Source: Patescibacteria group bacterium
GTDB taxonomy: Bacteria > Patescibacteriota > Patescibacteriia > UBA9934 > GWF2-40-263
DNA length: 64,000 nt
NCBI GenBank assembly: GCA_041661745.1
Contig: JBAZTR010000004.1
Span: 76,999-140,998 of the forward strand
Direction of reading: 5' to 3'
Part shown: positions 1 through 64,000 of the stretch, one piece after another
How positions within the stretch are numbered: the stretch's first letter is position 1
How the letters are laid out: each line of letters opens with the position of its first letter
The notes under the pieces: generated by a model
Seen by the model: only the letters and a program-made list of their open reading frames with translations
Databases searched by the model: none
Told to the model about the DNA's origin: nothing
Made by a program: the position numbers and the translations under genes

Positions 1-1
1 C

Positions 2-211
2 GATGCTGGTTGTACCGCCAAGACCACACAAGCTGCCTGCATTGACTTGGCCGACTTAGTCACTGGCGGATATTTGGGGTCAGTTCCAATGGATCCGCTT
101 GATGGCCTAGCAACTGAATCCGATTATTACATGGTCAAAAATGCTAATGGCACCCTCGAAGTTGGCGCCTGCGACCCAGAAATCGAAACCTCGATTTTCG
201 TCCTTCGCTAA
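2..211 (+). CDS. 3' fragment of a pilin/pseudopilin-like secreted protein (partial, start outside window)
   Basis: Open frame from the window edge to TAA at 209-211. The C-terminal peptide ...TACIDLADLVTGGYLGSVPMDPLDG...GACDPEIETSIFVLR contains a Cys pair typical of the pilin disulfide loop. An intrinsic terminator follows. Confidence 0.3.
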   Translation, partial: DAGCTAKTTQAACIDLADLVTGGYLGSVPMDPLDGLATESDYYMVKNANGTLEVGACDPEIETSIFVLR

Positions 212-224
212 AATATCAATAAAA

Positions 225-252
225 ATAACGGCCGAAAGGCCGTTATTTTTGT
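225..252 (+). terminator. Rho-independent terminator
   Basis: Hairpin aacggccgaaaggccgtt followed by TTTTTGTT. Confidence 0.7.
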
Positions 253-399
253 TATATTCTTAAGTGATTTTTGGCTGTCTTTCACCTATTGCACTATATA
301 ATAGTTGTGTTATACTACTTCTCGATCCCCCGACGGGGGTTTTAAAAACCAAAAAATATGACCCTTCGACTCAACTCAGGGTCATAGAAACCTAAAAAT

Positions 400-612
400 A
401 TGACGGAAACGCAAAAAAAAGGTCTAAATCCTATCAAATACGTCAAAGAGGCTAAGGAAGAGCTTGATAAGGTCACTTGGCCGTCTAAAAAAGACGCGAT
501 TCGCTATTCCCTTATTGTAATCGCGGTCACAGTCGCCTTAAGTGCCTTTTTTGCTATTCTTGATTGGGCTTTAAACTTAGGTCTCGGAAAACTAATCGAG
601 ATAACTCAATAA
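400..612 (+). CDS. secE: preprotein translocase subunit SecE
   Basis: 70-aa protein with a single C-terminal TM helix and a Lys-rich N-terminus, immediately upstream of nusG (the conserved secE-nusG-rplK-rplA order). Confidence 0.85.
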   Translation: MTETQKKGLNPIKYVKEAKEELDKVTWPSKKDAIRYSLIVIAVTVALSAFFAILDWALNLGLGKLIEITQ

Positions 613-622
613 AGAGGATTTT

Positions 623-1168
623 ATGCCAAAACAAGTAGCTAAACACGGCCGCCGTTGGTATGCCATTCATACCTATTCCGGATACGAGGAAGCGGTTTTT
701 GACAGTTTAAAACAACGTATCGAAACCATGGACATGGCTGACAAAATTTTTGATGTCATTGTTCCTAAGGAAAAAAAGATTAAAATCAAAAACGGCAAGC
801 GTAAAACCGTTGAAGAAAAAATCTTCCCTGGCTATGTCTTGGTCGAAATGATCGTGACTGATGATTCTTGGTATGTTGTTCGCAACACACCTAACGTCAC
901 TGGTTTCATTGGTACCGGTACTACTCCAACGCCAATTGCTGAAGAGGAAATAGAGGCTTTAATGAAACGCGTGCGGGTGGAAGAACCGGAATTCAAACTG
1001 GAAATTGAAGTTGGGGCTCTGGTACAAATCACTGACGGCCCATTCAAAAACTTTGAAGGTAAAATTTCCGAGCTTGACGAAGCCCGCGGTAAAGTCAAAG
1101 TTTTCGTCAACATGTTCGGCCGCGAAACCCCAGTGGAACTCGACTTTTTACAAGTTAAAAAAATCTAA
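623..1168 (+). CDS. nusG: transcription termination/antitermination factor NusG
   Basis: N-terminal NGN domain (RWYAIHTYSGYEE) and C-terminal KOW motif (GALVQITDGPFKNFEGKI); conserved synteny. Confidence 0.9.
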   Translation: MPKQVAKHGRRWYAIHTYSGYEEAVFDSLKQRIETMDMADKIFDVIVPKEKKIKIKNGKRKTVEEKIFPGYVLVEMIVTDDSWYVVRNTPNVTGFIGTGTTPTPIAEEEIEALMKRVRVEEPEFKLEIEVGALVQITDGPFKNFEGKISELDEARGKVKVFVNMFGRETPVELDFLQVKKI

Positions 1169-1260
1169 GCTGTGAGTATGTAGTAGGTAGTATGTAGGCA
1201 AAAGTCCCCGACTAGATCTATTGCCTACCCACTACATACTACAAACTCGAGCCCAAAAAA
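1169..1260 (+). promoter_or_regulatory. long imperfect palindrome / stem-loop between nusG and rplK
   Basis: gtatgtagtaggtagtatgtaggcaa ... ttgcctacccactacatactac form a stem of roughly 20 bp around a loop of roughly 19 nt. Could be a terminator/attenuator or an rplK leader structure. Confidence 0.4.
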
Positions 1261-1318
1261 AATAATTCATAGTATGGTCACTTCCCTTTTGGGAGGAATC
1301 CATTAACCAAAAAACACT

Positions 1319-1741
1319 ATGGCCAAGAAACTCGTTACACAAGTCAAACTCCAAATCATGGGCGGCGCCGCCACCCCAGCCCCGCCGGTCGGCCCAGCCT
1401 TGGGTCAGCATGGCCTGAACATTCAGGACTTCGTGGGCAAATTCAATGCCGCAACCCAAGATCGTCGCGGTGAAATCGTTCCGGTCGTCATCAATATCTA
1501 CGAAGACCGTTCCTTCACCTTTATCATGAAGATTGCCCCATCTTCGGAGCTCATCAAAAAAGCTTTAAACTTAAAGAGTGGTTCGGGCAAACCGTTACAA
1601 GAAAAAGTCGGGACATTAACCAGAGATCAGTTGCGCCAAATCGCTGAAAAGAAAATGCCTGACCTTAACACCACCGATGTCGAAGCGGCCATGAAAATCA
1701 TCGCTGGCACCGCCAGACAGATGGGCGTGGAAGTTAAATAA
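1319..1741 (+). CDS. rplK: 50S ribosomal protein L11
   Basis: MAKK...[27 protein letters not shown] is the hallmark L11 N-terminal domain; 140 aa. Confidence 0.95.
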
Positions 1742-1754
1742 CTAAATCTTAAGG

Positions 1755-1836
1755 AGGGAACGAAAGAGCAAATATTTACGAATATACGAATTAGAAAAAA
1801 TTCGTATATTAGTACGGATTCGTAATTTCGTCCCCC
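1755..1836. repeat. cargo-less (MITE-like) copy of the inverted-repeat element that carries the GxxExxY gene at 34958..35430
   Basis: The left half gggaacgaaagagcaaatatttacgaatatacgaatt matches the reverse complement of the repeat at 35391..35430. The right half aattcgtatattagtacggattcgtaatttcgtcccc matches the reverse complement of the repeat at 34958..35000. The two ends are joined by a 6-bp spacer and together form a near-perfect dyad. Confidence 0.6.
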
Positions 1837-1875
1837 CAGTGGGAGCCCGCAAGGCGTTACCACCACAACAAACAT

Positions 1876-2559
1876 ATGCACAGCAAACGTTATCAGGAGG
1901 CCCAAAAATTAGTTGATTCCAAAAAAGTTTACACTATCGAAGAGGCGATAAAACTTCTCAAAAGTTTACCGGCTACCAAGTTCGACGCCGCTGTTGAGTT
2001 CCATGCCAAATTAGGCATTGACCCAACCAAAGGCGACCAGCTGGTTCGCGGAACAATCGTTCTGCCACACGGTACTGGTAAAACCAAAAAGGTTATTGCC
2101 TTCGTTGAACCGGAAAAAGAAGCCGAGGCCAAAGCCGCCGGAGCCGATATTATCGGTAACGAGGAAGTTTCCGCCACAATCTTGAAAACTTCGGTCATTG
2201 AATTCGATGTGGCTATTGCCACCCCGGGCATGATGCCAAAGCTTTCCAAGCTGGCTAAAATCCTCGGTCCAAAAGGCTTAATGCCTAACCCTAAGACCGA
2301 TACGGTTGGTACCAACATAACAAAAATGATTCAGGAACAAAAAGCCGGTAAAGTCAGTTTCAAAAACGATGACACCGCCAATTTGCACCAAATCATTGGT
2401 CGCTTCTCCTTCGACGAAGCGAAGCTAAAGGAAAACTTAACCGCTTTAATCGAAGCTGTTAAAAAGGTAAAACCAGCCGCGGCCAAGGGTATTTATATCG
2501 AAAACGCCGTTATCTGCACCACTATGAGTCCAAGTATTCATGTGGAGATTCCTGTTTAA
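1876..2559 (+). CDS. rplA: 50S ribosomal protein L1
   Basis: GTGKTKKVIAFVE...FDVAIATPGMMPKLSKLAKILGPKGLMPNPKTDTVG is typical of L1; follows rplK. Confidence 0.95.
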   Translation: MHSKRYQEAQKLVDSKKVYTIEEAIKLLKSLPATKFDAAVEFHAKLGIDPTKGDQLVRGTIVLPHGTGKTKKVIAFVEPEKEAEAKAAGADIIGNEEVSATILKTSVIEFDVAIATPGMMPKLSKLAKILGPKGLMPNPKTDTVGTNITKMIQEQKAGKVSFKNDDTANLHQIIGRFSFDEAKLKENLTALIEAVKKVKPAAAKGIYIENAVICTTMSPSIHVEIPV

Positions 2560-2570
2560 AAGTCAATAAA

Positions 2571-2596
2571 AACTCCGCGAAAGCGGAGTTTTTTGT
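2571..2596 (+). terminator. Rho-independent terminator after rplA
   Basis: aactccgcgaaagcggagtt followed by a T-run. Confidence 0.7.
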
Positions 2597-2665
2597 TTCC
2601 AAACTTTTCCACTTCCCTTTCCCCTCGCTAACAGGTACTCTAAGTGAGGAAAAGAAAGGAATTTT

Positions 2666-3496
2666 ATGAACCAGTTCGATCAACAATATAAAGCCGCCGT
2701 GCAACGAATCATGAACGAAGGGATTGATGAATACAACGAACGCACCGGCCACACTTGCAAGGTTATACCTGGTCTGACTTTTGAGTTAGATCAGGGTTTT
2801 CCGCTTTTAACCTTGAGAAAAATTCCCTTAAAAATTTTTATTGCCGAACAAATTTGGTACATCATGGGCAGCAAAAACCCCGACGACTTTGTAAACAAGT
2901 TTACAAAAATTTGGAAAGATTTCACCGAAGAAGACGGCACTGTGGCCGCCGCTTATGGTAATCGTTGGCGTCATGCTTTTGGTCGCGACCAACTAGGTAT
3001 GCTTGTTGATCATTTAAAAAAACAACCGGGCTCGCGCCACGGAGTGGTCGTAACTTGGGATCCGCGCGAGGACGGCCTGGGCAATCCGCAATCAAAAAAA
3101 AATGTTCCTTGCCCTTTCACTTGGACGGCCAATATTATTGGCAATAAACTTCATGTTCACAATGTTGTCCGTTCCAATGATATTATGCTCGGCTGTCCAC
3201 ATGATGTGGCCGGATTTTATTTACTGCTATGCATCCTGGCGGCCAAGTTGGGGGTCAAACCCGGAAAACTGACACACACAATTTCCAACGCCCATATTTA
3301 CGACACTCATTTTAAACAAGCGTGGGAATTACTAGAACGAAGCAATGAGCACGCTCCGATTCACTTCGAAGGGCAAGTCGACTATTATGACCGAGCCGAG
3401 AAAGGCGACGAAACCCTGGTTGAAGAAATTTTGGAAATTTTAAAAAAACAGTATAATCCCTTGCCACAAATAACCGGCATGGAAATTGTTTTGTAA
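2666..3496 (+). CDS. thymidylate synthase (ThyA) superfamily enzyme with Asp at the base-specificity position; possible dCMP-directed methylase or hydroxymethylase
   Basis: Aligns by eye with E. coli ThyA: ERTGHTC / DRTGTGT; AAYGNRWRHA / PVYGKQWRAW; QPGSRHGVVVTWD / DPDSRRIIVSAWN; active-site VPCPF / APCHAF; RSNDIMLGCPHDVAGFY / RSCDVFLGLPFNIASY; NAHIY / DTHLY. ThyA Asn177 (FNIASY) aligns to Asp (HDVAGFY). Confidence 0.75.
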   Translation: MNQFDQQYKAAVQRIMNEGIDEYNERTGHTCKVIPGLTFELDQGFPLLTLRKIPLKIFIAEQIWYIMGSKNPDDFVNKFTKIWKDFTEEDGTVAAAYGNRWRHAFGRDQLGMLVDHLKKQPGSRHGVVVTWDPREDGLGNPQSKKNVPCPFTWTANIIGNKLHVHNVVRSNDIMLGCPHDVAGFYLLLCILAAKLGVKPGKLTHTISNAHIYDTHFKQAWELLERSNEHAPIHFEGQVDYYDRAEKGDETLVEEILEILKKQYNPLPQITGMEIVL

Positions 3497-4157
3497 ACCT
3501 ATGGCTATCCTTACAAAAAAAGAAATTAGCGAACGTATCACGGCTGGACAAATCGTCTTTTCTCCCAATCTCGACGCCTATCAAATTCAACCCAACTCGG
3601 TCGATCTGCGCGTCGGATGGACCTTTTATATCCCAGAAACCTGGAGATACAACGAAGAAGGCCGAGTTGCCATCCGCCCCAACTATTTGGAATATCAAAA
3701 GACCGAGGAATATTTTAAAATGATTCGTTTAAAACCTGGGCAATTTTTTGAAATTCTGCCAAACGAATTTGTAATTATTTCAACCTTAGAAAATATTAAT
3801 CTGAATTGTGGTGATCTTAACGCCACTCTGCACCCGCGCAGTTCCATAATTCGCCGCGGTCTGCAAATTCAAACCGGTGTGGTTGATTGTCGATACCAAG
3901 GCCAGTTAATGATTCCGATTTTTAATACCAGTAACCAAATCATGAAAATTTATCCCGGCGAAAGATTTTGTCAATTACAATTCTCGCTTTTGGCTTCAGA
4001 ATTGGATCTCGAGGCTGCAAAAAAACATGGTGTTGATGAAGGTAAATACATAAAATCAACCCCTTACAGTCTGGAGGCCAAAACCGATCCCCACGAAGAG
4101 GTTGATTTAATAAAAGCTGGGAAACTTGATGAGTTAAAAGAAAAATTTAAGGTTTAA
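3486..4157 (+). CDS. dCTP deaminase / dUTPase-fold protein (Dcd-like)
   Basis: ILTKKEI...QIQPNSVDLRVG, ATLHPRSSIIRRGL and GVVDCRYQGQL resemble dCTP deaminase family motifs. Overlaps the upstream gene by 11 nt, so operonic. Confidence 0.65.
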   Translation: MFCKPMAILTKKEISERITAGQIVFSPNLDAYQIQPNSVDLRVGWTFYIPETWRYNEEGRVAIRPNYLEYQKTEEYFKMIRLKPGQFFEILPNEFVIISTLENINLNCGDLNATLHPRSSIIRRGLQIQTGVVDCRYQGQLMIPIFNTSNQIMKIYPGERFCQLQFSLLASELDLEAAKKHGVDEGKYIKSTPYSLEAKTDPHEEVDLIKAGKLDELKEKFKV

Positions 4158-4158
4158 T

Positions 4159-4650
4159 ATGGGTGACCAAAAAATTGCTTATCCTTACTTACCGGCTGGC
4201 CGCGAAATTATTCTTGTCCCATTGGAAAACCCTTTCATGCAAGCCGCGAAAAAAATCCAGGAAGAATTGTCGAATGATCTTCTCAATCCCACCGGCGCGG
4301 TGGTGGTTAAAGACGGAATAATCATCGGCTGCGCCGCCAACCACGCCAATTTACCTTTTAAAAGTTGGCAATTGTTTCATAAAAATACCTTCTGTGTCCG
4401 TCGTTTTTTTAAGATTAAAACCGGCACAAAATATTGGGCCTGCCCGGGTTGCGCGAAAAACAAAGACCACGCCGAAGCCCGCGCCGCCAGAGACGCAGCG
4501 CAAAAAAACGGCGATATTACCGGGGCCGATCTTTATCTTTACGGCCACTGGTGGTGTTGTGAGCCTTGTTGGAACGAAATGATTAAGCATGGGATTAAAA
4601 ACGTTTATATCTTGGAAAACGGCGTAGAAATTTTCGCCAGAAAAAAATAA
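4159..4650 (+). CDS. cytidine/deoxycytidylate deaminase-family zinc enzyme (dCMP deaminase-like)
   Basis: HAE...(25 residues)...CCEPC zinc-binding signature (HAEARAARDA ... HWWCCEPCWNEM). Confidence 0.65.
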   Translation: MGDQKIAYPYLPAGREIILVPLENPFMQAAKKIQEELSNDLLNPTGAVVVKDGIIIGCAANHANLPFKSWQLFHKNTFCVRRFFKIKTGTKYWACPGCAKNKDHAEARAARDAAQKNGDITGADLYLYGHWWCCEPCWNEMIKHGIKNVYILENGVEIFARKK

Positions 4651-4655
4651 AAATT

Positions 4656-5237
4656 ATGAGCAATAAATTAGTGGCCATTGTCGGTATGTGTGGCAGTGGC
4701 AAAAGTGTTTTAGCCGATGCTTTAGTAGCCGAGGGTTACGGGTACCTCCGCTTCGGACAAATTGTCCTTGATGAAGTAAAACGCCGTGGCCTTCCACCCA
4801 CCGAACCTTTGGAGCGAGAAATCCGCGAGAACTTCCGCAAAGAACACGGTATGGGGGCCTTTGCTATTTTAAACATTCCTAAATTCGACGAGCTGTTGAA
4901 AAACGGAAATACGGTCGGTGATGGCATGTACAGCTGGGACGAATACAAAATTCTAAGGGAACGTTATGGTAAAAATTTCATAACCGTAGCTATTTACGCT
5001 CCGCCTCAAATGCGTTATGAACGATTAGAAAAACGCTTCTCTGATGCTAACGACACTGATTTGCGCAATCGTGGTTTTTCACGCGAAGCGGCCGCGGCTC
5101 GCGACCAAGCTGAAATCGAAAACAGCGCAAAAGGTGGACCGATTGCCATGGCCGATTACACTATTGTGAACGCCGGAACGGTCGAAGAATATCAGGAACA
5201 AATCAAAAAAGTTATTGAGTGGTTAAAAACAAAATAA
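4656..5237 (+). CDS. P-loop nucleoside/nucleotide kinase-like protein
   Basis: Walker A VAIVGMCGSGKSV at the N-terminus; about 190 aa; embedded in the nucleotide-metabolism cluster. Confidence 0.45.
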   Translation: MSNKLVAIVGMCGSGKSVLADALVAEGYGYLRFGQIVLDEVKRRGLPPTEPLEREIRENFRKEHGMGAFAILNIPKFDELLKNGNTVGDGMYSWDEYKILRERYGKNFITVAIYAPPQMRYERLEKRFSDANDTDLRNRGFSREAAAARDQAEIENSAKGGPIAMADYTIVNAGTVEEYQEQIKKVIEWLKTK

Positions 5238-5244
5238 TCGCCAT

Positions 5245-5715
5245 ATGCTTACTCTCATCGCCGCGGTGGCAAAAAATAATGTCATTGGAAAAAACAACGA
5301 GCTGCCCTGGCATCTTCCTGAAGATCTTAAACATTTTAAGACTTTAACCACCGGTAACACGGTTTTAATGGGTCGCAAAACTTTCGAATCAATCGTCACA
5401 CGACTTGGCAAGCCATTACCTGATCGAAAAAATATTGTCATTACTCGCCAAGAAAACTATCCGGCTCCGGAAGGCATCTTGATTTATCGGGACATTGAAA
5501 CAGCGCTAAAAAATCACTCTGGCGAACAGGTTTTTGTTATCGGCGGGGCGGAAATGTACCGACAAACAATTGAACGAGCCGATCGACTGGAGATTACTCA
5601 CGTTGACCAGGAGGTTGAAGGCGACGCGACTTTTCCTTCCATTGATTTAAACATCTGGAAAAAGGCTAGTGAGGAATCGCATGATGGTTATTCTTTCGCA
5701 ACCTACATGAAATAA
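5245..5715 (+). CDS. folA: dihydrofolate reductase
   Basis: MLTLIAAVAKNNVIGKNNELPWHLPEDLKHFKTLTTGNTVLMGRKTFESI...VIGGAEMY is the canonical DHFR signature. Confidence 0.85.
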   Translation: MLTLIAAVAKNNVIGKNNELPWHLPEDLKHFKTLTTGNTVLMGRKTFESIVTRLGKPLPDRKNIVITRQENYPAPEGILIYRDIETALKNHSGEQVFVIGGAEMYRQTIERADRLEITHVDQEVEGDATFPSIDLNIWKKASEESHDGYSFATYMK

Positions 5716-5729
5716 TAAACAAAAACCAC

Positions 5730-5757
5730 CCAGCCAAGCTGGGTGGTTTTTAATTTA
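5730..5757. terminator. bidirectional terminator between folA and the convergent cupin gene
   Basis: aaccacccagccaagctgggtggtt hairpin flanked by A-run and T-run. Confidence 0.65.
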
Positions 5758-5763
5758 TCGAAA

Positions 5764-6162
5764 TTATTCCGTGGTCACGCCATCAAAGTCCGGGCTATCG
5801 GCCTCGGCTTCGGCCTTGGTGGCCCGAACCACGCCGTCTTTGTGATGAGCCGGGGAGTAAATGGTGTAAAGTTTCAAATCTTCGGTTTCCGAAACATTAA
5901 TGATGTTGTGCTCGGCGCCGGCTGGGACGATGATAACCGAACCATCGGTGAGCATATATTCGTTTCCGTCGATAAGGCACTTACCTTGTCCGGACTCAAA
6001 ACGGAAAAACTGATCATTGTCGGTATGCACTTCCATACCGATTTCCTCTAACGGTTTTAGGGACATTAGAACCAACTGGCAATGTTTACCGGTGTACAAC
6101 ACCTTGCGAAAATTAGCGTTTTCCAGGGTGTCTTTTTCGATGTTAGTATTAAAGCCTTTCAT
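5764..6162 (-). CDS. cupin-domain protein
   Basis: Small beta-barrel signature (G..VIIVPAGAEHNIINVSE) of about 130 aa. Confidence 0.45.
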   Translation of the reverse strand: MKGFNTNIEKDTLENANFRKVLYTGKHCQLVLMSLKPLEEIGMEVHTDNDQFFRFESGQGKCLIDGNEYMLTDGSVIIVPAGAEHNIINVSETEDLKLYTIYSPAHHKDGVVRATKAEAEADSPDFDGVTTE

Positions 6163-6176
6163 AAGAAAAAGATTAA

Positions 6177-6686
6177 TTATTTAAAATGTTTTAACATGAA
6201 ATCGGGCATGAACTTATTTTTGATGTAAAAATTCTGAACTGACTTAGGAAGTGTTTTAAACTGATTAATTATTCCTCGACAATTCTTTGCCCCACAACGG
6301 CATTTACACGTCCATAAGGCCCCGCCGGTTTCTTCGATTCTCTTCTTGTTATCGTTCATTGTAGTTGAATAGTCGAAAGTAATCTCGTCGCCGATTTTTA
6401 TGTTTTTAAGGGCGACTAATTCATTGCGACCTCTAATAAAAGCATTGGGGCCACAAGAATGATTAAAGGTTCTCGGCAACTCGTCTAAATCCAAATATTG
6501 GTCGTCATCAACCCCCAAAGGATCGGACGAAGCCTCTAGGCCGTTGTCGACGTTCTCAATCATTTCATCCAAAGTACAAGGTACACCGGTTAGGAAAATA
6601 ATTGTTTCACCTTTTTTAAACTTCTTCAAGGCAAAAACGCCATTAGTAGAAATTCCGGATTTTTTTATTTCCAGTGAATCAATCAT
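6177..6686 (-). CDS. SET-domain protein (putative lysine methyltransferase)
   Basis: FNHSCGPNA (the NHSCxPN motif), ELVALKNIKIGDEITFDY, and a C-terminal post-SET Cys cluster CKCRCGAKNCRG. Confidence 0.6.
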   Translation of the reverse strand: MIDSLEIKKSGISTNGVFALKKFKKGETIIFLTGVPCTLDEMIENVDNGLEASSDPLGVDDDQYLDLDELPRTFNHSCGPNAFIRGRNELVALKNIKIGDEITFDYSTTMNDNKKRIEETGGALWTCKCRCGAKNCRGIINQFKTLPKSVQNFYIKNKFMPDFMLKHFK

Positions 6687-6712
6687 AAAAACCGAGCTTC
6701 TGACCTAAACGA

Positions 6713-6985
6713 TTATTTTATTTGAACCTCAACATCACAGTTAGGTGTAATTGACACGGAATAGATACCGTTAATCCAATATCTTTGAAATTGCATTGTC
6801 TCCTTTAAATTACCTTCGATTGGCGTTTGAGGAAAAATCCAAAGATATCTTTTTTCACTATACTTTCCCGAGACTTTTTCGTTGTTTTTGGAAGTTATTG
6901 TTATATTAAACATTTGCGGATAACCCCGACCAAAGTTGCTAATTATCTTGGTTGTCTTGTTTTTTTCGCAAAATATTTTTTTCAT
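6713..6985 (-). CDS. hypothetical protein
   Basis: 90-aa ORF downstream of the SET gene on the same strand; no recognisable motif. Confidence 0.25.
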   Translation of the reverse strand: MKKIFCEKNKTTKIISNFGRGYPQMFNITITSKNNEKVSGKYSEKRYLWIFPQTPIEGNLKETMQFQRYWINGIYSVSITPNCDVEVQIK

Positions 6986-7209
6986 AGAAAAAGGTTAATT
7001 ATCTTTTTATTCATCTAGGTTTAGAGTAACGGTATTTTCGTCTTTTAGCAAGTCTGACAGTTCCACTTACTGGTTCGCATAATACACCGCGTTTACTTGA
7101 TTTGTGTCAAAAAATTAGATTTATTCCTTTTCTTTTTAATGTTAGTCGGTTGTTTTAAAAAATTTTCAAATTTATTTCATTATACACATGTCCGGGAAAT
7201 TGGGCGATA

Positions 7210-7238
7210 TTGACTCTTTCTGTTGAAAAGGGTATATT
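7210..7238 (+). promoter_or_regulatory. sigma70-type promoter (TTGACT-17-TATATT) for the GC-rich orphan gene
   Basis: TTGACT at 7210-7215, 17-nt spacer, TATATT at 7233-7238. Followed by a 5'UTR hairpin gtcgactttcgac and a GGAG ribosome-binding site. Confidence 0.55.
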
Positions 7239-7299
7239 CTAGCGTCGACTTTCGACCCACACGGCAAGGCAAGCCGGCCCACTAATCGGAGAAGATTCC

Positions 7300-7650
7300 A
7301 TGGCAAAGGAAGCCAGCGATCTCGCCAATCGGTCGGACATTGATGGTTCACCCGTCAAACTTGCGATCGACTTCACGGACAACTGTGATGGCGAACCCGA
7401 TCGCCGAAGGGTCCTCTTGTTGTTCGTCGACAAGGGCGGAGTCCGTGCAAAGCTAATCAAATGTCATCGTGGCGAAACGGAGTATGGTCAAGGTCTCGAT
7501 CTTCGACCGACTTATTTCGCTTCGGTAGATTTCGGGGACTTCTTTACCCATTTCGCGGAAGAGGTCCTCAGAATCGATGCAAGTCAACTCCTGACACTGA
7601 TCGATCGCTATTCCCGTTCCCTCCATCACGACCGACCGACCGATACGTAA
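7300..7650 (+). CDS. hypothetical protein on a small GC-rich islet (own promoter and terminator)
   Basis: 116-aa ORF with an RBS (cggagaag) 9 nt upstream. Composition is noticeably more GC-rich than the flanks. No recognisable motif. Confidence 0.4.
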   Translation: MAKEASDLANRSDIDGSPVKLAIDFTDNCDGEPDRRRVLLLFVDKGGVRAKLIKCHRGETEYGQGLDLRPTYFASVDFGDFFTHFAEEVLRIDASQLLTLIDRYSRSLHHDRPTDT

Positions 7651-7655
7651 AACGT

Positions 7656-7709
7656 GCCGCCTACCACGAGCTGCTTACCAACTCAGCTCGGTGGGCGGCT
7701 TTTCTTTTT
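7656..7709 (+). terminator. strong Rho-independent terminator
   Basis: Stem of 16-18 bp, gccgcctaccacgagctg / cagctcggtgggcggc, followed by TTTTCTTTTT. Confidence 0.75.
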
Positions 7710-7952
7710 AACGCGTTTAAACTTTGTATTTTCGAGGTGGAAGAAAATTTTAATTTTTTTAAAGACAATTAGGACGTTAGCCCTAAAAGAAAAAATATTT
7801 CAGCTAAATGTTTCTTATACAAAGGCTTCTCGCATAAGATGTGGGAAGGTGGTAAAAAAACTAAATGTGATATACTTCCAACCAAGGAAACTATACCAAA
7901 TTTTGGCCTTTATACAAGGTGTTTTGGTAAAATTAAGATTAAAGAATTATCT

Positions 7953-8378
7953 ATGCAAATCCTCTTTAAACGACTCTCCCCCGAGGTACCAGTCCCGGAA
8001 TACAAAACCGCCGGGGCTGTGGCTTTTGACCTAGCCGTGCCGCAAGGCGGAGTTATTCAACCTGGCGAAACCAAGTTCTTTCCGACCGGTTTGGTCATAA
8101 AAGTCCCGGAAGGCCATGTCCTTTTGGTTGCCCCGCGCTCTTCCAATGCCAAAAAACAGATCCGTATGGGCAACGGTATTGGCCTTATCGATCAGGACTA
8201 CTGCGGCCCGACCGATGAACTTAAACTTGCTCTACACAACTTTGGCCAAACTCCCTATACTGTGGAAAACGGCGAGCGTATTGCCCAAGCCATGATTGTG
8301 CCGGTTCTTAAGGGCGAATTTATCGAAGTGGACGAAATGGCAGCTCCTGACCGCGGTGGCTTCGGTTCTACCGGATAA
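7953..8378 (+). CDS. dut: dUTP diphosphatase (trimeric dUTPase)
   Basis: Motifs AGAVAFDL, RSSNAKK, GLIDQDYCG, and C-terminal RGGFGSTG. Start chosen at the Met of MQILFKRLSPEVP; the ORF-track 7839 start adds a non-conserved extension. Confidence 0.85.
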   Translation: MQILFKRLSPEVPVPEYKTAGAVAFDLAVPQGGVIQPGETKFFPTGLVIKVPEGHVLLVAPRSSNAKKQIRMGNGIGLIDQDYCGPTDELKLALHNFGQTPYTVENGERIAQAMIVPVLKGEFIEVDEMAAPDRGGFGSTG

Positions 8379-8398
8379 TTTGCTATAATATAAGCCGT

Positions 8399-9121
8399 AT
8401 GGCCGAAGGAAGTCGCGGTAAATTTATCATGATTGACGGCATTGCCGGTTCTGGCAAATCAACCATTTTGCGCGCCGCTAAAGAATGGGCCAAGGCTCGC
8501 GGGTTAAGAGTTTTTGACTTAACCGAATGGTCAAAAGACCACAAACAACCGCCGGCTTTTGCCGAAGTCGCTGATTACGACATTTATTTTACCTTTGAGC
8601 CAACCAGAACTTGGGTCGGCGATGCTATTCGTTTCGAATTATCGCGCGACGACAAGCCGTACACCGGCGAGGAGTTAGCTCACGCTTTTGCCCTTGATCG
8701 TTCTATCATGTACAAACGGCTGATTACACCGGCTTTGGAAAACGGCAAACACGTTATTCAAGATCGCGGGGTTTCTACTTCAATCGTCTATCAACCAGTA
8801 CAACCCAAATCCATTTCCCTGCGCCGACTGTTAAAACTTCCGGGTAATGCCGCGGCCACGGAATATGCCCCCGACTACATGATTCTTATCGATATTGATG
8901 TAAAAACAGCTATTACCAGAATTCAACAAAGGAGCGACGATTCCAAAGGAGTTTTCCAAGATCCGGTCTTCTTAAAAAAATTAGCTAAACGTTTTCGTTC
9001 GCGTTGGTTTAGTCGACTGTTTACCAAACACGGCGCCTCGGTTCACGCTTTCGATACGCGTGTACCTTTGGAGGTCGTGGTGGAAAAATTTAAATTATTA
9101 TTAGAACAATTATTAAAATAA
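8399..9121 (+). CDS. thymidylate kinase-family protein
   Basis: P-loop IMIDGIAGSGKST, a DRY-like IQDRGVSTSIVYQ motif, and a lid region. Confidence 0.6.
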   Translation: MAEGSRGKFIMIDGIAGSGKSTILRAAKEWAKARGLRVFDLTEWSKDHKQPPAFAEVADYDIYFTFEPTRTWVGDAIRFELSRDDKPYTGEELAHAFALDRSIMYKRLITPALENGKHVIQDRGVSTSIVYQPVQPKSISLRRLLKLPGNAAATEYAPDYMILIDIDVKTAITRIQQRSDDSKGVFQDPVFLKKLAKRFRSRWFSRLFTKHGASVHAFDTRVPLEVVVEKFKLLLEQLLK

Positions 9122-9124
9122 ATT

Positions 9125-10000
9125 ATGCAACTAATTTCCGTCGGTCAACTAATTGACCAAACTTGGGATCATTATCGGGCAAATTGGCGCGAACTTTTGA
9201 GCGTTTCGGCCTGGGTTCTTGTACCAACCATTATTGCTATGGTCACCATGGCCATGTATCCCAACGCCACCACCATGCTTGCGGCCAACGATTTTTCGGC
9301 CATGGAAACGGGAGCCGTAGTTGTGTGGTTTTTAAACAACACCCTTCTTGCGCCGATTGTTGGGTTGTGGGTATTTTTAATGATTGTAAAATTGATTCAT
9401 TCTCAAATGGAACGCCGTAGTTTTAATTTTCTTTCTTTAGCCAAAAATGGCTGGAAACTTTTTCTGCCAGTTCTTCTCGTTAACATTTTGATTTTTTTGA
9501 TCTTAGCGGCTTTGTGGCTGACAGTTGTTCCTGGGGTGTTTTTCTACATTATCGGTGCCCTAACAAATATTTCGTTCTTTGATGGACTCGGCGCCGTCTT
9601 ATTGGCGGCCGGAATAATCGCCGCTTTTGTCCTTATGGTGGAGTGGCTGGTTTATTTTATTTACGCGCCAATGTCCTTGGTTATTGAAAATATACATGGA
9701 AGAAAGGCCCTTGATCGTTCCAAAAATTTAATTCATGGTCGTTTTTGGTCGGTTCTGGTCAGATTTATCGTACCAAAATTGGTTTTCATTTTAATTTTAA
9801 TCGCGGCCGAGTGGTTAATTGGTGTTGTTATTGGTTTAACGGCCGCGTCGGTTTCCGGCTTTAATACTGATTTGGCGGCAAAATTATCAACTATCTCCAT
9901 TACCTTCTCGGTTGCTCTTGGTATGGTGTTTATCAATCCGCTTTATATAATTTCCGATTATTTACTCTTTAATAATCTCCGAGCTACAGAAAAAAATTAA
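9125..10000 (+). CDS. polytopic membrane protein (tandem paralogue 1)
   Basis: At least six hydrophobic helices. Architecture and N-terminal motif (LI.QTW..Y...W) are shared with the next ORF. Confidence 0.45.
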   Translation: MQLISVGQLIDQTWDHYRANWRELLSVSAWVLVPTIIAMVTMAMYPNATTMLAANDFSAMETGAVVVWFLNNTLLAPIVGLWVFLMIVKLIHSQMERRSFNFLSLAKNGWKLFLPVLLVNILIFLILAALWLTVVPGVFFYIIGALTNISFFDGLGAVLLAAGIIAAFVLMVEWLVYFIYAPMSLVIENIHGRKALDRSKNLIHGRFWSVLVRFIVPKLVFILILIAAEWLIGVVIGLTAASVSGFNTDLAAKLSTISITFSVALGMVFINPLYIISDYLLFNNLRATEKN

Positions 10001-10005
10001 ATAAT

Positions 10006-10770
10006 ATGAAACCGGTCACTGAACTAATCGGGCAAACCTGTAAACTTTACAAAAAACATCTCGGGCTTCTGGCTGGCTATACCGCTTGGTTGCTTTTACC
10101 TTACGCGGCCACGGTTTTAGTTTCTCTTCCCACCTCTAATGTATTTTCTGAAGTGTTCTCTTTCTTTTTTATCTTGATTCAGGGAATCTTAGCTTTGTGG
10201 TTGGGAACTTTAATTCCTTCATTGGTTAGAGAATTGGTTAATAACAAAACAAAAATTCCGATCACTGATTTACAAAGTCGCGCCTGGCACTTGGTTCCCT
10301 CGGTTGTTTTTGTCGCCATCTTGGAATCCGCCGTGGTGCTTGGTGGATTTATCATGCTTATCATCCCGGCCTTTATTTTTTGGGTCTGGTTTGCCATGGC
10401 TCAATTGGCCGTAATCTTGGATAATAAAAAAGGCATGGAGGCCATGGCCTGGAGCCGCGAAATATCCCGAAATAAATTTTGGTCCTTAGCTTGGCGACTG
10501 ATCGCGGGGCCATTTGTCTTTCTATTTGTCACTGCTTTAACCACCGGCCTGATAATTACTATCATGGCTGTAATCCTTGGAACTTCAGCCGAAGTTATTT
10601 TAGGTCTAACCCCACCACTCTGGGCCGAACTAATCTCCAATGTAATTGAAACTTTCTCCTTGCCGTTCTTCCTGATTTATTACACTTTACTTTATCTCGA
10701 TTTATCCAAGCCAGCCCCTTCCACCCCTTCGTCCCCCACGCCCTCCGAAGCCTCGGCGAAGGAGGGTTAA
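10006..10770 (+). CDS. polytopic membrane protein (tandem paralogue 2)
   Basis: Same architecture as 9125..10000; Pro/Ser-rich C-terminal tail. Confidence 0.45.
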   Translation: MKPVTELIGQTCKLYKKHLGLLAGYTAWLLLPYAATVLVSLPTSNVFSEVFSFFFILIQGILALWLGTLIPSLVRELVNNKTKIPITDLQSRAWHLVPSVVFVAILESAVVLGGFIMLIIPAFIFWVWFAMAQLAVILDNKKGMEAMAWSREISRNKFWSLAWRLIAGPFVFLFVTALTTGLIITIMAVILGTSAEVILGLTPPLWAELISNVIETFSLPFFLIYYTLLYLDLSKPAPSTPSSPTPSEASAKEG

Positions 10771-10786
10771 GCCCCTTCCACCCCTT

Positions 10787-12340
10787 ATGAAACTCTTAGA
10801 ACCAGTCATTGGATTAGAAATTCACGTTCAGCTTAAAACCAAAAGTAAAATGTTCTGCGCTTGCCCGAATGAAGAGGCTACTGCCCCGCCATGCACCGGA
10901 CGGTGCATGGCCCCGAATGTTTTTATTTGCCCGGTTTGCACTGGCCAGCCTGGTGTTCTCCCCGTACCCAATGAGCAAGCCGTTCGTTTTGCCATTCTTA
11001 CTGGCCAGGCTTTAAATTGTCACATTAACCCCTCAACCAAGTTCGATCGCAAACATTATTTTTATCCTGATTTACCAAAAGGTTACCAGATCTCCCAGTT
11101 TGATGTCCCGATTGCCGAACAAGGTTTTTTAGACATCATTACCCCAGGCAGCGCGCGCGAGGCGGCTCGAATTGGCATTACCCGGGTTCATTTGGAGGAA
11201 GACGCGGCTAAATCACTCCATGGCACCGAAGGCAAAACCTACGTTGATTTTAACCGAGCCGGTACCCCGCTGGTAGAGATTGTAACTGAGCCTGATTTAC
11301 GCTCGGCCCGTGAAGCAAAAACCTTGTTACAAGAACTTCGTCTTATTGCCCGCACTCTTGGTATCTCCAACGCTGACATGGAAAAAGGCGAACTGCGTTG
11401 CGATGTCAACGTCTCGCTGCGCGAGATTGATAAAAGCGGCGCTGTTGTTGGCCTCATGTTTCACCCCAAAACCGAAGTTAAAAATATAAATTCGTTCAAA
11501 GCAGTTGAGCGGGCTATTGAGCACGAAATTCAACGTCAAACAAAATTGTGGGAAACCCTTTCCCCGCCGTCAGTCTCTTCGACCCGCGGCTGGAACGATG
11601 CTAAGCAAATAACCGAAGACCAGCGCACCAAAGAAGGCTCGGAAGATTATCGCTACTTCCCCGAACCCGATATTCCACCCATGGATCTTTCTGGTTTGAT
11701 TGATGAAATCAAAGCAACCATACCCGAGCTACCGGCCGCCAAACGTCGCCGTTTTGTTGAGGAATACGAACTTGGCTTTGAAGAAGCTAAATTAATTTGC
11801 GAGGATCCGGACTTGGCCGATTTTGCCGAAGAAATGTTATCCGAGGTTTTCTCGTGGATGGATTCCCTGCCAGAGTGGGACGGCGTTGATGAAGAAACTT
11901 TGAAAAAAGAAAAACATCGCTTGTCACGTCTGGCCGCCGGTTGGCTTATTTCTAAACTCGGCGGGCTTATGGCTGAACAAGGTTTAACCATTCATGAACA
12001 AAAAATAAATCCGGAAAATTTTGCCGAATTTATTACTATGGTCGCCAAAGGTCGCGTTTCCACAGCTAATGGCTTATCGCTTCTTAAAAAAATGATGGAA
12101 ACCGGAGCTGACCCCGAACACATCATTGAGGAACACAATTTAAATTTAATGTCAGACGAAGACGAGCTCGGAGCGGCCATTGATAAAATTATGGCTGATA
12201 ACCCTGACGAAGCTAAACGTTTTAAAGCCGGTGAAGAAAAACTTATAAAATTTTTCTTGGGCCAACTTATGCGCACCACCGGCGGCAAGGCTGATCCAAA
12301 TGTGGCCAAACAGTTACTAGAGGAACGCTTGCACAATTAA
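10787..12340 (+). CDS. gatB: Asp/Glu-tRNA(Asn/Gln) amidotransferase subunit B
   Basis: PVIGLEIHVQLKTKSKMFCACPNE, CPVCTGQPGVLPV, and the C-terminal GatB/YqeY domain. Confidence 0.9.
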   Translation: MKLLEPVIGLEIHVQLKTKSKMFCACPNEEATAPPCTGRCMAPNVFICPVCTGQPGVLPVPNEQAVRFAILTGQALNCHINPSTKFDRKHYFYPDLPKGYQISQFDVPIAEQGFLDIITPGSAREAARIGITRVHLEEDAAKSLHGTEGKTYVDFNRAGTPLVEIVTEPDLRSAREAKTLLQELRLIARTLGISNADMEKGELRCDVNVSLREIDKSGAVVGLMFHPKTEVKNINSFKAVERAIEHEIQRQTKLWETLSPPSVSSTRGWNDAKQITEDQRTKEGSEDYRYFPEPDIPPMDLSGLIDEIKATIPELPAAKRRRFVEEYELGFEEAKLICEDPDLADFAEEMLSEVFSWMDSLPEWDGVDEETLKKEKHRLSRLAAGWLISKLGGLMAEQGLTIHEQKINPENFAEFITMVAKGRVSTANGLSLLKKMMETGADPEHIIEEHNLNLMSDEDELGAAIDKIMADNPDEAKRFKAGEEKLIKFFLGQLMRTTGGKADPNVAKQLLEERLHN

Positions 12341-13210
12341 TTCCGTTTCCGAAACATCCGTAATTGAACGGATGTTTTTGTTTCGTTTAAACCAGGTTCG
12401 TTGGCGCTTGGCGTATTGTCGGGTGTTCTTTTTTATTTCCTCAATAGCCTCAGCTAAGGATATTTCTCCGTTTAAGTGGCGACAAATTTCTTGATAACCA
12501 ATGCCGGACATGGCGTAAACCTCACAGCCATATTTTTCTTTTAATTGTTTAACTTCTTTAAGCAAACCTTGCTTAATCATTTCATCAACCCGAACATTAA
12601 TCCGTTCGTCCAAAACTTCTTTTGGTACATCAAGACCGAGCCACAAAGCGTCGTATTTCCCCTCCCCCTTCTTTCGAAGTTCGGAAAACGGCCGGCCGGT
12701 CTTTTTGCAAACCTCCAGGGCGCGCACCAGACGACGTTTATTATGGCGATCAATAACCTCGGCTCCGACAGGATCAAGTTTTTCAAATTCAGCAAACAAA
12801 TCTTCTTCACTTTGCTTCTCCAACTCAGCACGAAGCGTTAAATCAGGCTCAACCTCCGGCATTTCAAGGTTATCGACAATCATATCCATCCACAAACCAG
12901 TCCCGCCGACTAAAATCGGCAAATGGCCGCGGGATAGAATTTCGGTTATGGTTTTATCGGCATAATCTTTAAATAGGGCTCCGTTCATTTCTTGGTTAGG
13001 ACCAACTAAATCCAGGCCATGAAGCCTTAATGCCTTAACGTCCCCAACCAAATCCCCCGAGTCCTTTGCCGTCCCAATATCCATACCCCGATAAACCGTT
13101 CTTGAATCAACACACAAAATCTCACCATTGAATTTTTCAGCAATAGCTTCAGCTAGGCCGGATTTACCCGACGCCGTCGGCCCAACAATGATGATGATTT
13201 TTGGTTTCAT
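12317..13210 (-). CDS. miaA: tRNA dimethylallyltransferase
   Basis: IIIVGPTASGKSGLA...VDSRTVYRGMDIGTAK is the canonical MiaA signature. 3' end overlaps gatB by 24 nt (convergent). Confidence 0.9.
   Translation of the reverse strand: MKPKIIIIVGPTASGKSGLAEAIAEKFNGEILCVDSRTVYRGMDIGTAKDSGDLVGDVKALRLHGLDLVGPNQEMNGALFKDYADKTITEILSRGHLPILVGGTGLWMDMIVDNLEMPEVEPDLTLRAELEKQSEEDLFAEFEKLDPVGAEVIDRHNKRRLVRALEVCKKTGRPFSELRKKGEGKYDALWLGLDVPKEVLDERINVRVDEMIKQGLLKEVKQLKEKYGCEVYAMSGIGYQEICRHLNGEISLAEAIEEIKKNTRQYAKRQRTWFKRNKNIRSITDVSETELIVQAFL
12350..12380 (+). terminator. gatB terminator embedded in the 3' coding region of the convergent miaA
   Basis: aaacatccgtaattgaacggatgttt followed by TTGTTTCG. Confidence 0.5.
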
Positions 13211-13225
13211 ATCTTTTATATACTA

Positions 13226-13249
13226 CCTCCTACAAGCTACAAGCTACAA
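13226..13249. repeat. short tandem repeat (ctacaag)x3
   Basis: ctacaagctacaagctacaag, directly visible. Confidence 0.6.
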
Positions 13250-13275
13250 GCTAATTAAAAAAGCCACCCAGAGTA

Positions 13276-13815
13276 TCAATGAGTGGCAACGGAGGTGCCT
13301 CCGACGAGGCGTAGGGTCGTGGGCGGCGAGAACGAGACCAGGGGAGATGATTCCCCTCCTTCGCCGTCGAGTCTTCGAAGCCCGAGTGGCCCTCCGTAGT
13401 AGGCCAACAGGGCGGCCATGGCCACCTCGATGCGCTCGACGTGGAAAGCAGCCGACCGGATGTAGCCGACGTCGCTCAGCGAGTCATCGCTGTCCAACCA
13501 GGCCAAGACCCTCTCCTTGGCGTTGCGAAGGAAGACCTTGGCGAACGGGCCACACTTCCAGGTGGACCACTTGATGAACTCCTGGGCTCGTACATGTCGC
13601 CCGGAAGCCGCGCCACGCCCGTCGAAGAGGCGGACGAGTTCCTTTTCGACCTCGATCAGCCCAGCTTCGCTCCATCCGTGACAAGCGAGGTCGCCCAGCG
13701 TCTCCACCAGGATCACCACCTCGTTGGTGGTGAACAAGCCCTCGAGGGCTCCGTCGAGTGCCCGGTTGAAGAAGTCAGCCAGGCAGTCCTGTGCTTCAAG
13801 AGTGTTTTCGTCCAT
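13276..13815 (-). CDS. hypothetical protein on a GC-rich islet
   Basis: Start at MDENTLEAQ, preceded by a GGAGAG RBS and a 5'UTR hairpin gtcggggagatcccgac. Codons are dominated by G/C third positions, unlike the flanking genes. The ORF-track N-terminal extension was rejected. Confidence 0.4.
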   Translation of the reverse strand: MDENTLEAQDCLADFFNRALDGALEGLFTTNEVVILVETLGDLACHGWSEAGLIEVEKELVRLFDGRGAASGRHVRAQEFIKWSTWKCGPFAKVFLRNAKERVLAWLDSDDSLSDVGYIRSAAFHVERIEVAMAALLAYYGGPLGLRRLDGEGGESSPLVSFSPPTTLRLVGGTSVATH

Positions 13816-13950
13816 TTTCTGTCTCTCCTGGCTGTCGGGGAGATCCCGACAATTGACCCTATAGCATTTTGGCTCTGTTGTCAATGGTTTTGACTTTCTT
13901 TTAAAAAAATGATAAAATAATATCAATCAATTAAACTTTAACTCAAAAAT

Positions 13951-15060
13951 ATGTCTAAGCCACAAGAAATGCCTAGTTTTCAGGAGGACAACGAAATCGC
14001 CCCTCAGGGGGGCCCGGTGGGTAAAAAATTGCGTCCCAAACTAAAGCTGGTTGGGGGCCAACGATCGGAAACTGCTAACGAGGCCCTTAAACTGATTGAC
14101 GTCAACCAATCAATCGATGCTTTAACAGGCAATATTGCTAAAATCGAAGAGGAAATCACCGATGTTTTAGCCGAACTTCCAGACATAAACACAAAGGATG
14201 CCATGGAAAACAGACTCCGTCTGCTTAATGAAGATCTAGAAGATGAAAAACGAGAATTGGCCAAATGGCAGGAAAAAAAGAAAAAAATCGACGGCATGAT
14301 CGAAGCTGAAGCGGCTAAAAAGAAAGCCGAAGCCGAGGCAGTCGCCAGAGGTATGGCCGAACAAATGAAAAAAGAGACGGAAAGATTATACTCACAGCCA
14401 GAAAGCATACCCGAAGATCAACTTGCCGGAACTTGGGTTAAACAAGATGAACAGCCAGTTGCTCCTGTTGAAGTGCCAAAACGATCATGGATCCCTGCTT
14501 CGGTTCGTAAATGGGGTAGAAGGCTTCTTCTTGGTCTAGGTTTACTTGGAGCTGGAAAAGCAGCAGAACCAACCTTAAGCGATTTAAACCAGTCTGTTAA
14601 TGAAACTTTCGAACAATACCAAGCTGGGGTTGAAAGCTTTGCCGAAACTATGGCAGACCCTATTGGAGCTCAGGAGAGATGGGACCAGGCAAGAGCTGCG
14701 GAAAGAGCCACAGCAAGCCCTGAATCTTCTACAAAACGTATAGTTGGTGAAGAAATGGTAATAACTGGCGATGTCCCGGCCCGTGTCCAAGAAATGGAAC
14801 AACAAAGCCGACATATAGAAAGCATCAAAGGTCTGCCGAACAATTACAACGGAACCGATTTCCTAAACGACCAAGAAACTTTTCAGCACTTTAAAAATTA
14901 CGGTGCGGGCGAACATGTAACTTCAAAAGTTGCTCTTGAGGCGTTTGGAAGAATGATTCAATTCAATAAGGAAAAGGCCAAGGAAGCAGCCGAACAAAAA
15001 GTGACTGACAAAAAAGTTGTAGACAAATTAATGAAAAATTTTGACGAAGTATTAAAGTAA
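13951..15060 (+). CDS. hypothetical coiled-coil protein
   Basis: 369-aa ORF, Glu/Lys/Ala-rich with heptad-like segments; one internal hydrophobic stretch (LLLGLGLLGAG). Confidence 0.45.
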   Translation: MSKPQEMPSFQEDNEIAPQGGPVGKKLRPKLKLVGGQRSETANEALKLIDVNQSIDALTGNIAKIEEEITDVLAELPDINTKDAMENRLRLLNEDLEDEKRELAKWQEKKKKIDGMIEAEAAKKKAEAEAVARGMAEQMKKETERLYSQPESIPEDQLAGTWVKQDEQPVAPVEVPKRSWIPASVRKWGRRLLLGLGLLGAGKAAEPTLSDLNQSVNETFEQYQAGVESFAETMADPIGAQERWDQARAAERATASPESSTKRIVGEEMVITGDVPARVQEMEQQSRHIESIKGLPNNYNGTDFLNDQETFQHFKNYGAGEHVTSKVALEAFGRMIQFNKEKAKEAAEQKVTDKKVVDKLMKNFDEVLK

Positions 15061-15074
15061 CAAAAAACAAAAAA

Positions 15075-15106
15075 ATCGCTCATCGAAAGACGAGTGATTT
15101 TTTGTT
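15075..15106. terminator. bidirectional terminator between convergent genes
   Basis: atcgctcatcgaaagacgagtgat hairpin with A-run upstream and T-run downstream. Confidence 0.55.
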
Positions 15107-15107
15107 T

Positions 15108-16427
15108 CTATTTTTTCTTTCCAAACAACACCCAAACATCAGCTCGTTCAACTTCCATGTTCACAATCTTCCCTATCAAGTCCGGGGTGCCGGGAAAACT
15201 AGCCAGTTTCATTTCGTTGGTGTTTCCCCAACACACGCCGTCTTCGCAACGATCAACCAAAACACTGACAATCTGTCCCTGGTACTTTTGATTCTTTCGC
15301 ATGGTGGTTTCCACCATCAAGTCCTGAACTTTACGCCAGCGTCGTCTTTTTTCCTCCTTTGAAACATCGTCTTTAAAAACCTTGGCCGCTAAAGTTCCCG
15401 AACGCGTCGAATAGCGAGCATGGTAGCTGATATCAAAATCACACTGGCGAAAAAGGTCGACCGTGTGTTCAAATTGTTCTTCGGTCTCGCCACAGAAGCC
15501 AACAATTAAATCGGTTCCTAAAGCAATGCCCGGCCGTTTGGCTTTTATTTTTTCAACAATTTCCAAATACTGCTCGCGGGTATGGCGGCGATTCATGCGA
15601 CGAAGAATTTCGTTGTCGCCCGACTGGGCTGGCAGGTGCAGATAGTTTACTTGAAGTGGCAAATTTAAAGCATCAATAACTTCGTCGGTCATGTGGTTGG
15701 GGTAAGCCGCAGTATAGTGGAGACGCTTCAGGCCGGGAATTTGGTTTATCTCCCAAAGTAAGGCGGCAAAATGATCGTGATATGGATTATTTTTAGAAAA
15801 ACTTTCCGGATCAGTGGCAATATAATTGTTAACCGCTTGGCCGAGCAAAGTTACTTCAAGACAGCCATTGGCCGCCAAACCTTTAATCTCAGTCAAAATA
15901 TCTTTAACCGACCGACAGGCTTCCCTGCCCCTAGCATAAGGAACAACACAGTATGAACAAAATTTGTTGCAGCCGGTTTGAATCGTCACGTAAGCTTTGT
16001 ACTTAACATGATAGTTGGGATTAATTGTGAGATAATCTTGAACACAAGAATTGTTTAAAGAAATATCCGGCCATTTTTCGGCAATCATAACCGGCAAGTG
16101 TGTCATGTCGTGTGCTGGAAAGAAAAGATCAACAAACGAAGACAAACGTTTTTTTATTTTTCCATCAGTATCACGACCAGCCATGCAACCGGTGACACCA
16201 ATAAGAAGTCGTGAATTTTTCTTTTTTAATTTATTTAAATTTCTGGCTAAACCATAAACCCTGTCTTCGGCCGATTGGCGCACCGAGCAGGTGGTAATAA
16301 GAATTATGTCGGCTTCTTCCTTTTTTTCCGTTGGCAAAAAACCCATTCCTTGCAGGATGGTTTCCATACGCTCGGCATCGGATTGGTTCATTTGGCACCC
16401 AAAAGTAATCAGGTGATATTTATTCAT
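15108..16427 (-). CDS. miaB: tRNA-2-methylthio-N6-dimethylallyladenosine synthase (radical-SAM methylthiotransferase)
   Basis: MNKYHLITFGCQMNQSD (MTTase N-domain), the CSYC radical-SAM cysteine motif, and a TRAM-like C-terminus. Start placed at MNKYHL rather than the extended ORF. Confidence 0.85.
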   Translation of the reverse strand: MNKYHLITFGCQMNQSDAERMETILQGMGFLPTEKKEEADIILITTCSVRQSAEDRVYGLARNLNKLKKKNSRLLIGVTGCMAGRDTDGKIKKRLSSFVDLFFPAHDMTHLPVMIAEKWPDISLNNSCVQDYLTINPNYHVKYKAYVTIQTGCNKFCSYCVVPYARGREACRSVKDILTEIKGLAANGCLEVTLLGQAVNNYIATDPESFSKNNPYHDHFAALLWEINQIPGLKRLHYTAAYPNHMTDEVIDALNLPLQVNYLHLPAQSGDNEILRRMNRRHTREQYLEIVEKIKAKRPGIALGTDLIVGFCGETEEQFEHTVDLFRQCDFDISYHARYSTRSGTLAAKVFKDDVSKEEKRRRWRKVQDLMVETTMRKNQKYQGQIVSVLVDRCEDGVCWGNTNEMKLASFPGTPDLIGKIVNMEVERADVWVLFGKKK

Positions 16428-17655
16428 AACGAAGAGCCTCAATCGGATCAAGGCGAGCGGCTCGGCGAGCCGGATAGATACCAAAGGCAATACCAACCGC
16501 CGTCGAAACAATCACTGCTAAAATAATCGAAGAAGGCGAAACAACAAAAACCCAACCATCTAATTGGGTATTGGCGATAAGATAAGCCAGGTAAGATAAA
16601 GTGACTCCGGAAATTACTCCGACAATTCCACCGGTCATGGTTAGCATAACCGATTCCAGCAAAAACTGTCGCAAAATTTCACTATAAGTCGCGCCAATGG
16701 CTTTACGCAAACCAATTTCTTTAGTCCGCTCGGTCACCGAAACCAACATAATATTCATAATACCGATACCGCCAACCAAAAGTGAAATGGCCGCGATTGA
16801 TGAAAGCAACAAAGCCAAAACGGCACTGACTGTGCCAACAATCGCCACCGCGTCTTCTTGAGACGAAATAAAGAAATCATCCTTACTTAAATCACCTTCG
16901 GGATTATCAAGATTGTGTTCATCCCTCAACAAAAAACGAATGTCCTCTTTGGCCCAATCAAGTGGTTGATCGGTTTTGGCCGCAATAAAATTCACGTATT
17001 CAACCCCCAAAACCTTTTTTTGCAAGGTAGTAATCGGAACATAAGACATGGCATCGAGATTTTGAAAAAATTTTGTTCCCTGAACTTCCAAAACCCCAAT
17101 CACTTCAAGTTTGATTGAACCGATCTTTATTTTTTGGCCGAGCGGATCTTGATCGCCAAACAGATCTTCTTTTAATTGACTGCCGAGAACGGCAACTTGT
17201 GATAAGGAATCAATGTCGTTTTTGGTAATAAAACGACCGGTTTCAACATCGGCGGGAAAAAGCAATTTGTTTTCAGGGGTCGTGCCAACAACTTGAGCCC
17301 GCTTTTCCTCGCCCTGCCATTCGATAACATGATTAGAAAACAACATCGGGGCAACCTCGACAATGCTAGACAAATCTTTTATTGCCTCGACATCGTCCAT
17401 GGTTAGAGTTTTTGGTGCCGTCATCTCGGCCGAAGCTTGTTCTTCCATATCCCCGCTGCCCGGTTCAATATAAATAATATCTGAACCGAATTCGGCCACC
17501 TGTGACAAAATCAAACCCTCGGCACCCTTACCGATAGACAACATTAAAATAACCGCGCCAATACCAATAATGATTCCCAGCATGGTCAAAGCCGAGCGTG
17601 AACGCTTGCGACGCAAACTCATGAAAGAAGTTTTGATTAAATCTTGCGGCAGCAT
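16420..17655 (-). CDS. ABC transporter permease, MacB/FtsX family
   Basis: N-terminal TM, large periplasmic domain, and three C-terminal TM helices with the FtsX-like motif (IGIMNIMLVSVTERTKEIGLRKAIGA). Confidence 0.8.
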   Translation of the reverse strand: MLPQDLIKTSFMSLRRKRSRSALTMLGIIIGIGAVILMLSIGKGAEGLILSQVAEFGSDIIYIEPGSGDMEEQASAEMTAPKTLTMDDVEAIKDLSSIVEVAPMLFSNHVIEWQGEEKRAQVVGTTPENKLLFPADVETGRFITKNDIDSLSQVAVLGSQLKEDLFGDQDPLGQKIKIGSIKLEVIGVLEVQGTKFFQNLDAMSYVPITTLQKKVLGVEYVNFIAAKTDQPLDWAKEDIRFLLRDEHNLDNPEGDLSKDDFFISSQEDAVAIVGTVSAVLALLLSSIAAISLLVGGIGIMNIMLVSVTERTKEIGLRKAIGATYSEILRQFLLESVMLTMTGGIVGVISGVTLSYLAYLIANTQLDGWVFVVSPSSIILAVIVSTAVGIAFGIYPARRAARLDPIEALRYE

Positions 17656-17657
17656 AA

Positions 17658-28200: not shown

Positions 28201-29064
28201 ATAAACCGCGATGCGTCCGCCACCCCCTTGACCTGACTGAAAGTAGTTATATGACCCGCCGTCGACATCGACTGTACCCGCTCCAGCGAATGTTCCCACA
28301 TCTAAATAAATTGAACCGCCTGAACCCGGCGAAGCACACCACTCATTCGAGGTAGCACCTGTCGCGGAGATACTCCCGGCAACCGTTAATCCGCCAGCAA
28401 CTGATAATTTTACCGCCCCAGCCCCAGCCCCACCATTACAAACACCTGATCCCCCACTACCAAGATCTGTTGGAGCAGTTATTGAACCGTAGGTTATTCC
28501 GGCTGTACCTCCGTTTCCGGCTCCACCTTCACCGCCATATCCACCCGCACCCCAAGTTGTGCCTTTTCCAGTGCCATACCCTTTTGCATATCCCTTTCCG
28601 TCCACATTCACCGTTCCTGTAATTGTCACGTCTCCCGTTTGTACATCGATGAACACCGTAGCGAGGACAGAACTCGTTGACCCCCCTGTATGCGTAATTG
28701 TTCCGTTTGCCGCAACCGTCAAATTCCCCGCATCAATAATAAGTGCTCCGCCGGAAATGGCGTTATAATCAAAATTAAGAACCGTGGCGTTTGTGCCGCC
28801 AACTGTCAAAGAATTGATTGTTGTCGTCGCGTTGATGGCAATCGTCTCCGCATAATCAATCGTCACATCATCAGCATCAGTTGGCACAGCGTCGCCTGAC
28901 CAGTTGGCTGCGGTTTCCCAATCATTGTTGGCCCCACCACTGTCCCAAGAGACAGCCGCAGCAAGAGTCGGGCTGGCTCTGAAAAACAAGAGAGCAACAA
29001 TAAACAAAAAACTAACCGAAAAAAATCGGTTTATCCAATTAGGATTATTCCTTTTTAGCGCCAT
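22210..29064 (-). CDS. giant secreted/surface protein (2284 aa): signal peptide; three Gly-rich beta-helix-like repeats of about 300 aa; FN3-like and Calx-beta-like domains; tandem C-terminal targeting repeats
   Basis: N-terminal signal peptide (FFSVSFLFIVALLFFRASPTLAAA). Three long internal repeats (GGAGTVYLKDN...TVNGVLTH...). Calx-beta-like segment (ATVTVTMTGG...VDYATSSGTAISGTDFTATSGTLTWAADATGDKTF). The C-terminal repeats resemble those of the M23 peptidase at 61884..63716. Single uninterrupted 6.8-kb ORF. Confidence 0.8.
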   Translation of the reverse strand: MALKRNNPNWINRFFSVSFLFIVALLFFRASPTLAAAVSWDSGGANNDWETAANWSGDAVPTDADDVTIDYAETIAINATTTINSLTVGGTNATVLNFDYNAISGGALIIDAGNLTVAANGTITHTGGSTSSVLATVFIDVQTGDVTITGTVNVDGKGYAKGYGTGKGTTWGAGGYGGEGGAGNGGTAGITYGSITAPTDLGSGGSGVCNGGAGAGAVKLSVAGGLTVAGSISATGATSNEWCASPGSGGSIYLDVGTFAGAGTVDVDGGSYNYFQSGQGGGGRIAVYYDANSYSGTPTAYGGYIASYSYYTGGAGTIYLKDNLDTYGSLTVDNNSHDYTATDRYLGKTNLSSTATYKNLTVSNDGHIDIQSGVTITVDSTLTWTGGNVTDSGGTLATVTSGDVVVPAGSYFYANSAISVTSVTVNGILTHSNNAATAVNKIYITTSGDFTIGATGTINVDERGFGPSEGDGAPSDTSFSAGGSYGGVGGWDMNRTATRGPVYGSITAPVSLGSGSGQTAGKSGGGALRLTVGGELVLTGSISANGQSTATRDYGSGSGGSIYLDATTISGAGTITANGGNQTGSDAWCGLGGGGRIAIYYDTKTYSTTPTAYGGYYPTSSTGYFGGAGTVYIKDNTAGTDSLVIDNNSRDATTDDRNFGKTPLTPTGTPLSLTVNTLTISNDGHLDLNANTTLVASTSLSWTGGNITDSGGSLATVTSGDVIVPAGSYLYANTARTGAGELTSLTVNGVLTHTRNSATAVYRINLETTNDITIGATGSVNVDERGFGPSEGDGAPSDTGFSAGGSYGGVGGWNLTRTATRGPVYGSITAPVSLGSGSGQTAGKSGGGAVQLTAGDELVITGSISANGQSTASRDYGSGSGGSIYLTAVTISGAGTTMTANGGNQTGSDAWCGLGGGGRIALYYNTKTYAGTPTAYGGYYTASSTGYFGGAGTVYLKDNTAGTDSLIIDNNSRDNTTDDRSFGKTPLTPTGTPLSLSVNALTISNDGHLNLTSDTTLTAVALTWTGGNISDNGGTLSTVTTGDVVVPTGARLLANTVRSVSSLTINGTLAHSKNSTAETYKIDYTTSGNATIVAGGSVNVDSLGFTSNSGTGAGHDCGNYGSGAGHAGVGGVTVDGGSTGGIIYDTISSPDSIGSGGGSDYGDGGSGGGAVKLTVGGDLAIGAGITADGGVDYGGDAGGGSGGSIWLNVTGACSGAGGLSADGGRAHGANAGAGAGGYILLVCGTSTYGGAATVAAGTVGYAAGVGTYLTNNAPTITTPTFTEATDGTGEVLGATIVDDSDDNLIQLKIEYSMDGGGTWEDPTLSEDLADVTATYDTPVVENDGTYQIINVTTVSGANTITWIWNSQIDEPAGDISNARFRVTAYDGTSVSSPVSSVDSVLDNVDPVGLADLAVTTYPSSSLTLTWTAVSSETHFDHYELWYGTNSSDVGNRTGTAAEWDNDNDATLATMTTATTTVTSLSQNTTYYVKIWSVDDYGNEATIAATSQKTNGLPTAATVTPTFATDGTGRTTVTVIIDDADDQTSSFKVEYSTNGGGAWGDPTLSTTPADLSGTYGTPAVNNASTYQISDVTTTSGANTISFVWSSATDVPTADVSNARIRITPYDGGEAGSVQGSSDFVMDNADPSGMASLAVTAHPADSLTLTWTAVTSETNFNHYELWYGTNSSDVDGRTGTAAEWDTSDDAALATMTTATTQITSLDDDTTYYVKIWAVDGYNNEVTIASTSETTDLGIPTVNWTSDSQTGAESAGTLTITAQLLFSYALDVTIPYTITGTATATSDYTITASPLVITAGNTTGDITITVVDDVIDELSETVIVTMGSPTNGTKGATDVHTATITDNDAAPTIAIADTSVSESVGNATVTVTMTGGSYLGVTVDYATSSGTAISGTDFTATSGTLTWAADATGDKTFTVAITDEAITEVSETVNLTLSSPTNATISDTTGLITIAANDPRSQPPSTGGGSVSNTINLTSPTDNEQLIAGSFKTITWSSTGTFGFVNLAYSTDNGVTYQTIEDNLTNSGSYYWSIPNQSVTNGFIRIEGTDLASVLTSDIIPFTTLFTETPVEEELPAEEIPTEEEIEEEISVIGMALESVLGDRWVSEAEKNGVWEIFPDLPEEVSIGTLVKLFDDGDPTTQFDSAVYYIGVDERRHAFPNEQVYKSWFSTFYGIKTIDSTTMSNIPLGPMVTYRPGSTLVKFPSITKVYAIDSEGCLRWLTSEELAIDMYGTDWARIVKDVSEAFWSSYCFGDDLVAANDQDWDTVIANY

Positions 29065-29121
29065 AAAATTTGATTCTATTTTAGCACAAATTTACAAAAA
29101 TTTCCTGAGTTATCCACAAAC

Positions 29122-29154
29122 AAAAACACCCGGGAATCTCGGGTGCTTATTTTG
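29122..29154 (-). terminator. terminator of the 29161..30411 gene, immediately upstream of the giant gene promoter
   Basis: cacccgggaatctcgggtg hairpin followed (on the minus strand) by tttttgtttg. An extended -10 element TGCTAAAAT lies downstream of it on the minus strand. Confidence 0.6.
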
Positions 29155-29160
29155 TCTTCA

Positions 29161-30411
29161 TTACTGGACAACTTGAACAGTTATATGGTCTAACATTGAA
29201 GTAACCCGCTTGTTCCAAGGTGGAAAAATTATGACAGAGACATCACTGGCCAGACCGGCTGAAACCAAATAACTTTTAATTTCGGCCGAGGTTTTTTTAG
29301 CAAAGCTGTCGGGCTGTAAAAAGGAATGCGAAGCAGAGACAAGCGAATCCTTTTTAGCGGTAATCCGAATTGCCGCTGTGGCGGTTGTTGAATTTAAACC
29401 AGTTAAGACAAAAGTTCCTTCCGGTTTAATATACCCGGCAGCATCGATAACTTCTTTTTCATCGGAAAAGGTAAAACCGTCTTCAAGATTTTCGTATAAT
29501 TTGTTAGATAACAAATCATTGGTGTCTTTGGCATTAAAAAAAGCAGCGTCAACGGTTACGGCCATTGTGACGGAAATGGCGTCTTTCACATCACCCACCT
29601 TGTCGGTGGTTTCTTTTTTATCAATAACAATTGCGTAAGCTTCGCCGGTATAACCAACACCGGTCATGTTTTTTAATTGTTCTTTAGCTGAAGCGGCTAA
29701 TTCATCATAAGCTACGGTAAAGGCGTTATTCAAATCATCTTGTGAAATTATACCAACCATTTTTTTGCCACCGGTCATAGCTGTAGTACTTTCGGCATAA
29801 ATCTGACTTTGCAGCGCGGTCGCTAAACCGGGAATAGTAAATTTATCTGGACCAATATCACCGGTCGGGCCTTCTTGATCAGCGTGAACAACAGCAGTAA
29901 CTCTTCCACCGGCCGGCACAGTAACACCGTCATCAAGTCTAAAAAGCACTCCACTCGAACTTAATAATCTGGTAGTGGCGACCAAAGGTTGATTGCGTGT
30001 TGATTCGTTAATAATTGTAACTTCCCCACCAGACTTATCCAATACCTCTTTTTGGGTACTGCTAATGGGCACGGAAACAGTTTTTTCAAATGACTGCGTG
30101 GCCACTGCTCCAATAACCTGACCGGCCGTCGGATTTTCTTTTACCACATCAGCCAAAAAGGAAACTTCGACCGAACGCGGTTGTGGGGTAATGCGGATAA
30201 CTGCCTTGGTGGTGGAAAGAGTAAGAACAACTAAAATTAAAATCACCACAACACCGATAAAACCCCCGGCAATACGCCGATACAGCCGAAGCGATGGATT
30301 GGGCGGAATAAGCGGTTTGCTCGGCTTAACTTCAATCGGTTTCATAATGCGAAGAGCCGGACTTCGCGGTACCGGTTGATTAACTTTTTTCTTTTTAGTT
30401 TTTGGGGTCAT
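29161..30411 (-). CDS. membrane-anchored hypothetical protein (N-in, single TM, large extracytoplasmic domain)
   Basis: Basic N-terminus, TM IAGGFIGVVVILILVVLTL, then about 350 aa of Thr/Val-rich sequence; sits directly upstream of the giant surface-protein gene. Confidence 0.45.
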   Translation of the reverse strand: MTPKTKKKKVNQPVPRSPALRIMKPIEVKPSKPLIPPNPSLRLYRRIAGGFIGVVVILILVVLTLSTTKAVIRITPQPRSVEVSFLADVVKENPTAGQVIGAVATQSFEKTVSVPISSTQKEVLDKSGGEVTIINESTRNQPLVATTRLLSSSGVLFRLDDGVTVPAGGRVTAVVHADQEGPTGDIGPDKFTIPGLATALQSQIYAESTTAMTGGKKMVGIISQDDLNNAFTVAYDELAASAKEQLKNMTGVGYTGEAYAIVIDKKETTDKVGDVKDAISVTMAVTVDAAFFNAKDTNDLLSNKLYENLEDGFTFSDEKEVIDAAGYIKPEGTFVLTGLNSTTATAAIRITAKKDSLVSASHSFLQPDSFAKKTSAEIKSYLVSAGLASDVSVIIFPPWNKRVTSMLDHITVQVVQ

Positions 30412-30449
30412 AGTCCTCCTAATTTATTTCTTTTATTATAGCACATTCG

Positions 30450-33400
30450 CTACAATTTCACATTGTTACTACCAACCAAGGCTTTAATTTCCGACAAAAG
30501 TTCGTTGGTGGGATCAACATAATAATCAGTATCCATAACCCGTTGAGCCGGACCAGCACTGACAATAAAACGAACACGCCTTGAACCGCGCGAAGCTGTT
30601 AAAAGTTCACGCAGTTGCGCCACGATTTCCGGATTTGGTTTGCCAAGAAAAGTGATTTCTAAAAAATTACGGGGCAAAAGGGGTTTAAGGGGTGCAGGGG
30701 GTAAAAGGGATGGATTATCCTTGGAAGCCGTGACCTCGCCCGGGACCCACAAATTATCTTGCAACATGGCCGCGACATCACCGGCGTGCGCTGTGTCGAC
30801 AAAAATAAAGCTGTTGGCCAATAACTTCGCCTCTTCCCCTTCGCGTCGTGAAACCTTTGCCGAAACTAAAACCAATTTATCTTCGGCCAACATTTTTCCG
30901 AACTGATTATAGGCCGAAGGAAAAACAATCACTTCGGCTTTTCCGTTTTTATCGTCAAGGCCGACAAAAGCCATGTTGTCGCCTTTTTTAGTGACAATGG
31001 TTTTAACCGAGGTTACCAAACCACCAACTTTCACAAAAGAATTTTCCGGCTGGCTTTGGAGTTGGTTTAACGGCAGCAAATACTGTCCGACTTTCTTTTC
31101 GATGTCATCGAAAGGATGGGCACTAATATAAAGACCGAGCAATTCTTTTTCCCAAGCCAAAAGTTCATTTTTCTCCGCTGGCGGGGTTGGTCGAAATTTT
31201 AATTTCTCCGTGGCCAGGGCCGGTGACAAATCAAATAAAGAACTTTGATTTTGTGCCTGTTTTTCTTTGGCCTCTTTATTGAAATGAAGAATTTGCTCGA
31301 TGTTTTCCAACAAACATTTGCGTTCGCCAAAGCTATCAAGGGCGCCGGCTTTGATTAAGGCCTCCAACGCCTTTTTATTAAAAGCGCGATGATGTACACG
31401 GGTGGCAAAATCCGCCAAGTCTTTGAATGGTCCATTTGCTTCGCGTTCGTTGAAAATTGCGTCAACGGCTTCTGCCCCAAGGTTTTTAATCACCACCAAA
31501 CCAAAACGAATGGTGTTGTCGTCAATGTAGGTAAAGGTCGGGCGTGATTCGTTAAGATCCGGCGGCAAAACGGCAATGCCCATACGCTGGCATTCCTTAA
31601 CCGCGGCGGAAATGGTTTCCAAATCAGCCGATTCCGCGGTCATTAAGGCCGACATATATTCGGCCGGATAATTAGCTTTAAGATACGAAGTTTGATAAGC
31701 AACCGTACCGTAACTGGCCGCATGGGCTTTGTTAAAACCGTAAGCCGCGAATGGCTCGATCAATTTCCACAATTCGTCGGACTTTGATTTAGACAAACCG
31801 TGTTTTTGAAAACCGTCCAATAATTTTTCTTTTTGTTTGGCCATTTCCTCGGGAATTTTTTTACCCATGGCTTTGCGCAATTTGTCGGCTTCGAGCCATG
31901 AATAGCCACCAAGTTTAATGGAAATCAACATGACGTCGTCCTGATAAACGATAACGCCGTACGAAGCATCCAAAATTTCTTCCAAACGCGGATCAAGATA
32001 TTTTATTAGTGAAGCGTCGTACTTGCGGCGAATGTATTCGGGGATTGATTCAATCGGGCCCGGGCGATACAAGGCCACCATAACCATGATGTCTTCGATA
32101 CGCGTCGGTTTCAGTTCCATTAAATATTTGGTCATGCCATCGCCGTTCAACTGAAAGGTACCCATGGTATTGCCATTGGCCAAAAGTTCAAAGGTTTTAG
32201 GATCATCAACGGGAATTTTGTCGATATTAATATCAACTCCTTTAACTTTACGAATAATTCTAACAGCGTCTCCAAGAATCGACAGGTTCCGAATGCCTAG
32301 GAAGTCCATTTTCAAAAGACCGGCCGCTTCAACGGCATGCATTTCGTATTGTGTAATGGTTTTACCTTCGCGGGTATCAATTTGCAGTGGTGTAAAATCA
32401 GTCAGCGGGGTTGGCGAAAAAACCACCCCGGCGGCGTGAATGGAAACGTGGCGAGCACAACCTTCGATTTGCTGGGCCAAGTTGATAAGGCGGCGCACGT
32501 CTGGTTCGGTATCGTAGCGTTTTTTTAAATCAACATCCTCATCCAAAGCGCGTTTTAAGGTCATGGGAAAACCTTGGCTGCCCATGGGAACCATTTTGGA
32601 AACACTGTCGACAAAAGAATACTCGTGACCTAAAGCTCGACCAACATCACGAATACTGCCGCGGGCCAACATAGTTCCAAAAGTACAAATCTGGGCCACT
32701 TTATCCGCCCCGTATTTGTTGGTAACGTAGGCAATCATTTCGTCGCGACGGTTGTCGGCAAAGTCGCCGTCAACATCAGGTGCCGAAGGACGTTCAGGAT
32801 TTAAAAAACGCTCGAACGGTAATTTATATTTAATGGGATTCACTGTGGAAATGCCAATGGAAAAACTAACCAGCGAACCAGCCGCTGAACCGCGAGTAGC
32901 CGTCATAATACCGTGCGCTCTGGCCCACTCAATGTAGTCGGAAACAATCAAAAAGTACGGGGCGAAACCTTTCATTTCAATAACCGAAAGTTCATACTCA
33001 ATACGCTTTTTCATTTCCTCCGTCACCTCATCAACCTTGTTAGGCAGTTCGTTGAAGGCGCGCTGGCGCAGATATTCCAAGTGGGTTAAACCATCGGGCA
33101 CTTCAAAGTGAGCAAAATTCCATTTACCTAAATCGAATTGCACATCACAACGATCGGCGATTTTTCGAGTATTCTCAATCGCTTCAGGCAAATCTTTAAA
33201 ACGATTAATCATGTACTCGGCTTCAACGAGCGAAGCATCGTAATCGTAGGTTTGGGTGCGATCAAATTCCTCTAAAGTTCGACCGTCTTTAACACACTGT
33301 AAAATTTTCCAAGCTTCGTTGTCCTGGGGCTTTAGGTAAAAAACATTTTTAGTGGCAACAATCGGTACGCCCATTTCTTTTCCAAGTTCAGCTAAAACTG

Positions 33401-33986
33401 TATTAGTCATTTCTTGCTCGGGAATTTCCGGACGATCAACCAGCTCTAAGAAAAAATTATTCTGGCCAAAAATTTGGACGTATTCCTCAATCAATTTTTT
33501 GGCAGTCTCACGGTTGTCGTTAACAATAGCTTGATCAATATCACTAAACCGCCCGCCGGATAAAACAATCAAGCCATGGTCCTTACCCTGGCAAATTTCT
33601 TTTATTAATTCTTTATCAAGCCGCGGCTTGTAATAAAAACCTTCAAGAAAGCCGCGGGTGGAAAGTTGAATAAGATTCTTGTAGCCGGCCATGTTCTCGC
33701 ACAAAAAAACCAAACGATTGGGCTTAGCATCCATTTTGCCACGCTTTTGTAAACGGCCGTTGGGCGCTAAGTAAGCGTCCATGCCGATGATCAGTTTAAT
33801 CTCCTCATCCTTACACTTTTGGTAAAAATCAATTATTCCGTACATGACCCCATTGTCGGTTAAAGCAAAGGTGTCCATTTTACGCTCTTTCATAGCCTTA
33901 ATCAGAGCCTTGGTTTTGGGCAAGGCCTCAAGAAGCGAATAATGGCTGTGGGTATGAAGATGAACGAAAGGGGATTTGTCAGGCAT
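30450..33986 (-). CDS. dnaE: DNA polymerase III alpha subunit
   Basis: PHP domain (FVHLHTHSHYSLLEA), polymerase core and OB-fold; 1178 aa. Confidence 0.9.
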   Translation of the reverse strand: MPDKSPFVHLHTHSHYSLLEALPKTKALIKAMKERKMDTFALTDNGVMYGIIDFYQKCKDEEIKLIIGMDAYLAPNGRLQKRGKMDAKPNRLVFLCENMAGYKNLIQLSTRGFLEGFYYKPRLDKELIKEICQGKDHGLIVLSGGRFSDIDQAIVNDNRETAKKLIEEYVQIFGQNNFFLELVDRPEIPEQEMTNTVLAELGKEMGVPIVATKNVFYLKPQDNEAWKILQCVKDGRTLEEFDRTQTYDYDASLVEAEYMINRFKDLPEAIENTRKIADRCDVQFDLGKWNFAHFEVPDGLTHLEYLRQRAFNELPNKVDEVTEEMKKRIEYELSVIEMKGFAPYFLIVSDYIEWARAHGIMTATRGSAAGSLVSFSIGISTVNPIKYKLPFERFLNPERPSAPDVDGDFADNRRDEMIAYVTNKYGADKVAQICTFGTMLARGSIRDVGRALGHEYSFVDSVSKMVPMGSQGFPMTLKRALDEDVDLKKRYDTEPDVRRLINLAQQIEGCARHVSIHAAGVVFSPTPLTDFTPLQIDTREGKTITQYEMHAVEAAGLLKMDFLGIRNLSILGDAVRIIRKVKGVDINIDKIPVDDPKTFELLANGNTMGTFQLNGDGMTKYLMELKPTRIEDIMVMVALYRPGPIESIPEYIRRKYDASLIKYLDPRLEEILDASYGVIVYQDDVMLISIKLGGYSWLEADKLRKAMGKKIPEEMAKQKEKLLDGFQKHGLSKSKSDELWKLIEPFAAYGFNKAHAASYGTVAYQTSYLKANYPAEYMSALMTAESADLETISAAVKECQRMGIAVLPPDLNESRPTFTYIDDNTIRFGLVVIKNLGAEAVDAIFNEREANGPFKDLADFATRVHHRAFNKKALEALIKAGALDSFGERKCLLENIEQILHFNKEAKEKQAQNQSSLFDLSPALATEKLKFRPTPPAEKNELLAWEKELLGLYISAHPFDDIEKKVGQYLLPLNQLQSQPENSFVKVGGLVTSVKTIVTKKGDNMAFVGLDDKNGKAEVIVFPSAYNQFGKMLAEDKLVLVSAKVSRREGEEAKLLANSFIFVDTAHAGDVAAMLQDNLWVPGEVTASKDNPSLLPPAPLKPLLPRNFLEITFLGKPNPEIVAQLRELLTASRGSRRVRFIVSAGPAQRVMDTDYYVDPTNELLSEIKALVGSNNVKL

Positions 33987-33989
33987 AAT

Positions 33990-34023
33990 CTTGTAGGGGC
34001 AAAAGATCTTTTGCCCCTACAAG
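33990..34023. terminator. perfect 15-bp palindrome between the 34097..34636 gene and dnaE
   Basis: cttgtaggggcaaaag atc ttttgcccctacaag. Confidence 0.5.
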
Positions 34024-34096
34024 ATTAACAAAAACCCCCTCCTCCCGCCAGAGGCGGATAAGGAAGGAGCTCTCGAAACACTTTTTGTTCAATCTA

Positions 34097-34636
34097 CTAT
34101 CCACGACCAGGACTCAAAAAATAACGTCTTCTACCTTCAGGGCCGCCCTTATTCAAGGTGACAGAAGTCCGCCTTCCGTTCTTCATAACTGAAAAATTTT
34201 CTAAAGCCCTCCATTCCTGGGCGTGGGCTGAATTGATTTTTTCCCCTTGATTCAAAGTATCAAGTGCTCTCTGAATTTCCTCAACTTCCTGTCCAGCAGC
34301 TGCACGTGTCCTAACCAAATTTTTGGCGAAATCATCACGTTCCTGTTCTCTACTCTTTTTTTCGGACGAGGCCGCGGCTGCTGCTTCGTGTTGGGCACGA
34401 ACAAGTTCCGATTGAGGCACGCCCGGTTGTTTCAATTTACCTTTTTCTAAAGTATAAAAAATTGTTCCGTCCTTCTCCAAGAATACTCCGTTTATCTTCC
34501 AACCCGGTTCAACTTTACCACTTGATCTAATGACAAAAACTTCCTGTCTAAGAGTAAAAAGCTGTGACTCTTCTTGTTCTCTTTCTCGCGTGGCATCGGG
34601 TGGAACATAACCTCCTATTTCGGATGCTCGAGACAT
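34097..34636 (-). CDS. hypothetical protein
   Basis: 179-aa ORF, charged and Ala-rich, no recognised motif. Confidence 0.35.
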   Translation of the reverse strand: MSRASEIGGYVPPDATREREQEESQLFTLRQEVFVIRSSGKVEPGWKINGVFLEKDGTIFYTLEKGKLKQPGVPQSELVRAQHEAAAAASSEKKSREQERDDFAKNLVRTRAAAGQEVEEIQRALDTLNQGEKINSAHAQEWRALENFSVMKNGRRTSVTLNKGGPEGRRRYFLSPGRG

Positions 34637-34650
34637 ATTTTTATATTTTA

Positions 34651-34953
34651 TTAATCATCAAAATCGGCAATTTTTTTACTTTTCTTTTCCTGTTTTTTAT
34701 CAATGGCGTATTCCACCACCTTACGAATACTATCAACTAGAAACGATAAGCCCATGGTGGCTTTTTCGAACTTGCCGCGGATGCCAGTAATTGCTTCTTC
34801 AATTTTGGCCATTTTTTCGCGAGCTTCGGCCATGGTGTCATTTACATTTTTCAAAATCATGGCAATTTGCCAAATGAGCCAGCACATAAAGGCCGTGACC
34901 CACAAAGCACAGAAAGCCAAGACAATGAAAAGGATGTCTTGAGATTGAAACAT
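34651..34953 (-). CDS. small membrane protein (DUF948-like: N-terminal TM plus coiled-coil)
   Basis: ILFIVLAFCALWVTAFMCWLIWQIAMIL followed by a charged helical region. Confidence 0.4.
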   Translation of the reverse strand: MFQSQDILFIVLAFCALWVTAFMCWLIWQIAMILKNVNDTMAEAREKMAKIEEAITGIRGKFEKATMGLSFLVDSIRKVVEYAIDKKQEKKSKKIADFDD

Positions 34954-34957
34954 AGAG

Positions 34958-35430
34958 AGGGGACGAAATTACGAATTCGTACGAATATACGAATTTTTTA
35001 CTTTTTAATATTTACGATTCTTTTTTGTTTTACTCCTTCACTGGTAAAATTGAGAAGAATTCCTAGTTGCAAATCACCTGAAACTAAATAGTCTAAAACT
35101 TGTTTTATATGTGCCCCGGAAAAATATTTTTCACATTTTAGTTCGACAATAATTTTGTCCTCAACAAGAAAGTCGAAAAAGTTCTGCCCAACAATCTTTC
35201 CGTTATACTTTACTGGAATGTAAAATTGTTCTTTAAATTTTTTCCCTCGCTTTTTCAACTCCTCAGCTAAAGCACGTTGGTAAGTTCTTTCCCGATGTCC
35301 AGAACCCAATTGGTTGAATACTTCGAAAGCGGCTCCTACGATTTCAAAACTTTCATCCCTGTACAAAAGATCAACCCTGGTCACCACCATACAAAATTCG
35401 TATATTCGTAAATATTCGCTCTTTCGCCCC
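34958..35430. mobile_element. small cassette: GxxExxY (PD-(D/E)XK-like) gene flanked by imperfect terminal inverted repeats of about 40 bp
   Basis: Left repeat 34958-35000 ggggacgaaattacgaattcgtacgaatatacgaatttttt. The reverse complement of the right repeat 35391-35430 is ggggcgaaagagcgaatatttacgaatatacgaatttt. They share the outer GGGG(a)CGAAA and the inner ACGAATATACGAATTTT. A cargo-less copy of both ends sits at 1755..1836. Confidence 0.6.
34998..35390 (-). CDS. GxxExxY family protein
   Basis: IVGAAFEVFNQLGSGHRERTYQRALAEELKKRG...FFDFLVEDKIIVELK matches the GxxExxY protein signature. Confidence 0.7.
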   Translation of the reverse strand: MVVTRVDLLYRDESFEIVGAAFEVFNQLGSGHRERTYQRALAEELKKRGKKFKEQFYIPVKYNGKIVGQNFFDFLVEDKIIVELKCEKYFSGAHIKQVLDYLVSGDLQLGILLNFTSEGVKQKRIVNIKK

Positions 35431-35441
35431 CTCCCTAATCT

Positions 35442-37892
35442 TTACCTAATTGTACCAGAAAAGTCGTCCTTAATCACTGTGACTAACTTTTCCATGTCTT
35501 TTTCAACTTCATCGGAGGACAAAGTACGGTCGGCCGCCCGGAAGGTTAGGTGAACAGCCACTGATTTTTTGTCCGGATCAATCCCCTTCCCCTGATAAAC
35601 ATCAAACAACTCAACGGTGTGTAAAAGTTTTGAGGTTTTGATAAAAATCTTTTCCAAGGTTGAATAAGCGGTGGTCGTAGAAACAACAAAAGCTAAATCT
35701 CTTTTTACATCAGGAAATTCTGGAATCTTTTCGTACTTATTTTGTTTAGGCACCAAGGTGGATAAAAGCGAAAGATTAATCTCGGCCACAACCGCTCGCC
35801 AATCCAAACCAATAGCCCGACCAATCGCCGGTTCGGCTTCGGTCAAGCAGCCGATAAATTCGCCACGGGTGTAAAGCTCGGCACGACGCGACGGGTGTGT
35901 CCAAACCGGCCCCTTGGTCATAGGTCGCACCTCAACAGCAAAACCAAACTCTTCCAAAAGCCCGACAATCATACGCCGACCTTCGACAAAAGGTTTGCCG
36001 TCACCCTTCGAAGAAAAAGCCAAACCCAACCAATGATCTTGGCGCGGCAAGGCTTTACTGCTGCCATCATCCTCGCCAGGTAATTCGGCCACATAGTGAC
36101 GACCAATTTCGAACAAACAAACCGGATCAGTAAACTTTTGATTTGTTTTAATGTTTTCTAAAAGATTCGTGGCCAAAGTCCTGGCCAAATACGGTCGTTC
36201 TTTAGAAATAGGGTTGGCTAGCTCAAGATAATCAGATAATTTCTCGCCCATCTTTTCCAAAATCTGCGGGGCCACAAAGCTGTAGTTGTAAGTTTCCGTG
36301 GCCGCAAAACGATCGGCTAAAATATGACGGACTCTTCGTTCTAACTCACGCCCCGAGTCTTTGGTTGGCGGGGTGATTTCAACACACGGCAAAGTTAATG
36401 GGATTTTTTCATAACCATAAACCCGGGCGATTTCCTCTAACAGATCTTCGGCAATGGAAATATCTTTGGTGGCCCGCCAGGTTGGAATAGTTACATTCAA
36501 ATTTTCGCCCTTCTTCTTTACCTCAAAACCAAGCCGTTCAAGAATTCCAATCATCTCATCCGTGGGAATATTTAAACCAAGTTTAGCCGAAACCATGGCT
36601 AATGGCAGAACAATCGGCCCTTGATTCAAAGAAAAATTCTTAACGTCAACCACTTTGGAAACAACACGCGCCCCGGGAATTAATTCCAAAAGAAGTCCAA
36701 CAGTGCGACGAATGGCAATTTCTGACAAATTAGGATCCAAACTTTTTTCGTAACGCAACGAAGCTTCGGAACGCAAACCCAACCGCTGTGAAGTTTTGCG
36801 AATACCTGCGGAATTAAAATTGGCTGATTCAAGAAAAACTGTCGTGGTATTATCATCAATCTCGCTATTTTGCCCACCCATAATGCCGGCCAAAGTTACT
36901 GCTTTCCGACCATCACAAATTAAAAGATCCGAGGAAACCAATTTTCTTTTTTCATCATCTAGAGTTAAAAACTCCTCACCAGCTTCGGCCGTCTTAACAA
37001 CAATTTCAACCGTCTTTTCTTTACCTGAAGCATTTTCCAATTTGTTCGCGTCAAAAGCATGCAGCGATTGTCCGACTTCGAGCATGACATAGTTGGTAGC
37101 ATCAACAACATTGTTGATTGGCCGCATACCAACAGCCGAAAGCCGCTTTTGCAACCAATCGGGAGACGGGGCAATTTTTATTCCATCAATGACCACGCCA
37201 ATATAGCGAGAACACAACTCCGGCTCGGCCACCTTAATCGACAAATCAAAACCCTTCCCTTCTTTAATTGCCGGCGGATTAATTGGTTTAAATTTTGTAT
37301 TCAATAGCGCGGCGACCTCATGAGCAAAACCGTGATGACTAAACAAATCGGGTCGATTGGTTAACGACTTATTATCAACTTCAATAATTGCGTCATCAAG
37401 ACCAAGAGCTTCGGACAAAGCCGTGCCAGGTTCAACCTCAAGATAACTTAAATCAACAATTTCGCGCTCGCTTTCGCGGCCAGTAGCCAAACCGATTTCA
37501 TTGGCCGAACAAATCATACCAAAAGAATCAACCCCGCGCAGTTTGGTTGGTTGAATTTCCACTGGTTCACCTTCACCATGCCATTTAACTTTGGCTCCAA
37601 CCATTGCTACCGCAACTTTCTGGCCATCGGATAAATTGCTGCCGCCACAAACGATCTGTACGGGCACAAAATTTTGTGCCCCTACGTCAACCTCACACAC
37701 CCGCAATTTATCGGCGTTAGGATGAGGGTTAACACTCAAAATCTTTCCGACAACAATTCTTTCAAGCGGCCCGGCCTGCCCCTCAATTCCTTCGACTTCG
37801 ACCGTGCAATCACTAATACGCTCGGCTAAATCCTTGTCGTTGACATCGCCCAAATCAACAAAATCTTTTAACCATTTTTTTGACAATAACAT
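35442..37892 (-). CDS. pheT: phenylalanine--tRNA ligase beta subunit
   Basis: 816 aa with N-terminal tRNA-binding, B3/B4, B5 and anticodon-binding-like domains; immediately downstream of pheS. Confidence 0.9.
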   Translation of the reverse strand: MLLSKKWLKDFVDLGDVNDKDLAERISDCTVEVEGIEGQAGPLERIVVGKILSVNPHPNADKLRVCEVDVGAQNFVPVQIVCGGSNLSDGQKVAVAMVGAKVKWHGEGEPVEIQPTKLRGVDSFGMICSANEIGLATGRESEREIVDLSYLEVEPGTALSEALGLDDAIIEVDNKSLTNRPDLFSHHGFAHEVAALLNTKFKPINPPAIKEGKGFDLSIKVAEPELCSRYIGVVIDGIKIAPSPDWLQKRLSAVGMRPINNVVDATNYVMLEVGQSLHAFDANKLENASGKEKTVEIVVKTAEAGEEFLTLDDEKRKLVSSDLLICDGRKAVTLAGIMGGQNSEIDDNTTTVFLESANFNSAGIRKTSQRLGLRSEASLRYEKSLDPNLSEIAIRRTVGLLLELIPGARVVSKVVDVKNFSLNQGPIVLPLAMVSAKLGLNIPTDEMIGILERLGFEVKKKGENLNVTIPTWRATKDISIAEDLLEEIARVYGYEKIPLTLPCVEITPPTKDSGRELERRVRHILADRFAATETYNYSFVAPQILEKMGEKLSDYLELANPISKERPYLARTLATNLLENIKTNQKFTDPVCLFEIGRHYVAELPGEDDGSSKALPRQDHWLGLAFSSKGDGKPFVEGRRMIVGLLEEFGFAVEVRPMTKGPVWTHPSRRAELYTRGEFIGCLTEAEPAIGRAIGLDWRAVVAEINLSLLSTLVPKQNKYEKIPEFPDVKRDLAFVVSTTTAYSTLEKIFIKTSKLLHTVELFDVYQGKGIDPDKKSVAVHLTFRAADRTLSSDEVEKDMEKLVTVIKDDFSGTIR

Positions 37893-37893
37893 A

Positions 37894-38913
37894 TTAGAAT
37901 TGTTTTAAAAATCTAACATCGCCGCTCTGCATAAGTCGAGAATCATCGATGTTGTATTTCAACATTGCTAAACGCGACAAACCGAAACCAAAGGCAAAAC
38001 CCTGAAACTTATTTGGATCAACTCCACCTTCATGCAAAACATTAGGGTGAACCAAACCGGCTCCAAGTACCTCAAGCCAACCAGATTTTTTACAAACTTT
38101 GCAACCTTGGCCGTGACAGAGAAAACACGTGACTTCACCACGCACCCCCGGTTCGACAAAGGGATAAAACTTAGGCCGCAAACGCATTTTAACTTCATCG
38201 CCAAATAAATGCTTGGCGACTTTTTCCAACACCGCTTTCATGTGACTAAAATTTATATCCTTATCAACCATTAAACCTTCCAACTGATAAAAAGTGTGTT
38301 CATGTCGAGCGTCGGTAGCTTCGTTTCTAAAACATCGGCCGGGTACAACCACCCGGAGCGGCGCACCGTATTTGCGCATGGCTCGAACTTGCACTGGCGA
38401 AGTTTGCGTGCGCATAACCTGATCGTCGTGACCTTTGATATACAAACTATCCTGCATGTCACGAGCCGGATGTGTGGATGGGACATTGAGGGCAGTAAAA
38501 TTAAAATAATCGCTCTCAAGCTCTGGACCATCAAGTACCATGAAACCCATGGAATAAAACAGATCTTCAAGCTCTTCCTGAATTTGCGTCACAGGATGAA
38601 GATGACCTTGTTCCTTAACAGGAAAGGCCGGCTCAGTTACATCAATTTGTTCACCCTCCACAACGCTAGAAACCTGGCGAGCTTGTTCGGCCGCGGCCAA
38701 ACCCGCCTCAATCGCTTTTTTTGTTTCATTGGCGATTTGACCAATTTCTTTTCGCTCTTCACCGGCCAGCTCGGCCAACTCTTTCATCAAAAGCGCCAAG
38801 TGACCTTTGCGACCAAGAAATTTGGTTTTAACTTCCTCCAAATCCACACCGTCCTTAACATCACCAAGTGCGGCGTTGAAAGTTTTTTTAAGTTGTTCAA
38901 ACTTATCTTTCAT
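37894..38913 (-). CDS. pheS: phenylalanine--tRNA ligase alpha subunit
   Basis: FNFTALNVPSTHPARDMQDSLYI and class II motifs 2 and 3 (GFAFGFGLSRLAML). Confidence 0.9.
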   Translation of the reverse strand: MKDKFEQLKKTFNAALGDVKDGVDLEEVKTKFLGRKGHLALLMKELAELAGEERKEIGQIANETKKAIEAGLAAAEQARQVSSVVEGEQIDVTEPAFPVKEQGHLHPVTQIQEELEDLFYSMGFMVLDGPELESDYFNFTALNVPSTHPARDMQDSLYIKGHDDQVMRTQTSPVQVRAMRKYGAPLRVVVPGRCFRNEATDARHEHTFYQLEGLMVDKDINFSHMKAVLEKVAKHLFGDEVKMRLRPKFYPFVEPGVRGEVTCFLCHGQGCKVCKKSGWLEVLGAGLVHPNVLHEGGVDPNKFQGFAFGFGLSRLAMLKYNIDDSRLMQSGDVRFLKQF

Positions 38914-38921
38914 ATTTTTAT

Positions 38922-40187
38922 TTAACCAACAAATTTAAAGATATCACGGAAGGTGACTACGGCCACCAGAAGCAATAACAAGGCAAAACCAAGATTGTGA
39001 GCTAAAGCTTCAAACCTTTCATCAAGCGCTCGCCCGCGAATTTTTTCAATAATCAAGAAGAATATTCGCCCGCCATCAAGAGCCGGAAAAGGCAAAATGT
39101 TTACCACAGCCAAGTTAATGGAAAGAATAGCCGCGAATTGCAACAAATAAAGAATGCCCATGGCTGCGGCTTGGCCGGTCATAACAGCAATACCGACTGG
39201 TCCAGCCAAATCAACAGCCACGCTTTGATGAACAACTAAATTCCAAAGCAAATTTCCAAAAGCTTTCAAAACTTCCCAGGTGAAAACAAAAGTTGCTTCA
39301 ACCCCCTTAATGGCGGCTAAATACCAGGGATACGACACTAGCGCTGTCTTGACTAAACCAACTCCCACACCTTTTTCCCCATAAGTCGGTAAATCTTCGG
39401 CCGTAACGGAAAAAGTTAACGCCTCATCACCACGCTTTAATAAAAATTTTACTTCTTCGCCCTCGCGAGTTTTAATATAAGTCCGGGCGGCTTCGGATGA
39501 AGTAAAAATTTGATCATCAATGGAAAGAATTTCGTCGCTAGTTTCCATACCAGCTCGTTCAGCCGGACTCCCCGCAATAACACTCATTATTTGAATTTTT
39601 TCATTAGCTAATTTAACCGAGGTCGGCACTGATTCGTCGACAATGCTCGGCAAACCAACAGCAAAACCGATTGAAAGAAGAACCGCGGCAAACGCGAAGT
39701 TCATGGCCACGCCGGCTATTAAAACAATAAAGCGTTGCCAAATCGGCCGGCTGGAAAAACTACGCGGATCGTTCTTAAGTTCACCGGATTCGCCGTGGAT
39801 TTTTACGAAACCGCCTAAAGGAATCCAATTGATAGAATAAATTGTTTGATCTTCGTGTTGATCAGAACCACCCCAAATAAATTTCCAACGATTGATCGGA
39901 CGAACTTCAACTGTATCGCGGATAACATCGGTAACTTTCGTTTGAACCAACTCAATCCCTCCAGTCCCCACAGTCTCTTCAGTCCCCACAACAACCTCCT
40001 CAGTTTCTTCAACCAAACGACGCTCTTCCCCGCGAACTCGCATAATTCCAAAAGCCCGCGGCGGAAAACCAAAACCAAATTCATCAATTTTCATGCCGAT
40101 TTTTTTGGCCGTAACAAAATGGCCCAATTCATGAAAAAAGACCAAAAGCGATAGAACGGCTAAAAACAAAATTACAGTTAGTAACAT
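38922..40187 (-). CDS. rseP: RIP metalloprotease RseP (site-2 protease)
   Basis: HELGHF (HExxH) in the first TM; PDZ domain; LDGG motif (ALDGGRIFF) near the C-terminus. Confidence 0.85.
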   Translation of the reverse strand: MLLTVILFLAVLSLLVFFHELGHFVTAKKIGMKIDEFGFGFPPRAFGIMRVRGEERRLVEETEEVVVGTEETVGTGGIELVQTKVTDVIRDTVEVRPINRWKFIWGGSDQHEDQTIYSINWIPLGGFVKIHGESGELKNDPRSFSSRPIWQRFIVLIAGVAMNFAFAAVLLSIGFAVGLPSIVDESVPTSVKLANEKIQIMSVIAGSPAERAGMETSDEILSIDDQIFTSSEAARTYIKTREGEEVKFLLKRGDEALTFSVTAEDLPTYGEKGVGVGLVKTALVSYPWYLAAIKGVEATFVFTWEVLKAFGNLLWNLVVHQSVAVDLAGPVGIAVMTGQAAAMGILYLLQFAAILSINLAVVNILPFPALDGGRIFFLIIEKIRGRALDERFEALAHNLGFALLLLLVAVVTFRDIFKFVG

Positions 40188-40219
40188 AAGCCCAATTATT
40201 GTACGATAAATAAAGATTT

Positions 40220-40708
40220 ATGAAAAGTCGGACAAAAAGTCAAAAAATTGGCCTAATCGTCGGAAAATTCGCGCCACTGCATAAAGGCCACCAGTTTTTG
40301 ATTGAAAAAGCTCTAGAAAAGGTTGATCGGCTTATAATTATTGTCTATCGTTGCCCGGAAACAAAGATTCCCCTAAAAATTCGCGTCGGCTGGCTTAAAC
40401 GATTGTATCCGAAGGTTACCGTCATTTCAGGAAGCAAAGCCCCCTTGGAACACGGTAATGATCCGAAAATCACTCAACAAAACATTGAATACGTTAAAAG
40501 TCTTCTTTCTGAGAAAATAACCCATGTTTTTTCCAGCGAATGGTACGGCCAGAGGCTAAGCGAGGCGCTGGGCGCGAAAAATGTCGTGGTTGATAAAAAA
40601 CGCATGCACTTCCCTGTCTCCGGAACAATGATCAGGAATGACTTGGAAAAATACAAAAAATTTCTGTCACCGCTAGTTTATAAGGAATTAAAAAAACCGC
40701 CGAAATGA
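40220..40708 (+). CDS. HxGH-motif nucleotidyltransferase (NMN/NaMN adenylyltransferase-like)
   Basis: GLIVGKFAPLHKGH matches the cytidylyltransferase-superfamily H/TxGH signature; SGTMIR resembles the ISSTxxR motif. Confidence 0.55.
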   Translation: MKSRTKSQKIGLIVGKFAPLHKGHQFLIEKALEKVDRLIIIVYRCPETKIPLKIRVGWLKRLYPKVTVISGSKAPLEHGNDPKITQQNIEYVKSLLSEKITHVFSSEWYGQRLSEALGAKNVVVDKKRMHFPVSGTMIRNDLEKYKKFLSPLVYKELKKPPK

Positions 40709-40730
40709 TCGGCGGCTTTTTTTTATTCGT
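40693..40730. terminator. bidirectional terminator
   Basis: aaaccgccgaaatgatcggcggctttttttta. Confidence 0.65.
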
Positions 40731-42057
40731 TAATTACTTTTTTTAATTCCTCAACTTTTTCTTGCATCAATTCTTCGCTCTTGGCCTCCACGGTCAGTCG
40801 CAAAATCGGTTCAGTATTGGAAAGCCGGGCAATAAACCACCAGTCGCGATTAAACTCACAACGAATACCGTCCATTCGTTCAACAGTGGTGGCTTGGGAC
40901 ACATACTTGTCTTCCAGTTTCTTAATGACAATATCGCGATCTTCAATTTCCAAATTCACTTCCCCACTGTTGTGATAGCGGCGCAGTGGACGAACCAGGT
41001 CAGCAAAAGTCTGCCCGGATTTTTTCCAAACATCTAAAACCTTAATAATGGTGTAATCAACCGATTCCAAATCGGAAAATTCTTTCCAGAAAAAATGTCC
41101 AGACACCTCACCGCCCAAATCGGCGGCCTCTTTTTTCATAGTCGCCAAAATGTTGGTGCGACCAATCGGACAAGAAATAATTTGTCCGCCGTTTTCGGCA
41201 ACCGAGTCAAAAGTAGCCCAGCTCTGGTTGGGCGAAACAACAATCTTAGCGCCCGCACGGTGCCCCAAAAGTTCTCTAGAAAGTAAGGCTAAAAGTAAAT
41301 CACCACCTAAGCTTTTTCCCTCGTTATCGACAAAGGCCGTGCGATCAACATCGCCATCAAGAGCAATACCCAGAACAGCGTTTTCTTTGACAACCGCGGC
41401 TTTTAGATCGTTCATGGTTTCTTCCTTGGCCGGATTGGCTTCGTGGTTTGGAAAATTAGCATCTGGTTCCGGGTACAACTCCAAGGTTGTCACACCAAGT
41501 TTTTCAAGAAGCGCCCGCACGGTTATAACCCCAACACCGTTGCCGTAATCGACCACGACTTTCACCCCCGAAAAATTTGGTTGACCTGATAGAGAAAGAC
41601 ACTGTGTTAAATAATCGTTTAATAAATCTTTTTTAGTAACTGTACCCGAAGTTGTGGCCAGAATAATTTCTTCTTCCACCCAATCCTTCATGATTTTTCC
41701 AGAGACCGGCAAATTACCACAGTCGTAAAACTTTAAGCCGTTGTACTTAGCCGGATTGTGCGAAGCAGTTATCATCATGCCGGCGGTCTCTTCACCAAAG
41801 GAAGAAAAACAATAATTAAACAAGCTGGTGGTGGTCATACCAATGTCGATGGCTTCGACCCCAACCGAGGTAACTCCACGTATGGCTGCGGTCATTAACT
41901 CCGGGCTGGTGGCACGCATGTCGCGGCCAACAACAACTTTTTTGGCTCCGGTTTTTTTGGCAAAAATTGCCCCGGCCTTTTCGGCTAATTCTGGGGTAAC
42001 TTCATCTAAAAGTCCGCGAATGTCGTAGGAACGGAAGATGTGGGAAGGAAATGACAT
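40723..42057 (-). CDS. phosphoglucomutase/phosphomannomutase family protein
   Basis: Phosphoserine loop ITASHNPAKYNGLKF, a sugar-binding loop and four-domain layout; 444 aa. Confidence 0.85.
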   Translation of the reverse strand: MSFPSHIFRSYDIRGLLDEVTPELAEKAGAIFAKKTGAKKVVVGRDMRATSPELMTAAIRGVTSVGVEAIDIGMTTTSLFNYCFSSFGEETAGMMITASHNPAKYNGLKFYDCGNLPVSGKIMKDWVEEEIILATTSGTVTKKDLLNDYLTQCLSLSGQPNFSGVKVVVDYGNGVGVITVRALLEKLGVTTLELYPEPDANFPNHEANPAKEETMNDLKAAVVKENAVLGIALDGDVDRTAFVDNEGKSLGGDLLLALLSRELLGHRAGAKIVVSPNQSWATFDSVAENGGQIISCPIGRTNILATMKKEAADLGGEVSGHFFWKEFSDLESVDYTIIKVLDVWKKSGQTFADLVRPLRRYHNSGEVNLEIEDRDIVIKKLEDKYVSQATTVERMDGIRCEFNRDWWFIARLSNTEPILRLTVEAKSEELMQEKVEELKKVINE

Positions 42058-42138
42058 AAAATATTGTGTTTTGGGCTAAAAAAATGTAAAATAATGTAAA
42101 GATATCTTACTAAAAATTAAACTAACTGTCACTTTTAT

Positions 42139-42690
42139 ATGGAGCTTTTCTTTATTATACCAGCCGGCCTGGTTTTAGTGGTCGTTTGGTTCATCTTTGT
42201 TTACAACAGCTTAATTACCTCGCGAAATCGCGTGGAGGAGGCTTGGTCGGACATCGAGGTACAAATGAAACGTCGCTATGACCTTATCCCAAATTTAGTG
42301 GAAACCGTCAAAGCTTACGCTCGACATGAAGACAGTGTTTTTACCAAAGTCACCGAAGCCCGCGCCGCAGCCATGGGCGCTACAACCATGCAAGAACACG
42401 CTCAAGCGGAAAATGCCCTGTCACAAACTCTTAAATCTCTCTTCGCGGTTTCCGAAAACTATCCACAATTGCGCGCTTCGGACAACTTTCTTGATTTGCA
42501 ACGCAACCTAACCGACGCTGAAGATAAAATTCAAGCCTCGCGTCGTTTTTACAACGGCCAGGTTCGCGACTTCAATACCAAGCTTCAAGTCTTCCCCACC
42601 AACATGATTGCCGGAATGTTTGGTTTTACCAAACGCGATTTCTACGACGCCCCAGAAGTGGTAAATGAACCACCTAAAGTAAGTTTCTAA
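42139..42690 (+). CDS. lemA: LemA family protein
   Basis: N-terminal TM plus NSLITSRNRVEEAWSDIEVQMKRRYDLIPNLVETVK is the typical LemA sequence; paired with htpX as is commonly seen. Confidence 0.8.
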   Translation: MELFFIIPAGLVLVVVWFIFVYNSLITSRNRVEEAWSDIEVQMKRRYDLIPNLVETVKAYARHEDSVFTKVTEARAAAMGATTMQEHAQAENALSQTLKSLFAVSENYPQLRASDNFLDLQRNLTDAEDKIQASRRFYNGQVRDFNTKLQVFPTNMIAGMFGFTKRDFYDAPEVVNEPPKVSF

Positions 42691-42691
42691 C

Positions 42692-43576
42692 ATGTACTCG
42701 GAAATTGATTCCAATAAAAGAAAGACGGTTGTCTTAATTTTGTTGTTCACGATAATTATCGTGGCTATTGGTTGGACGATTGGTGAAATGTACGGCGCCC
42801 CAGACGCGGGAATTATTTTGGCTGTCCTTGTCGCTGTGGTTATGAACTTGTTTGGTTATTTTCAAGGCGACGCTGTGGCTTTGGCCTCTTCCGGTGCCAA
42901 GCCAATTGAGAAAGCACAAAATCCCGAGCTTTATAATCTGATTGAAAACCTGTCGATTACCGCTGGTCTGCCAACGCCAAAAATTTACATTATCGAAGAT
43001 CCTTCACCTAATGCTTTCGCCTGCGGCCGTGATCCCAACCATTCTTCCATAGCGGTCACGACTGGTTTATTGAAAATGTTAAATCGTCCGGAACTTGAAG
43101 GTGTCTTAGCCCACGAAATGTCACACATTGGAAATTACGACATCCGAATTATGACGCTTGTTGTAATTTTAGTTGGGACAATCATGTTGTTATCCGACAT
43201 TATGTTGCGTTCCATGAGGTTTAAAGGAAATCGTGACAGTCAGCAGATTCAACTGATTTTGGTTTTACTTGGTTTGCTCTTGGCAATTCTCTCCCCGCTC
43301 CTCGCCCAACTCATTAAACTGGCCGTTAGCCGCAGTCGCGAATATTTAGCCGACGCTTCCGGTGCGCTTCTTACCCGTTACCCTGAAGGTTTGGCCAGTG
43401 CTTTGGAAAAAATTGCCGCCTACGATCGACCAATGGCCAAAGCTAATCATGCCACAGCCCATTTATTTTTAGCCAACCCTTTTGACCCTAAGATTGAAAG
43501 AAAATTCGAACTTTGGTTCAGCTCACATCCACCGATTGAGGAAAGAATAAAAAAACTCCGAAACATGATACAATAA
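42692..43576 (+). CDS. htpX: M48 family zinc metalloprotease HtpX-like
   Basis: HEMSHIGNYD (HExxH) plus a downstream EYLAD Glu and TM helices. Confidence 0.85.
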   Translation: MYSEIDSNKRKTVVLILLFTIIIVAIGWTIGEMYGAPDAGIILAVLVAVVMNLFGYFQGDAVALASSGAKPIEKAQNPELYNLIENLSITAGLPTPKIYIIEDPSPNAFACGRDPNHSSIAVTTGLLKMLNRPELEGVLAHEMSHIGNYDIRIMTLVVILVGTIMLLSDIMLRSMRFKGNRDSQQIQLILVLLGLLLAILSPLLAQLIKLAVSRSREYLADASGALLTRYPEGLASALEKIAAYDRPMAKANHATAHLFLANPFDPKIERKFELWFSSHPPIEERIKKLRNMIQ

Positions 43577-43589
43577 TATCTAGCTTGAT

Positions 43590-44492
43590 ATGCCCGACGG
43601 AGGATTAGCCGTGGAAAATGAAAGAAAAAGCCGACTGGCCAAAAGCACAACGCAAGCCAGGCGGCAATCTTCAAATACAAGTGATCAATTTAAAAAGATC
43701 GAGAGTCAGGATCCTGAGGTAAAATACCAAACCTCACAATTAAGAAATCAGGAACTTAATGACAAGCTCGCGGCAAACAGAAGGTTGTTAGCTGAAAATC
43801 GAGCAAGGTTCGGTGGTCCTTCGTCTCCACCGGCTTTTAGTCGCGATCCGTCGGCATTTGCCCGACTTGCGGCCACGGCTGGAAAAGAAGGACAACCGAG
43901 TGGCGAACAAACAATCCCTCCCGAACAGCAACCGGCCGCGGCCCAACAGTTACAACAAAATCAACAACAAGGTCGGATAGCACAAATGAAACAAGAGATG
44001 CTCAAAGAAGGCGGTGAAATGGGCGACGCAAAAAAGAAAGCTCAGAAAGAAATTCGCAAACAAATGAACGTCGCCGTTCGCCGCGGAATCGAAGAAGCGG
44101 CACAAGGCATTGGCAATGCTTGCGATTTAGGCTCGGTCGGGACTTCCACAATTATCACAATCTTTGTCTATGCTTTCACTCTGGTCGATCTAAACTTACA
44201 GATGGCAAGTTATTATATAAAAAACGAAACTTTCGATTTTTTCTTTCCATCGTTGACATGGTCACCGATTCCCATGCCGGCAATAGTTTCCGTTAAGTTT
44301 TTACACATCGGCTTAGGGGTTCTGGATCTTCTGATTTTTTTCCTTCTCATTATCGGTCTTATGATGATCATCATCGTCGTCATGCTGCCCTATATGATAT
44401 CTATTGGCTTGGCGGCCACTGTCTGGGCGGCCGTTTCTGATCAAGCTCTACGTTCACAAATTTATATCTTTTTCACAAGTTTATTCAAATAG
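43590..44492 (+). CDS. hypothetical membrane protein (Gln-rich N-terminus, C-terminal TM helices)
   Basis: 300-aa ORF with a QQLQQNQQQ low-complexity region and a hydrophobic C-terminal third. Confidence 0.4.
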   Translation: MPDGGLAVENERKSRLAKSTTQARRQSSNTSDQFKKIESQDPEVKYQTSQLRNQELNDKLAANRRLLAENRARFGGPSSPPAFSRDPSAFARLAATAGKEGQPSGEQTIPPEQQPAAAQQLQQNQQQGRIAQMKQEMLKEGGEMGDAKKKAQKEIRKQMNVAVRRGIEEAAQGIGNACDLGSVGTSTIITIFVYAFTLVDLNLQMASYYIKNETFDFFFPSLTWSPIPMPAIVSVKFLHIGLGVLDLLIFFLLIIGLMMIIIVVMLPYMISIGLAATVWAAVSDQALRSQIYIFFTSLFK

Positions 44493-44498
44493 AAATTT

Positions 44499-45722
44499 AT
44501 GCTTTCTGAACGAACTAAAAAAATATTAATCGTCGCGGGATTTGTTGCCTCGGTTATCGGCATTGGCACAGCGCTGTACTTTATGTTCTTGGCGCCAAGT
44601 ACCACAACAACTCCGACAACCGAGACAAACGAAACTCCGAGCAACATTGGTGGTCTGCCAACAACTGGTTTAGGACAACCAACCGTTGGAACGACTGAAG
44701 GTGAAACGATTTTACCGGAAGCCAGTGAAGTAGCCCACGGTGGTTTAACCGAAACCACCATGTTAACAGCGGCCGCCGTGACTGATGTTGCCTTATCCAG
44801 TGATGGGAAAAGCATGAATTATTACGACCAAAGTGACAATCGTTTTTACACCATTGCCAGCAACGGCACGGTTACCAAGTTATCCAACAAACAATTTCCT
44901 GATGTTGAGGATACGGCATGGAACAACGATGGCTCCAAGGCGGTAATTGAATTCCCCGATGGCTCTAATATTGTTTACAATTTCACCGACGAAACACAAG
45001 TTACTTTACCACAACACTGGGAAGACTTTGAATTCTCCCCTAACCAAGACCAAATCATCGCTAAAAGTATAACAGTTGATTCAGACAGCAGTATGCTGGT
45101 TGTATCTAACGAAGACGGCTCACAAACTCAAGCAGTCCAGGCTCTTGGCAATAACGCCGATAAAGTTCAAATCAATCCTTCACCAACCGATCAGATTATC
45201 GCTTTTTCCGACACGGCCGGCGATCAGGGCGGTTTTGGTCAAAAAATGATTTATCCAATCGGAAAAAATCAGGAAAATTTTAAAGGCCTAACTGTTGAAG
45301 GTTTGGGATTTGAATCGCTTTGGAGTCCGCGCGGCGACATTCTTTTATATTCAACTTACAGCTCATACAGCGATTACAAACCTTTGCTTTGGGTGGTTGA
45401 CGGATCAGTAAATTCCATAGGCGACAATCGTCGCTCGGCCGGCCTAAACACCTGGGTAGATAAATGTGTCTTTGCTGGAAACGATGTAATTTATTGCGGC
45501 ATCCCTCAGTCGTTGGAAACCAACGCCGGCATGCAACGAACGCTTTACAAAAAAAATCCCGACGACCTCTACAAAATTGACTTGTCTACCGGACGATCCT
45601 CGCTTATTGCTCGACCGGCCGAAGATGCGGCTATGGAAAATCTACAAGTAACCGACGATGGTTCCCTTCTCTACTTCACCAATGCTATCGACGGACGCTT
45701 AGGATATATCAAACTAAAATAA
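44499..45722 (+). CDS. membrane-anchored beta-propeller protein (TolB/PD40-like)
   Basis: N-terminal TM, Thr/Pro linker, then repeated D-G-S / S-P-x-Q-D motifs (SSDGKSMNYY, NNDGSKAV, SPNQDQII, SNEDGSQTQ, SPRGDILLYS). Confidence 0.4.
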   Translation: MLSERTKKILIVAGFVASVIGIGTALYFMFLAPSTTTTPTTETNETPSNIGGLPTTGLGQPTVGTTEGETILPEASEVAHGGLTETTMLTAAAVTDVALSSDGKSMNYYDQSDNRFYTIASNGTVTKLSNKQFPDVEDTAWNNDGSKAVIEFPDGSNIVYNFTDETQVTLPQHWEDFEFSPNQDQIIAKSITVDSDSSMLVVSNEDGSQTQAVQALGNNADKVQINPSPTDQIIAFSDTAGDQGGFGQKMIYPIGKNQENFKGLTVEGLGFESLWSPRGDILLYSTYSSYSDYKPLLWVVDGSVNSIGDNRRSAGLNTWVDKCVFAGNDVIYCGIPQSLETNAGMQRTLYKKNPDDLYKIDLSTGRSSLIARPAEDAAMENLQVTDDGSLLYFTNAIDGRLGYIKLK

Positions 45723-45732
45723 ATCACGACTT

Positions 45733-46395
45733 ATGAACCATCGCTGGCTTACCATTATTGTCACCACTTTTCTTGCGGTAATTGTCTTTTTATTTTTTTG
45801 GATGCGCCTGCAGCCGGTCTGGGAGCCAGAAAGCGATAGCGAAGAAACTACCGCTTTAAATCAACAAACGACAGCTACGCCGACGGTTACTTTTGTTAAT
45901 CCCAAAAAAGGGGCGGCTGAACCCAAAGTGACAGTCGTCCTTTTTAGCGATTTCCAATGTCAGCCTTGCAAAGACATGGCTGATAATCTTGATGTTTTAT
46001 TACGCACTGTACCGGAAGTTCAAGTGGTTTGGAAGGATATGCCAAACGAATCGGCTCATGAATTATCCGTTCCCGCCGCCATAGCCGCTCGGTGTGCTGA
46101 TGACCAAGGAAAATTTTGGGAATATCATGACATGCTTTTTGATCGACAGGTTCTTTTAGACGAATCTATGCTGGTAACCATAGCTTCGGAAGTCGGTTTA
46201 GACACAACAAAATTCCAGACGTGTCTTGATAATCAAGACCCCCTACCGTTAGTCCGAAAGGATTACGAAGAAGCCGTGGCTTTAGCCGTAACAGCCACGC
46301 CAACTATTTTTATTGGTAAAGATCGCACCACCGGCCTTTTATCGGCCGACGAAATCATTGCCGCAGTTAATAAACAACTTTCGACTGAGGAATAA
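45733..46395 (+). CDS. DsbA-like thiol-disulfide oxidoreductase
   Basis: N-terminal TM, then a thioredoxin fold with CxxC (VVLFSDFQCQPCKDMADNL). Confidence 0.7.
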   Translation: MNHRWLTIIVTTFLAVIVFLFFWMRLQPVWEPESDSEETTALNQQTTATPTVTFVNPKKGAAEPKVTVVLFSDFQCQPCKDMADNLDVLLRTVPEVQVVWKDMPNESAHELSVPAAIAARCADDQGKFWEYHDMLFDRQVLLDESMLVTIASEVGLDTTKFQTCLDNQDPLPLVRKDYEEAVALAVTATPTIFIGKDRTTGLLSADEIIAAVNKQLSTEE

Positions 46396-46396
46396 T

Positions 46397-47650
46397 ATGA
46401 AAATGAAATTTTTAATAATTTTATTTCTTTTCTTCCTACCCGTCACCTCGCTAAAAGCGCAAGTTTGCACTTGTTATAATGCGGCCGGTGTTTGTCAGAC
46501 AGATAAAACAACAACCGGCGCAGGAATAGATGACCCCCCTGACTCTGTTAGTTGTGACGATTATTGTACCAGTCAACTTCGTGATGACTTTAGTTATTAT
46601 AAGTTTTCCGACTATGGCGGAGAAGATATACCGAATGAAGTAAGTACTCAAATAAGTTGTGAAACTAACGCCGAAGCAGCCGCGGCCGGAGCTGCCCCTT
46701 CCACACAGACTGCCCCGACCGTAAAAAGAGAATATGTGGCCCCGGTTCTAAGCGTTAATATCCCAACCGTTTCTTTTTCGAAAATCTTCGAAGATAATGG
46801 ATACATTGAGGTCAACTGGCTAAGCGAGTATATCACTGGTCTCTATAAATATCTTTTAACCATCTCGGGAATTTTTGCCGTATTTCTCCTTATGGTTGGC
46901 GGCTTGCAGTATGTTGTTTCCCCCGGCGGTTCAGGCCAGGCCAGTGCAAAAAAAAGAATGACCAATGCCCTGACTGGCATGGTTTTACTTTTTTGCGTGT
47001 ACATGATTCTTTATATTGTCAATCCAAAACTAACGGTTTTTGAAGGGCTATCAATACAAACGATTGATCCAGTACTATACATTCAAAATTCCGGTGACTC
47101 GAACGAAGCCTTGGCTGGTTCAATCACCCCACCAAGTGGCGTGCAATGCACCGGTTCTGGTGATGTGGCCGCGGTAGCCAAGTCGTTTATCGGCAAGGTA
47201 AATTACCGCTATGGTGGAAAAGGTGGGTTGCCCCCTTATGATGCCGATACCAAAACATGTGACGGAAAACCATGTAAAGATTTTTGTCCTGAAGGAACAA
47301 TTTGTCTTGATTGTTCTGGTTTTGTCTCCTATGCTTCAAAATGTGCTGGTCTTCCAGCCGTAAGCGGCGGGACATCAACTATTTTTGCCACTGCGCCAAA
47401 AATTTCTTCTTGTACTGATACGACTGCGGTAACATCAAACGGAACAGTTACTTTATCTCCGGGAGATTTAGTGGGTTTTAAATCCGGTGATTACGCGGAA
47501 TCGCCCTCCTTTGGACATATTTTTATGTATATAGGAAACGGAGAAGTAATTGATAGCTCTGGCAGCGGACGAACCGGCAATCGTGCGGTCTCCACACATA
47601 AATTAACCTGGGCTTGTAGTAAATATCCCTTAAGATTAGTTGATAGATAA
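46397..47650 (+). CDS. secreted Cys-rich protein with a TM hairpin and a C-terminal NlpC/P60 (CHAP-like) peptidoglycan hydrolase domain; possibly a VirB1/PrgK-like cell-wall hydrolase
   Basis: Start at MKMKFL with a GAGGA RBS. Signal peptide; two hydrophobic helices separated by GGSGQ; catalytic Cys motif LDCSGFVSYA and His motif GHIFMYIGNGEVID. Confidence 0.6.
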   Translation: MKMKFLIILFLFFLPVTSLKAQVCTCYNAAGVCQTDKTTTGAGIDDPPDSVSCDDYCTSQLRDDFSYYKFSDYGGEDIPNEVSTQISCETNAEAAAAGAAPSTQTAPTVKREYVAPVLSVNIPTVSFSKIFEDNGYIEVNWLSEYITGLYKYLLTISGIFAVFLLMVGGLQYVVSPGGSGQASAKKRMTNALTGMVLLFCVYMILYIVNPKLTVFEGLSIQTIDPVLYIQNSGDSNEALAGSITPPSGVQCTGSGDVAAVAKSFIGKVNYRYGGKGGLPPYDADTKTCDGKPCKDFCPEGTICLDCSGFVSYASKCAGLPAVSGGTSTIFATAPKISSCTDTTAVTSNGTVTLSPGDLVGFKSGDYAESPSFGHIFMYIGNGEVIDSSGSGRTGNRAVSTHKLTWACSKYPLRLVDR

Positions 47651-47651
47651 T

Positions 47652-48920
47652 ATGTTCATCTGCACCAAGTGTGACGCACAATTCCCCAAATGGGCCGGCC
47701 GCTGTAGCGAATGCCAGGGTTGGGGGACATTAAAAGAAGGGGAGGTTGGTTCGATTGGTCATCAAACCGCAAAAACAAAACCGGCTGGCTTAGCCGGCGT
47801 TTTGTTGGTTGGGGAAACCGTGACCGCACATTCCCGTATCTTAAGCGGCGAAGGTGAGGTTGATCGTGTCCTTGGTGGCGGCATTGTTCCTGGATCACTG
47901 GTTTTAATTTCCGGCGAACCGGGCGTTGGTAAATCAACACTGGTGGCGCAAATCGCGGCCGGAGCAATTAACGCTCTTTATATTTCCGGCGAAGAATCCG
48001 CCTCACAACTGGCTGGTCGTTTTAAACGTCTTGAAAAAAAATTTGATCAGGTAAAATATTTGGAAGTTCAACCGGTGGAAACAATTATTTCAACGATTGA
48101 AAAAGAAAAACCGGCCTTGGCCATTATCGATTCGATTCAAACGGTTGATTCGCTTGATCTGGAGGGCGCGGCGGGAAACCCGAACGTTGTTCGCTACGCC
48201 ACCAATCTCCTTCTTCAATGTGCCAAACGAACGAATGTTCCGATCATGATTATCGGACAGGTAACTAAAGACGGCTCGGTGGCTGGACCAAAAACACTTG
48301 AACATTTGGTCGATGTTGTTCTTTCACTCGAAGGCGACCCGGTGCATGCTTTTAGAATTCTGCGCGCCACAAAAAACCGCTTCGGTTCAACGGACGAAGT
48401 CGGGGTGTTCGAGATGGCGAAAAATGGTTTAATTGCCGTACCTAACCCGTCGGAAAGATTTTTGGCTGAACGTCAGAATACGCCCGGCTCGGTTATTACC
48501 GCGATTCTTGAAGGCTCGCGAGTTTTCCTAGTTGAAGTACAGGCCCTGGTCGAAAAAAGTTTTTACCCTTCCCCGGTTAGGCGCGCTTCGGGTTTTGACG
48601 TGAACCGTTTACAAATGTTGTCGGCTATTCTTTCTTCACGGGCTGGGATGAATCTTGGCGACAAAGATGTTTATGTAAATGTGATTGGTGGTATGGAATT
48701 AAACGAACCGGCCGCTGACCTGGCCGTTTGCGCGGCCATTGTTTCGGCCGTGACAAATAAAGTTAATCCCGAGCCAACCGTTTTCTTTGGTGAGGTTGGT
48801 TTGGGCGGCGAAATACGTTCGGTCCTTGGCACAGAAAGACGAATGAAAGAGGCAGAACGGGTCGGCTTGAAACGAGCTGTCACCCCGGTCGCAATAAAAT
48901 CAGTAAGAGAGCTTTTGTAG
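47652..48920 (+). CDS. radA: DNA repair protein RadA/Sms
   Basis: N-terminal Zn finger CTKCDAQFPKWAGRCSECQGWG, RecA-like ATPase with Walker A GEPGVGKST, KNRFG motif, and a Lon-like C-domain. An alternative TTG start lies at 47640. Confidence 0.9.
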   Translation: MFICTKCDAQFPKWAGRCSECQGWGTLKEGEVGSIGHQTAKTKPAGLAGVLLVGETVTAHSRILSGEGEVDRVLGGGIVPGSLVLISGEPGVGKSTLVAQIAAGAINALYISGEESASQLAGRFKRLEKKFDQVKYLEVQPVETIISTIEKEKPALAIIDSIQTVDSLDLEGAAGNPNVVRYATNLLLQCAKRTNVPIMIIGQVTKDGSVAGPKTLEHLVDVVLSLEGDPVHAFRILRATKNRFGSTDEVGVFEMAKNGLIAVPNPSERFLAERQNTPGSVITAILEGSRVFLVEVQALVEKSFYPSPVRRASGFDVNRLQMLSAILSSRAGMNLGDKDVYVNVIGGMELNEPAADLAVCAAIVSAVTNKVNPEPTVFFGEVGLGGEIRSVLGTERRMKEAERVGLKRAVTPVAIKSVRELL

Positions 48921-48922
48921 TT

Positions 48923-50977
48923 TTATTCCAGATGAACAACCTCGAAACCTTGTAGAACTCTTTCTTTAACCAGAGGGTGAGAAATTAAATCAGGATCTTT
49001 TTCTAAAAGATGATGGGCCCAGTCACGGGCCTTTTTCATTAAGTCAGTATCGCCGAGTGTCGCAAATTTTAAATCAGGCAGGCCAGACTGGGCTGTGCCA
49101 AAAGCATTCCCTGCCCCACGAATTTTTAAGTCCTCCTCGGCCAAATAAAAACCGTCTTGTGATTTAACTACCGCTTGCAAACGACGTGAGGTTTCGGCTT
49201 CGACTTTTTCGGTATGAAGAAAGCAAAACGAGGGAAAACTGGAACGACCAATGCGGCCGCGAAGTTGGTGAAGTTGAGCCAAGCCAAATCTTTCGGCGCC
49301 AAAAATAATCATCGCCGTGGCGTTCGGAACATCGACACCGACTTCAATGACTGTGGTGGAAACAAGAACCTCGATCTTTCCGGCGACAAATTCGGCCATA
49401 ATTTTTTCTTTATCATCAGACCTCATTTGACCGTGCAAAAGCCCAAGTTTAAATTCTTTTAATTGTCCTTTCGACAATTTCTCCACAGTCTCTTTGGCCG
49501 AAGCAACGCCCAGCGAATCAGACGGATCGATTAAGGGGCAAACAACAAAAACTTGATGACCGGATTTAATTTCAACTTTTATTTTTTCGTACATTTCTTT
49601 TTCTTTTGGTTTTGTAATCAAGGTAGTCGTGATCGGCAAACGACCGACCGGCCGCTCGTTCAAAATAGAAACCTCAAGATCACCGTAAACCGCTAAGGCT
49701 AACGAACGCGGAATAGGCGTGGCCGTCATGGATAAAAGATGCGGAGCTCGACCATTATTTTCCTGGGTCAAAGCATGCCGTTGTTCCACTCCAAAACGAT
49801 GCTGTTCGTCGATAATAACAAAATCAACGCTCGGCATTTTGGCGGTCTCTTCGAACAAAGCGTGCGTGCCAATAGCACAAGCGACTTCGCCGGCTTGCAG
49901 GGCGGCTAACAAATCTTTTTTCTTTACCTCGTCGCTTCCCCACATGGCTTTTTTACTGGTTAAGAGAGCCGGCTTAAACTCCGACAAAATTTTCTGAAAA
50001 GTTTTGTATTGCTGTTCAGCGAGGATTTCTGTTGGGGCTAGATAAACCACCCGCCCGCCAGCCTTAAGAGCCGCAAGGGCGCCAATAGCCGCCACCACGG
50101 TCTTTCCTGACCCAACATCGCCCTGGAGCAGGCGATGCATTGGCTCAGGCTTGGCCAAATCCAAAACAATTTCCCAAGCGGCCTTGCGTTGAGCGTTAGT
50201 TAACTTGAAAGGCAGTTTTTCGACGAAACTTTTTATTTCTTCAATCGGACAAACTAGCTGGCGCGCCCCGATGATGGCCCGCTCACGTTTTAAATGAGCA
50301 AACATTAATTGACGCAAAAACAATTCATCGAACTTCAAACGATTCATGCCATGGTCTAGATGATCGGCCGAGGGGGGAAAATGAACGTAATTCAACGCTT
50401 CGTAAATCATTGGGAATGATTCGGTTTCCCTAACTTCATCAGGCAGCCAATCGACAATTCCTGTCGCGGCCGGTAAAACTTTTTTTACTAAAGCACGAAC
50501 ACGACGGGTGGTTAGTGAACCGGTCAAACCGTACACTGGCACAATACTGCCGGTGTGAAGATGAGCCGCCGCCGGTTCGTGAACCGGATTCATTAAAACT
50601 GTTTCGCCAAATTTACGATTTATTCGCCCGGCTAGTGATACGACCGTACCCGGCCGCAAAACTTTTTCCAAATAAGGTTGATTAAACCACAGAACTTTTA
50701 AAGCCCCACTGTCGTTTTCAAAAATCGCTTCAGTCATGTGAATACTACTTTTCATGCTGCGCCGACTGCGAATGGTTTTAATGGTGCCAATCAAAGTGAC
50801 GACATCGTCGTGGTAAAGAGATGGGATTGGTTTGGACGAAGAAAAATCATCATAACGAAACGGCACATACCACAAAAGATCGCGAATATTGTTTATTCCC
50901 AAACGCGCAAAATCTTTGGCCAAAATCGGCCCGACCCCGAACAGGTCGCCAATCGGCGTGGCTAGTCGCAAAGACAT
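48923..50977 (-). CDS. recG: ATP-dependent DNA helicase RecG
   Basis: Wedge domain; helicase motifs GDVGSGKT, DEQHRFG, QLRGRIGR; 684 aa. Confidence 0.9.
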   Translation of the reverse strand: MSLRLATPIGDLFGVGPILAKDFARLGINNIRDLLWYVPFRYDDFSSSKPIPSLYHDDVVTLIGTIKTIRSRRSMKSSIHMTEAIFENDSGALKVLWFNQPYLEKVLRPGTVVSLAGRINRKFGETVLMNPVHEPAAAHLHTGSIVPVYGLTGSLTTRRVRALVKKVLPAATGIVDWLPDEVRETESFPMIYEALNYVHFPPSADHLDHGMNRLKFDELFLRQLMFAHLKRERAIIGARQLVCPIEEIKSFVEKLPFKLTNAQRKAAWEIVLDLAKPEPMHRLLQGDVGSGKTVVAAIGALAALKAGGRVVYLAPTEILAEQQYKTFQKILSEFKPALLTSKKAMWGSDEVKKKDLLAALQAGEVACAIGTHALFEETAKMPSVDFVIIDEQHRFGVEQRHALTQENNGRAPHLLSMTATPIPRSLALAVYGDLEVSILNERPVGRLPITTTLITKPKEKEMYEKIKVEIKSGHQVFVVCPLIDPSDSLGVASAKETVEKLSKGQLKEFKLGLLHGQMRSDDKEKIMAEFVAGKIEVLVSTTVIEVGVDVPNATAMIIFGAERFGLAQLHQLRGRIGRSSFPSFCFLHTEKVEAETSRRLQAVVKSQDGFYLAEEDLKIRGAGNAFGTAQSGLPDLKFATLGDTDLMKKARDWAHHLLEKDPDLISHPLVKERVLQGFEVVHLE

Positions 50978-51126
50978 AGGTTGATATAACGATAGCAGAA
51001 AACAAAAAAACGGGCTAAACCCGATTTTTCTTCCTGGTACGTCGAGCTCAGCTCGACTCGCACCATCGAGCTTTTCAGACAGTCGTTGCCTGGCAAAAGC
51101 TTAGCTTTTGCCTTTTGTAACAAAAA

Positions 51127-51143
51127 ATCGAGCTAAGCTCGAT
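51127..51143 (-). terminator. hairpin immediately 3' of tRNA-Arg
   Basis: atcgagctaagctcgat followed on the minus strand by tttttgtt; overlaps the tRNA 3' end. Confidence 0.5.
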
Positions 51144-51219
51144 GGTGCGCCCAGGACGACTCGAACGTCCGACCTTCAGGTCCGCAACCTGACGCTCTAT
51201 CCAGCTGAGCTATGGGCGC
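51143..51219 (-). tRNA. tRNA-Arg, anticodon read as GCG
   Basis: Minus-strand sequence GCGCCCATAGCTCAGCTGGATAGAGCGTCAGGTTGCGGACCTGAAGGTCGGACGTTCGAGTCGTCCTGGGCGCACCA folds as a canonical cloverleaf (7-bp acceptor stem, D and T arms, anticodon loop TTGCGGA). CCA is encoded. Confidence 0.8.
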
Positions 51220-51440
51220 ATATTATTTTGTTGCGCCTAGCGAAGCTGGCAATTTTTCCAGCTGCCCCGCCGGCGGTGGCCTTTGGCGGGGTCCCGCCAA
51301 AACGAAGTGACGGCGGGAAGCTATGGGCGCATATTATTTTGCCCTCTTCTGTAAGCTCATACTGTTGAGCTACGAAGTCCACCGAAGCTCCGAAGCCTAT
51401 AGATGAAGGCGAGGAGCGAAGGTGGGTGGGCGCATTTTTC
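51220..51440 (-). repeat. two degenerate tRNA-like or leader repeats at a period of about 105-110 bp upstream of tRNA-Arg
   Basis: ctatgggcgcatattattttg (the tRNA 5' end plus upstream leader) recurs exactly at 51321-51341 and partially (tgggcgcattttt) at 51427-51439. The middle unit retains GCGCC...GGCGC acceptor-like pairing but has no cloverleaf. Confidence 0.5.
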
Positions 51441-51450
51441 CTTTTGAGAC

Positions 51451-51957
51451 CTACAGTTTATACAGCCTTTTGACGTAATCCGTCAAGGTCTCTTCACTGC
51501 GCTCCAAGTTTTCCAAACAAAACGGCAGTAAACATTCACGAACGTAATTAGGATCGTTATCCTCTAAAGGAATGGAGACCAACGGCACCCATGGGCTGGT
51601 AAAATCGAAATACAAAAGTTTAACGGCCGGTGGCTCATATGCAATGGAAAAATCTCTTATTTCTTTAAAAGAATGATAATGATCGCCAATTATTACACCA
51701 GTCGAAGTAATGGCAACATCGAGTTTTTCCGGCGGTTGAAAAGTGGAAAGCAAAGTAACCAAGCCGGCTAAAAGAATAATTACAGCGAAAAGAAAATTGG
51801 CGGTAAAAATCGCGTAAATAATCAAAGTTACAGCCACGATCGCACCAATGATATACCAGGTTCGTGTACGGTCGTGGTTGGGAAATTCATCAACCTCCCA
51901 GGCGACTAAAATTTTCCCATATTCGGAAACGGAATTTTCTAAATTTTCCCCCATATT
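51451..51957 (-). CDS. hypothetical membrane protein
   Basis: Two adjacent TM helices (WYIIGAIVAVTLIIYAIFTANFLFAVIILLAGLVTLL). Start ambiguous; MGENLENS chosen to avoid overlapping the GIY-YIG gene. Confidence 0.35.
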   Translation of the reverse strand, partial: NMGENLENSVSEYGKILVAWEVDEFPNHDRTRTWYIIGAIVAVTLIIYAIFTANFLFAVIILLAGLVTLLSTFQPPEKLDVAITSTGVIIGDHYHSFKEIRDFSIAYEPPAVKLLYFDFTSPWVPLVSIPLEDNDPNYVRECLLPFCLENLERSEETLTDYVKRLYKL

Positions 51958-51964
51958 TTTGTTT

Positions 51965-52198
51965 TTAATCCAAGTGTCTATTAATAAAGGCTCTACCTGA
52001 CCCAGACTTAAAATATTTTTCCAGTTTATACGCTTTATATTTTTCTGATACTGCAAAATAAAATTCCAAACTAATTGGCAAACGTCCTTTTGTCGCTTCA
52101 ACCAAGCCTTTTTGATGACGAATCATCCTGTTGTCCAGGTCGTCCGTACAGCCTATATAAAATCCATCTTTACATTTTAAACTATAAACAAAGTACAT
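51965..52198 (-). CDS. GIY-YIG nuclease-domain small protein
   Basis: YFVYSLKCKDGFYIGCTDDLDNRMIRH...LEKYFKSGSG matches the GIY-YIG motif with Arg, Glu and Asn in the expected order; 77 aa. Confidence 0.6.
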   Translation of the reverse strand: MYFVYSLKCKDGFYIGCTDDLDNRMIRHQKGLVEATKGRLPISLEFYFAVSEKYKAYKLEKYFKSGSGRAFINRHLD

Positions 52199-52337
52199 AT
52201 CTTTTTTGCTCGACTTCGCTTGCGGCGAGCTTCGGTGTGATAATGGCGGACAGTGTCACGCCATAGCCGAGCCGATTTCTGTTGTCCCTTGGCGATGCCC
52301 GCCTTCGCCACTTTCAAGAGGGGCTTCGGCGAGGCGA

Positions 52338-52425
52338 TGGCGGAGAGGGTGAGATTCGAACTCACGGTGGCTTGCGCCACACCGGTTTTCAAGACCGGCT
52401 CATTAGACCGCTCTGACACCTCTCC
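52338..52425 (-). tRNA. tRNA-Ser (anticodon TGA)
   Basis: GGAGAGGTGTCAGAGCGGTCTAATGAGCCGGTCTTGAAAACCGGTGTGGCGCAAGCCACCGTGAGTTCGAATCTCACCCTCTCCGCCA has a 3-bp D stem, a long variable arm, anticodon loop CTTGAAA, and encoded CCA. Confidence 0.85.
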
Positions 52426-52479
52426 CTTGTGCGCCTAGTCTATCCGAAATGTTGATTTCCTTCAAGGGTTTATTCCTTT

Positions 52480-53196
52480 TTAATCGTTGGCGCGTAAAAG
52501 GGTCAGGCCCCAGACAAGGCCGGCCCCGGCTTCTTTTAAAGCCTTGGCCGCCGCGTCCATGGTAGAGCCGCTGGTTAAAACATCATCACAAATTAAAACG
52601 CAGGGTGGCACTAAACCGGTGGTTTCAAAAATCTCATCCAAGTCGCCGACCTGTCGGGTTTCGGCGGCCCGCTTGGCTTGCGGATTTGTCCATTCCGATC
52701 GATGTAATAATTCGAAATAGTCAGTGTTAATTTCCTTAGCCACGGCACACCCCAAAATTTCTGCTTGATTGAAACCTCTTTCTCGTCGCCGTTTTTCGTG
52801 AAGCGGCACGGCCGTAACATACCAATCAACCGGCGGCAACATTTGTTCCAAAGGAAAATTCTCCAACCATTCGAGCAAGGCGCGACCAGAAGCTTGATCG
52901 CCGTTAAACTTCCAGTTCTGTAAAAAGCCGCGCAAAACTTTATCATGATAAAGACCTAAGGCAAGATTACCATCAAGGTAAGTTTTTTTCGCACAATTTT
53001 CGCAAGTCTTCCCTTCCGAATTGGCGACATGACAAAACGGGCAAACCGCTTCGGCCAAGGCTGCAGTATAAGTTCCACTACAAGTCGGACAAAATTTCCA
53101 ACCCTCGACCTGACAATTAAAACAACGAATCGGAAACAAACCGTCTTTTAACCATTGCCAACTGTTTACTGCCAAAGTGCCGAAGCTACTTTCCAT
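52480..53196 (-). CDS. comFC: ComF family protein (ComFC-like, phosphoribosyltransferase domain with N-terminal zinc finger)
   Basis: Cys pairs (CFNCQ...CPTCS...CPFCH...CENC) followed by a PRTase motif VLICDDVLTSGSTM. Confidence 0.75.
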   Translation of the reverse strand: MESSFGTLAVNSWQWLKDGLFPIRCFNCQVEGWKFCPTCSGTYTAALAEAVCPFCHVANSEGKTCENCAKKTYLDGNLALGLYHDKVLRGFLQNWKFNGDQASGRALLEWLENFPLEQMLPPVDWYVTAVPLHEKRRRERGFNQAEILGCAVAKEINTDYFELLHRSEWTNPQAKRAAETRQVGDLDEIFETTGLVPPCVLICDDVLTSGSTMDAAAKALKEAGAGLVWGLTLLRAND

Positions 53197-53720
53197 ACGC
53201 CGTTTTCTTTGAGACAGGTTAAAAGAAGCTTCTGGTATTTTATCTCGCTATTCTGTGGACCGCCGTTAGATTCTTCGCGTTGTGTGGCCGCTTCAAGCGA
53301 GGCCGAAGTGGCATCGCTGGAAATTATTTTAACCGACAAAACTCTGGTGGTAACCCCGTAATAATCTGGAGAGGTCTGGGCCGTGGCAATAAAATTTTCC
53401 GTTTGAGTCCGAAGTGTCGCGGTCATTAAATCCATAACATCGTAAAGATTGGCAAAAGAACTTTGAGTGGAATAGCTGCCATAACGTTCGGCAAAAGTGA
53501 TCGCCAAACTCTGCAGAGCCGTATTAACTTGTTCGGTTTCAACTTCGGCTTCCGTCACCTCGGTTTCAACCCGCGGTGTAACAACCGGCTTTTCTATTTC
53601 AGGCACCACGACAACCGAAGCGGCTGGTGTTTTTTGATTTAAAAACCAAATCAAAAGCAAAAGTAAAAGTAGAAACAAGATCCCGGCGGCGGCAAGTAAA
53701 ATTTTCTTTTTTCTGGACAT
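53166..53720 (-). CDS. membrane-anchored protein, possibly VirB8-like (N-terminal TM plus NTF2-like domain)
   Basis: N-terminal TM AAGILFLLLLLLLIWFL, linker, then a domain of about 110 aa. Position directly downstream of the VirB4-like ATPase. Confidence 0.3.
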   Translation of the reverse strand: MSRKKKILLAAAGILFLLLLLLLIWFLNQKTPAASVVVVPEIEKPVVTPRVETEVTEAEVETEQVNTALQSLAITFAERYGSYSTQSSFANLYDVMDLMTATLRTQTENFIATAQTSPDYYGVTTRVLSVKIISSDATSASLEAATQREESNGGPQNSEIKYQKLLLTCLKENGVWKVASALWQ

Positions 53721-53729
53721 AATGATTAG

Positions 53730-55760
53730 TTAAAGACTGGACATGTTCTGGCGAATTCTTTCCGCTTCGGCTTCACCAGAAGGCGAACCGTCAAGAATTG
53801 GGGCGGCAGGCACCGGCTCTTCGAGCGGCGAGGTTTCTTTCTCCACCGGAGCCGCCTCAATAGCCATTTTGGCTTCAAAATCTTTTCGAGCTTTTTCAAT
53901 TTCTAATAATTGTTGCGGGTTGGTTGTAACTAATTGATCTTCAGTGTAAGAAGCAACAACTTTCATGGCCACATGTTTTTGACCGGCAAAAAAGAGTCCT
54001 TCACCAACACCGGATTCAAGCAAAAGATATTTTTCACCATCGGTTAAATTAAAAGTCTTTTGAATTAGGTCGGCCGAAGCTGCCGATTGCTTTAACAAAA
54101 ATTGCATGGATGAGTTGGTAACAATAGCTTGGCCGTAAGGTGAAAGCAAAAAGTCGTTAACGTCCTGGGTAATGGTGGTAATACCCAAATAATACTTACG
54201 ACAGCGCTTAACCAACGCATGAACAAACTTGGCCGAATCTTCATGGGTCATTAACCACCAGGCCTCGTCAATAATTAAAATACGTTTCTTGCGTTCTGAA
54301 CGAACGGTGTTCCAAATATAATTAATGATGGTGTAAATGGCCATTGGTCTAAGTTCATCTTCCAAATCACGCACAGAAAAAATTACCAATTGGTTGTTCA
54401 TTTCAACCGTGGTCGGCGAATTCAACAAACCGGAAAAAGTTCCGTCGGTATATTTGGTAAGGCGAGCCACTAAGTTATCGGCCCCGGACATCCCCGAAAG
54501 AACATCAATAAAGTCCGACAACACCGGCGGCTCAACCACTGATAAATCAATCGTATCGGCAGTAATATCTTTTTTAGCGTAGGCTTCAAGCAAAGCGCGG
54601 TCTAAAATAGAATCCTCTTCTGGAGTAAAGCCGATGACACCAGCCCCGCCCTGCGGTTGACCAACCATGATCCGCAACAAACCCTTAATGGTAATAATGG
54701 CACTGCGAATAATATCTTCCACTTTGGTTTCTTCACCTTTTGGCCTGGGCAAATCAAAGGGGTTTATTTTGGCTTGGCTGGCCAAAGAAACGTTAACATA
54801 CGTACCGCCAACCGCTTCACACAAATGCTTATACTCCATTTCCGGATCAATGATGATTATATCAACCCCCATCATGAGCGAACGCAAAACCTCCAATTTA
54901 ACCATGTAAGACTTACCAGCTCCGGAAGTCGCAAAAACCACAGCATTGGCGTTTTGCAAACTAAAACGATCAAAAAGAATCAGACTATTGTTGTGACGAT
55001 TAATGCCGTAAAGAATACCGTTATCCGAAGTCAGATCAGAAGAGATGAAAGGAAACGAAGCGGCAATTGGCGAAGTGTTCATGTTGTAGGTAATCATGAG
55101 CTCGTCATTGGCCAAAGGTAAAGTGGAGTTAAAACCTTGTTCGGCTTGGTAAAAACCCTTTTTACTAAAAATTAATTTGCTGCCGAATTCTGATTCAATA
55201 TCCACGGATAATTTATTAAGTTCGTCTAAAGACTTGGCGTAAATTGTAAGGTAAAAAGCAAACTGAAAAAAATGTTCAGTTCCTTGAGTTAAAGCGTCAC
55301 GCAAGGCCTCGATGTCGCGCAAAGCGGTTTCACGAAGTGGATCGCGCGGTTTACCCTTCTCCGCGTCCATGCCCAAACCAGCTTCCAGATAACCGACACG
55401 TTTTTGCAGCTGTTTTAAAATAACCCCGGCTTTGACCGGATAAAAATACATGGCTAAATCAAAAGTCTTATTAAGATTAATAATTGAGGCTGACCAACCA
55501 AGACCGATATAGCGCGGATAAGTAATAACAAAAATGGTCCGAATATAAACTCCGGACAAAACAAGATAATTCGGAGTTACCTGAAACGAAGCCGGCGCAA
55601 TTATGTCATTTACCGTTACCACGCCCCGCCGATAAAGCCGTTCCTCTTCAAGAGTGGCTTTTTCTTCAAGGATTTTTTGCTGTTCCGGCGGCAATGGTTT
55701 GGGAGCTTTCAAATGCCCGTCGGGAGCGATTATTTTTTCTTTTGCCAATTCAATAGCCAT
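53730..55760 (-). CDS. VirB4/TraC/CagE-family type IV secretion ATPase, C-terminal about 75% of the protein
   Basis: Walker A FATSGAGKSY, Walker B RILIIDEAWWLM, and the upstream VirB4 middle-domain motif YIRTIFVITYPRYIGLGWSASIINL...DLAMYFYPV. Confidence 0.8.
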   Translation of the reverse strand: MAIELAKEKIIAPDGHLKAPKPLPPEQQKILEEKATLEEERLYRRGVVTVNDIIAPASFQVTPNYLVLSGVYIRTIFVITYPRYIGLGWSASIINLNKTFDLAMYFYPVKAGVILKQLQKRVGYLEAGLGMDAEKGKPRDPLRETALRDIEALRDALTQGTEHFFQFAFYLTIYAKSLDELNKLSVDIESEFGSKLIFSKKGFYQAEQGFNSTLPLANDELMITYNMNTSPIAASFPFISSDLTSDNGILYGINRHNNSLILFDRFSLQNANAVVFATSGAGKSYMVKLEVLRSLMMGVDIIIIDPEMEYKHLCEAVGGTYVNVSLASQAKINPFDLPRPKGEETKVEDIIRSAIITIKGLLRIMVGQPQGGAGVIGFTPEEDSILDRALLEAYAKKDITADTIDLSVVEPPVLSDFIDVLSGMSGADNLVARLTKYTDGTFSGLLNSPTTVEMNNQLVIFSVRDLEDELRPMAIYTIINYIWNTVRSERKKRILIIDEAWWLMTHEDSAKFVHALVKRCRKYYLGITTITQDVNDFLLSPYGQAIVTNSSMQFLLKQSAASADLIQKTFNLTDGEKYLLLESGVGEGLFFAGQKHVAMKVVASYTEDQLVTTNPQQLLEIEKARKDFEAKMAIEAAPVEKETSPLEEPVPAAPILDGSPSGEAEAERIRQNMSSL

Positions 55761-55764
55761 AAAA

Positions 55765-56448
55765 TTAAACAGTTGGAGTTTCTTCGTGACGAACTTTGGA
55801 AATATCGCCTAGTTTTTCTTCGGCAAAAACATCGGGGTTATAACATTCATAAAACAATTCAATTAAACCCTGGGTGTCGAGTAAAACACCGCCAACACCC
55901 AAACTGGTCAATTGACCGTTGATCGATTCGGCTTTTTTTAACAATTCTTCTTTTCGTTCCAAAAATTGTTTTTCTTTTAACTTTATGCCCAAGGCCGGCG
56001 AAACCGCTTCGGAAAACCTGGTCCAAAAATTTTTGCGTTTGCTGCGCGCCGGATCAAACACCACGACCACATAAAAACGTTTTTGCATAATCTCCCCCAT
56101 TTCCACCAGCTCTTGAACAAACCCGCGGTAGTCGGCAATTTGTGTTTTTAAAAGTTCGTTGGAAATGTCGCGCTCGCGTTTAGCCAACGACAAAAGATAA
56201 GGATCGATATTCATTTTTCGCGACTGGATGACAATTTGCAGTGGCGTTTCCAAGCCGTTTAAAAAAGACATATATGCCTGAACAATCGCCTCTTGTTCAT
56301 CGACTGATTTAAGGGCGAAGTTGATACTGGAAACCATTAAGACAGCGCGAAGCGTGCCGTCTTTCATAATAACGGTATCATCGCGAATTTCCGCGATATC
56401 AAGGTAACGCTTAGTGGCTTGTCCTGGTTTGGCTGGCGCGGTAGGCAT
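55765..56448 (-). CDS. VirB4-family N-terminal domain encoded as a separate ORF (split or frameshifted VirB4)
   Basis: IMKDGTLRAVLMVSSINFALKSVDEQEAIVQAYMSFLNGLETPLQIVIQSRKMN resembles the A. tumefaciens VirB4 N-terminus as recalled. Ends TAA four nucleotides before the next ATG, in a different frame. Confidence 0.5.
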   Translation of the reverse strand: MPTAPAKPGQATKRYLDIAEIRDDTVIMKDGTLRAVLMVSSINFALKSVDEQEAIVQAYMSFLNGLETPLQIVIQSRKMNIDPYLLSLAKRERDISNELLKTQIADYRGFVQELVEMGEIMQKRFYVVVVFDPARSKRKNFWTRFSEAVSPALGIKLKEKQFLERKEELLKKAESINGQLTSLGVGGVLLDTQGLIELFYECYNPDVFAEEKLGDISKVRHEETPTV

Positions 56449-56450
56449 AA

Positions 56451-56888
56451 TTATTCTTCCGGCTTATAAGCTCCGCCGGTATTAACTAATAAAGTAAGTT
56501 CCTGCAAACGCGAACCGCCCGGCGCGGCTTTACGTGCCGCGGGCGGCGGTGGCATAGCTGGTGGGGCCACCATGTATTGACGCAGTTCAGCATCGTTTAG
56601 TTTTTTATCCCAAACGCGTAGTTTGGGTTTGCGGATTGATTGAATTAAATTTAGCAGAAAAAAATGGAAAGGCATGCCGTTAACTTTAGCAAAAGCGAAA
56701 ATTACAACGATCGTAAAAATCGGAATGCCGGTGATAAGAAAAAAAATAAAACTTAAAATTTTCCACAAAGCCACGTCAACCAAAACTCCAATTAACAAAG
56801 TTAAAAATTGTCGCACTGAAAGCGGCCCGAGAATTTTGTCCTCGACTTCAATAAATTGTGGCACGGTATACTGACTTTCAGCTGGCAT
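56451..56888 (-). CDS. small two-TM protein, VirB3/PrgI/TcpE-like by position
   Basis: 145 aa with a hydrophobic hairpin (LIGVLVDVALWKILSFIFFLITGIPIFTIVVIFAFA), immediately upstream of the VirB4 N-domain; Pro-rich tail. Confidence 0.4.
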   Translation of the reverse strand: MPAESQYTVPQFIEVEDKILGPLSVRQFLTLLIGVLVDVALWKILSFIFFLITGIPIFTIVVIFAFAKVNGMPFHFFLLNLIQSIRKPKLRVWDKKLNDAELRQYMVAPPAMPPPPAARKAAPGGSRLQELTLLVNTGGAYKPEE

Positions 56889-56891
56889 AAT

Positions 56892-58550
56892 TTAGAATCG
56901 CAACATTCCATTTAAAGAATTAATTGCGTGGACTTCTTCAATGGTCAAAGACGGCTGTTTGGCAACAAGACGCTCCTTGGCAATTACTTCAACCGGCTGA
57001 CCGGCGATTAAAGCGGCCTGACTCATGGCCAAGTACAACTGATTTGTCGGCGAAGAGCGCCAGGCTTTGACCGCGGAAATTTTTTGACCAACTCCCTGCT
57101 CTTCCAAAAGATTAATCTTGTCGTGAATTTTTATAACCGCTTCATCTGGGTCCGAAGACAAGCGACGAAACTCATCAAGCGAAAGATTTTTTAATTCATC
57201 AAGCGGACCGGACAATCGCCGCGACGGCGCGACAATATCAACCATTTGCGGTCGACCGTTATTTGATTGCGGCGGCCTTGAAGCCGATGAAACCACCGGC
57301 GTCACTGGTTTTGGCGGGGCGACTTTTGGCTTGGCCGCTTTAGCTTTTTCAGCGGCAATTTTTTCAGCTTCAACTTTGGCCGCGACTTTGGCTTCGTTTG
57401 CCACTACTTTTCCTTTTTCTATTCTTAGCTTATCAACAATTTGTTGTTCACCGACTATTTTTTCTAATTCTTCCATTACCCGAACCAATGCCGCGCCACT
57501 AATTGCTAAGCCACCTTGATCAATCGGCCGCTCTAAAAGATCACGTGTTTCAAAAGCATCACGAACATCTTTTAAACGAGCCTCCACGGCCCCGACAAAC
57601 TTTTTTTGTACAACCTCATCAAATTTCAAACCGACTTTTTCTTCAAGCTGTTTTACTATTTGTTCAGAGGAAAGCGGTGTACTGACCACCGGGGTTGGTT
57701 TTTCAGTTTTAAGTTCTTCCATTACAAACGGGGCCGCGATTTTCTTTACCTCTCCTTGGCTTTGTACCCCTCTCCCCGACCCTCCCCCTGCTAAGAAAGC
57801 AGATGGGGGAGGGAGTGGTGCCGGACGAACCGGCGGCGCGACTGGAGTAACCGCCGGCACCGGCCGGACGGCTGGCGGTTTGATATCAACCATTTGTCTC
57901 GGCGATACGGGTTTGGCTGGCACGACCACCGGACGGGTTTTAATTAAACCACCGGCTTTGGTTAAAAATCTATCCAATAAATTTTTAGCATCAACCTCGG
58001 TCATGTTTAATCCGCCCACCTTTTCCGAACGAACGAAGGCAGCAAGAGTTTCCTCTTTTGTTCGCGTGCCGTCCATTAATGAATTCAGAATAAAAACCAA
58101 ACGGCTTTGTTCCAATTTATCAGACAAAGCCACACCTAATTCCGCCAAAACTTTTTCCACTGGTTCGGCCGAATCTTTTTCAACAGGATTTGAAGCAGAA
58201 AGACGTGGCACGTTTTTGAAAGCCGCGGGATCGCCACCCCATTCTTTTATTCTTTCTTCAACACTGTTTCCAAAAAAATAAGAAATTGGCAACAAACGGT
58301 TTCCAGCTAAATCAACGGCAATTTTATTCGCAACTTCCCAATCAACGTCGAGTTCAGACAAAATCATCGTCGGGAGAATTTCCAATAAGTCTTCTTCTAA
58401 AGCCACCTGCTCTACCAATCTTAACAAAGTCATTGTTTTTTCTTTAGGCAAACCAAACTTGGCCCCGGTTTTTTCTGCCCACTCTGGCCCGGTGGCGTCA
58501 ACAAGAAAATCCTGGATATTTTCGGGAAGTTCAGAAAAACTTTTCATCAC
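56892..58550 (-). CDS. hypothetical protein with a Pro-rich low-complexity core
   Basis: 552 aa with a PVxP/AxP repeat region in the middle; located inside the T4SS-like cluster. Confidence 0.4.
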   Translation of the reverse strand: MMKSFSELPENIQDFLVDATGPEWAEKTGAKFGLPKEKTMTLLRLVEQVALEEDLLEILPTMILSELDVDWEVANKIAVDLAGNRLLPISYFFGNSVEERIKEWGGDPAAFKNVPRLSASNPVEKDSAEPVEKVLAELGVALSDKLEQSRLVFILNSLMDGTRTKEETLAAFVRSEKVGGLNMTEVDAKNLLDRFLTKAGGLIKTRPVVVPAKPVSPRQMVDIKPPAVRPVPAVTPVAPPVRPAPLPPPSAFLAGGGSGRGVQSQGEVKKIAAPFVMEELKTEKPTPVVSTPLSSEQIVKQLEEKVGLKFDEVVQKKFVGAVEARLKDVRDAFETRDLLERPIDQGGLAISGAALVRVMEELEKIVGEQQIVDKLRIEKGKVVANEAKVAAKVEAEKIAAEKAKAAKPKVAPPKPVTPVVSSASRPPQSNNGRPQMVDIVAPSRRLSGPLDELKNLSLDEFRRLSSDPDEAVIKIHDKINLLEEQGVGQKISAVKAWRSSPTNQLYLAMSQAALIAGQPVEVIAKERLVAKQPSLTIEEVHAINSLNGMLRF

Positions 58551-58559
58551 AAAATTAAA

Positions 58560-61316
58560 TTATAATATTCCCGGCCCTCTTTTTGCTCTATCAAGTTCTT
58601 TTTTCGCATCTCTAAATTTCTTGGCCAAAATTTTTAATTCCTCAGCCGCATCTCCCAAAGTTCTACCGTCTGGAACATTTCGTGTGGCAATTTGTCTCTG
58701 CACTTTTGTAATTTCTTCTTTAAGACGATTCACTTCATCCTGGGCAATATAATGAACACCTGGGGCTGTCTTTCTTTTCTTCGCAGCTTCAATATCATAG
58801 GTTAAATTCTGAAAACTTCCACGTAAATTTTTGATAGCCTCAACCGCTCTAATTAATGAACTTGAATCTTCTCCACCATGGGCTTCTCCACCGAAGGTTG
58901 CTTCAACATTAATAGCACGGGTGGTCAAGGTGTCTTTAGGATCTTTCTTGTCTTCAACCAGAGCAAAAACGTAATTCAAATCAGCTAGAGCTTTCTTTTG
59001 TTCTTCCCCGGTTGTTGTTTTAGCTTTCTTTAATAATTTTTTAACAACATCGGGTGATAATTCCCTAACCAGTGCCAATGGCGGCTCTCCGCCTTTTTCT
59101 GTTGATTCCCTAATGGCTTGAAGTAAAACCTGCGGGTCAGCAACGACTGCGGCAGAAAAGTCTTTTTTTGCCTCGTCGTTTTCGAATCTTCCGTCTTCCC
59201 TAAAATCAAAAGCTTTTGTTGTTGAAGCTAAACCGCTACTGGCCAATTTTTGGCGAAAGGATGCTCGCTCTTTGGAACCCTTACCGGCTAATCCGGCCGC
59301 CAAAACGGCGTTTGGATCTTTAACTCGGTCTCGCCATGCATCAATATCTTTTCTACTGCCACTAGCAACAGCTTTGGCAACCTGCTCTGGTTCGGAACCT
59401 ATAGTAGCCGCCGCAGACGTTAACAATGCCTTTTGTCCATCTTCCCAAGCTTTTTTCTTGTCACGACCAAATTGTCCATTCTTTAAAGCGTCGATCGCAG
59501 AAATCATGTCGGGCTCACCAGTATCGGTTCCGTCAGGATTCTTTTTAGTAACAAACTTGCCATTGGCATCTTTTTTTTGAACATCAATTTGTCCCAAGCG
59601 AGCAACAACATCTTTATTAGATAATTGTGAGCCAGACAGATTATTTACAGCATCCCAATCTCCATCTTGCAAGGCTTCCGTAATTTGATCTTTGCCAAAC
59701 AAGCTTGGAGTACTCTTCTTCAAATCCTTCATTTGCTTTTGGAAACCAGCATCACCCTTAAAAGTACTTTCAACCAAAGACATGACACTGTTTCCGGTCA
59801 AAGAATCCTTGGAACCAAGGAAACCTTGGAGTTGGGCAAATTTAGCCGGATCATTCATGACACTTGGATCGCCTAATAATTGCTTCATGCGCGCCATTGT
59901 TTCGAGGCGCTCATCAGCTCCAAGACCAAGAGAGGCTCCGCTGTACCTGGTCAAAACTTGATCCGCGGTCATGGTTGACTTGGCTTTTTGTTCGGCACGA
60001 GCGGCCCGACCAGCCAAACCCTGAGCTTCCAATTTTGAAGCCGCGCCACGCAATGAAGCTGGCATTCCTTGAGATTTTGCTACCTTACCAGCCGTATCAG
60101 TGGCGAGATCTTTAACAGCGCTCACTCCCCGGCCAACACTCTGTCTGTACCCCCACTTTCCTAAACCCTTAGCCCCCTGCAAACCATAACGCGCGCTAGC
60201 CGCACCAACCACACCAGCTGCAGCAATTGGTGCTGAGGCAACGGCGCGGCCAGTTGATTTGGCAGTTCCTAAAATTTTGCCCATGGTGCTATCGGCCGAT
60301 TGACAAACATCATTAGCTGTATCAAGACCAATAACCAGAAGAGCAATACCGACAATAAAAGTAATTAAACGACCGGGATCCAAAGCTGCCGAAAAAATTT
60401 CTATTTCTGGGGAGCCGTTGGTATCAAATCCAGCAATTTCAGAACCGCTACCGGCCACAGCTAAGGCTAACCATAAAAAGAAAGCGAGAATCGGACCCAT
60501 TATTAATGAACAGGTAAATTTACTCCACCATTGTTTGTAACCATCAAACCCTTTTGAAAAAATTCCATCAAGAGATTTTGTGAACCAAGCCAATGGAGCA
60601 ATAGTTACTAATCCCCAAAGAAGAACGATGCGATAAAGAAAGGCAATAATCATGAAAGTGATTGTTACCAAAACTATCAACATCATGATTAAAGCAACCA
60701 TGGCCGACAAAAGAATTTCGCTGTTAGTAAGAGCTGTGTTTGCTGTTGATGTGCCGCTCATGATGTCGTTCAAACCGAACATTTGGATAAAATTTCCGCC
60801 GGCAATATCCTTAACAGCATTAATGAAAGTCAGCATGAAAACCTGGCTAAAATCAATCAGAATACCGCAGATCATGCGACTAAAGTTGATGAAAATTGCC
60901 ATCAAAAGCAGGCGTGGCACTTGCTGGCGCCATTTGAATCTTTCAATTCCCAAAATAGTACCAAAGGCAATTAAAATAAAAATTATGACAAAAAACATGT
61001 TGACCGAGTCACGGACTACGGCCCAACCGGCGCCAATAACCGGAGAATTAACGAAATCATTATATTGGGCGATTGGCATTAAAACGCCGCCAATAAATAA
61101 AACCACCACTTTGCCGGTCAATTGAGCAAACACGGTAATAGCACTCGCCAACCAGCCCATAAGAGTATCGATTGGACCAGAGCTGGCCGCCTGGACTTGT
61201 CTGGCAAAAAGTAAACCTAAAAAAACAACGGAAAAAACCGCCTTGCCACGACGCCAAAATTTTGCCGAAGGCAACGCAAGTATGGCTCCGAGTTTCCGGA
61301 GCATTATCCTCTTCAT
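58560..61316 (-). CDS. VirB6/TrbL-like polytopic membrane protein with a long hydrophilic C-terminal extension
   Basis: Signal-like N-terminus, six to eight TM helices in the first 330 aa or so, then about 580 aa of charged, Ala/Lys-rich sequence. Head of the VirB-like gene string. Confidence 0.45.
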   Translation of the reverse strand: MKRIMLRKLGAILALPSAKFWRRGKAVFSVVFLGLLFARQVQAASSGPIDTLMGWLASAITVFAQLTGKVVVLFIGGVLMPIAQYNDFVNSPVIGAGWAVVRDSVNMFFVIIFILIAFGTILGIERFKWRQQVPRLLLMAIFINFSRMICGILIDFSQVFMLTFINAVKDIAGGNFIQMFGLNDIMSGTSTANTALTNSEILLSAMVALIMMLIVLVTITFMIIAFLYRIVLLWGLVTIAPLAWFTKSLDGIFSKGFDGYKQWWSKFTCSLIMGPILAFFLWLALAVAGSGSEIAGFDTNGSPEIEIFSAALDPGRLITFIVGIALLVIGLDTANDVCQSADSTMGKILGTAKSTGRAVASAPIAAAGVVGAASARYGLQGAKGLGKWGYRQSVGRGVSAVKDLATDTAGKVAKSQGMPASLRGAASKLEAQGLAGRAARAEQKAKSTMTADQVLTRYSGASLGLGADERLETMARMKQLLGDPSVMNDPAKFAQLQGFLGSKDSLTGNSVMSLVESTFKGDAGFQKQMKDLKKSTPSLFGKDQITEALQDGDWDAVNNLSGSQLSNKDVVARLGQIDVQKKDANGKFVTKKNPDGTDTGEPDMISAIDALKNGQFGRDKKKAWEDGQKALLTSAAATIGSEPEQVAKAVASGSRKDIDAWRDRVKDPNAVLAAGLAGKGSKERASFRQKLASSGLASTTKAFDFREDGRFENDEAKKDFSAAVVADPQVLLQAIRESTEKGGEPPLALVRELSPDVVKKLLKKAKTTTGEEQKKALADLNYVFALVEDKKDPKDTLTTRAINVEATFGGEAHGGEDSSSLIRAVEAIKNLRGSFQNLTYDIEAAKKRKTAPGVHYIAQDEVNRLKEEITKVQRQIATRNVPDGRTLGDAAEELKILAKKFRDAKKELDRAKRGPGIL

Positions 61317-61385
61317 AGTTGAGAACAGTATAACATATTTTATCTTGATTAAGCAGTGGAAAACTTGGCCCTATCGGATTACCTC

Positions 61386-61837
61386 TCCCCCCTACCCCTC
61401 TCCTTCGTAAGGAGAGGGGCTTTTGGATCTATTTAATAAAAACGTTTTGATCGTTTCTAAAACTACTTCTATGTGATAATTAATATCGAAATTACTAAAT
61501 CTTAAAACCACTAGACCAAGAGATTCCAAAAAGCTCTGACGATTAATATCGTTTTCTTTAATTTTCGGATCTTGATGAATTTTACCGTCAATTTCTATAA
61601 CCAGACGCAGTTTTGGACAATAAAAATCGACAAAATACTGCCCAATGTTTACCTGACGACGAAATTTCTGATCGGCAATTTGTTTCTTTTTTAGAAACAT
61701 CCAGAGACGATCTTCATAAACAGTCGCCTCCCGACGTAATTTGCGACGAGTTTCTTTAGTTTCCGGCCGATTGAATAGCTTAGTTATAAAACTGGACCTC
61801 CCCTCTCCTTTACGAAGGAGAGGGGTTAGGGGGTAAG
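61386..61837. mobile_element. DUF559 endonuclease-like gene bracketed by 33-bp inverted repeats, each containing a CCCCTCTCC/GGAGAGGGG hairpin
   Basis: Left repeat cccccctacccctctccttcgtaaggagagggg (61386-61418). The reverse complement of the right repeat (61804-61837) is ccccctaacccctctccttcgtaaaggagagggg. The stop-to-stop open frame runs exactly between the outer edges of the two repeats. Confidence 0.55.
61392..61700 (-). CDS. DUF559 (Vsr-like endonuclease-fold) protein, probably N-terminally truncated or degenerate
   Basis: FRRQVNIGQYFVDFYCPKLRLVIEIDGKIHQD...DINRQSFLESLGLVVLRFSNFDI matches DUF559. The conserved upstream segment ...RRKLRREATVYEDRLW is in frame but has no ATG before 61700. 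Confidence 0.55.
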   Translation of the reverse strand: MFLKKKQIADQKFRRQVNIGQYFVDFYCPKLRLVIEIDGKIHQDPKIKENDINRQSFLESLGLVVLRFSNFDINYHIEVVLETIKTFLLNRSKSPSPYEGEG

Positions 61838-61883
61838 GTTAGATAAAAATCCCGACGCGGAAAGAACCGCCTCGGGAATGAAT

Positions 61884-63716
61884 TTAGTCGCAATCGGCCA
61901 CGACCATGGCCTCGCAGCCATCGGCCGTGCCGGCCGTCTTGTGGTACACCGCGGGCTCGAGGTCGCAGGTCGTCCCATCGGGCGAGGTGAACTCGACTGT
62001 GTGCGTGCCTTGGAGTTCATCGTCGACCTCGTTGTAGGAGGTCGACTCACAGCTCCAGTCGTAGGAGCCGTACGAATTGGCTTCGACGCTGTAACGAACA
62101 GTCTGGCCCTCGGGCACCACGAACGAGAAGGTGATCTCGTCGTTCCCAGTGGCCGTGAAGGTCGTGCCAGCCCAGCTTTCGAAGTCGTCTTCGCTCGCGG
62201 CGTACTCGTAGGTGGCCGTGAGGCTCTGCGAGTTGTAGCCGAAGTCGGTTTCCCAGGTCACGGTCATGATACCGTAGCCGGTATCGGCGTCGGTGTCCGT
62301 GTCAGTATCCGAATCTGTGTCCGTGTCGGAGTCCGTGTCCGAATCGGAATCGACATCAGTATCCGTATCAGCGTCACCGGTGTCGTCTTCCAGATCCGGG
62401 AGATCGGTGTTGTTGCCGCCGTGGTTGCCGGATTCGGACAGGTCGAACCCGCCGCCACAAGCGGTCAGGTTCTCGGGAGTGAGGCACCACAGGCCAGCCG
62501 AACAGTCGCCCACTTCTTCCTGTACCTCGGCCACGGCGCCGTCGGGCACGGGGATGATCTCGCGCTGGTAGTAACCGGCCAGGAGGTAGGTGTTCCAGTC
62601 GAGAACTGGAGCGGCCACTCCACCCGTGATCACGTACACGTCCGAGTGCGAGTCTTCTTTGAGAATCGCCCCGTCGCGGAAGCGGGCGTGGCCGGACCGC
62701 TCGGGCCAGGCCGTGTAGATGTTGGTGTCTGGCGGCGGATTGGTTTCGGAGTAGCTGAGACCCCACGAGGTCATGACCCCTTCCGAGGCCATGTCTTCGA
62801 CCATCTGGCGGTAGCGGTTCGGGTCATCGGAAGCCCCGACCACCAGCCAGTGGAAACCGAACTCGTCGGTGTAGGCGTCGACAAGCCCTTCGTCCACGAC
62901 CTCCTCCCCCTCTCCATAACACTTCAACTCCTCGTTGGAGATAAGGGTGAGATCGGCGAAGTTGTAGCCGTAGCTCCAGAAGATGTCTTCGTTCCGAAGC
63001 CAGCGCCGCGCGCCGTCTTCGATGAGGTAGACGTCCGGGCTCGAGGGCACCTTGACGAGCGTGCCATCCGGATGCCAGAGCGGCACCGAGAGGTCCGAAG
63101 CGTACCAGTGACCGCTTGCTTCGTCGCAGACAAAGCCGTCGGTCGAGTCGTTTTCGTATTCCTCCTCGATCGTGGTGTCGGCCGCACGCATGTAGGTGTC
63201 GATGGAGGTGCCGTACTGTGCCTGGAGCGAAGCATCGCCCTCGTGACGGCCGTAGTGCAGATGGTCGCCGGTGCAGAGACCGGTGCAACCCTCGTAACCG
63301 AGAAGTGTTCCGGGGGCCACTTCGTCACCGTCGGCAACGAAGATCCGGTCGAAGTGCGCCAACACCAGGTAGGTGCCGTCGCCGAGGTCAAGATTCACGT
63401 GGTAGCCGAAGTTGGTCGTGGCACTTTCCATGTGCACGCGGACCACGCCGGCTTCGGGGGCGTAGATCTCCTCGGCCTCGTAGTTGCTGGTGTCGAAGTC
63501 GAGGTCGTGGCGAGTGGAATTGCCGGTGTGGCTGTAGCTGCCACCAGCCCCTTGCACACACAGGTGCGTTTCGCTCCGGGCGAAAGGCAGCTGCACCGAA
63601 GTGCCGCCACCCTGCTCGCCCGACTGGTCGGCCGTGTCCATGAAAGTGGTGTTGAACGGCTGAAGACCGCAGGCCACCAGGAAAAAGAACACAAGAGCCA
63701 GGATAATGGTTCGCAT
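61884..63716 (-). CDS. lipoprotein M23 (LytM-type) peptidase with tandem C-terminal targeting repeats and a DTDS low-complexity segment; encoded on a GC-rich island
   Basis: Lipobox LVAC after MRTIILALVFFF; M23 His motifs (HLCVQ..., TGDHLHYG); (DTDS)n; two C-terminal repeats of the G.LVK.PSSPDVY.IEDG.RRWL type. Codon third positions are overwhelmingly G/C, unlike the rest of the window. Confidence 0.7.
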   Translation of the reverse strand: MRTIILALVFFFLVACGLQPFNTTFMDTADQSGEQGGGTSVQLPFARSETHLCVQGAGGSYSHTGNSTRHDLDFDTSNYEAEEIYAPEAGVVRVHMESATTNFGYHVNLDLGDGTYLVLAHFDRIFVADGDEVAPGTLLGYEGCTGLCTGDHLHYGRHEGDASLQAQYGTSIDTYMRAADTTIEEEYENDSTDGFVCDEASGHWYASDLSVPLWHPDGTLVKVPSSPDVYLIEDGARRWLRNEDIFWSYGYNFADLTLISNEELKCYGEGEEVVDEGLVDAYTDEFGFHWLVVGASDDPNRYRQMVEDMASEGVMTSWGLSYSETNPPPDTNIYTAWPERSGHARFRDGAILKEDSHSDVYVITGGVAAPVLDWNTYLLAGYYQREIIPVPDGAVAEVQEEVGDCSAGLWCLTPENLTACGGGFDLSESGNHGGNNTDLPDLEDDTGDADTDTDVDSDSDTDSDTDTDSDTDTDTDADTGYGIMTVTWETDFGYNSQSLTATYEYAASEDDFESWAGTTFTATGNDEITFSFVVPEGQTVRYSVEANSYGSYDWSCESTSYNEVDDELQGTHTVEFTSPDGTTCDLEPAVYHKTAGTADGCEAMVVADCD

Positions 63717-64000
63717 GGCGTCCTCTTTTTTTGAGTGAAGAGGCGCCACGATATTCGCAGCCGCCTCGACCAGCGCGCTAGTACTTTCGCGCCGATCGAG
63801 CGCGGCCGTTCGGCCGTATGCGCAGGTTCGATGACCGAACCAGCGGCGCTCCCCTTTGCCTTGAACTTTCAAAGTTCAGGTTTTTCCGATCGTTCGTTTA
63901 ACCAACCGGCGTTTTGCTCGACCTTTCCAGGAAGAATTATTAACTCCATTCAGCCGTACAGTTTGGATTTCAACAAAATTTCAGTCTCCGCACCGCACGG

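Follow-up and report, generated by a model that had tools for sequence, protein, structure and literature searches.

A gene-less hairpin between rplK and rplA in a Patescibacteria bacterium and its kinship with a GxxExxY gene cassette

The hairpin in the rplK-rplA spacer is a gene-less version of a GxxExxY cassette that lies 33 kb away in the same window, by which we mean the whole 64-kb stretch of Patescibacteria DNA that was analysed. Both copies belong to a repeat family, here given the working name "TACGAAT elements", which is spread across ultra-small (CPR) bacteria, conserved across classes and apparently undescribed, as no earlier record of this family of ~37-nt repeats was found in the literature searched. 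The coordinates of all features are collected in Table 1.

The first-pass annotation had placed an inverted repeat between rplK and rplA, and this repeat proved to be real. It is an 80-bp interrupted inverted repeat (1756-1835) with two arms of 37 nt that are 76% complementary and a loop of 6 nt, and it folds far better than shuffled sequences. The RNA fold in context reached -41.5 kcal/mol (z = -5.4), with 0 of 200 shuffles as good, and the DNA fold reached -16.7 kcal/mol (z = -5.2). The predicted stem consists of an outer part of 18 bp, an internal loop of 5x5 and an inner part of 13 bp. There is no credible coding capacity in 1756-1835, since the sole listed ORF across it (1627-1905, minus strand, 92 aa) runs antisense to rplK and rplA. 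The gene context given earlier also agrees with the Pfam assignments, in which the order is SecE, NusG, L11 and L1, the rplK-rplA spacer being 134 nt long.

Table 1. Features of the gene-less hairpin, the full cassette and their surroundings (positions in the window)
Feature	Position	Strand	Remarks
rplK (L11), 5' neighbour of the hairpin	1319..1741	+	Pfam Ribosomal_L11_N, Ribosomal_L11
C-type arm of the gene-less hairpin, upstream side, GGGAACGAAAGAGCAAATATTTACGAATATACGAATT	1756..1792	+	Inverted repeat; nhmmer arm profile E = 2.7e-7
Loop of the gene-less hairpin, AGAAAA	1793..1798	+	Site of the GxxExxY ORF in the full copy (ends compared)
B-type arm of the gene-less hairpin, downstream side, AATTCGTATATTAGTACGGATTCGTAATTTCGTCCCC	1799..1835	+	Outer end faces rplA; nhmmer E = 1.2e-11
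Separate small helix, GUGG-GA-(stem-loop)-UUA-CCAC(CAC)	1839..1866	+	3' end 10 nt from the rplA ATG; its folding does not depend on the hairpin
rplA (L1), 3' neighbour of the hairpin	1876..2559	+	Pfam Ribosomal_L1, E = 2.5e-55
ORF100 (100 aa), served by the downstream arm	34651..34953	-	Marker gene for the orthologous site in relatives
B-type arm of the full cassette, downstream side	34953..35000	-	TTTCG end, then 10 nt (TCCCCTCTCT), then the ATG of the next gene
GxxExxY gene (130 aa)	34998..35390	-	PD-(D/E)XK fold; G-x-x-E-x-x-Y motif; D73...E83-x-K85 triad intact; TIGR04256 and PF13366, both E = 5.6e-34
C-type arm of the full cassette, upstream side	35390..35437	-	Starts directly after the pheT stop; inner end 5 nt before the GxxExxY ATG

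The claim that the hairpin is a cargo-less copy of the GxxExxY element also holds, because both copies are built from one pair of non-identical arm types, arranged in the same order. On reverse complementation, the right flank of the GxxExxY gene (35390-35437) aligns with the left arm of the hairpin (1756-1792) and the left flank (34953-35000) with the right arm (1799-1835), which gives C-loop-B in one copy and C-gene-B in the other. The junction of the hairpin resembles the full copy minus its ORF, cut between ACGAATT and AAAAAATTCG. Arm subtype and order agree within another genome as well: MAG DeMMO3_36 carries A-loop-B in its rplK-rplA hairpin (L011) and A-gene-B in its cassette (L042). 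The short copy had been described as inverted relative to the full one, which is correct in window coordinates but not by local transcription, where both copies have the C-type arm upstream and the B-type arm downstream. Throughout the 64 kb, ACGAATATACGAATT with at most two mismatches was confined to the hairpin and cassette loci (5 matches vs 0.14 expected), and GGGGACGAAA alone was not above chance (7 matches vs 7.0 expected). The nhmmer arm profile likewise found these two loci only, which indicates that the activity of the element in this genome is at most low.

The protein encoded by the full copy is a member of the GxxExxY/PDDEXK_3 family. Its profile score of 117 bits lies above the curated cut-offs of 35 and 22, the motif and the D...ExK residues are present, and G31/E34/Y37 and D73/E83/K85 are invariant or almost so among 36 homologues. 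PF13366 and TIGR04256 were the sole matches in Pfam and NCBIfam, with no Y1 (HUH) transposase domain. The predicted structure (pLDDT 92) matched Cas4, lambda exonuclease, EndA and Hjc in Foldseek, and the family profile found nothing meaningful when run against PDB sequences. Purifying selection acts on the protein (dN/dS 0.03-0.12, with saturated dS), and in the cassettes compared the ORF is always oriented as the surrounding operon. The function of GxxExxY is listed as unknown (PMC3424549).

Each arm spans ~37 nt and is polar, with different inner and outer ends and with four TTCGTA boxes arranged as direct repeats. Two conserved blocks surround a variable 5-nt spacer, and the terminus TA(A/T)TTT lies 9 nt before the ATG. 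Taken singly, arms were not more stably folded than shuffles (z from -1.8 to +0.4). The exact arm pattern matched 86 stretches of the genome collection, a single MAG having as many as 12 arms, and the lineage labels of these MAGs include Uhrbacteria, Paceibacterota, Liptonbacteria, Azambacteria, Giovannonibacteria, Wildermuthbacteria, Saccharibacteria, Minisyncoccia and others. Full and empty copies, a search for which had been proposed, were both found in many related genomes. At positions left free by the pattern, arm identity was 0.776 within genomes vs 0.539 between genomes, and 0 of 1000 permutations gave a value as high. Two loci of one MAG (L009 and L029) even have an entire 115-bp hairpin in common, loop included, with unrelated flanks.

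Every identified gene-bearing arm pair, one wide pair being left out, encloses a GxxExxY gene. Such genes adjoin arms in L015, L017, L034, L042, L048 and L052/L085, and probable cut copies stand beside arms in L041 and, as a second gene, in L034. Among homologues retrieved independently of the arms (L174, L175 and L176), TACGAA-type flanks were found in L175 (a Moranbacteria MAG, z 13.9) and L174 (a MAG labelled Bacteroidia, z 7.0); L176 has arm-like boxes, but the complementarity of its flanks is no better than that of shuffles (z 1.1). The downstream arm stops 3-5 nt before the next ATG in all three. Viral contigs yielded just 4 distant homologues (30% identity), none with inverted repeats. 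About 90% of arms have no adjoining GxxExxY gene, and MAG JBAZVB01 has 10 arms and no GxxExxY gene among its sampled loci.

TACGAAT elements come and go at orthologous sites. The rplK-rplA hairpin, which has two different insertion points, is present in the window, L094, L095, L096/L011, L099 and L014, whereas the spacer of L097, L103, L104 and others has no hairpin; L098 retains a decayed half arm, and L100 and L121 carry unrelated hairpins. The first-pass annotation had named conservation of the palindrome in this spacer across unrelated taxa as the mark of a regulatory site, and the opposite was observed, the element being missing from several relatives (L097, L103 and others). At the pheT-ORF100 spacer, the cassette was found in the window, L003, L005, L017 and L042, only a decayed half arm in L185, and nothing in L184 and L186. 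Neither a hairpin-only allele at pheT-ORF100 nor a GxxExxY-filled allele at rplK-rplA was found; the states seen were empty, vestigial and DUF559-occupied. In parallel, a cassette with a DUF559 nuclease gene occurs at the pheS-pheT junction: L005 has the full form, L003 a form that has lost internal sequence but kept the same ends, and the window has none. No earlier description of DUF559 as a selfish or homing gene was found in the literature searched.

The hairpin had also been called MITE-like. It is short (80 bp), non-coding and bounded by terminal inverted repeats, and the family is multi-copy at unrelated loci, as the 86 stretches in the collection and the identical hairpins of L009 and L029 indicate. 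The proposed check for target-site duplications gave a negative result for the window copy at 1756-1835, the full copy and L009/L029, and the sole candidate, TAAAAAA/TAAAAAA in L011/L096, is of low complexity. The partner with the same arms (34953-35437) encodes only the PD-(D/E)XK GxxExxY protein; to our knowledge, neither transposase activity of GxxExxY proteins nor any transposase among PD-(D/E)XK proteins this small has been reported. The term "MITE" is therefore an analogy and is not supported in the strict sense, because there is no target-site duplication and the cargo is not a known transposase.

The explanation we lean towards, with modest confidence, is that the hairpin is a non-autonomous, gene-less member of an inverted-repeat element family that also has a GxxExxY-bearing form, and that it was maintained or spread by that nuclease. 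The gene-bearing form holds one small PD-(D/E)XK nuclease gene exactly in the loop, and the gene-less form would have lost this ORF by deletion. The arms would be the cognate nucleic-acid sites of the nuclease, which may maintain or spread the elements by break-induced recombination or gene conversion in a homing-like manner, not by cut-and-paste transposition. Spread of this kind would explain both the missing target duplications and the similarity of arms within genomes. In the rplK-rplA co-transcript, the interrupted stem may separate the two cistrons through processing or stability while leaving the L1 leader free, and the hairpin may affect rplA expression. We also speculate that the gene-proximal arm supplies or tolerates a 5'-proximal expression signal of the downstream gene, and insertions would survive only at a fixed distance for this reason.

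This last point leads to the strongest alternative, in which the arm serves the host first of all as an expression signal, such as a promoter for very short-leader or leaderless mRNAs, the operator of a conserved CPR regulator or an SD-independent translation enhancer, and the hairpin consists of a back-to-back pair of such signals. GxxExxY would then be an arm-binding regulator or merely a small gene between two signals, and the rplK-rplA copy would provide rplA with an internal start or a site of regulation. We consider this rather unlikely, even though the placement of the arms speaks for it. Most arms elsewhere are solo or paired units free of GxxExxY, and an ATG follows the outer arm end by 6-13 nt (mode 7) in 39 of 101 arms vs roughly 6% expected; the arm therefore probably has or tolerates a role in expression as well. 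The genes 3' of arms are diverse housekeeping genes (L1, EF-G, L27, L17, S16, aminoacyl-tRNA synthetases, ClpP and DnaJ), and Pfam analysis of 60 arm-adjacent genes revealed no single regulon. A tRNA-Thr gene begins 13 nt past a degenerate arm in L057, the sole case of tRNA adjacency. The 9-nt distance from the arm terminus to the ATG also roughly equals the spacing of the TATAAT-like hexamers found at some genes in this genome, in which genes with an SD are few. At rplA, the outer end of the downstream arm lies 3 nt before the L1 leader and not directly at the start codon, and TAATTT stands exactly 10 nt before this leader in the window, L094 and L014. Moreover, the arm sequence is conserved well past neutral expectation. 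Its blocks are ~85-100% identical (judged by eye) despite the saturated dS of the linked GxxExxY genes, and almost identical across CPR classes whose associated proteins are just ~50-60% identical, so a conserved host factor (RNA polymerase, ribosome or a regulator) fits equally well as a selfish nuclease.

However, about 45 genes in the 64-kb window are armless, so the arm is not a general promoter. A sigma-70 scan with an E. coli-type consensus did not call the arms as outward promoters; the lone match overlapping an arm (TGGTCA-17-TATATT, 35378-35406, plus strand) was among 3 matches vs 2.8 expected. The terminator scan likewise gave nothing convincing at the arms. A non-canonical arm promoter is nevertheless possible because the distance from arm to start codon is fixed. 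The upstream arm of each hairpin or cassette is directed antisense into the preceding gene, and the orthologous spacers of L097, L184 and L186 are armless, with their genes presumably still expressed. The duplication of whole hairpins with their loops within a genome and the genome-specific arm variants, which are typical of proliferating repeats, also speak against a host signal.

A further alternative, which we judge clearly unlikely, is an RNA-level element like the intervening sequences (IVSs) of 23S rRNA. The arms would pair in the polycistronic transcript and be cut by RNase III, so that the GxxExxY mRNA is excised or, in the empty copy, rplK and rplA are separated, with the 3' end of the upstream message protected by a hairpin and the downstream message left almost leaderless at its 5' end. 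A precedent exists in the 23S rRNA of Leptospira and Coxiella, where ORF-containing IVSs bounded by inverted repeats are excised by RNase III. The long stable stem with its central internal loop would suit such processing, as would the next start codon only a few nt from the stem base and the constant operon orientation of the cassette ORF; the hairpins fill their spacers, and co-directional genes flank every one of the 17 gene-less hairpins for which both neighbours were called. On the other hand, roughly half of the arms are solo and so unable to form a stem, but their distance to start codons is the same. The 5-nt spacers of paired arms are simply mismatched and show no compensatory change; it is the arm sequence itself that is conserved, with no sign of selection for pairing. 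RNase III cleavage is also compatible with the nuclease-spread element as its consequence at the level of expression.

The remaining alternative concerns the leader of L1, a structure that, according to the first-pass annotation, might otherwise be expected in this spacer. It was not displaced. The helix at 1839-1866 is intact 3 nt downstream of the hairpin, and 27 distinct sequences, some with and some lacking the hairpin, have it 5' of rplA. In the 24 of these that were aligned, P1 is invariant and P2 shows 13/9/8 double compensatory changes. The helix had no Rfam match, and Rfam searches over 1200-2000 (E up to 10) gave spurious miRNA-type hairpin matches only; on the basis of this conservation and covariation, we regard 1839-1866 as the probable L1 autoregulatory leader, situated outside the repeat. 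That the palindrome itself is an L1 autoregulatory site, an attenuator or an intrinsic terminator of the rplKA operon is highly improbable and, as far as sequence comparison reaches, refuted by comparative data: a strong hairpin does occupy the spacer where such a signal is expected, but a distinct helix covaries across CPR relatives just downstream, the hairpin is missing in the close relative L097 and swapped for unrelated hairpins in L100 and L121, the terminator scan was empty at 1756-1840 (no U-run, the stem being followed by CCAGUGGGAG), and the hairpin sequence recurs beside an unrelated gene 33 kb off.

These results have several implications. GxxExxY (PF13366/TIGR04256) is annotated in many bacterial genomes, and its recurrent physical link to a specific inverted repeat and to the gene-less copies of that repeat is a first functional lead, which yields the testable hypothesis that GxxExxY is a nuclease acting on arms with TTCGTA boxes. 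For annotation, hairpins in CPR ribosomal-protein operons should not be taken for ribosomal-protein leaders, the probable L1 leader being the adjacent small helix, and small nuclease genes within conserved operons (rpsG-fusA, pheST and rplKA) should be read as insertions and not as operon members. TACGAAT repeats may also be part of the cause of the fragmentation of some MAGs. A bolder and more doubtful proposal, which we offer tentatively as a possibility, is that GxxExxY proteins are the dedicated nucleases of a new class of hairpin repeats in CPR bacteria and possibly other phyla, whose arms also serve as expression modules at gene starts, the elements thus being partly domesticated into the operon layout of these minimal genomes, and that the DUF559 cassettes with C/G-rich hairpins form a parallel second system.

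Compared with known systems, TACGAAT elements resemble bacterial MITEs such as the Neisseria Correia elements, ERIC and RUP in size (~80-120 bp), terminal inverted repeats, multi-copy intergenic occurrence and presence/absence polymorphism at orthologous sites, and they are likewise co-transcribed with their neighbours and may form long RNA hairpins. They differ in having no detectable target-site duplication or known IS-type transposase, their sequences are unrelated, and their gene-bearing partner encodes a 130-aa nuclease-fold protein that exactly fills the loop. With the 23S rRNA intervening sequences they share a small ORF of unknown function inside an inverted-repeat stem in a highly expressed transcript, and ORF-less stems exist there too. 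However, ORF-containing IVSs encode proteins of the family PF05635, whereas GxxExxY belongs to another family and both copies in the window lie in mRNA spacers (rplK-rplA and pheT-ORF100). Free-standing homing endonucleases with PD-(D/E)XK or Vsr-like folds are known, e.g. I-Ssp6803I and I-Bth0305I. Like homing endonuclease genes, GxxExxY and likewise DUF559 are small nuclease genes placed precisely between conserved genes, operon-oriented and gained or lost among relatives; unlike them, no pair of empty and filled alleles with an intact hairpin at one site was found, and the GxxExxY gene has long and stable orthology at the pheT site.

The closest analogue is REPIN/RAYT, with a PD-(D/E)XK nuclease replacing the tyrosine transposase; we use this concept as set out in PMC3337134. 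In both cases, a single vertically inherited gene is flanked by short repeats that also occur as gene-less inverted hairpin doublets, and the repeats are intergenic with genome-specific variants. The TACGAAT partner is, however, a PD-(D/E)XK GxxExxY protein and not an IS200/IS605-like Y1/HUH transposase, its arms are direct arrays of TTCGTA boxes whereas REPs are themselves palindromic, and its hosts are mainly CPR bacteria, together with one MAG labelled Bacteroidia. REPs lie mostly 3' of genes, whereas TACGAAT arms stand upstream of start codons. If the proposal of dedicated GxxExxY nucleases is true, TACGAAT elements would be a PD-(D/E)XK-based counterpart to the REPIN/RAYT partnership.

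The hairpin between rplK (L11) and rplA (L1) is the GxxExxY cassette in a gene-less form. The reverse complement of 35390-35437 matches its left arm and that of 34953-35000 its right arm, and these two segments are the flanks of the minus-strand ORF 34998-35390. The 15-mer ACGAATATACGAATT has five matches in the window against 0.14 expected, confined to the hairpin and cassette loci, which together with the arm alignments bears out the proposal of the first-pass annotation that the hairpin was built from both flanks of the GxxExxY gene. The annotation had also described the short copy as inverted relative to the full one, and this needs refinement: once both are oriented by the surrounding genes (SecE, NusG, L11 and L1 in the case of the hairpin), the arm order is identical, with a type C arm (CGAAAGAGCGAATATTTACG...) upstream and a type B arm (CGAAATTACGAATNCGTAC...) downstream along the local gene direction. 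The short copy looks like the full copy with all sequence between ACGAATT and AAAAAATTCG deleted. The hairpin folds at -41.5 kcal/mol as RNA (z -5.4 against shuffled sequence) and with z -5.2 as DNA. Each arm contains four TTCGTA boxes at 8, 10 and 8 nt spacing, and the stem has outer and inner helices of 18 and 13 bp on either side of a 5x5 internal loop, this loop arising because the 5-nt spacers of the two arms differ without compensation. We found no sign of selection for pairing between the hairpin arms; the arm sequence itself is the conserved part.

Features of the window and states of two orthologous spacers (L numbers denote loci of other genomes or MAGs)
Feature	Position or locus	Strand	Remarks
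Inverted repeat, rplK-rplA	1756-1835		arms 1756-1792 and 1799-1835, 6-nt loop
GUGG-GA-[stem-loop]-N-CCAC motif	1839-1866		folds independently of the big hairpin
GxxExxY / PDDEXK_3 gene	34998-35390	minus	TIGR04256 and PF13366, E 5.6e-34
DUF559 (Vsr-like) gene	61392-61799	minus	Pfam E 2.9e-32; cassette 61381-61839
rplK-rplA spacer	window, L094 (90% L1 identity), L095, L099, L014		hairpin abutting leader
rplK-rplA spacer	L096/L011		hairpin 21 nt further upstream, between two TAAAAAA
rplK-rplA spacer	L097 (83%)		no hairpin; rplK stop, 9 nt, leader
rplK-rplA spacer	L103, L104, L108 and others		no hairpin
rplK-rplA spacer	L098		decayed half arm, ACTAAT for ACGAAT
rplK-rplA spacer	L100		C/G-rich hairpin of DUF559-flanking type
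rplK-rplA spacer	L121		third, unrelated hairpin
pheT-ORF100 spacer	window, L003, L005, L017, L042		cassette present
pheT-ORF100 spacer	L185 (85% ORF100 identity)		27 nt, only decayed outer half arm (ATTAGTAATTAGC)
pheT-ORF100 spacer	L183		frameshifted DUF559 cassette, then solo B arm
pheT-ORF100 spacer	L184, L186		no arm

We fetched 80 rplA loci with the L1 protein and read their upstream regions. Nearly all loci read carry the motif GUGG-GA-[stem-loop]-N-CCAC 8-20 nt before the rplA ATG, with 27 distinct CPR-type sequences (L094-L129); across 24 aligned sequences P1 is invariant, and three P2 pairs show 13, 9 and 8 double compensatory changes. An Rfam search up to E 10 gave no match for the motif. 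It is probably the L1 autoregulatory leader, and it is a separate, intact neighbour of the hairpin. The hairpin itself varies among relatives and is absent from some, indicating that the rplK-rplA spacer is an insertion hot spot and that the palindrome is a repeat element, as first annotated, and not a conserved regulatory site. The refuting condition named in the first-pass annotation, when checked this way, thus speaks for a repeat element. A role of the hairpin as L1 site, attenuator or terminator was rejected on account of this variability and of the intact leader beside it. The spacer between pheT and ORF100 (a 100-aa gene) varies likewise, so the element is polymorphic at orthologous sites. 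L185, with only the decayed half arm there, and the empty rplK-rplA locus L097 come from the same metagenome; taking them as one organism, as inferred from sample and divergence, cassette and hairpin appear to be present together and missing together, with co-absence from one probable genome.

The sister DUF559 system shows directly that, in these organisms, small nuclease cassettes insert into operons and then degenerate where they stand, leaving inverted-repeat elements without a gene. A 30-nt inverted repeat (87%) encloses the DUF559 gene of the window, and each cassette end is a C-rich/G-rich mini-hairpin (CCCCTCTCCTT..AAGGAGAGGGG). The window (37892-37894) has neither spacer nor cassette at the pheS-pheT junction, where related loci L005-L007 carry a full DUF559 cassette and L003 (7240-7480) retains an internally deleted, gene-less one with the same ends. 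Exactly at the outer end of the window's DUF559 cassette, G+C shifts from ~0.44 to ~0.62; the segment beyond it (61840-64000) contains long ORFs overlapping on both strands and is either horizontally acquired or an assembly join at a repeat. By coordinate arithmetic, the end of the related contig k141_1363778 (128 kb) would fall near 51 kb of the window. At 33986-34027, directly before the start of a 1178-aa gene (30450-33986, minus strand), stands a perfect overlapping palindrome of 25+25 nt (TAATCTTGTAGGGGCAAAAGATCTTTTGCCCCTACAAGATTA) whose sequence is unrelated to that of the TACGAAT arms; the 1178-aa gene matches a gene called as DNA pol III alpha at the equivalent position in L001.

The cassette has long occupied its present site, and its arms are under constraint. 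The nearest two GxxExxY homologues, with 84% and 83% identity, occupy the same position between pheT and the 100-aa gene, with the flanking arms kept in both. Among orthologues at this site dS is saturated and dN/dS is 0.03-0.12, which indicates a functional protein, and their arms are ~85-100% identical over conserved blocks, as judged by eye. The G-x-x-E-x-x-Y motif and the D...E-x-K triad are invariant or nearly so in 36 homologues. The structure model is confident (pLDDT 92), and its likeness to Cas4, lambda exonuclease, tRNA-splicing endonuclease and Hjc goes no further than the generic PD-(D/E)XK fold; PF13366 is listed with unknown function (PMC3424549).

The exact pattern CGAAANNNCRAATNNNNNCKAATATACGAAT, built to cover all eight arms known at that point, matched 86 stretches in the genome collection, with up to 12 arms in a single MAG. 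The matching MAGs are labelled Uhrbacteria, Parcubacteria, Paceibacterota, Liptonbacteria, Azambacteria, Giovannonibacteria, Wildermuthbacteria, Saccharibacteria and Minisyncoccia, and a few Gammaproteobacteria, labels which may be wrong. The family is multi-copy, and its variants are more alike inside a genome than across genomes: identity at pattern-free positions is 0.776 within and 0.539 between genomes (0 of 1000 permutations as high), and the outer tag (GGGGA, GGTCTA, CCTCTA or TTACTA) is specific to the genome. An entire 115-bp hairpin, loop included, recurs at two loci of one MAG that have unrelated flanks. In the window both hairpin and cassette have C/B arms, and in DeMMO3_36 both (L011 and L042) have A/B arms, so that the gene-less and full copies show the same subtype pair within one genome; in L014 the pair is flipped. 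Composite repeats occur in MAG AUK254 (JAGHBK01; L013, L018, L043, L059, L065, L079, L082), where an additional shared module, AAATAAGTGAGGCAACTTTCTCAAAGGA..., is joined to the arm; the contigs of this MAG are only ~2.6-8 kb long, perhaps because the assembly broke at high-copy repeats. In MAG JBAZVB01 (L008 5941-5980, L024, L086, L090) the arm is often followed by 4-6 heptads (T)AGGACG, perhaps a second direct-repeat module.

By profile search, GxxExxY genes were located in L015, L017, L034 (two), L042, L048, L052 and L085, each adjoining an arm, and in L041 the contig end truncates what is probably another copy (N-terminus read by eye). The arms concerned are about a tenth of all arms. The gene starts -2 to +12 nt past the inner end of the upstream arm, and 3' of it lies a second arm, with 6-10 nt between its outer end and the next ATG. 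Inner ends of arms showed no systematic association with any other gene type, and two wider arm pairs, L090 (834 nt apart) and L018 (133 nt apart), yielded no GxxExxY gene. Two CPR classes carry the cassette between rpsG and fusA, inside the str operon (L048 4566-5033; L085/L052, contig JBEKBN010000005), which points to an insertion of ancient date or else to a target used more than once. Three homologues were picked by protein similarity alone and then checked for flanking repeats: L175 (Moranbacteria MAG) has a clear inverted repeat (z 13.9) with a TACAAA variant changed in both arms, L174 (MAG labelled Bacteroidia) has one with z 7.0, and L176, with neighbours that do not look CPR-like, has TACGAA-type boxes on both sides and flank complementarity that does not exceed that of shuffled sequence (z 1.1). 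In all three, 3-5 nt separate the end of the downstream arm from the following ATG. Distant viral homologues (30% identity) have no such flanking repeats.

The elements are confined to spacers between co-directional genes and keep a constant short spacing to the start codon that follows. With arms oriented to read ...ATTCGTAATTTCG and ORFs of at least 80 aa counted, an ATG lies 6-13 nt beyond 39 of 101 arms (mode 7 nt), a few of these 39 being orthologous sites, against a flat, roughly 6% at random positions. The downstream genes are diverse housekeeping genes, including L1, EF-G, L27, L17, S16, aminoacyl-tRNA synthetases, ClpP and DnaJ, and one tRNA gene lies 13 nt past a degenerate arm. Eighteen gene-less hairpins were examined; both neighbours were called for 17 of them, and every one of these 17 is located between co-directional genes and nearly fills the spacer. 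At gene starts throughout the window (e.g. 8399, 20135-21916, 38922-40187, 56892-58547), only a handful of 46 long ORFs scanned have a Shine-Dalgarno-like match, and some have TATAAT-like hexamers 8-12 nt before the ATG, so that mRNAs of this organism may be leaderless or have very short leaders. A -10 role is therefore conceivable for the TAATTT of the arm, which lies 9 nt before the ATG; a consensus sigma-70 scan did not call the arms as outward promoters.

Such spacing, and the extreme conservation of the arm sequence across classes, would also be expected if the arm were primarily a signal for host expression or regulation, which is the main rival explanation. However, partner arms point antisense, arms are absent from orthologous spacers, whole hairpins are duplicated with their loops, and arms are rare in this genome, where ~45 window genes have none. 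We instead propose that the arms are cognate sites of the GxxExxY nuclease, and that spread and maintenance would proceed by nuclease-dependent recombination rather than classical transposition, since neither target duplications nor a transposase were seen. The transcribed hairpin may serve as an intercistronic processing or stability element, and the gene-proximal arm may supply or tolerate the 5' signal of the downstream gene. A model of RNase III cleavage, as in intervening sequences, is compatible with either explanation.

In the literature searched, no prior description of a TACGAAT-arm repeat or of GxxExxY mobility was found. REPIN/RAYT is the closest architecture, with a gene flanked by its own repeats and gene-less inverted doublets elsewhere, but the GxxExxY protein is not a Y1 transposase and single arms are not palindromic by fold check, so that two defining features fail. 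The likeness to MITEs noted in the first-pass annotation holds, for MITEs such as Correia elements, in size, terminal inverted repeats, co-transcription and polymorphism, but not for target-site duplication or a transposase partner. ORF-bearing rRNA intervening sequences are alike in form, whereas the element described here resides in mRNA spacers.

Follow-up and report, generated by a model that had tools for sequence, protein, structure and literature searches.

A large group of CPR/Patescibacteria (ultra-small bacteria) seems to make its thymidine nucleotides by methylating a cytosine nucleotide and then deaminating it, with all substrates inferred. The textbook route, in contrast, methylates a uracil nucleotide. 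The methylate-then-deaminate order has so far been described only in a few phages; if our reading is true, it operates here in a cellular lineage. No paper reporting such a thymidylate route for CPR was found. The reading was developed from a five-gene operon in a 64-kb window (the whole stretch of DNA analysed) and from its relatives in other genomes.

Operon organization

The five genes are enclosed by two hairpin terminators (Table 1). Profile matches confirmed the gene order of the original prediction, namely thyA-like, Dcd-like, dCMP-deaminase-like, P-loop kinase and folA, followed by dut and tmk. The overlap that had been described for the first two genes is probably not real, and amounts to 11 nt only with the ORF starting at TTG 3486. 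Because the Dcd-like family begins with M-x-I-L, the start is probably ATG 3501, 4 nt past the thyA stop. The mechanical ORF of dut begins at 7839, whereas translation probably starts from the ATG at 7953.

The GC content of the operon is that of the remaining window. In ~24 loci, secE-nusG-rplK-rplA lies beside the operon. The setting of the CPR operon is a chromosomal, housekeeping one, and the CPR literature counts its TS gene as the thyA of the lineage.

Table 1 Features of the operon and its surroundings, with positions in the window.
Feature	Position	Strand	Evidence
ThyA-fold enzyme, Asp177/Pro147 subfamily, predicted dCMP C5-methyltransferase	2666..3496	+	Pfam Thymidylat_synt, TIGR03284, residue alignments, AF2
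Dcd-derived dUTPase-fold protein, predicted dCTP (dNTP) pyrophosphatase	3501..4157	+	TIGR02274, alignments to 4xjc and 2qlp
Divergent zinc dCMP-deaminase-family protein	4159..4650	+	PF00383/PF14437, CPR profile matches
P-loop nucleotide kinase, UPF0200/AdkA-like	4656..5237	+	AAA_18; solved relatives 3lw7, 3h0k
Dihydrofolate reductase FolA	5245..5715	+	PF00186, 185.6 bits
Canonical dUTPase (Dut)	7953..8378	+	NF001862, 115 bits (cut-off 103)
dTMP kinase (Tmk)	8399..9121	+	TIGR00041, 101 bits (cut-off 83)
Hairpin terminator 3' of rplA, upstream operon boundary	2568..2593	.	11-bp stem, A/T runs on both sides
Bidirectional hairpin terminator, end of five-gene operon	5720..5752	.	15-bp stem, 7 GC pairs

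Family and key residues of the ThyA-fold enzyme

The first gene encodes a protein of 276 aa, which matched Pfam Thymidylat_synt (PF00303) with 176 bits and TIGR03284 with 120.9 bits (cut-off 108.35). Its AF2 model had a pLDDT of 84.8. The top Foldseek matches of the model were thymidylate synthases only, at a TM of ~0.7 and without residue-level superposition. In HMMER alignments against the solved thymidylate synthases 3ix6, 6auj and 4h0r, RSNDIMLGCPHDVAGF paired gap-free with RSADIFLGVPFNIASY, and a MAFFT alignment with E. coli ThyA gave the same residue pairing.

The catalytic Cys146 of ThyA corresponds to C149 (3110-3112), and E58, Y94, R166, D169, H207 and Y209 correspond to E61, Y97, R169, D172, H210 and Y212. 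All of these are kept, and they were invariant in the 120 closest homologues. Three other positions are changed. Asn177, which in ThyA hydrogen-bonds O4/N3-H of uracil, is replaced by D180 (codon GAT, 3203-3205), His147 by P150 (3113-3115), and Arg127 by H125, next to R124, the kept Arg126. The first two replacements were found in every one of the 120 homologues; at the Arg127 position, 104 had His and 16 had Gln. The conserved C-terminal ...IVL tail, with its hydrophobic end, aligned with the ThyA C-terminus. Of the features of a dUMP-specific ThyA, the TS fold and the Cys/E/Y/R/D/H/Y set were met; Asn177 was not, and neither was His147 with the Arg126/Arg127 pair.

The original prediction had named the retained catalytic residues (Cys, Arg/Asp, His/Tyr), the Asp at the Asn177 position, the change of PCH to PCP and that of the second Arg of the RR pair to His, and all four are borne out. 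A structure-guided alignment had been set beforehand as a check; the sequence alignments to solved thymidylate synthases placed Asp, not Asn, at the specificity position.

An ordinary thymidylate synthase, which still methylates dUMP despite Asp180 and Pro150, is an unlikely reading. The operon would then be a textbook one, with dUMP coming from the dCMP deaminase and the dUTPase-fold enzyme, dTMP made by ThyA and folate recycled by FolA. The score lies above the TIGR03284 cut-off, the catalytic residues are all kept except at positions 127, 147 and 177, and each operon gene has a role in the canonical pathway. In addition, the gene is annotated as thyA in the CPR literature.

Kinship with phage dCMP methylases

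Positions 177 and 147 discriminate best between cytosine-modifying and dUMP-using enzymes in phage metagenomes (PMC8670742). An Asn to Asp exchange was reported to turn TS into a dCMP methylase, as far as the citing paper conveys it (Liu & Santi 1992; Hardy & Nalivaika 1992, via PMC8670742). Five out of seven phage TS of the Asp type produced 5mdC, and several such enzymes yield 5mdCMP (10.1101/2024.12.05.627091). According to the same preprint, the deaminases linked to phage TS are 5mC-selective, with dT as product, this selectivity is polyphyletic within the dCMP-deaminase family, and C is fully replaced by 5mC in PaMx74.

The best full-length phage matches of the CPR enzyme were Pamexvirus (PaMx74-like) and Xanthomonas phage enzymes. 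Identity to the characterised or closest viral relatives was 33-40%, at most 40%. The signature at positions 83/127/146/147/176/177 reads FHCPHD in CPR and FRCPYD in phages. In a neighbor-joining tree (a simple distance tree), the CPR clade was sister to the viral Asp/Pro clade, apart from the His/Asn ThyA. The phage cassette has the order (NTP pyrophosphatase)-thyA-cd-DHFR, and the phage-type cd was found directly 3' of thyA in ~40 of the 45 closest viral loci. The sequence and neighbourhood features of a phage-type dCMP C5-methyltransferase were met by the CPR enzyme, that is, Asp177 with Pro147, grouping in the clade, and a linked deaminase-family gene and DHFR. Formation of 5-methyl-dCMP from dCMP and CH2-THF has been demonstrated for phage members only, in the preprint.

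As judged from sequence alone, the closest characterised relatives of the CPR enzyme are the dCMP C5-methyltransferases of 5mC phages. This argues against an ordinary thymidylate synthase: the enzyme clusters with the phage dCMP methylases and not with Asn-type ThyA, and its invariant Asp177 and Pro147 mark the cytosine-directed members. A switch to dCMP is also known from Asn to Asp mutants of genuine TS, to the extent that the citing paper relates it.

Distribution of the Asp177/Pro147 subfamily

Relatives of the ThyA-fold enzyme were present in 469 GTDB species genomes, and the best 80 loci were nearly all from CPR. The CPR genes are kept widely across CPR classes. Fifteen CPR loci from the best 80 were read for residues and placed in the tree; all 15 had Asp177 and Pro147. 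Among the 150 most similar cluster representatives (50% identity), ~125 also had Asp177. From these alignments, Asp177/Pro147 is a family trait and not a one-off. Two fusions were seen in the Asp-type clade, one of a dCMP deaminase with TS and one of a MazG-like PRA-PH domain with TS. Neither thyX nor an Asn-type thyA was found; the search covered the 64-kb window plus ~1.2 Mb of related loci, and no whole genome.

The Dcd-like protein has lost its deaminase glutamate

The Dcd-like protein scored 102 bits against TIGR02274 (cut-off 92.8), and in 73 of 87 loci its gene lay within 10 kb of TS. Glu138 of E. coli Dcd activates water for deamination. Its position is occupied by Pro in the window copy (codon 3915-3917) and in 66 of the 67 operon copies, and the exchange was seen when the protein was aligned with two solved Dcd:dut enzymes, 4xjc and 2qlp. 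RSS..R, D128, Y131, G133, N141 and Q157 were conserved among the 67 copies. The protein has the dUTPase-superfamily domain with the Ser111/Arg115 motif expected of Dcd and Dcd:dut enzymes, and lacks their catalytic Glu138.

Because the Dcd-like gene lost the deaminase Glu, the canonical step from dCTP to dUTP is not encoded in the operon. This is a further point against an ordinary thymidylate synthase, whose Dcd-like partner could not deaminate dCTP. The Dcd-like protein is probably a dCTP pyrophosphatase, with the substrate inferred.

Deaminase, kinase and folate genes

The deaminase-family protein carries H104-A-E106 and C134-x-x-C137, with H104, E106, C134 and C137 invariant in 23 sequences. 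A profile built from 23 CPR copies best matched the dCMP deaminases 2hvv (9.5e-10), 4p9c, 1vq2 and 2w4l; the single sequence on its own had no match. The sequence features of the zinc dCMP deaminase family were met, both the H[AS]E and CxxC motifs and the closest similarity to mononucleotide (dCMP) deaminases. Of 87 loci, 66 had the gene within 10 kb, and 60 of 79 showed its linkage to the Asp-type TS. In 15 of 62 copies, an Rcl/DNPH1-like domain was fused to the deaminase.

We predict that this protein converts a 5-methyl-dC nucleotide to a dT nucleotide; the substrate, at whichever phosphorylation level, is inferred by association only. No pairwise similarity was detectable between the CPR deaminase and the phage 5mC deaminases. 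Since the two are not orthologous, the 5-methyl-dC preference of the CPR protein remains guilt by association.

In 70 of 81 loci, a DHFR-family gene was located no more than 5 kb from the Asp-type TS; SHMT was nearby in 13 loci. Tmk adjoined the operon in 25 of 87 loci. The P-loop kinase is similar, at 41.8 bits, to the kinase domain in PADLOC's dCTP-deaminase defence model. It was found in only 8 loci by tblastn and is an accessory operon member of unassigned specificity.

Proposed pathway and end product

We consider it reasonably probable that the operon is a thymidylate route through 5-methyl-dC nucleotides instead of dUMP. The sequences establish the key residues and their invariance, the kinship with phage dCMP methylases, the conserved linkage of the genes and the lost Dcd glutamate; all substrates and products are inferred. 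The Dcd-derived protein, with its deaminase Glu lost and its dUTPase-superfamily core kept, would hydrolyse dCTP to dCMP and PPi. Cys149 of the ThyA-fold enzyme would then attack C6 of dCMP, while Asp180 would read and protonate cytosine on its N3/N4 face, in the place where ThyA uses Asn177 to read uracil. The same enzyme would transfer and reduce the methylene of CH2-THF, giving 5-methyl-dCMP and dihydrofolate. FolA would regenerate THF, and SHMT is also adjacent in some relatives. The zinc deaminase-family enzyme would turn the 5-methyl-dC nucleotide, as either its mono- or its triphosphate, into the corresponding dT nucleotide, and Tmk and/or the UPF0200-like kinase would phosphorylate the product. 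The net order would be to methylate and then deaminate, as opposed to the textbook order of deaminating and then methylating.

The original prediction had offered, as its second option, a C5 enzyme that acts on cytosine and feeds a deaminase. That option is favoured in its form of an alternative route to dTMP, because positions 177 and 147 discriminate, the enzyme groups with the phage clade, the cassette is shared, the preprint supplies biochemistry and the Dcd Glu is lost. The hydroxymethylase form fared worse. A dCMP hydroxymethylase like T4 gp42 would make 5hmdCMP for hydroxymethyl DNA modification, or for 5hmdU after deamination. We regard this as highly improbable, even though gp42 likewise has Asp at the specificity position and a deaminase and a kinase are adjacent in the operon. 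A hydroxymethylase releases THF and does not need DHFR, yet folA is co-transcribed and tightly linked. The TS-like C-terminal tail of the CPR enzyme was not seen in gp42 in our alignment, and the nearest phage relatives are of the 5mC type, not the T4 type. Of the gp42 features, Asp was met, whereas the absence of DHFR coupling and of a TS-like tail was not. The sequence aligned as gp42 is taken to be that of T4. A reductive methylase is preferred to a hydroxymethylase because of the folA linkage and the conserved TS-like C-terminus.

A phage-style DNA modification would use the same enzymes for another end. Here the Dcd-like dCTPase would destroy dCTP, dCMP would be methylated and the extra kinase would phosphorylate 5mdCMP, so that the operon makes 5mdCTP and 5-methylcytosine takes the place of most or all genomic C ahead of replication. 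Some of the pool would be diverted to dTTP by the deaminase, following the proposal for Xp12. The parts list is that of the 5mC phages (dCTPase, Asp-type TS, NMP kinase, deaminase and DHFR), with the extra nucleotide kinase present in the window operon. The phage deaminase mSCD-B5 acts on 5mdCTP and not on 5mdCMP (10.1101/2024.12.05.627091), and no published CPR methylome data were found that would rule the modification out. We nevertheless find it quite unlikely. The extra kinase is missing from most loci, and the linkage to Tmk suits a dTMP intermediate. Such DNA is unreported despite repeated sequencing of CPR genomes, and full replacement demands that dCTP be strictly kept out, in a cell whose genome must also stay stable over the long term.

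For the thymidylate route, we infer that little 5mdCTP reaches DNA, although no mechanism excluding it was identified at the operon. That carriers also feed 5mdCTP into replication, with much or all genomic C becoming 5-methylcytosine via the nucleotide pool, is a doubtful extension of the route; in its weaker form, 5-methyl-dC would be the only source of thymidylate. If the former were true, a non-canonical, phage-style base composition of DNA would be known for the first time from a cellular lineage. If the weaker form were true, it would be a major bacterial radiation without dUMP methylation.

Some points weigh against the thymidylate route itself. The proposed specificity is read from two residues and from membership of a clade with only distantly related characterised members (see the identities above), and the same gene set would also suit the textbook route if the enzyme still takes dUMP. 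The canonical Dut is kept, which implies that dUTP and dUMP are formed, and the proposed pathway has no evident use for dUMP.

Comparison with known systems

The dCMP C5-methyltransferases of 5mC phages (Xp12, PaMx74) share the ThyA fold, Asp177 and Pro147 with the CPR enzyme. The PaMx74-like enzymes also share the shortened RWR..FGRDQ loop, the WDPxEDGLG..NVPCP insertion and the YNPxP C-terminal motif. As in the phage thyA-cd-frd cassette, deaminase and DHFR genes follow directly downstream; an NTP pyrophosphatase is adjacent in the phage. The CPR genes differ from those of the phages in their chromosomal housekeeping setting, in a deaminase of another lineage, in a Dcd-derived dUTPase-fold pyrophosphatase instead of the MazG/PRA-PH type, and in His or Gln instead of Arg at position 127.

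The 5mC-selective phage deaminases (mSCD-B5 and relatives) have been proposed as a source of thymidine nucleotides from 5-methyl-dC nucleotides (10.1101/2024.12.05.627091). Like the CPR deaminase, they belong to the dCMP-deaminase family and are encoded beside an Asp177-type TS. The CPR deaminase has motifs of its own, YPYLPxGR and GHWWCCxPCW.

The closest solved relatives of the Dcd-like protein are bifunctional Dcd:dut enzymes; by cleaving the alpha-beta phosphate bond, these hydrolyse the triphosphate. The Ser/Arg motif, Asp128 and the Gln157 equivalent are kept. Only the hydrolase half can remain in the CPR protein, and the predicted product is dCMP, not dUMP.

The engineered dCMP methylases E. 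coli ThyA N177D and L. casei TS N229D carry the same single-residue switch in an otherwise complete TS apparatus. The CPR enzyme is natural, and W83F, R127H/Q, H147P and F176H co-vary with the switch and are fixed across a large clade.

The T4 pathway of gp56 (dCTPase), gp42 and gp1 (dNMP kinase) follows the same logic, with dCTP converted to dCMP, a C5 change by an Asp-type ThyA homologue, and a kinase. It hydroxymethylates without DHFR coupling, whereas the CPR enzyme is predicted to methylate reductively. The T4 product is destined for DNA; in CPR, dTMP is the end product suggested by the deaminase and Tmk.

Operon structure and genomic surroundings

The window was a piece of a CPR (Patescibacteria) chromosome, and its genes around the operon included secE, nusG, rplK, rplA, gatB, miaA, miaB, thrS, pheST, dnaE, radA and recG. 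Five plus-strand genes lay between two hairpins, with intergenic gaps of 1-8 nt (see table). The first encodes a 276-aa ThyA-fold protein, identical to the NCBI MAG protein "thymidylate synthase [Patescibacteria group bacterium]". Its overlap with the following Dcd-like gene, as originally predicted, is probably an artefact of an upstream TTG, because the Dcd-like family starts with M-x-I-L, matching a downstream ATG. The second hairpin was followed by two minus-strand genes, an 850-nt gap, and then canonical dut and tmk genes.

The two minus-strand genes, inserted between folA and dut, encode a cupin and a bacterial SET-domain protein. In the gap, no RNA gene was found by Rfam or tRNA matches, and only short, implausible ORFs were present. 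The more distant parts of the window contained T4SS-like genes, several large ORFs and two tRNA genes. In the last 2 kb, GC rose up to 0.61, within an M23-peptidase ORF.

Table. Coordinates of the five-gene unit and of other features of the window.
Feature	Position	Strand	Remark
Hairpin terminator	2568-2593		precedes the five-gene unit
ThyA-fold gene	2666-3496	+	Pfam Thymidylat_synt, TIGR03284
Dcd-like gene	3486-4157	+	ORF from TTG 3486; probable start ATG 3501
dCMP-deaminase-like gene	4159-4650	+	
P-loop kinase	4656-5237	+	
folA	5245-5715	+	
Second hairpin	5720-5752		ends the five-gene unit
Cupin gene	5764-6162	-	
SET-domain gene	6177-6686	-	
Gap	6990-7838		about 850 nt, SET-domain gene to dut
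2284-aa ORF	22210-29064	-	
Region with T4SS-like genes	46313-63872		
Pilin/NlpC-P60 protein	46313-47650		T4SS-like
tRNA-Arg	51143-51219		
tRNA-Ser	52338-52425		
TraG/VirB4-like ATPase	53730-55760		T4SS-like
Large ORF	56892-58550		no Pfam match
Large ORF	58560-61316		no Pfam match

Active site and affiliation of the ThyA-fold enzyme

The ThyA-fold protein scored 176 bits against Pfam Thymidylat_synt and barely passed the TIGR03284 cut-off, which is why pipelines name it a thymidylate synthase (TS). The top structural neighbours of its AlphaFold model (pLDDT 84.8) were thymidylate synthases only. Foldseek gave whole-chain scores only, and the residue equivalences rest on gap-free sequence alignments, not on superposition. 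Residues were mapped by HMMER alignments to three solved enzymes and by MAFFT with E. coli ThyA, with concordant results; both were gap-free from the RSxD motif to the specificity position. In E. coli numbering, Cys146, Glu58, Tyr94, Arg126, Arg166, Asp169, His207 and Tyr209 were kept, and four residues were changed: Asn177 to Asp (D180), His147 to Pro (P150), Arg127 to His and Trp83 to Phe. The alignments bear out the original prediction of Asp at the Asn177 position, of PCP in the active site and of His in the RR pair.

In phage metagenomes, positions 177 and 147 were the best separators of cytosine-modifying from dUMP enzymes (PMC8670742). An Asn to Asp mutation reportedly makes a bona fide TS a dCMP methylase, as cited in the same paper. 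The 120 nearest homologues in the database (276-280 aa, 65-100% identical) all had Asp177 and Pro147. When clusters at 50% identity were surveyed, Asp177 occurred in about 125 of the 150 representatives with highest similarity. It co-varied with Phe83, with His or Gln at 127, with Tyr or His at 176 and, at 147, with a residue other than His, usually Pro. The canonical Trp83/Arg127/His147/Asn177 signature appeared only among the weaker matches of these 150 representatives.

Among 50,697 phage genomes searched by tblastn, those with the strongest full-length matches were PaMx74-like Pseudomonas phages and Xanthomonas phages such as Mallos, whose ThyA homologues were 33-36% identical. PaMx74 and Xp12 have been described with complete replacement of C by 5mC, and the product of the Xp12 enzyme is 5mdCMP (bioRxiv 10.1101/2024.12.05.627091). 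Three features set the CPR and these phage enzymes apart from E. coli ThyA: their RWR..FGRDQ loop is shortened, WDPxEDGLG..NVPCP is inserted, and YNPxP occurs close to the C-terminus. In a distance tree, the CPR clade was sister to a viral Asp/Pro clade, apart from canonical ThyA. Because of residues 177 and 147, the shared indels, the tree placement and the Asn to Asp mutant reports, the protein, judged by its sequence, fails the membership test for dUMP-specific ThyA and passes those for the dCMP C5-methyltransferase subfamily; the activity itself is inferred.

Distribution and conservation

Scanning one genome per GTDB species, relatives were found in 469 genomes. The best 80 of these (55-92% identity) included Kuenen-, Falkow-, Magasanik-, Jackson-, Harrison-, Doudna-, Uhr-, Shapiro-, Davies-, Woese-, Kaiser- and Nomurabacteria, and Paceibacterota. 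Four related loci (L055, L063, L066, L077) were on contigs of 64-67% GC labelled Ktedonobacterales, with an Asp-type TS (Asp at the Asn177 position) at 55-57% identity. Unless these contigs were mis-binned, the family is not limited to CPR.

The Asp-type TS gene has a housekeeping character, is old and has been kept by vertical descent. It adjoined secE-nusG-rplK-rplA in about 24 of 81 loci, and the GC of the window copy equalled that of the rest of the window. A prophage or recent transfer was rejected on account of this window-like GC, of the ribosomal, tRNA-synthetase and replication neighbours, and of the closest viral relatives being at most 40% identical. A role in anti-phage defence was also rejected: of the five operon products, the kinase alone resembled a defence-protein domain in PADLOC, and the other four had no match. 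No second thymidylate synthase was found in the window and about 1.2 Mb of related loci by tblastn with two ThyX and the E. coli ThyA as queries. CPR papers count the Asp-type TS gene as the lineage's thyA, and no paper was found linking CPR thyA to Asp177, dCMP or 5mC.

The Dcd-like protein

In 73 of 87 loci, no more than 10 kb separated the TS from a Dcd-like gene. Its product scored as a dCTP deaminase, with bifunctional Dcd:dut enzymes as the closest solved relatives. The window copy has Pro in place of Glu138 of E. coli Dcd, the residue that activates water for deamination, and so do 66 of 67 operon copies. Conserved positions were the Ser/Arg motif, Asp128, Tyr131, Gly133, Asn141 and the Gln157 equivalent. 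With such a predicted active site, the protein cannot be a Dcd-type deaminase. Triphosphate hydrolysis, dCTP to dCMP and PPi, is the simplest remaining activity, and is inferred; in phage cassettes, this step is done by MazG-type enzymes. Fusions of TS to a MazG-like PRA-PH domain and to a deaminase both occurred in the Asp-type clade.

These results bear on the alternative of a textbook operon whose ThyA uses dUMP in the ordinary way. A canonical role exists for every operon gene, and cytosine specificity is inferred from sequence and gene context alone. Such an operon would leave unexplained both the invariant cytosine-type signature and the loss of the deaminase site in the Dcd-like protein; we consider it possible but unlikely.

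Deaminase, folate genes and kinase

The CPR deaminase was very divergent. A single sequence matched no solved structure and had no similarity to cd, the phage dCMP-deaminase-family gene. A profile of 23 CPR deaminases had its best matches to the dCMP deaminases of S. mutans, cyanophage S-TIM5, T4 and human, and the H[AS]E and CxxC motifs were invariant.

A C-terminal Rcl/DNPH1-like domain (nucleoside 2-deoxyribosyltransferase fold, motif PSLGxGxE) was carried by 15 of 62 operon deaminases (e.g. L084:11514-12434, L062). In one Doudnabacteria operon it was a separate gene (L006:12831-13232), accompanied by a HAD hydrolase. Removal of dead-end dNMPs, for example dUMP, is a possible function of this domain.

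Ten of 79 related loci (L031, L049, L055, L057, L063, L067, L068, L071, L077, L080) had a very divergent TS-fold gene after the Dcd-like gene (about 340 aa, PF00303 only 29.7 bits, e.g. L080:12122-13162). This paralogue lacked the catalytic Cys (VP[VP]YQ where TS has PCH), retained SRR, Arg166 and Asp169, and had Asp at the 177 position. A zinc deaminase was present in none of these 10 loci, versus 60 of the 69 without the paralogue (Fisher p = 6e-8, phylogeny uncorrected). The Cys-less paralogue may be a non-orthologous replacement of the deaminase step.

In 70 of 81 loci, DHFR was encoded within 5 kb of the Asp-type TS; 13 loci had SHMT there. This linkage and the conserved TS-like C-terminal tail both favour a DHF-producing reductive methylase, and make a hydroxymethylase very unlikely.

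The operon kinase resembled archaeal UPF0200/AdkA-like proteins (3h0k, 3lw7), and also the P-loop kinase domain of anti-phage dCTP-deaminase proteins (PADLOC dCTPase model, 41.8 bits; NCBIfam NF041025), which hints at an old kinase-deaminase partnership.

Proposed pathway

We propose that the operon probably, though not securely, encodes a pathway from dCTP via dCMP and a 5-methyl-dC nucleotide to a dT nucleotide. Sequence analysis shows the residue changes, the clade membership, the linkage of the genes and the lost Dcd glutamate. dCTP would be hydrolysed to dCMP, which the ThyA-fold enzyme would methylate at C5 with CH2-THF, releasing DHF; the folate would be recycled by FolA. The deaminase would convert the 5-methyl-dC nucleotide to a dT nucleotide, to be phosphorylated by Tmk, and possibly also by the UPF0200-like kinase. 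Every substrate in this scheme is inferred, and so is whether deamination takes place on a mono- or a triphosphate.

Replacement of genomic C by 5mC in the manner of phages would share the first steps. The extra kinase in the operon would suit it, as would the triphosphate preference of the sole characterised phage deaminase, but Tmk is linked to the operon and the extra kinase is missing from most loci. We found no CPR methylome data in the literature for or against such replacement, which seems improbable.

Thymidylate is made in cells by two textbook routes, ThyA and ThyX, both via dUMP methylation. To our knowledge, methylation of dCMP followed by deamination has been proposed solely for a few phages whose genomes contain 5mC. 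If our proposal is true, this route would serve hundreds of CPR species as their housekeeping source of thymidylate and, if confirmed, would be a third cellular way to thymidylate. Many CPR "thyA" annotations, on which metabolic reconstructions and folate-dependency arguments draw, would then be attached to the wrong reaction, and whether and how 5mdCTP is kept out of DNA, and the fate of dUMP, would become questions. Possible uses include cellular sources of 5mC-selective deaminases, currently of interest for methylation sequencing, and a natural Dcd-derived dCTP pyrophosphatase.

Comparison with phage cassettes

The phage cassettes have the order (NTP pyrophosphatase)-thyA-cd-DHFR. Among the 45 closest viral loci, a phage-type deaminase directly followed thyA in about 40, and DHFR was present in about 30. 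Five of seven such phage TS enzymes tested made 5mdC. Many linked phage deaminases select for 5mC, and this selectivity is polyphyletic within the dCMP-deaminase family; these deaminases have been proposed to supply dT nucleotides from 5-methyl-dC nucleotides (bioRxiv 10.1101/2024.12.05.627091). The CPR operon fills the functional slots of the phage cassette, partly with different proteins. The chemistry and the thyA-deaminase-DHFR logic are already known from phages. New are the setting, a cellular, chromosomal and widely conserved housekeeping operon, and, in this role, the Dcd-derived probable dCTP pyrophosphatase and the separate deaminase lineage.

What the first reader, a model, noticed from the sequence alone, without database searches (positions are those of the whole stretch)
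34958..35430. GxxExxY (PD-(D/E)XK-like) gene carried between ~40-bp terminal inverted repeats
A 130-aa GxxExxY-family ORF sits between two imperfect inverted repeats. Both share the outer GGGG(A)CGAAA and the inner ACGAATATACGAATTTT. The repeats abut the ORF start and stop.

GxxExxY genes are known as frequent small insertions, but defined terminal repeats plus an empty copy elsewhere (1755..1836) point to a discrete mobile cassette. As far as recalled, this has not been formally described.
Basis: seen in the sequence. Interest (0 to 1): 0.6.

Follow-up and report, generated by a model that had tools for sequence, protein, structure and literature searches.

The report
Nuclease gene inside a mobile hairpin cassette
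A small nuclease gene sits exactly inside the loop of a conserved DNA hairpin, and this gene-plus-hairpin unit, with many gene-less copies of the same hairpin, recurs across several bacterial phyla and even inside ribosomal RNA genes, so it looks like an undescribed relative of the rRNA "intervening sequences".

Summary
A 130-aa GxxExxY/PDDEXK_3 gene (34998-35390, minus strand) fills the space between two roughly 45-nt inverted arms (z = 11 against shuffles). A gene-less copy of both arms lies at 1756-1835, between rplK and rplA.

The arms are not private to this genome. Each arm is four direct ACGAA(T/A) hexamers with a deliberately mismatched central spacer. The same motif occurs in more than 119 loci from Patescibacteria, Bacteroidota and some Proteobacteria.

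- Most copies are gene-less hairpins, with at least 11 in one genome and two inside a 23S rRNA gene.
- Whenever two arms lie 400-460 nt apart, the cargo is a GxxExxY gene.
- Conversely, 73% of 74 GxxExxY genes sampled by protein similarity are flanked by such inverted arrays.
- Related cassettes (70-94% aa identity) sit in unrelated contexts, and DNA homology ends at the outer arm ends.
- Orthologous operon junctions are occupied, reduced or empty.

In this lineage the copy is old. Synonymous sites are saturated, yet dN/dS is 0.03-0.12 and the arms are 77-100% identical.

The best reading is an IVS-like, REPIN-like hairpin cassette carrying a nuclease. That the nuclease drives mobility is inferred, not shown. 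I found no published description.

The parts
35391..35437 (-). Upstream (5') arm of the cassette, read in gene orientation: TAGGGAGGGGGCGAAAGAGCGAATATTTACGAATATACGAATTTTGT. It holds four ACGAA(T/A)-type hexamers and begins 8 nt after the pheT stop codon.
   Evidence: The arm-profile hit covers 35396-35427 at 30.4 bits. The arm is 77-89% identical in the orthologous loci L001 and L004 although synonymous sites are saturated.
34998..35390 (-). GxxExxY / PDDEXK_3 gene, 130 aa. The motif is G31-x-x-E34-x-x-Y37, and the catalytic set E34, D73, E83-x-K85 is intact.
   Evidence: Invariant columns are listed. The AF2 model has pLDDT 92, and the best Foldseek PDB match is Cas4 SSO0001 at E 6e-5. dN/dS is 0.03-0.12.
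34954..35000 (-). Downstream (3') arm: (TAA)AAAATTCGTATATTCGTACGAATTCGTAATTTCGTCCCCTCTCT. It overlaps the stop codon and ends at the ATG of the next gene.
   Evidence: The arm-profile hit covers 34962-34994 at 38 bits. The arm is 95-100% identical in L001 and L004.
1756..1835 (.). Gene-less hairpin of the same family. Left arm 1756-1792 is of the upstream-arm type, the loop is 1793-1798, and right arm 1799-1835 is of the downstream-arm type. It lies between the rplK stop (1741) and the rplA start (1876).
   Evidence: As RNA it folds at -31 kcal/mol, z -5.9. The flanking genes are L11 and L1. The same hairpin sits at the same junction in L018 and L023, with different loops.
35442..37892 (-). 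pheT, the upstream flank of the insertion site (context).
34651..34953 (-). Gene for a 100-aa membrane protein, the downstream flank of the insertion site (context).
   Evidence: It was used to find orthologous junctions with and without the cassette.

Best explanation
The feature is a roughly 480-bp 'hairpin cassette'. A promoter-less gene for a 130-aa PD-(D/E)XK nuclease (GxxExxY family) exactly fills the loop between two inverted arms. Each arm is an array of four direct ACGAA(T/A) hexamers, and the central 3-5-nt spacer is kept non-complementary between the arms. The cassette is wedged between the stop codon of pheT and the start codon of the next gene of the same operon.

It belongs to a family found in several bacterial phyla, made of such cassettes plus many gene-less hairpins. 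The copy at 1756-1835 is one of the gene-less ones.

Shown here:
- The unit (arms plus gene) occurs in unrelated contexts, with homology ending at the outer arm ends.
- Orthologous junctions differ in occupancy.
- Gene-less hairpins are dispersed repeats within genomes and also occur inside a 23S rRNA gene.
- In this lineage both the gene and the arms are under purifying selection and vertically inherited.

Inferred:
- (a) The nuclease binds the hexamer arrays and makes the DNA breaks through which arms, with or without the gene, are copied or moved. This could be homing-like repair or cut-and-rejoin. The gene-less hairpins would then be non-autonomous relatives, as REPINs are to their RAYT.
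- (b) Once transcribed from the host operon, the arms pair into a long stem with internal loops. The stem is cut out by a double-strand RNase such as RNase III, as for rRNA intervening sequences. That would make insertion into operon junctions or rRNA helices harmless and would release the cassette's own mRNA.
For: Anatomy.

Protein family, intact active site and fold.

Spacing of arm pairs:
- Of 80 convergent arm pairs, about 70 are less than 140 nt apart.
- Every pair 401-457 nt apart holds a GxxExxY ORF: 7 loci, 5 independent lineages.
- L092 (arm pair 1135 nt apart) also holds one, and in L090 and L116 a GxxExxY ORF sits beside an arm whose partner was not matched or lies beyond the locus end.

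Gene-centred sampling:
- In 74 evaluable GxxExxY loci found by protein similarity, 54 (73%) have flanking inverted repeats with z >= 4. The repeats are built of 3-4 direct hexamers.
- 38 of the 44 inverted-repeat pairs spaced 250-800 nt in all fetched loci enclose GxxExxY.

Mobility:
- Pairs of cassettes at 70-94% aa identity lie in unrelated contexts. Their DNA homology is 432-506 nt and stops at the arm ends.
- The pheT|next-gene junction is occupied in the window, L001 and L004. It is reduced to 27 nt in L208, holds arms around a DUF559 cassette in L210, and is empty in L212.
- The pheS|pheT junction is empty in the window, holds a DUF559 cassette in L004 (decayed in L001), and a different GxxExxY cassette in L116.

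Selection: dN/dS is 0.03-0.12 with pS 0.62-0.78, and the arms are 77-100% identical.

Hairpin features:
- Hexamer cores are nearly invariant and the outermost base covaries. The spacer matches less often than random pairs do (0.07-0.28 against 0.27-0.32) in 41 hairpins.
- One MAG holds at least 11 related hairpins in different contexts.
- Two hairpins lie inside an LSU rRNA gene.
- The long-range stem appears in both the MFE and the centroid RNA fold.

Orientation: the gene is co-oriented with its neighbours in 41/46 and 39/46 cases.

Published parallel: the Coxiella IVS is 428 nt, has a terminal inverted-repeat stem, direct GACAGAT heptamers upstream of its ORF, and is excised by RNase III (PMC4990558).
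Against: - No nuclease activity, binding or transposition has been observed.
- No target-site duplication is visible.
- The hexamer variant (CGAA, CTAA, CAAA) does not track protein similarity: within-class identity is 41.5% against 42.6% between classes, permutation p = 0.76. There is therefore no co-evolution signal tying the protein to the sites.
- 23S_rRNA_IVP genes and a DUF559 gene are flanked by the same kind of arrays. The architecture does not need a GxxExxY protein in cis.
- The Staskawiczbacteria MAG with at least 11 hairpins showed no GxxExxY gene in the loci retrieved.
- The window copy and the rplK-rplA hairpin are syntenic across genera. They have not moved recently.
Confidence: 0.6

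Rival explanations
1. The arms are host cis-acting RNA elements, such as RNase III processing sites, mRNA-stabilising hairpins or translation-coupling devices at operon junctions. They are kept because they benefit the host. The GxxExxY gene is a domesticated or passenger gene in the loop, and nothing here is mobile any more.
For: - The arms are nearly invariant while synonymous sites are saturated.
- The rplK-rplA hairpin is syntenic in three genera.
- Many hairpins end about 8 nt before a start codon.
- The cassettes are co-oriented with their neighbours.
- A stable long-range RNA stem is predicted.
Against: - Primary sequence, not just pairing, is conserved across phyla, and the spacer is kept unpaired.
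- Arms plus gene occur as one homology block in unrelated contexts.
- Occupancy at orthologous junctions varies.
- Dispersed near-identical copies, including their loops, occur within one genome.
- There is no T-run or excess of terminator or promoter matches, and no Rfam family.
Confidence: 0.2
2. The hairpin is the mobile unit and is moved by something not encoded in it, either an unlinked enzyme or a host replication or repair process acting on palindromes. Small genes (GxxExxY, 23S_rRNA_IVP, DUF559) are passengers captured in the loop, much as integron cassettes carry unrelated genes.
For: - The same architecture surrounds PF05635 genes.
- A DUF559 cassette sits inside ACGAAT arms in L210.
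- Gene-less hairpins far outnumber gene-bearing ones.
- There is no link between hexamer variant and protein similarity.
- The Coxiella IVS with heptamer repeats carries an S23p ORF, not a nuclease.
Against: - With ACGAAT-type arms at gene-size spacing the cargo is always GxxExxY, and no other family was seen.
- 73% of a protein-seeded sample of the family is flanked by inverted repeats.
- The cargo genes are nucleases or nucleic-acid-binding proteins rather than a random sample of small genes.
- The gene is under strong purifying selection.
Confidence: 0.15
3. The cassette is a toxin-antitoxin-like or defence module. The nuclease is a toxin or effector, and the repeat-rich arm RNA or DNA restrains it, as in type III TA systems.
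For: - In L117 four or more tandem 58-nt copies of the arm motif precede a GxxExxY gene.
- The gene is kept under purifying selection although it is not moving.
Against: - There is no PADLOC match beyond a weak generic nuclease hit at E 0.0025, and no PHROG match.
- No partner gene is present.
- This reading does not explain hundreds of gene-less hairpins, or hairpins in rRNA.
Confidence: 0.04
4. The repeats are a chance match or an assembly artefact.
For: None found.
Against: - z = 11.4 against shuffles.
- The identical protein and locus appear in five independent assemblies.
- The arms are conserved in orthologous loci from other samples.
Confidence: 0.01

Closest known systems
23S rRNA intervening sequences (IVS) that carry an ORF, e.g. 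Coxiella burnetii and Leptospira (PMC4990558)
   Same: - Both are about 430-480 nt, with a single ORF of about 120-130 aa filling the loop between terminal inverted repeats that form a long stem.
- Both have short direct repeats within the ends (GACAGAT heptamers in Coxiella).
- Neither has its own obvious translation signals.
- Both are vertically inherited in a lineage and have long been suspected to be relics of mobile DNA.
- Gene-less ACGAAT hairpins of this family lie inside an LSU rRNA gene (L029).
- PF05635 genes in L169 and L189 are flanked by the same kind of inverted repeat arrays.
   Different: - The window copies lie between protein-coding genes, not in rRNA.
- The cargo is a PD-(D/E)XK nuclease (PF13366), not the four-helix-bundle S23p/IVP protein (PF05635).
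- RNase III excision is shown for IVSs and only inferred here.
REPIN-RAYT systems (PMC3116915, PMC3337134, bioRxiv 10.1101/2021.07.10.451892)
   Same: - A single-copy, vertically inherited gene is flanked by the same inverted repeats that are dispersed through the genome as gene-less hairpin-forming doublets.
- Persistence in a lineage is long-term, under selection.
- Copy number differs between genomes.
   Different: - The enzyme is a 130-aa PD-(D/E)XK nuclease, not a Y1/HUH transposase.
- Each arm is an array of direct hexamers, not itself a small palindrome with a GTAG head.
- The same arm sequence is shared across phyla.
- A link between enzyme and repeats is not demonstrated.
Correia/NEMIS-type MITEs of Neisseria (from general knowledge, not checked here)
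   Same: They are short gene-less elements with terminal inverted repeats, are co-transcribed with neighbouring genes, fold as RNA hairpins and are cut by RNase III. No transposase is known for them.
   Different: They have a TA target duplication and no gene-bearing version. They are restricted to one genus and have no hexamer arrays.
Free-standing homing endonuclease genes, including PD-(D/E)XK types such as I-Ssp6803I (from general knowledge)
   Same: A small selfish nuclease gene is inserted at precise positions in conserved loci. Orthologous sites show presence/absence polymorphism.
   Different: Homing endonuclease genes are not bracketed by portable repeat arrays and have no dispersed gene-less copies. 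The recognition site of the GxxExxY protein is unknown.

Membership tests
GxxExxY protein family (TIGR04256 / Pfam PF13366 PDDEXK_3) | Profile match above the curated cut-off | tested here: met
   TIGR04256 scores 117 bits (cut-off 35) and PF13366 scores 117.4 bits (cut-off 22).
GxxExxY protein family (TIGR04256 / Pfam PF13366 PDDEXK_3) | GxxExxY motif and the PD-(D/E)XK catalytic residues (E, D, ExK) | tested here: met
   G31-H-R-E34-R-T-Y37 is present. E34, E83 and K85 are invariant, and D73 and Y37 are at least 90% conserved in 39 homologues.
GxxExxY protein family (TIGR04256 / Pfam PF13366 PDDEXK_3) | Restriction-endonuclease-like alpha/beta fold | tested here: met
   The AF2 model has pLDDT 92 and pTM 0.85. 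Foldseek PDB matches are Cas4 SSO0001 at E 6e-5 and TM 0.55, then lambda-exonuclease-like and tRNA-splicing endonucleases.
GxxExxY protein family (TIGR04256 / Pfam PF13366 PDDEXK_3) | Nuclease activity | not testable with these tools
   There is no solved structure by sequence search. Steczkiewicz et al. 2012 list the function as 'unknown' (PMC3424549).
23S rRNA intervening sequence (IVS) elements | Located within a 23S rRNA helix (classically helix 25 or 45) | tested here: not met
   Both window copies lie between protein-coding genes and the window has no rRNA. Family members do lie inside an LSU rRNA gene. In L029 the hairpins fall in the gaps matching about E. coli 23S 594-663 and 1160-1245, the latter including helix 45.
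23S rRNA intervening sequence (IVS) elements | Terminal inverted repeats forming a long stem around the element | tested here: met
23S rRNA intervening sequence (IVS) elements | Excision from the transcript by RNase III | not testable with these tools
   Only the predicted stem is available.
23S rRNA intervening sequence (IVS) elements | The ORF, when present, belongs to the S23p / 23S_rRNA_IVP family (PF05635) | tested here: not met
   The ORF matches PF13366.
REPIN-RAYT | The enzyme is a Y1 (HUH) REP-associated tyrosine transposase | tested here: not met
   The only Pfam match is PF13366.
REPIN-RAYT | The gene is flanked by the same repeats that are dispersed as gene-less inverted doublets | tested here: met
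REPIN-RAYT | Each repeat unit is itself an imperfect palindrome with a conserved GTAG/CGTC head | tested here: not met
   The arms are direct hexamer arrays. Pairing is between arms, not within an arm.
Classical TIR transposon / MITE | Target-site duplication flanking the terminal inverted repeats | tested here: not met
   No direct repeat is seen at the boundaries of ten cassettes.
Classical TIR transposon / MITE | Dispersed multi-copy family with homology ending at the terminal repeats | tested here: met
Intrinsic terminator | GC-rich stem followed by a T-run | tested here: not met
   No terminator-like site lies at the arms, and counts are at shuffle level. The hairpins are followed by coding starts, not T-runs.
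Known anti-phage defence systems (PADLOC) | Match to a defence-system protein model | tested here: not met
   The only hit is a weak generic one, RTasPDDEXK at E 0.0025 with no stretch passing.
Described RNA families (Rfam 15) | Covariance-model match at the gathering score | tested here: not met
   Nothing was found at the hairpins in the window or in 15 loci. Only generic miRNA-hairpin noise appears at E > 0.2.

The most novel reading that the evidence does not exclude
GxxExxY nucleases and their hexamer-array arms form a previously unrecognised class of nuclease-driven, hairpin-ended mobile elements. On this reading the class spans several phyla, and both the gene-less intergenic hairpins and many rRNA intervening sequences are its non-autonomous members. 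That would supply the long-missing mobility machinery for IVS-type elements.

A bolder sub-version is that the nuclease acts on the RNA stem's conserved internal loop and excises the cassette from host transcripts, like a protein-dependent intron.
Probability: 0.3. Interest if true: 0.85.

Novelty: new variant of a known kind. Interest (0 to 1): 0.7.

Why it matters
PF13366/GxxExxY is a very large family with no known function: 35,362 clusters at 50% identity in the representative library. The evidence here gives it a concrete, testable context. Its genes are mostly the cargo of compact hairpin cassettes whose arms carry a DNA motif conserved across phyla.

This links three things that have been treated separately:
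- small 'orphan' nuclease genes scattered through operons;
- abundant intergenic palindromes in reduced CPR (Candidate Phyla Radiation) genomes and in Bacteroidota;
- the 23S rRNA intervening sequences, whose origin and mobility have been open questions since about 1990 (PMC4990558).

It also matters practically for annotation. Arms are often translated into spurious N- or C-terminal extensions, and hairpins can be mistaken for terminators. A cultured carrier, Bacteroides finegoldii, makes experiments feasible.

Tried and rejected
- **Chance or artefact:** rejected (z = 11.4; five independent assemblies).
- **Terminator or promoter palindrome:** counts are at shuffle level and no T-run follows the hairpins.
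- **Known RNA family:** no Rfam match in the window, in 15 loci, or with relaxed thresholds on the hairpin.
- **Defence or phage protein:** no meaningful PADLOC or PHROGs match.
- **Solved homologue:** none by sequence. The fold search gives only generic PD-(D/E)XK neighbours.
- **Target-site duplication:** none seen.
- **Co-evolution of hexamer variant with protein lineage:** I expected this from inspecting. A permutation test does not support it (p = 0.76). The third hexamer base simply varies (ACDAAT).
- **Recent mobility of the window copy:** rejected. It is syntenic at 81-84% aa identity with saturated synonymous sites.
- **Other cargo between ACGAAT arms at gene-size spacing:** none found. 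The exception is the nested DUF559 cassette in L210.
- **Literature:** 'GxxExxY', 'PDDEXK_3', PF13366 and TIGR04256 give no paper on function or mobility. Searches on DUF559 plus inverted repeats, and on CPR plus hairpins, gave nothing relevant. One search failed on syntax.
- **Not possible:** a whole-genome census of hairpins against GxxExxY genes.
Full report
**1. The observation**

The window comes from a Patescibacteria (CPR, Candidate Phyla Radiation) genome; sources name the protein 'MAG: GxxExxY protein [Patescibacteria group bacterium]'. On the minus strand the gene order is pheS, pheT (35442-37892), a 130-aa ORF (34998-35390), a gene for a 100-aa membrane protein (34651-34953), a 179-aa ORF and dnaE.

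The 130-aa ORF matches PF13366 PDDEXK_3 and TIGR04256 GxxExxY, both at E 5.6e-34 and far above the curated cut-offs.

It is bracketed by arms 34953-35000 and 35390-35437, 48 nt and 81% complementary. This is the strongest inverted repeat in the window. The score is 31 against 10.6 +/- 1.8 in 1000 shuffles, z = 11.4.

The fit is tight:
- The upstream arm starts 8 nt after the pheT stop and ends 5 nt before the ATG.
- The stop codon lies within the downstream arm.
- That arm ends at the ATG of the next gene.

At 1756-1835, between rplK and rplA, the two arms occur again with only 6 nt between them. The alignment shows that its left arm is of the cassette's upstream-arm type (GAGCAAATATTTAC). Its right arm is of the downstream-arm type (ATTACGAATCCGTAC). 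It is therefore the same asymmetric unit minus the gene.

The core 16-mer occurs 4 times against 0.05 expected. A profile search finds no other arm in the 64 kb.

**2. The protein**

In an alignment of 39 homologues G29, E34, E83, K85 and Y101 are invariant. G31, Y37, D73 and Q97 are at least 90% conserved. The GxxExxY motif and a complete E...D...ExK catalytic set are thus present.

The AlphaFold model is confident (pLDDT 92). Its nearest solved folds are Cas4 SSO0001 (E 6e-5), lambda-exonuclease-like enzymes and tRNA-splicing endonucleases, which is a generic PD-(D/E)XK result.

There is no solved homologue by sequence and no meaningful PADLOC or PHROGs match. The only survey that lists the family gives its function as 'unknown' with 'multiple transfers' (PMC3424549).

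The family is very large: 35,362 clusters at 50% identity at E <= 1e-3, and 14,705 at E <= 1e-10.

**3. This copy is old and constrained**

Orthologues at 84% and 83% aa identity lie at the same place (pheT, GxxExxY, membrane-protein gene) in contigs from other samples. They keep both arms.

Between these genomes synonymous sites are saturated (pS 0.57-0.83). Even so, dN/dS of the GxxExxY gene is 0.03-0.12, like pheT (0.11) and the membrane-protein gene (0.04).

The non-coding arms are 77-89% identical (upstream) and 95-100% identical (downstream). Both gene and arms are therefore under purifying selection and vertically inherited. This is not a recent insertion and not a decaying relic.

**4. 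The arms belong to a family found in several phyla**

I scanned the GTDB species genomes with a pattern that fits all eight arms (CGAAA..CRAAT....CKAATATACGAAT). They come from many Patescibacteria classes, Bacteroidota, some Gammaproteobacteria, a Campylobacteraceae genome and a Bdellovibrionales genome.

The consensus arm is gCTACGAAAT(T)ACGAAT-nnn(n)-TACGAATATACGAAT, that is four direct ACGAA(T/A) hexamers.

A profile search of these loci gave 300 arms and 80 convergent pairs:
- About 70 pairs are less than 140 nt apart and are gene-less hairpins.
- Every pair 401-457 nt apart encloses a GxxExxY ORF: the window, L001, L004, L081, L117, L096 and L027.
- L092 (arm pair 1135 nt apart) also encloses one. 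In L090 and L116 a GxxExxY ORF sits beside an arm whose partner was not matched or lies beyond the locus end.
- No other cargo was found between ACGAAT arms at that spacing.

Rfam has no family for the hairpin.

**5. The association also holds when sampling starts from the gene**

A protein-seeded scan of JGI metagenomes gave 80 GxxExxY loci, of which 74 could be evaluated.

- 54 (73%) have an inverted repeat between the 130-nt flanks at z >= 4, and 59 have one at z >= 3.
- The arms abut the ORF and are again built of 3-4 direct copies of a short unit spaced 8-10 nt.
- The unit is ACGAAT in about half the cases. Elsewhere it is ACTAAT, ACAAAT, CACGAAT, ACGGAT, ACAGAT, CAGGAT or others.

A cultured example is Bacteroides finegoldii. 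Its GxxExxY gene lies between radA and an FAD-dependent protein, with arms TTCACCACAGAGGACGCAGAGGACACGGAG (z 10).

**6. Evidence that the unit moves or has moved**

(a) Cassette pairs at 70-94% aa identity lie in unrelated contexts, with no homologous flanking ORFs. The pairs are L135/L137, L144/L147, L134/L143, L138/L146, L181/L190, L156/L178, L191/L203 and L139/L141. In six of these pairs one 430-510-bp block runs from outer arm end to outer arm end; in L156/L178 and L191/L203 only the ORF aligns directly (366-383 nt), with the arm regions matching as separate cross-wise pieces. Each block is inserted between the stop of one gene and the ATG of the next.

(b) The pheT|membrane-protein-gene junction exists in several states:
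- cassette present (window, L001, L004);
- a 27-nt spacer that looks like a remnant of the downstream arm (L208; neighbouring protein 85% identical);
- degenerate ACGAAT arms around a frameshifted DUF559 cassette (L210, Uhrbacteria);
- a 50-nt spacer with no arms (L212, the most distant relative).

(c) The neighbouring pheS|pheT junction also varies:
- empty in the window (TAA-T-ATG);
- a DUF559 gene between 46-nt inverted repeats in L004;
- a decayed remnant of that cassette in L001;
- a different GxxExxY cassette (40% identity), with an ACGAAT-type arm visible on the side inside the contig, in Uhrbacteria JAZDEQ01 (L116).

(d) Gene-less hairpins are dispersed repeat families within genomes. 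The Staskawiczbacteria MAG nzgw417 has at least 11 copies with related loops and unalignable flanks. A marine Patescibacteria MAG has 5 copies that share a 42-nt loop.

No target-site duplication is visible.

**7. Anatomy of the hairpin**

In 41 gene-less hairpins the hexamer cores are nearly invariant. The outermost variable base is the same in both arms far more often than in random arm pairs (0.74 against 0.35), so it covaries.

The central 3-5-nt spacer behaves the opposite way. It matches less often than in random pairs (0.07-0.28 against 0.27-0.32). The structure is therefore two helices of about 15 bp separated by a maintained internal loop. The window cassette shows the same thing (ATT opposite TCG).

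As RNA the gene-less hairpin folds at -31 kcal/mol (z -5.9). The whole cassette folds with the long-range stem present in both the MFE and the centroid structure (z -4.8).

Promoter- and terminator-like sites are at chance level. GxxExxY genes are co-oriented with the upstream neighbour in 41 of 46 cases and with the downstream neighbour in 39 of 46. That fits expression by read-through from the host operon.

**8. Link to rRNA intervening sequences**

In L029 (Paceibacterota) two gene-less ACGAAT hairpins lie inside an LSU rRNA gene (Rfam RF02541, 1399 bits). They fall in the gaps that correspond to about E. coli 23S positions 594-663 and 1160-1245. The second gap includes helix 45, the classical IVS site. 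L059 has an arm at about position 2200-2260.

The Coxiella IVS is described as follows (PMC4990558):
- an ORF of about 13-14 kDa (S23p);
- three to four direct GACAGAT heptamers upstream of the ORF;
- excision by RNase III;
- a long-standing, unresolved suggestion that IVSs are relics of mobile DNA.

That is the same architecture with a different cargo. Two PF05635 (23S_rRNA_IVP) genes that happened to lie in my loci are also flanked by inverted arrays of short direct repeats (AGATCG; GTAAGTA).

**9. Interpretation**

What is shown:
- It is a discrete cassette of arms plus gene.
- There is a large excess of gene-less hairpins.
- The arm sequence is conserved across phyla.
- Insertion is precise, at operon junctions and in rRNA.
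- Occupancy of orthologous sites varies.
- In this lineage there has been long vertical persistence under selection.

The closest functional analogy is REPIN-RAYT: a single-copy, vertically inherited enzyme gene flanked by the repeats it is thought to mobilise. The closest structural relative is the ORF-bearing IVS.

What is inferred:
- That the nuclease recognises the hexamer arrays and makes the breaks that spread them.
- That the transcribed arms are removed by RNase III.

Evidence that weakens the first inference:
- Hexamer variants do not track protein similarity (p = 0.76).
- Unrelated small proteins (IVP, DUF559) sit in the same kind of frame.
- One hairpin-rich MAG showed no GxxExxY gene in the loci retrieved, although that scan was truncated.

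I therefore put 0.6 on the overall model, with about 0.8 on 'discrete IVS-like/REPIN-like cassette' and about 0.4 on 'the GxxExxY nuclease is the mobility enzyme'. I put 0.2 on a host-function reading and 0.15 on cargo-independent mobilisation.

**10. Novelty**

Full-text searches found no paper describing GxxExxY or PDDEXK_3 genes as repeat-flanked cassettes, or the ACGAAT hairpin family. The library lacks most subscription journals, so absence is not proof.

I classify the finding as a new variant of a known kind (IVS-type or REPIN-type elements). It has a new cargo, a new genomic niche and a defined motif shared across several phyla.

Noticed in passing
window 61381-61839: A second small nuclease gene lies between inverted repeats. 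The arms are 61381-61410 and 61810-61839 (30 nt, 87% complementary, 399 nt apart). They surround a DUF559 (PF04480, E 5e-25) ORF at 61392-61700 (-). The called ORF lacks about 25 N-terminal profile positions, and the in-frame upstream stretch has no start codon, so the gene may be decaying. The arm CCCCTCTCCTTCGTAAGGAGAGGGG is itself a hairpin and encodes the C-terminal 'SPSPYEGEG'. A comparable DUF559 cassette is present, decayed or absent at the pheS|pheT junction of relatives.
   Followed up: partly
window 62000-64000: GC content rises from about 44% to 57-63% immediately after the DUF559 cassette. The region encodes a 662-aa Peptidase_M23 protein (61884-63872, -) with Asp/Thr/Ser-rich repeats and a long ORF on the opposite strand. 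It is probably a horizontally acquired gene.
   Followed up: partly
window 33986-34027: A perfect 42-nt palindrome (TAATCTTGTAGGGGCAAAAGA|TCTTTTGCCCCTACAAGATTA) lies directly upstream of the dnaE start codon. It is unrelated in sequence to the ACGAAT arms.
   Followed up: no
L210 2968-3500 (Uhrbacteria GCA_016209325.1): At the orthologous pheT|membrane-protein-gene junction, degenerate ACGAAT-type arms enclose a frameshifted DUF559 cassette that has its own CCTCC/GGAGG inverted repeat. This is either a nested insertion or a replacement of cargo.
   Followed up: partly
L029 690-756 and 1274-1340; L059 1333-1367: ACGAAT hairpins lie inside LSU rRNA genes of Patescibacteria. One falls in the gap that includes helix 45. 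They behave like ORF-less intervening sequences.
   Followed up: partly
L169 4285-4695 (-), L189 2156-2512 (+): Two 23S_rRNA_IVP (PF05635, four-helix-bundle, bAvd-like) genes, not in rRNA, are flanked by inverted arrays of short direct repeats (AGATCG-type and GTAAGTA-type). This is the same architecture as the GxxExxY cassettes.
   Followed up: partly
L117 4718-4960 (Bacteroidetes MAG CAIYIS01): At least four tandem 58-nt copies of the arm motif lie upstream of a GxxExxY gene. The layout is reminiscent of a type III toxin-antitoxin repeat array.
   Followed up: no
protein library: Many of the best family hits are 250-295 aa long with two matched stretches, that is tandem two-domain GxxExxY fusions. 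This suggests the 130-aa protein works as a dimer.
   Followed up: no
L013, L032, L036, L037, L050, L065, L100, L109, L115 (Staskawiczbacteria nzgw417): Gene-less hairpins in this genome typically end with ...ATTTCGTAGCCAAATT immediately before an ATG start codon, on either side of the hairpin. The element seems to insert at, or to supply, the translation-initiation region of the neighbouring gene.
   Followed up: no
many single arms, e.g. L011, L020, L031, L041, L045, L069, L084: Single ACGAAT arms often abut arrays of other short repeated units: AGGACG, CTCAAA, GTTCAT, AGGATT, GTCATCCTGAGCG, and CCTCTCC/GGAGAGG hairpins like the DUF559 arms. This suggests a wider set of modular intergenic repeats in CPR and Bacteroidota genomes.
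   Followed up: no
L215 (Fusobacteria bacterium ZRK30 plasmid CP102406.1 31377-31751): Here a GxxExxY gene is flanked by a direct repeat of about 50 nt (..AGATTTAATCCGTGTACCTAT..) rather than an inverted one. This is a different arrangement within the family.
   Followed up: no
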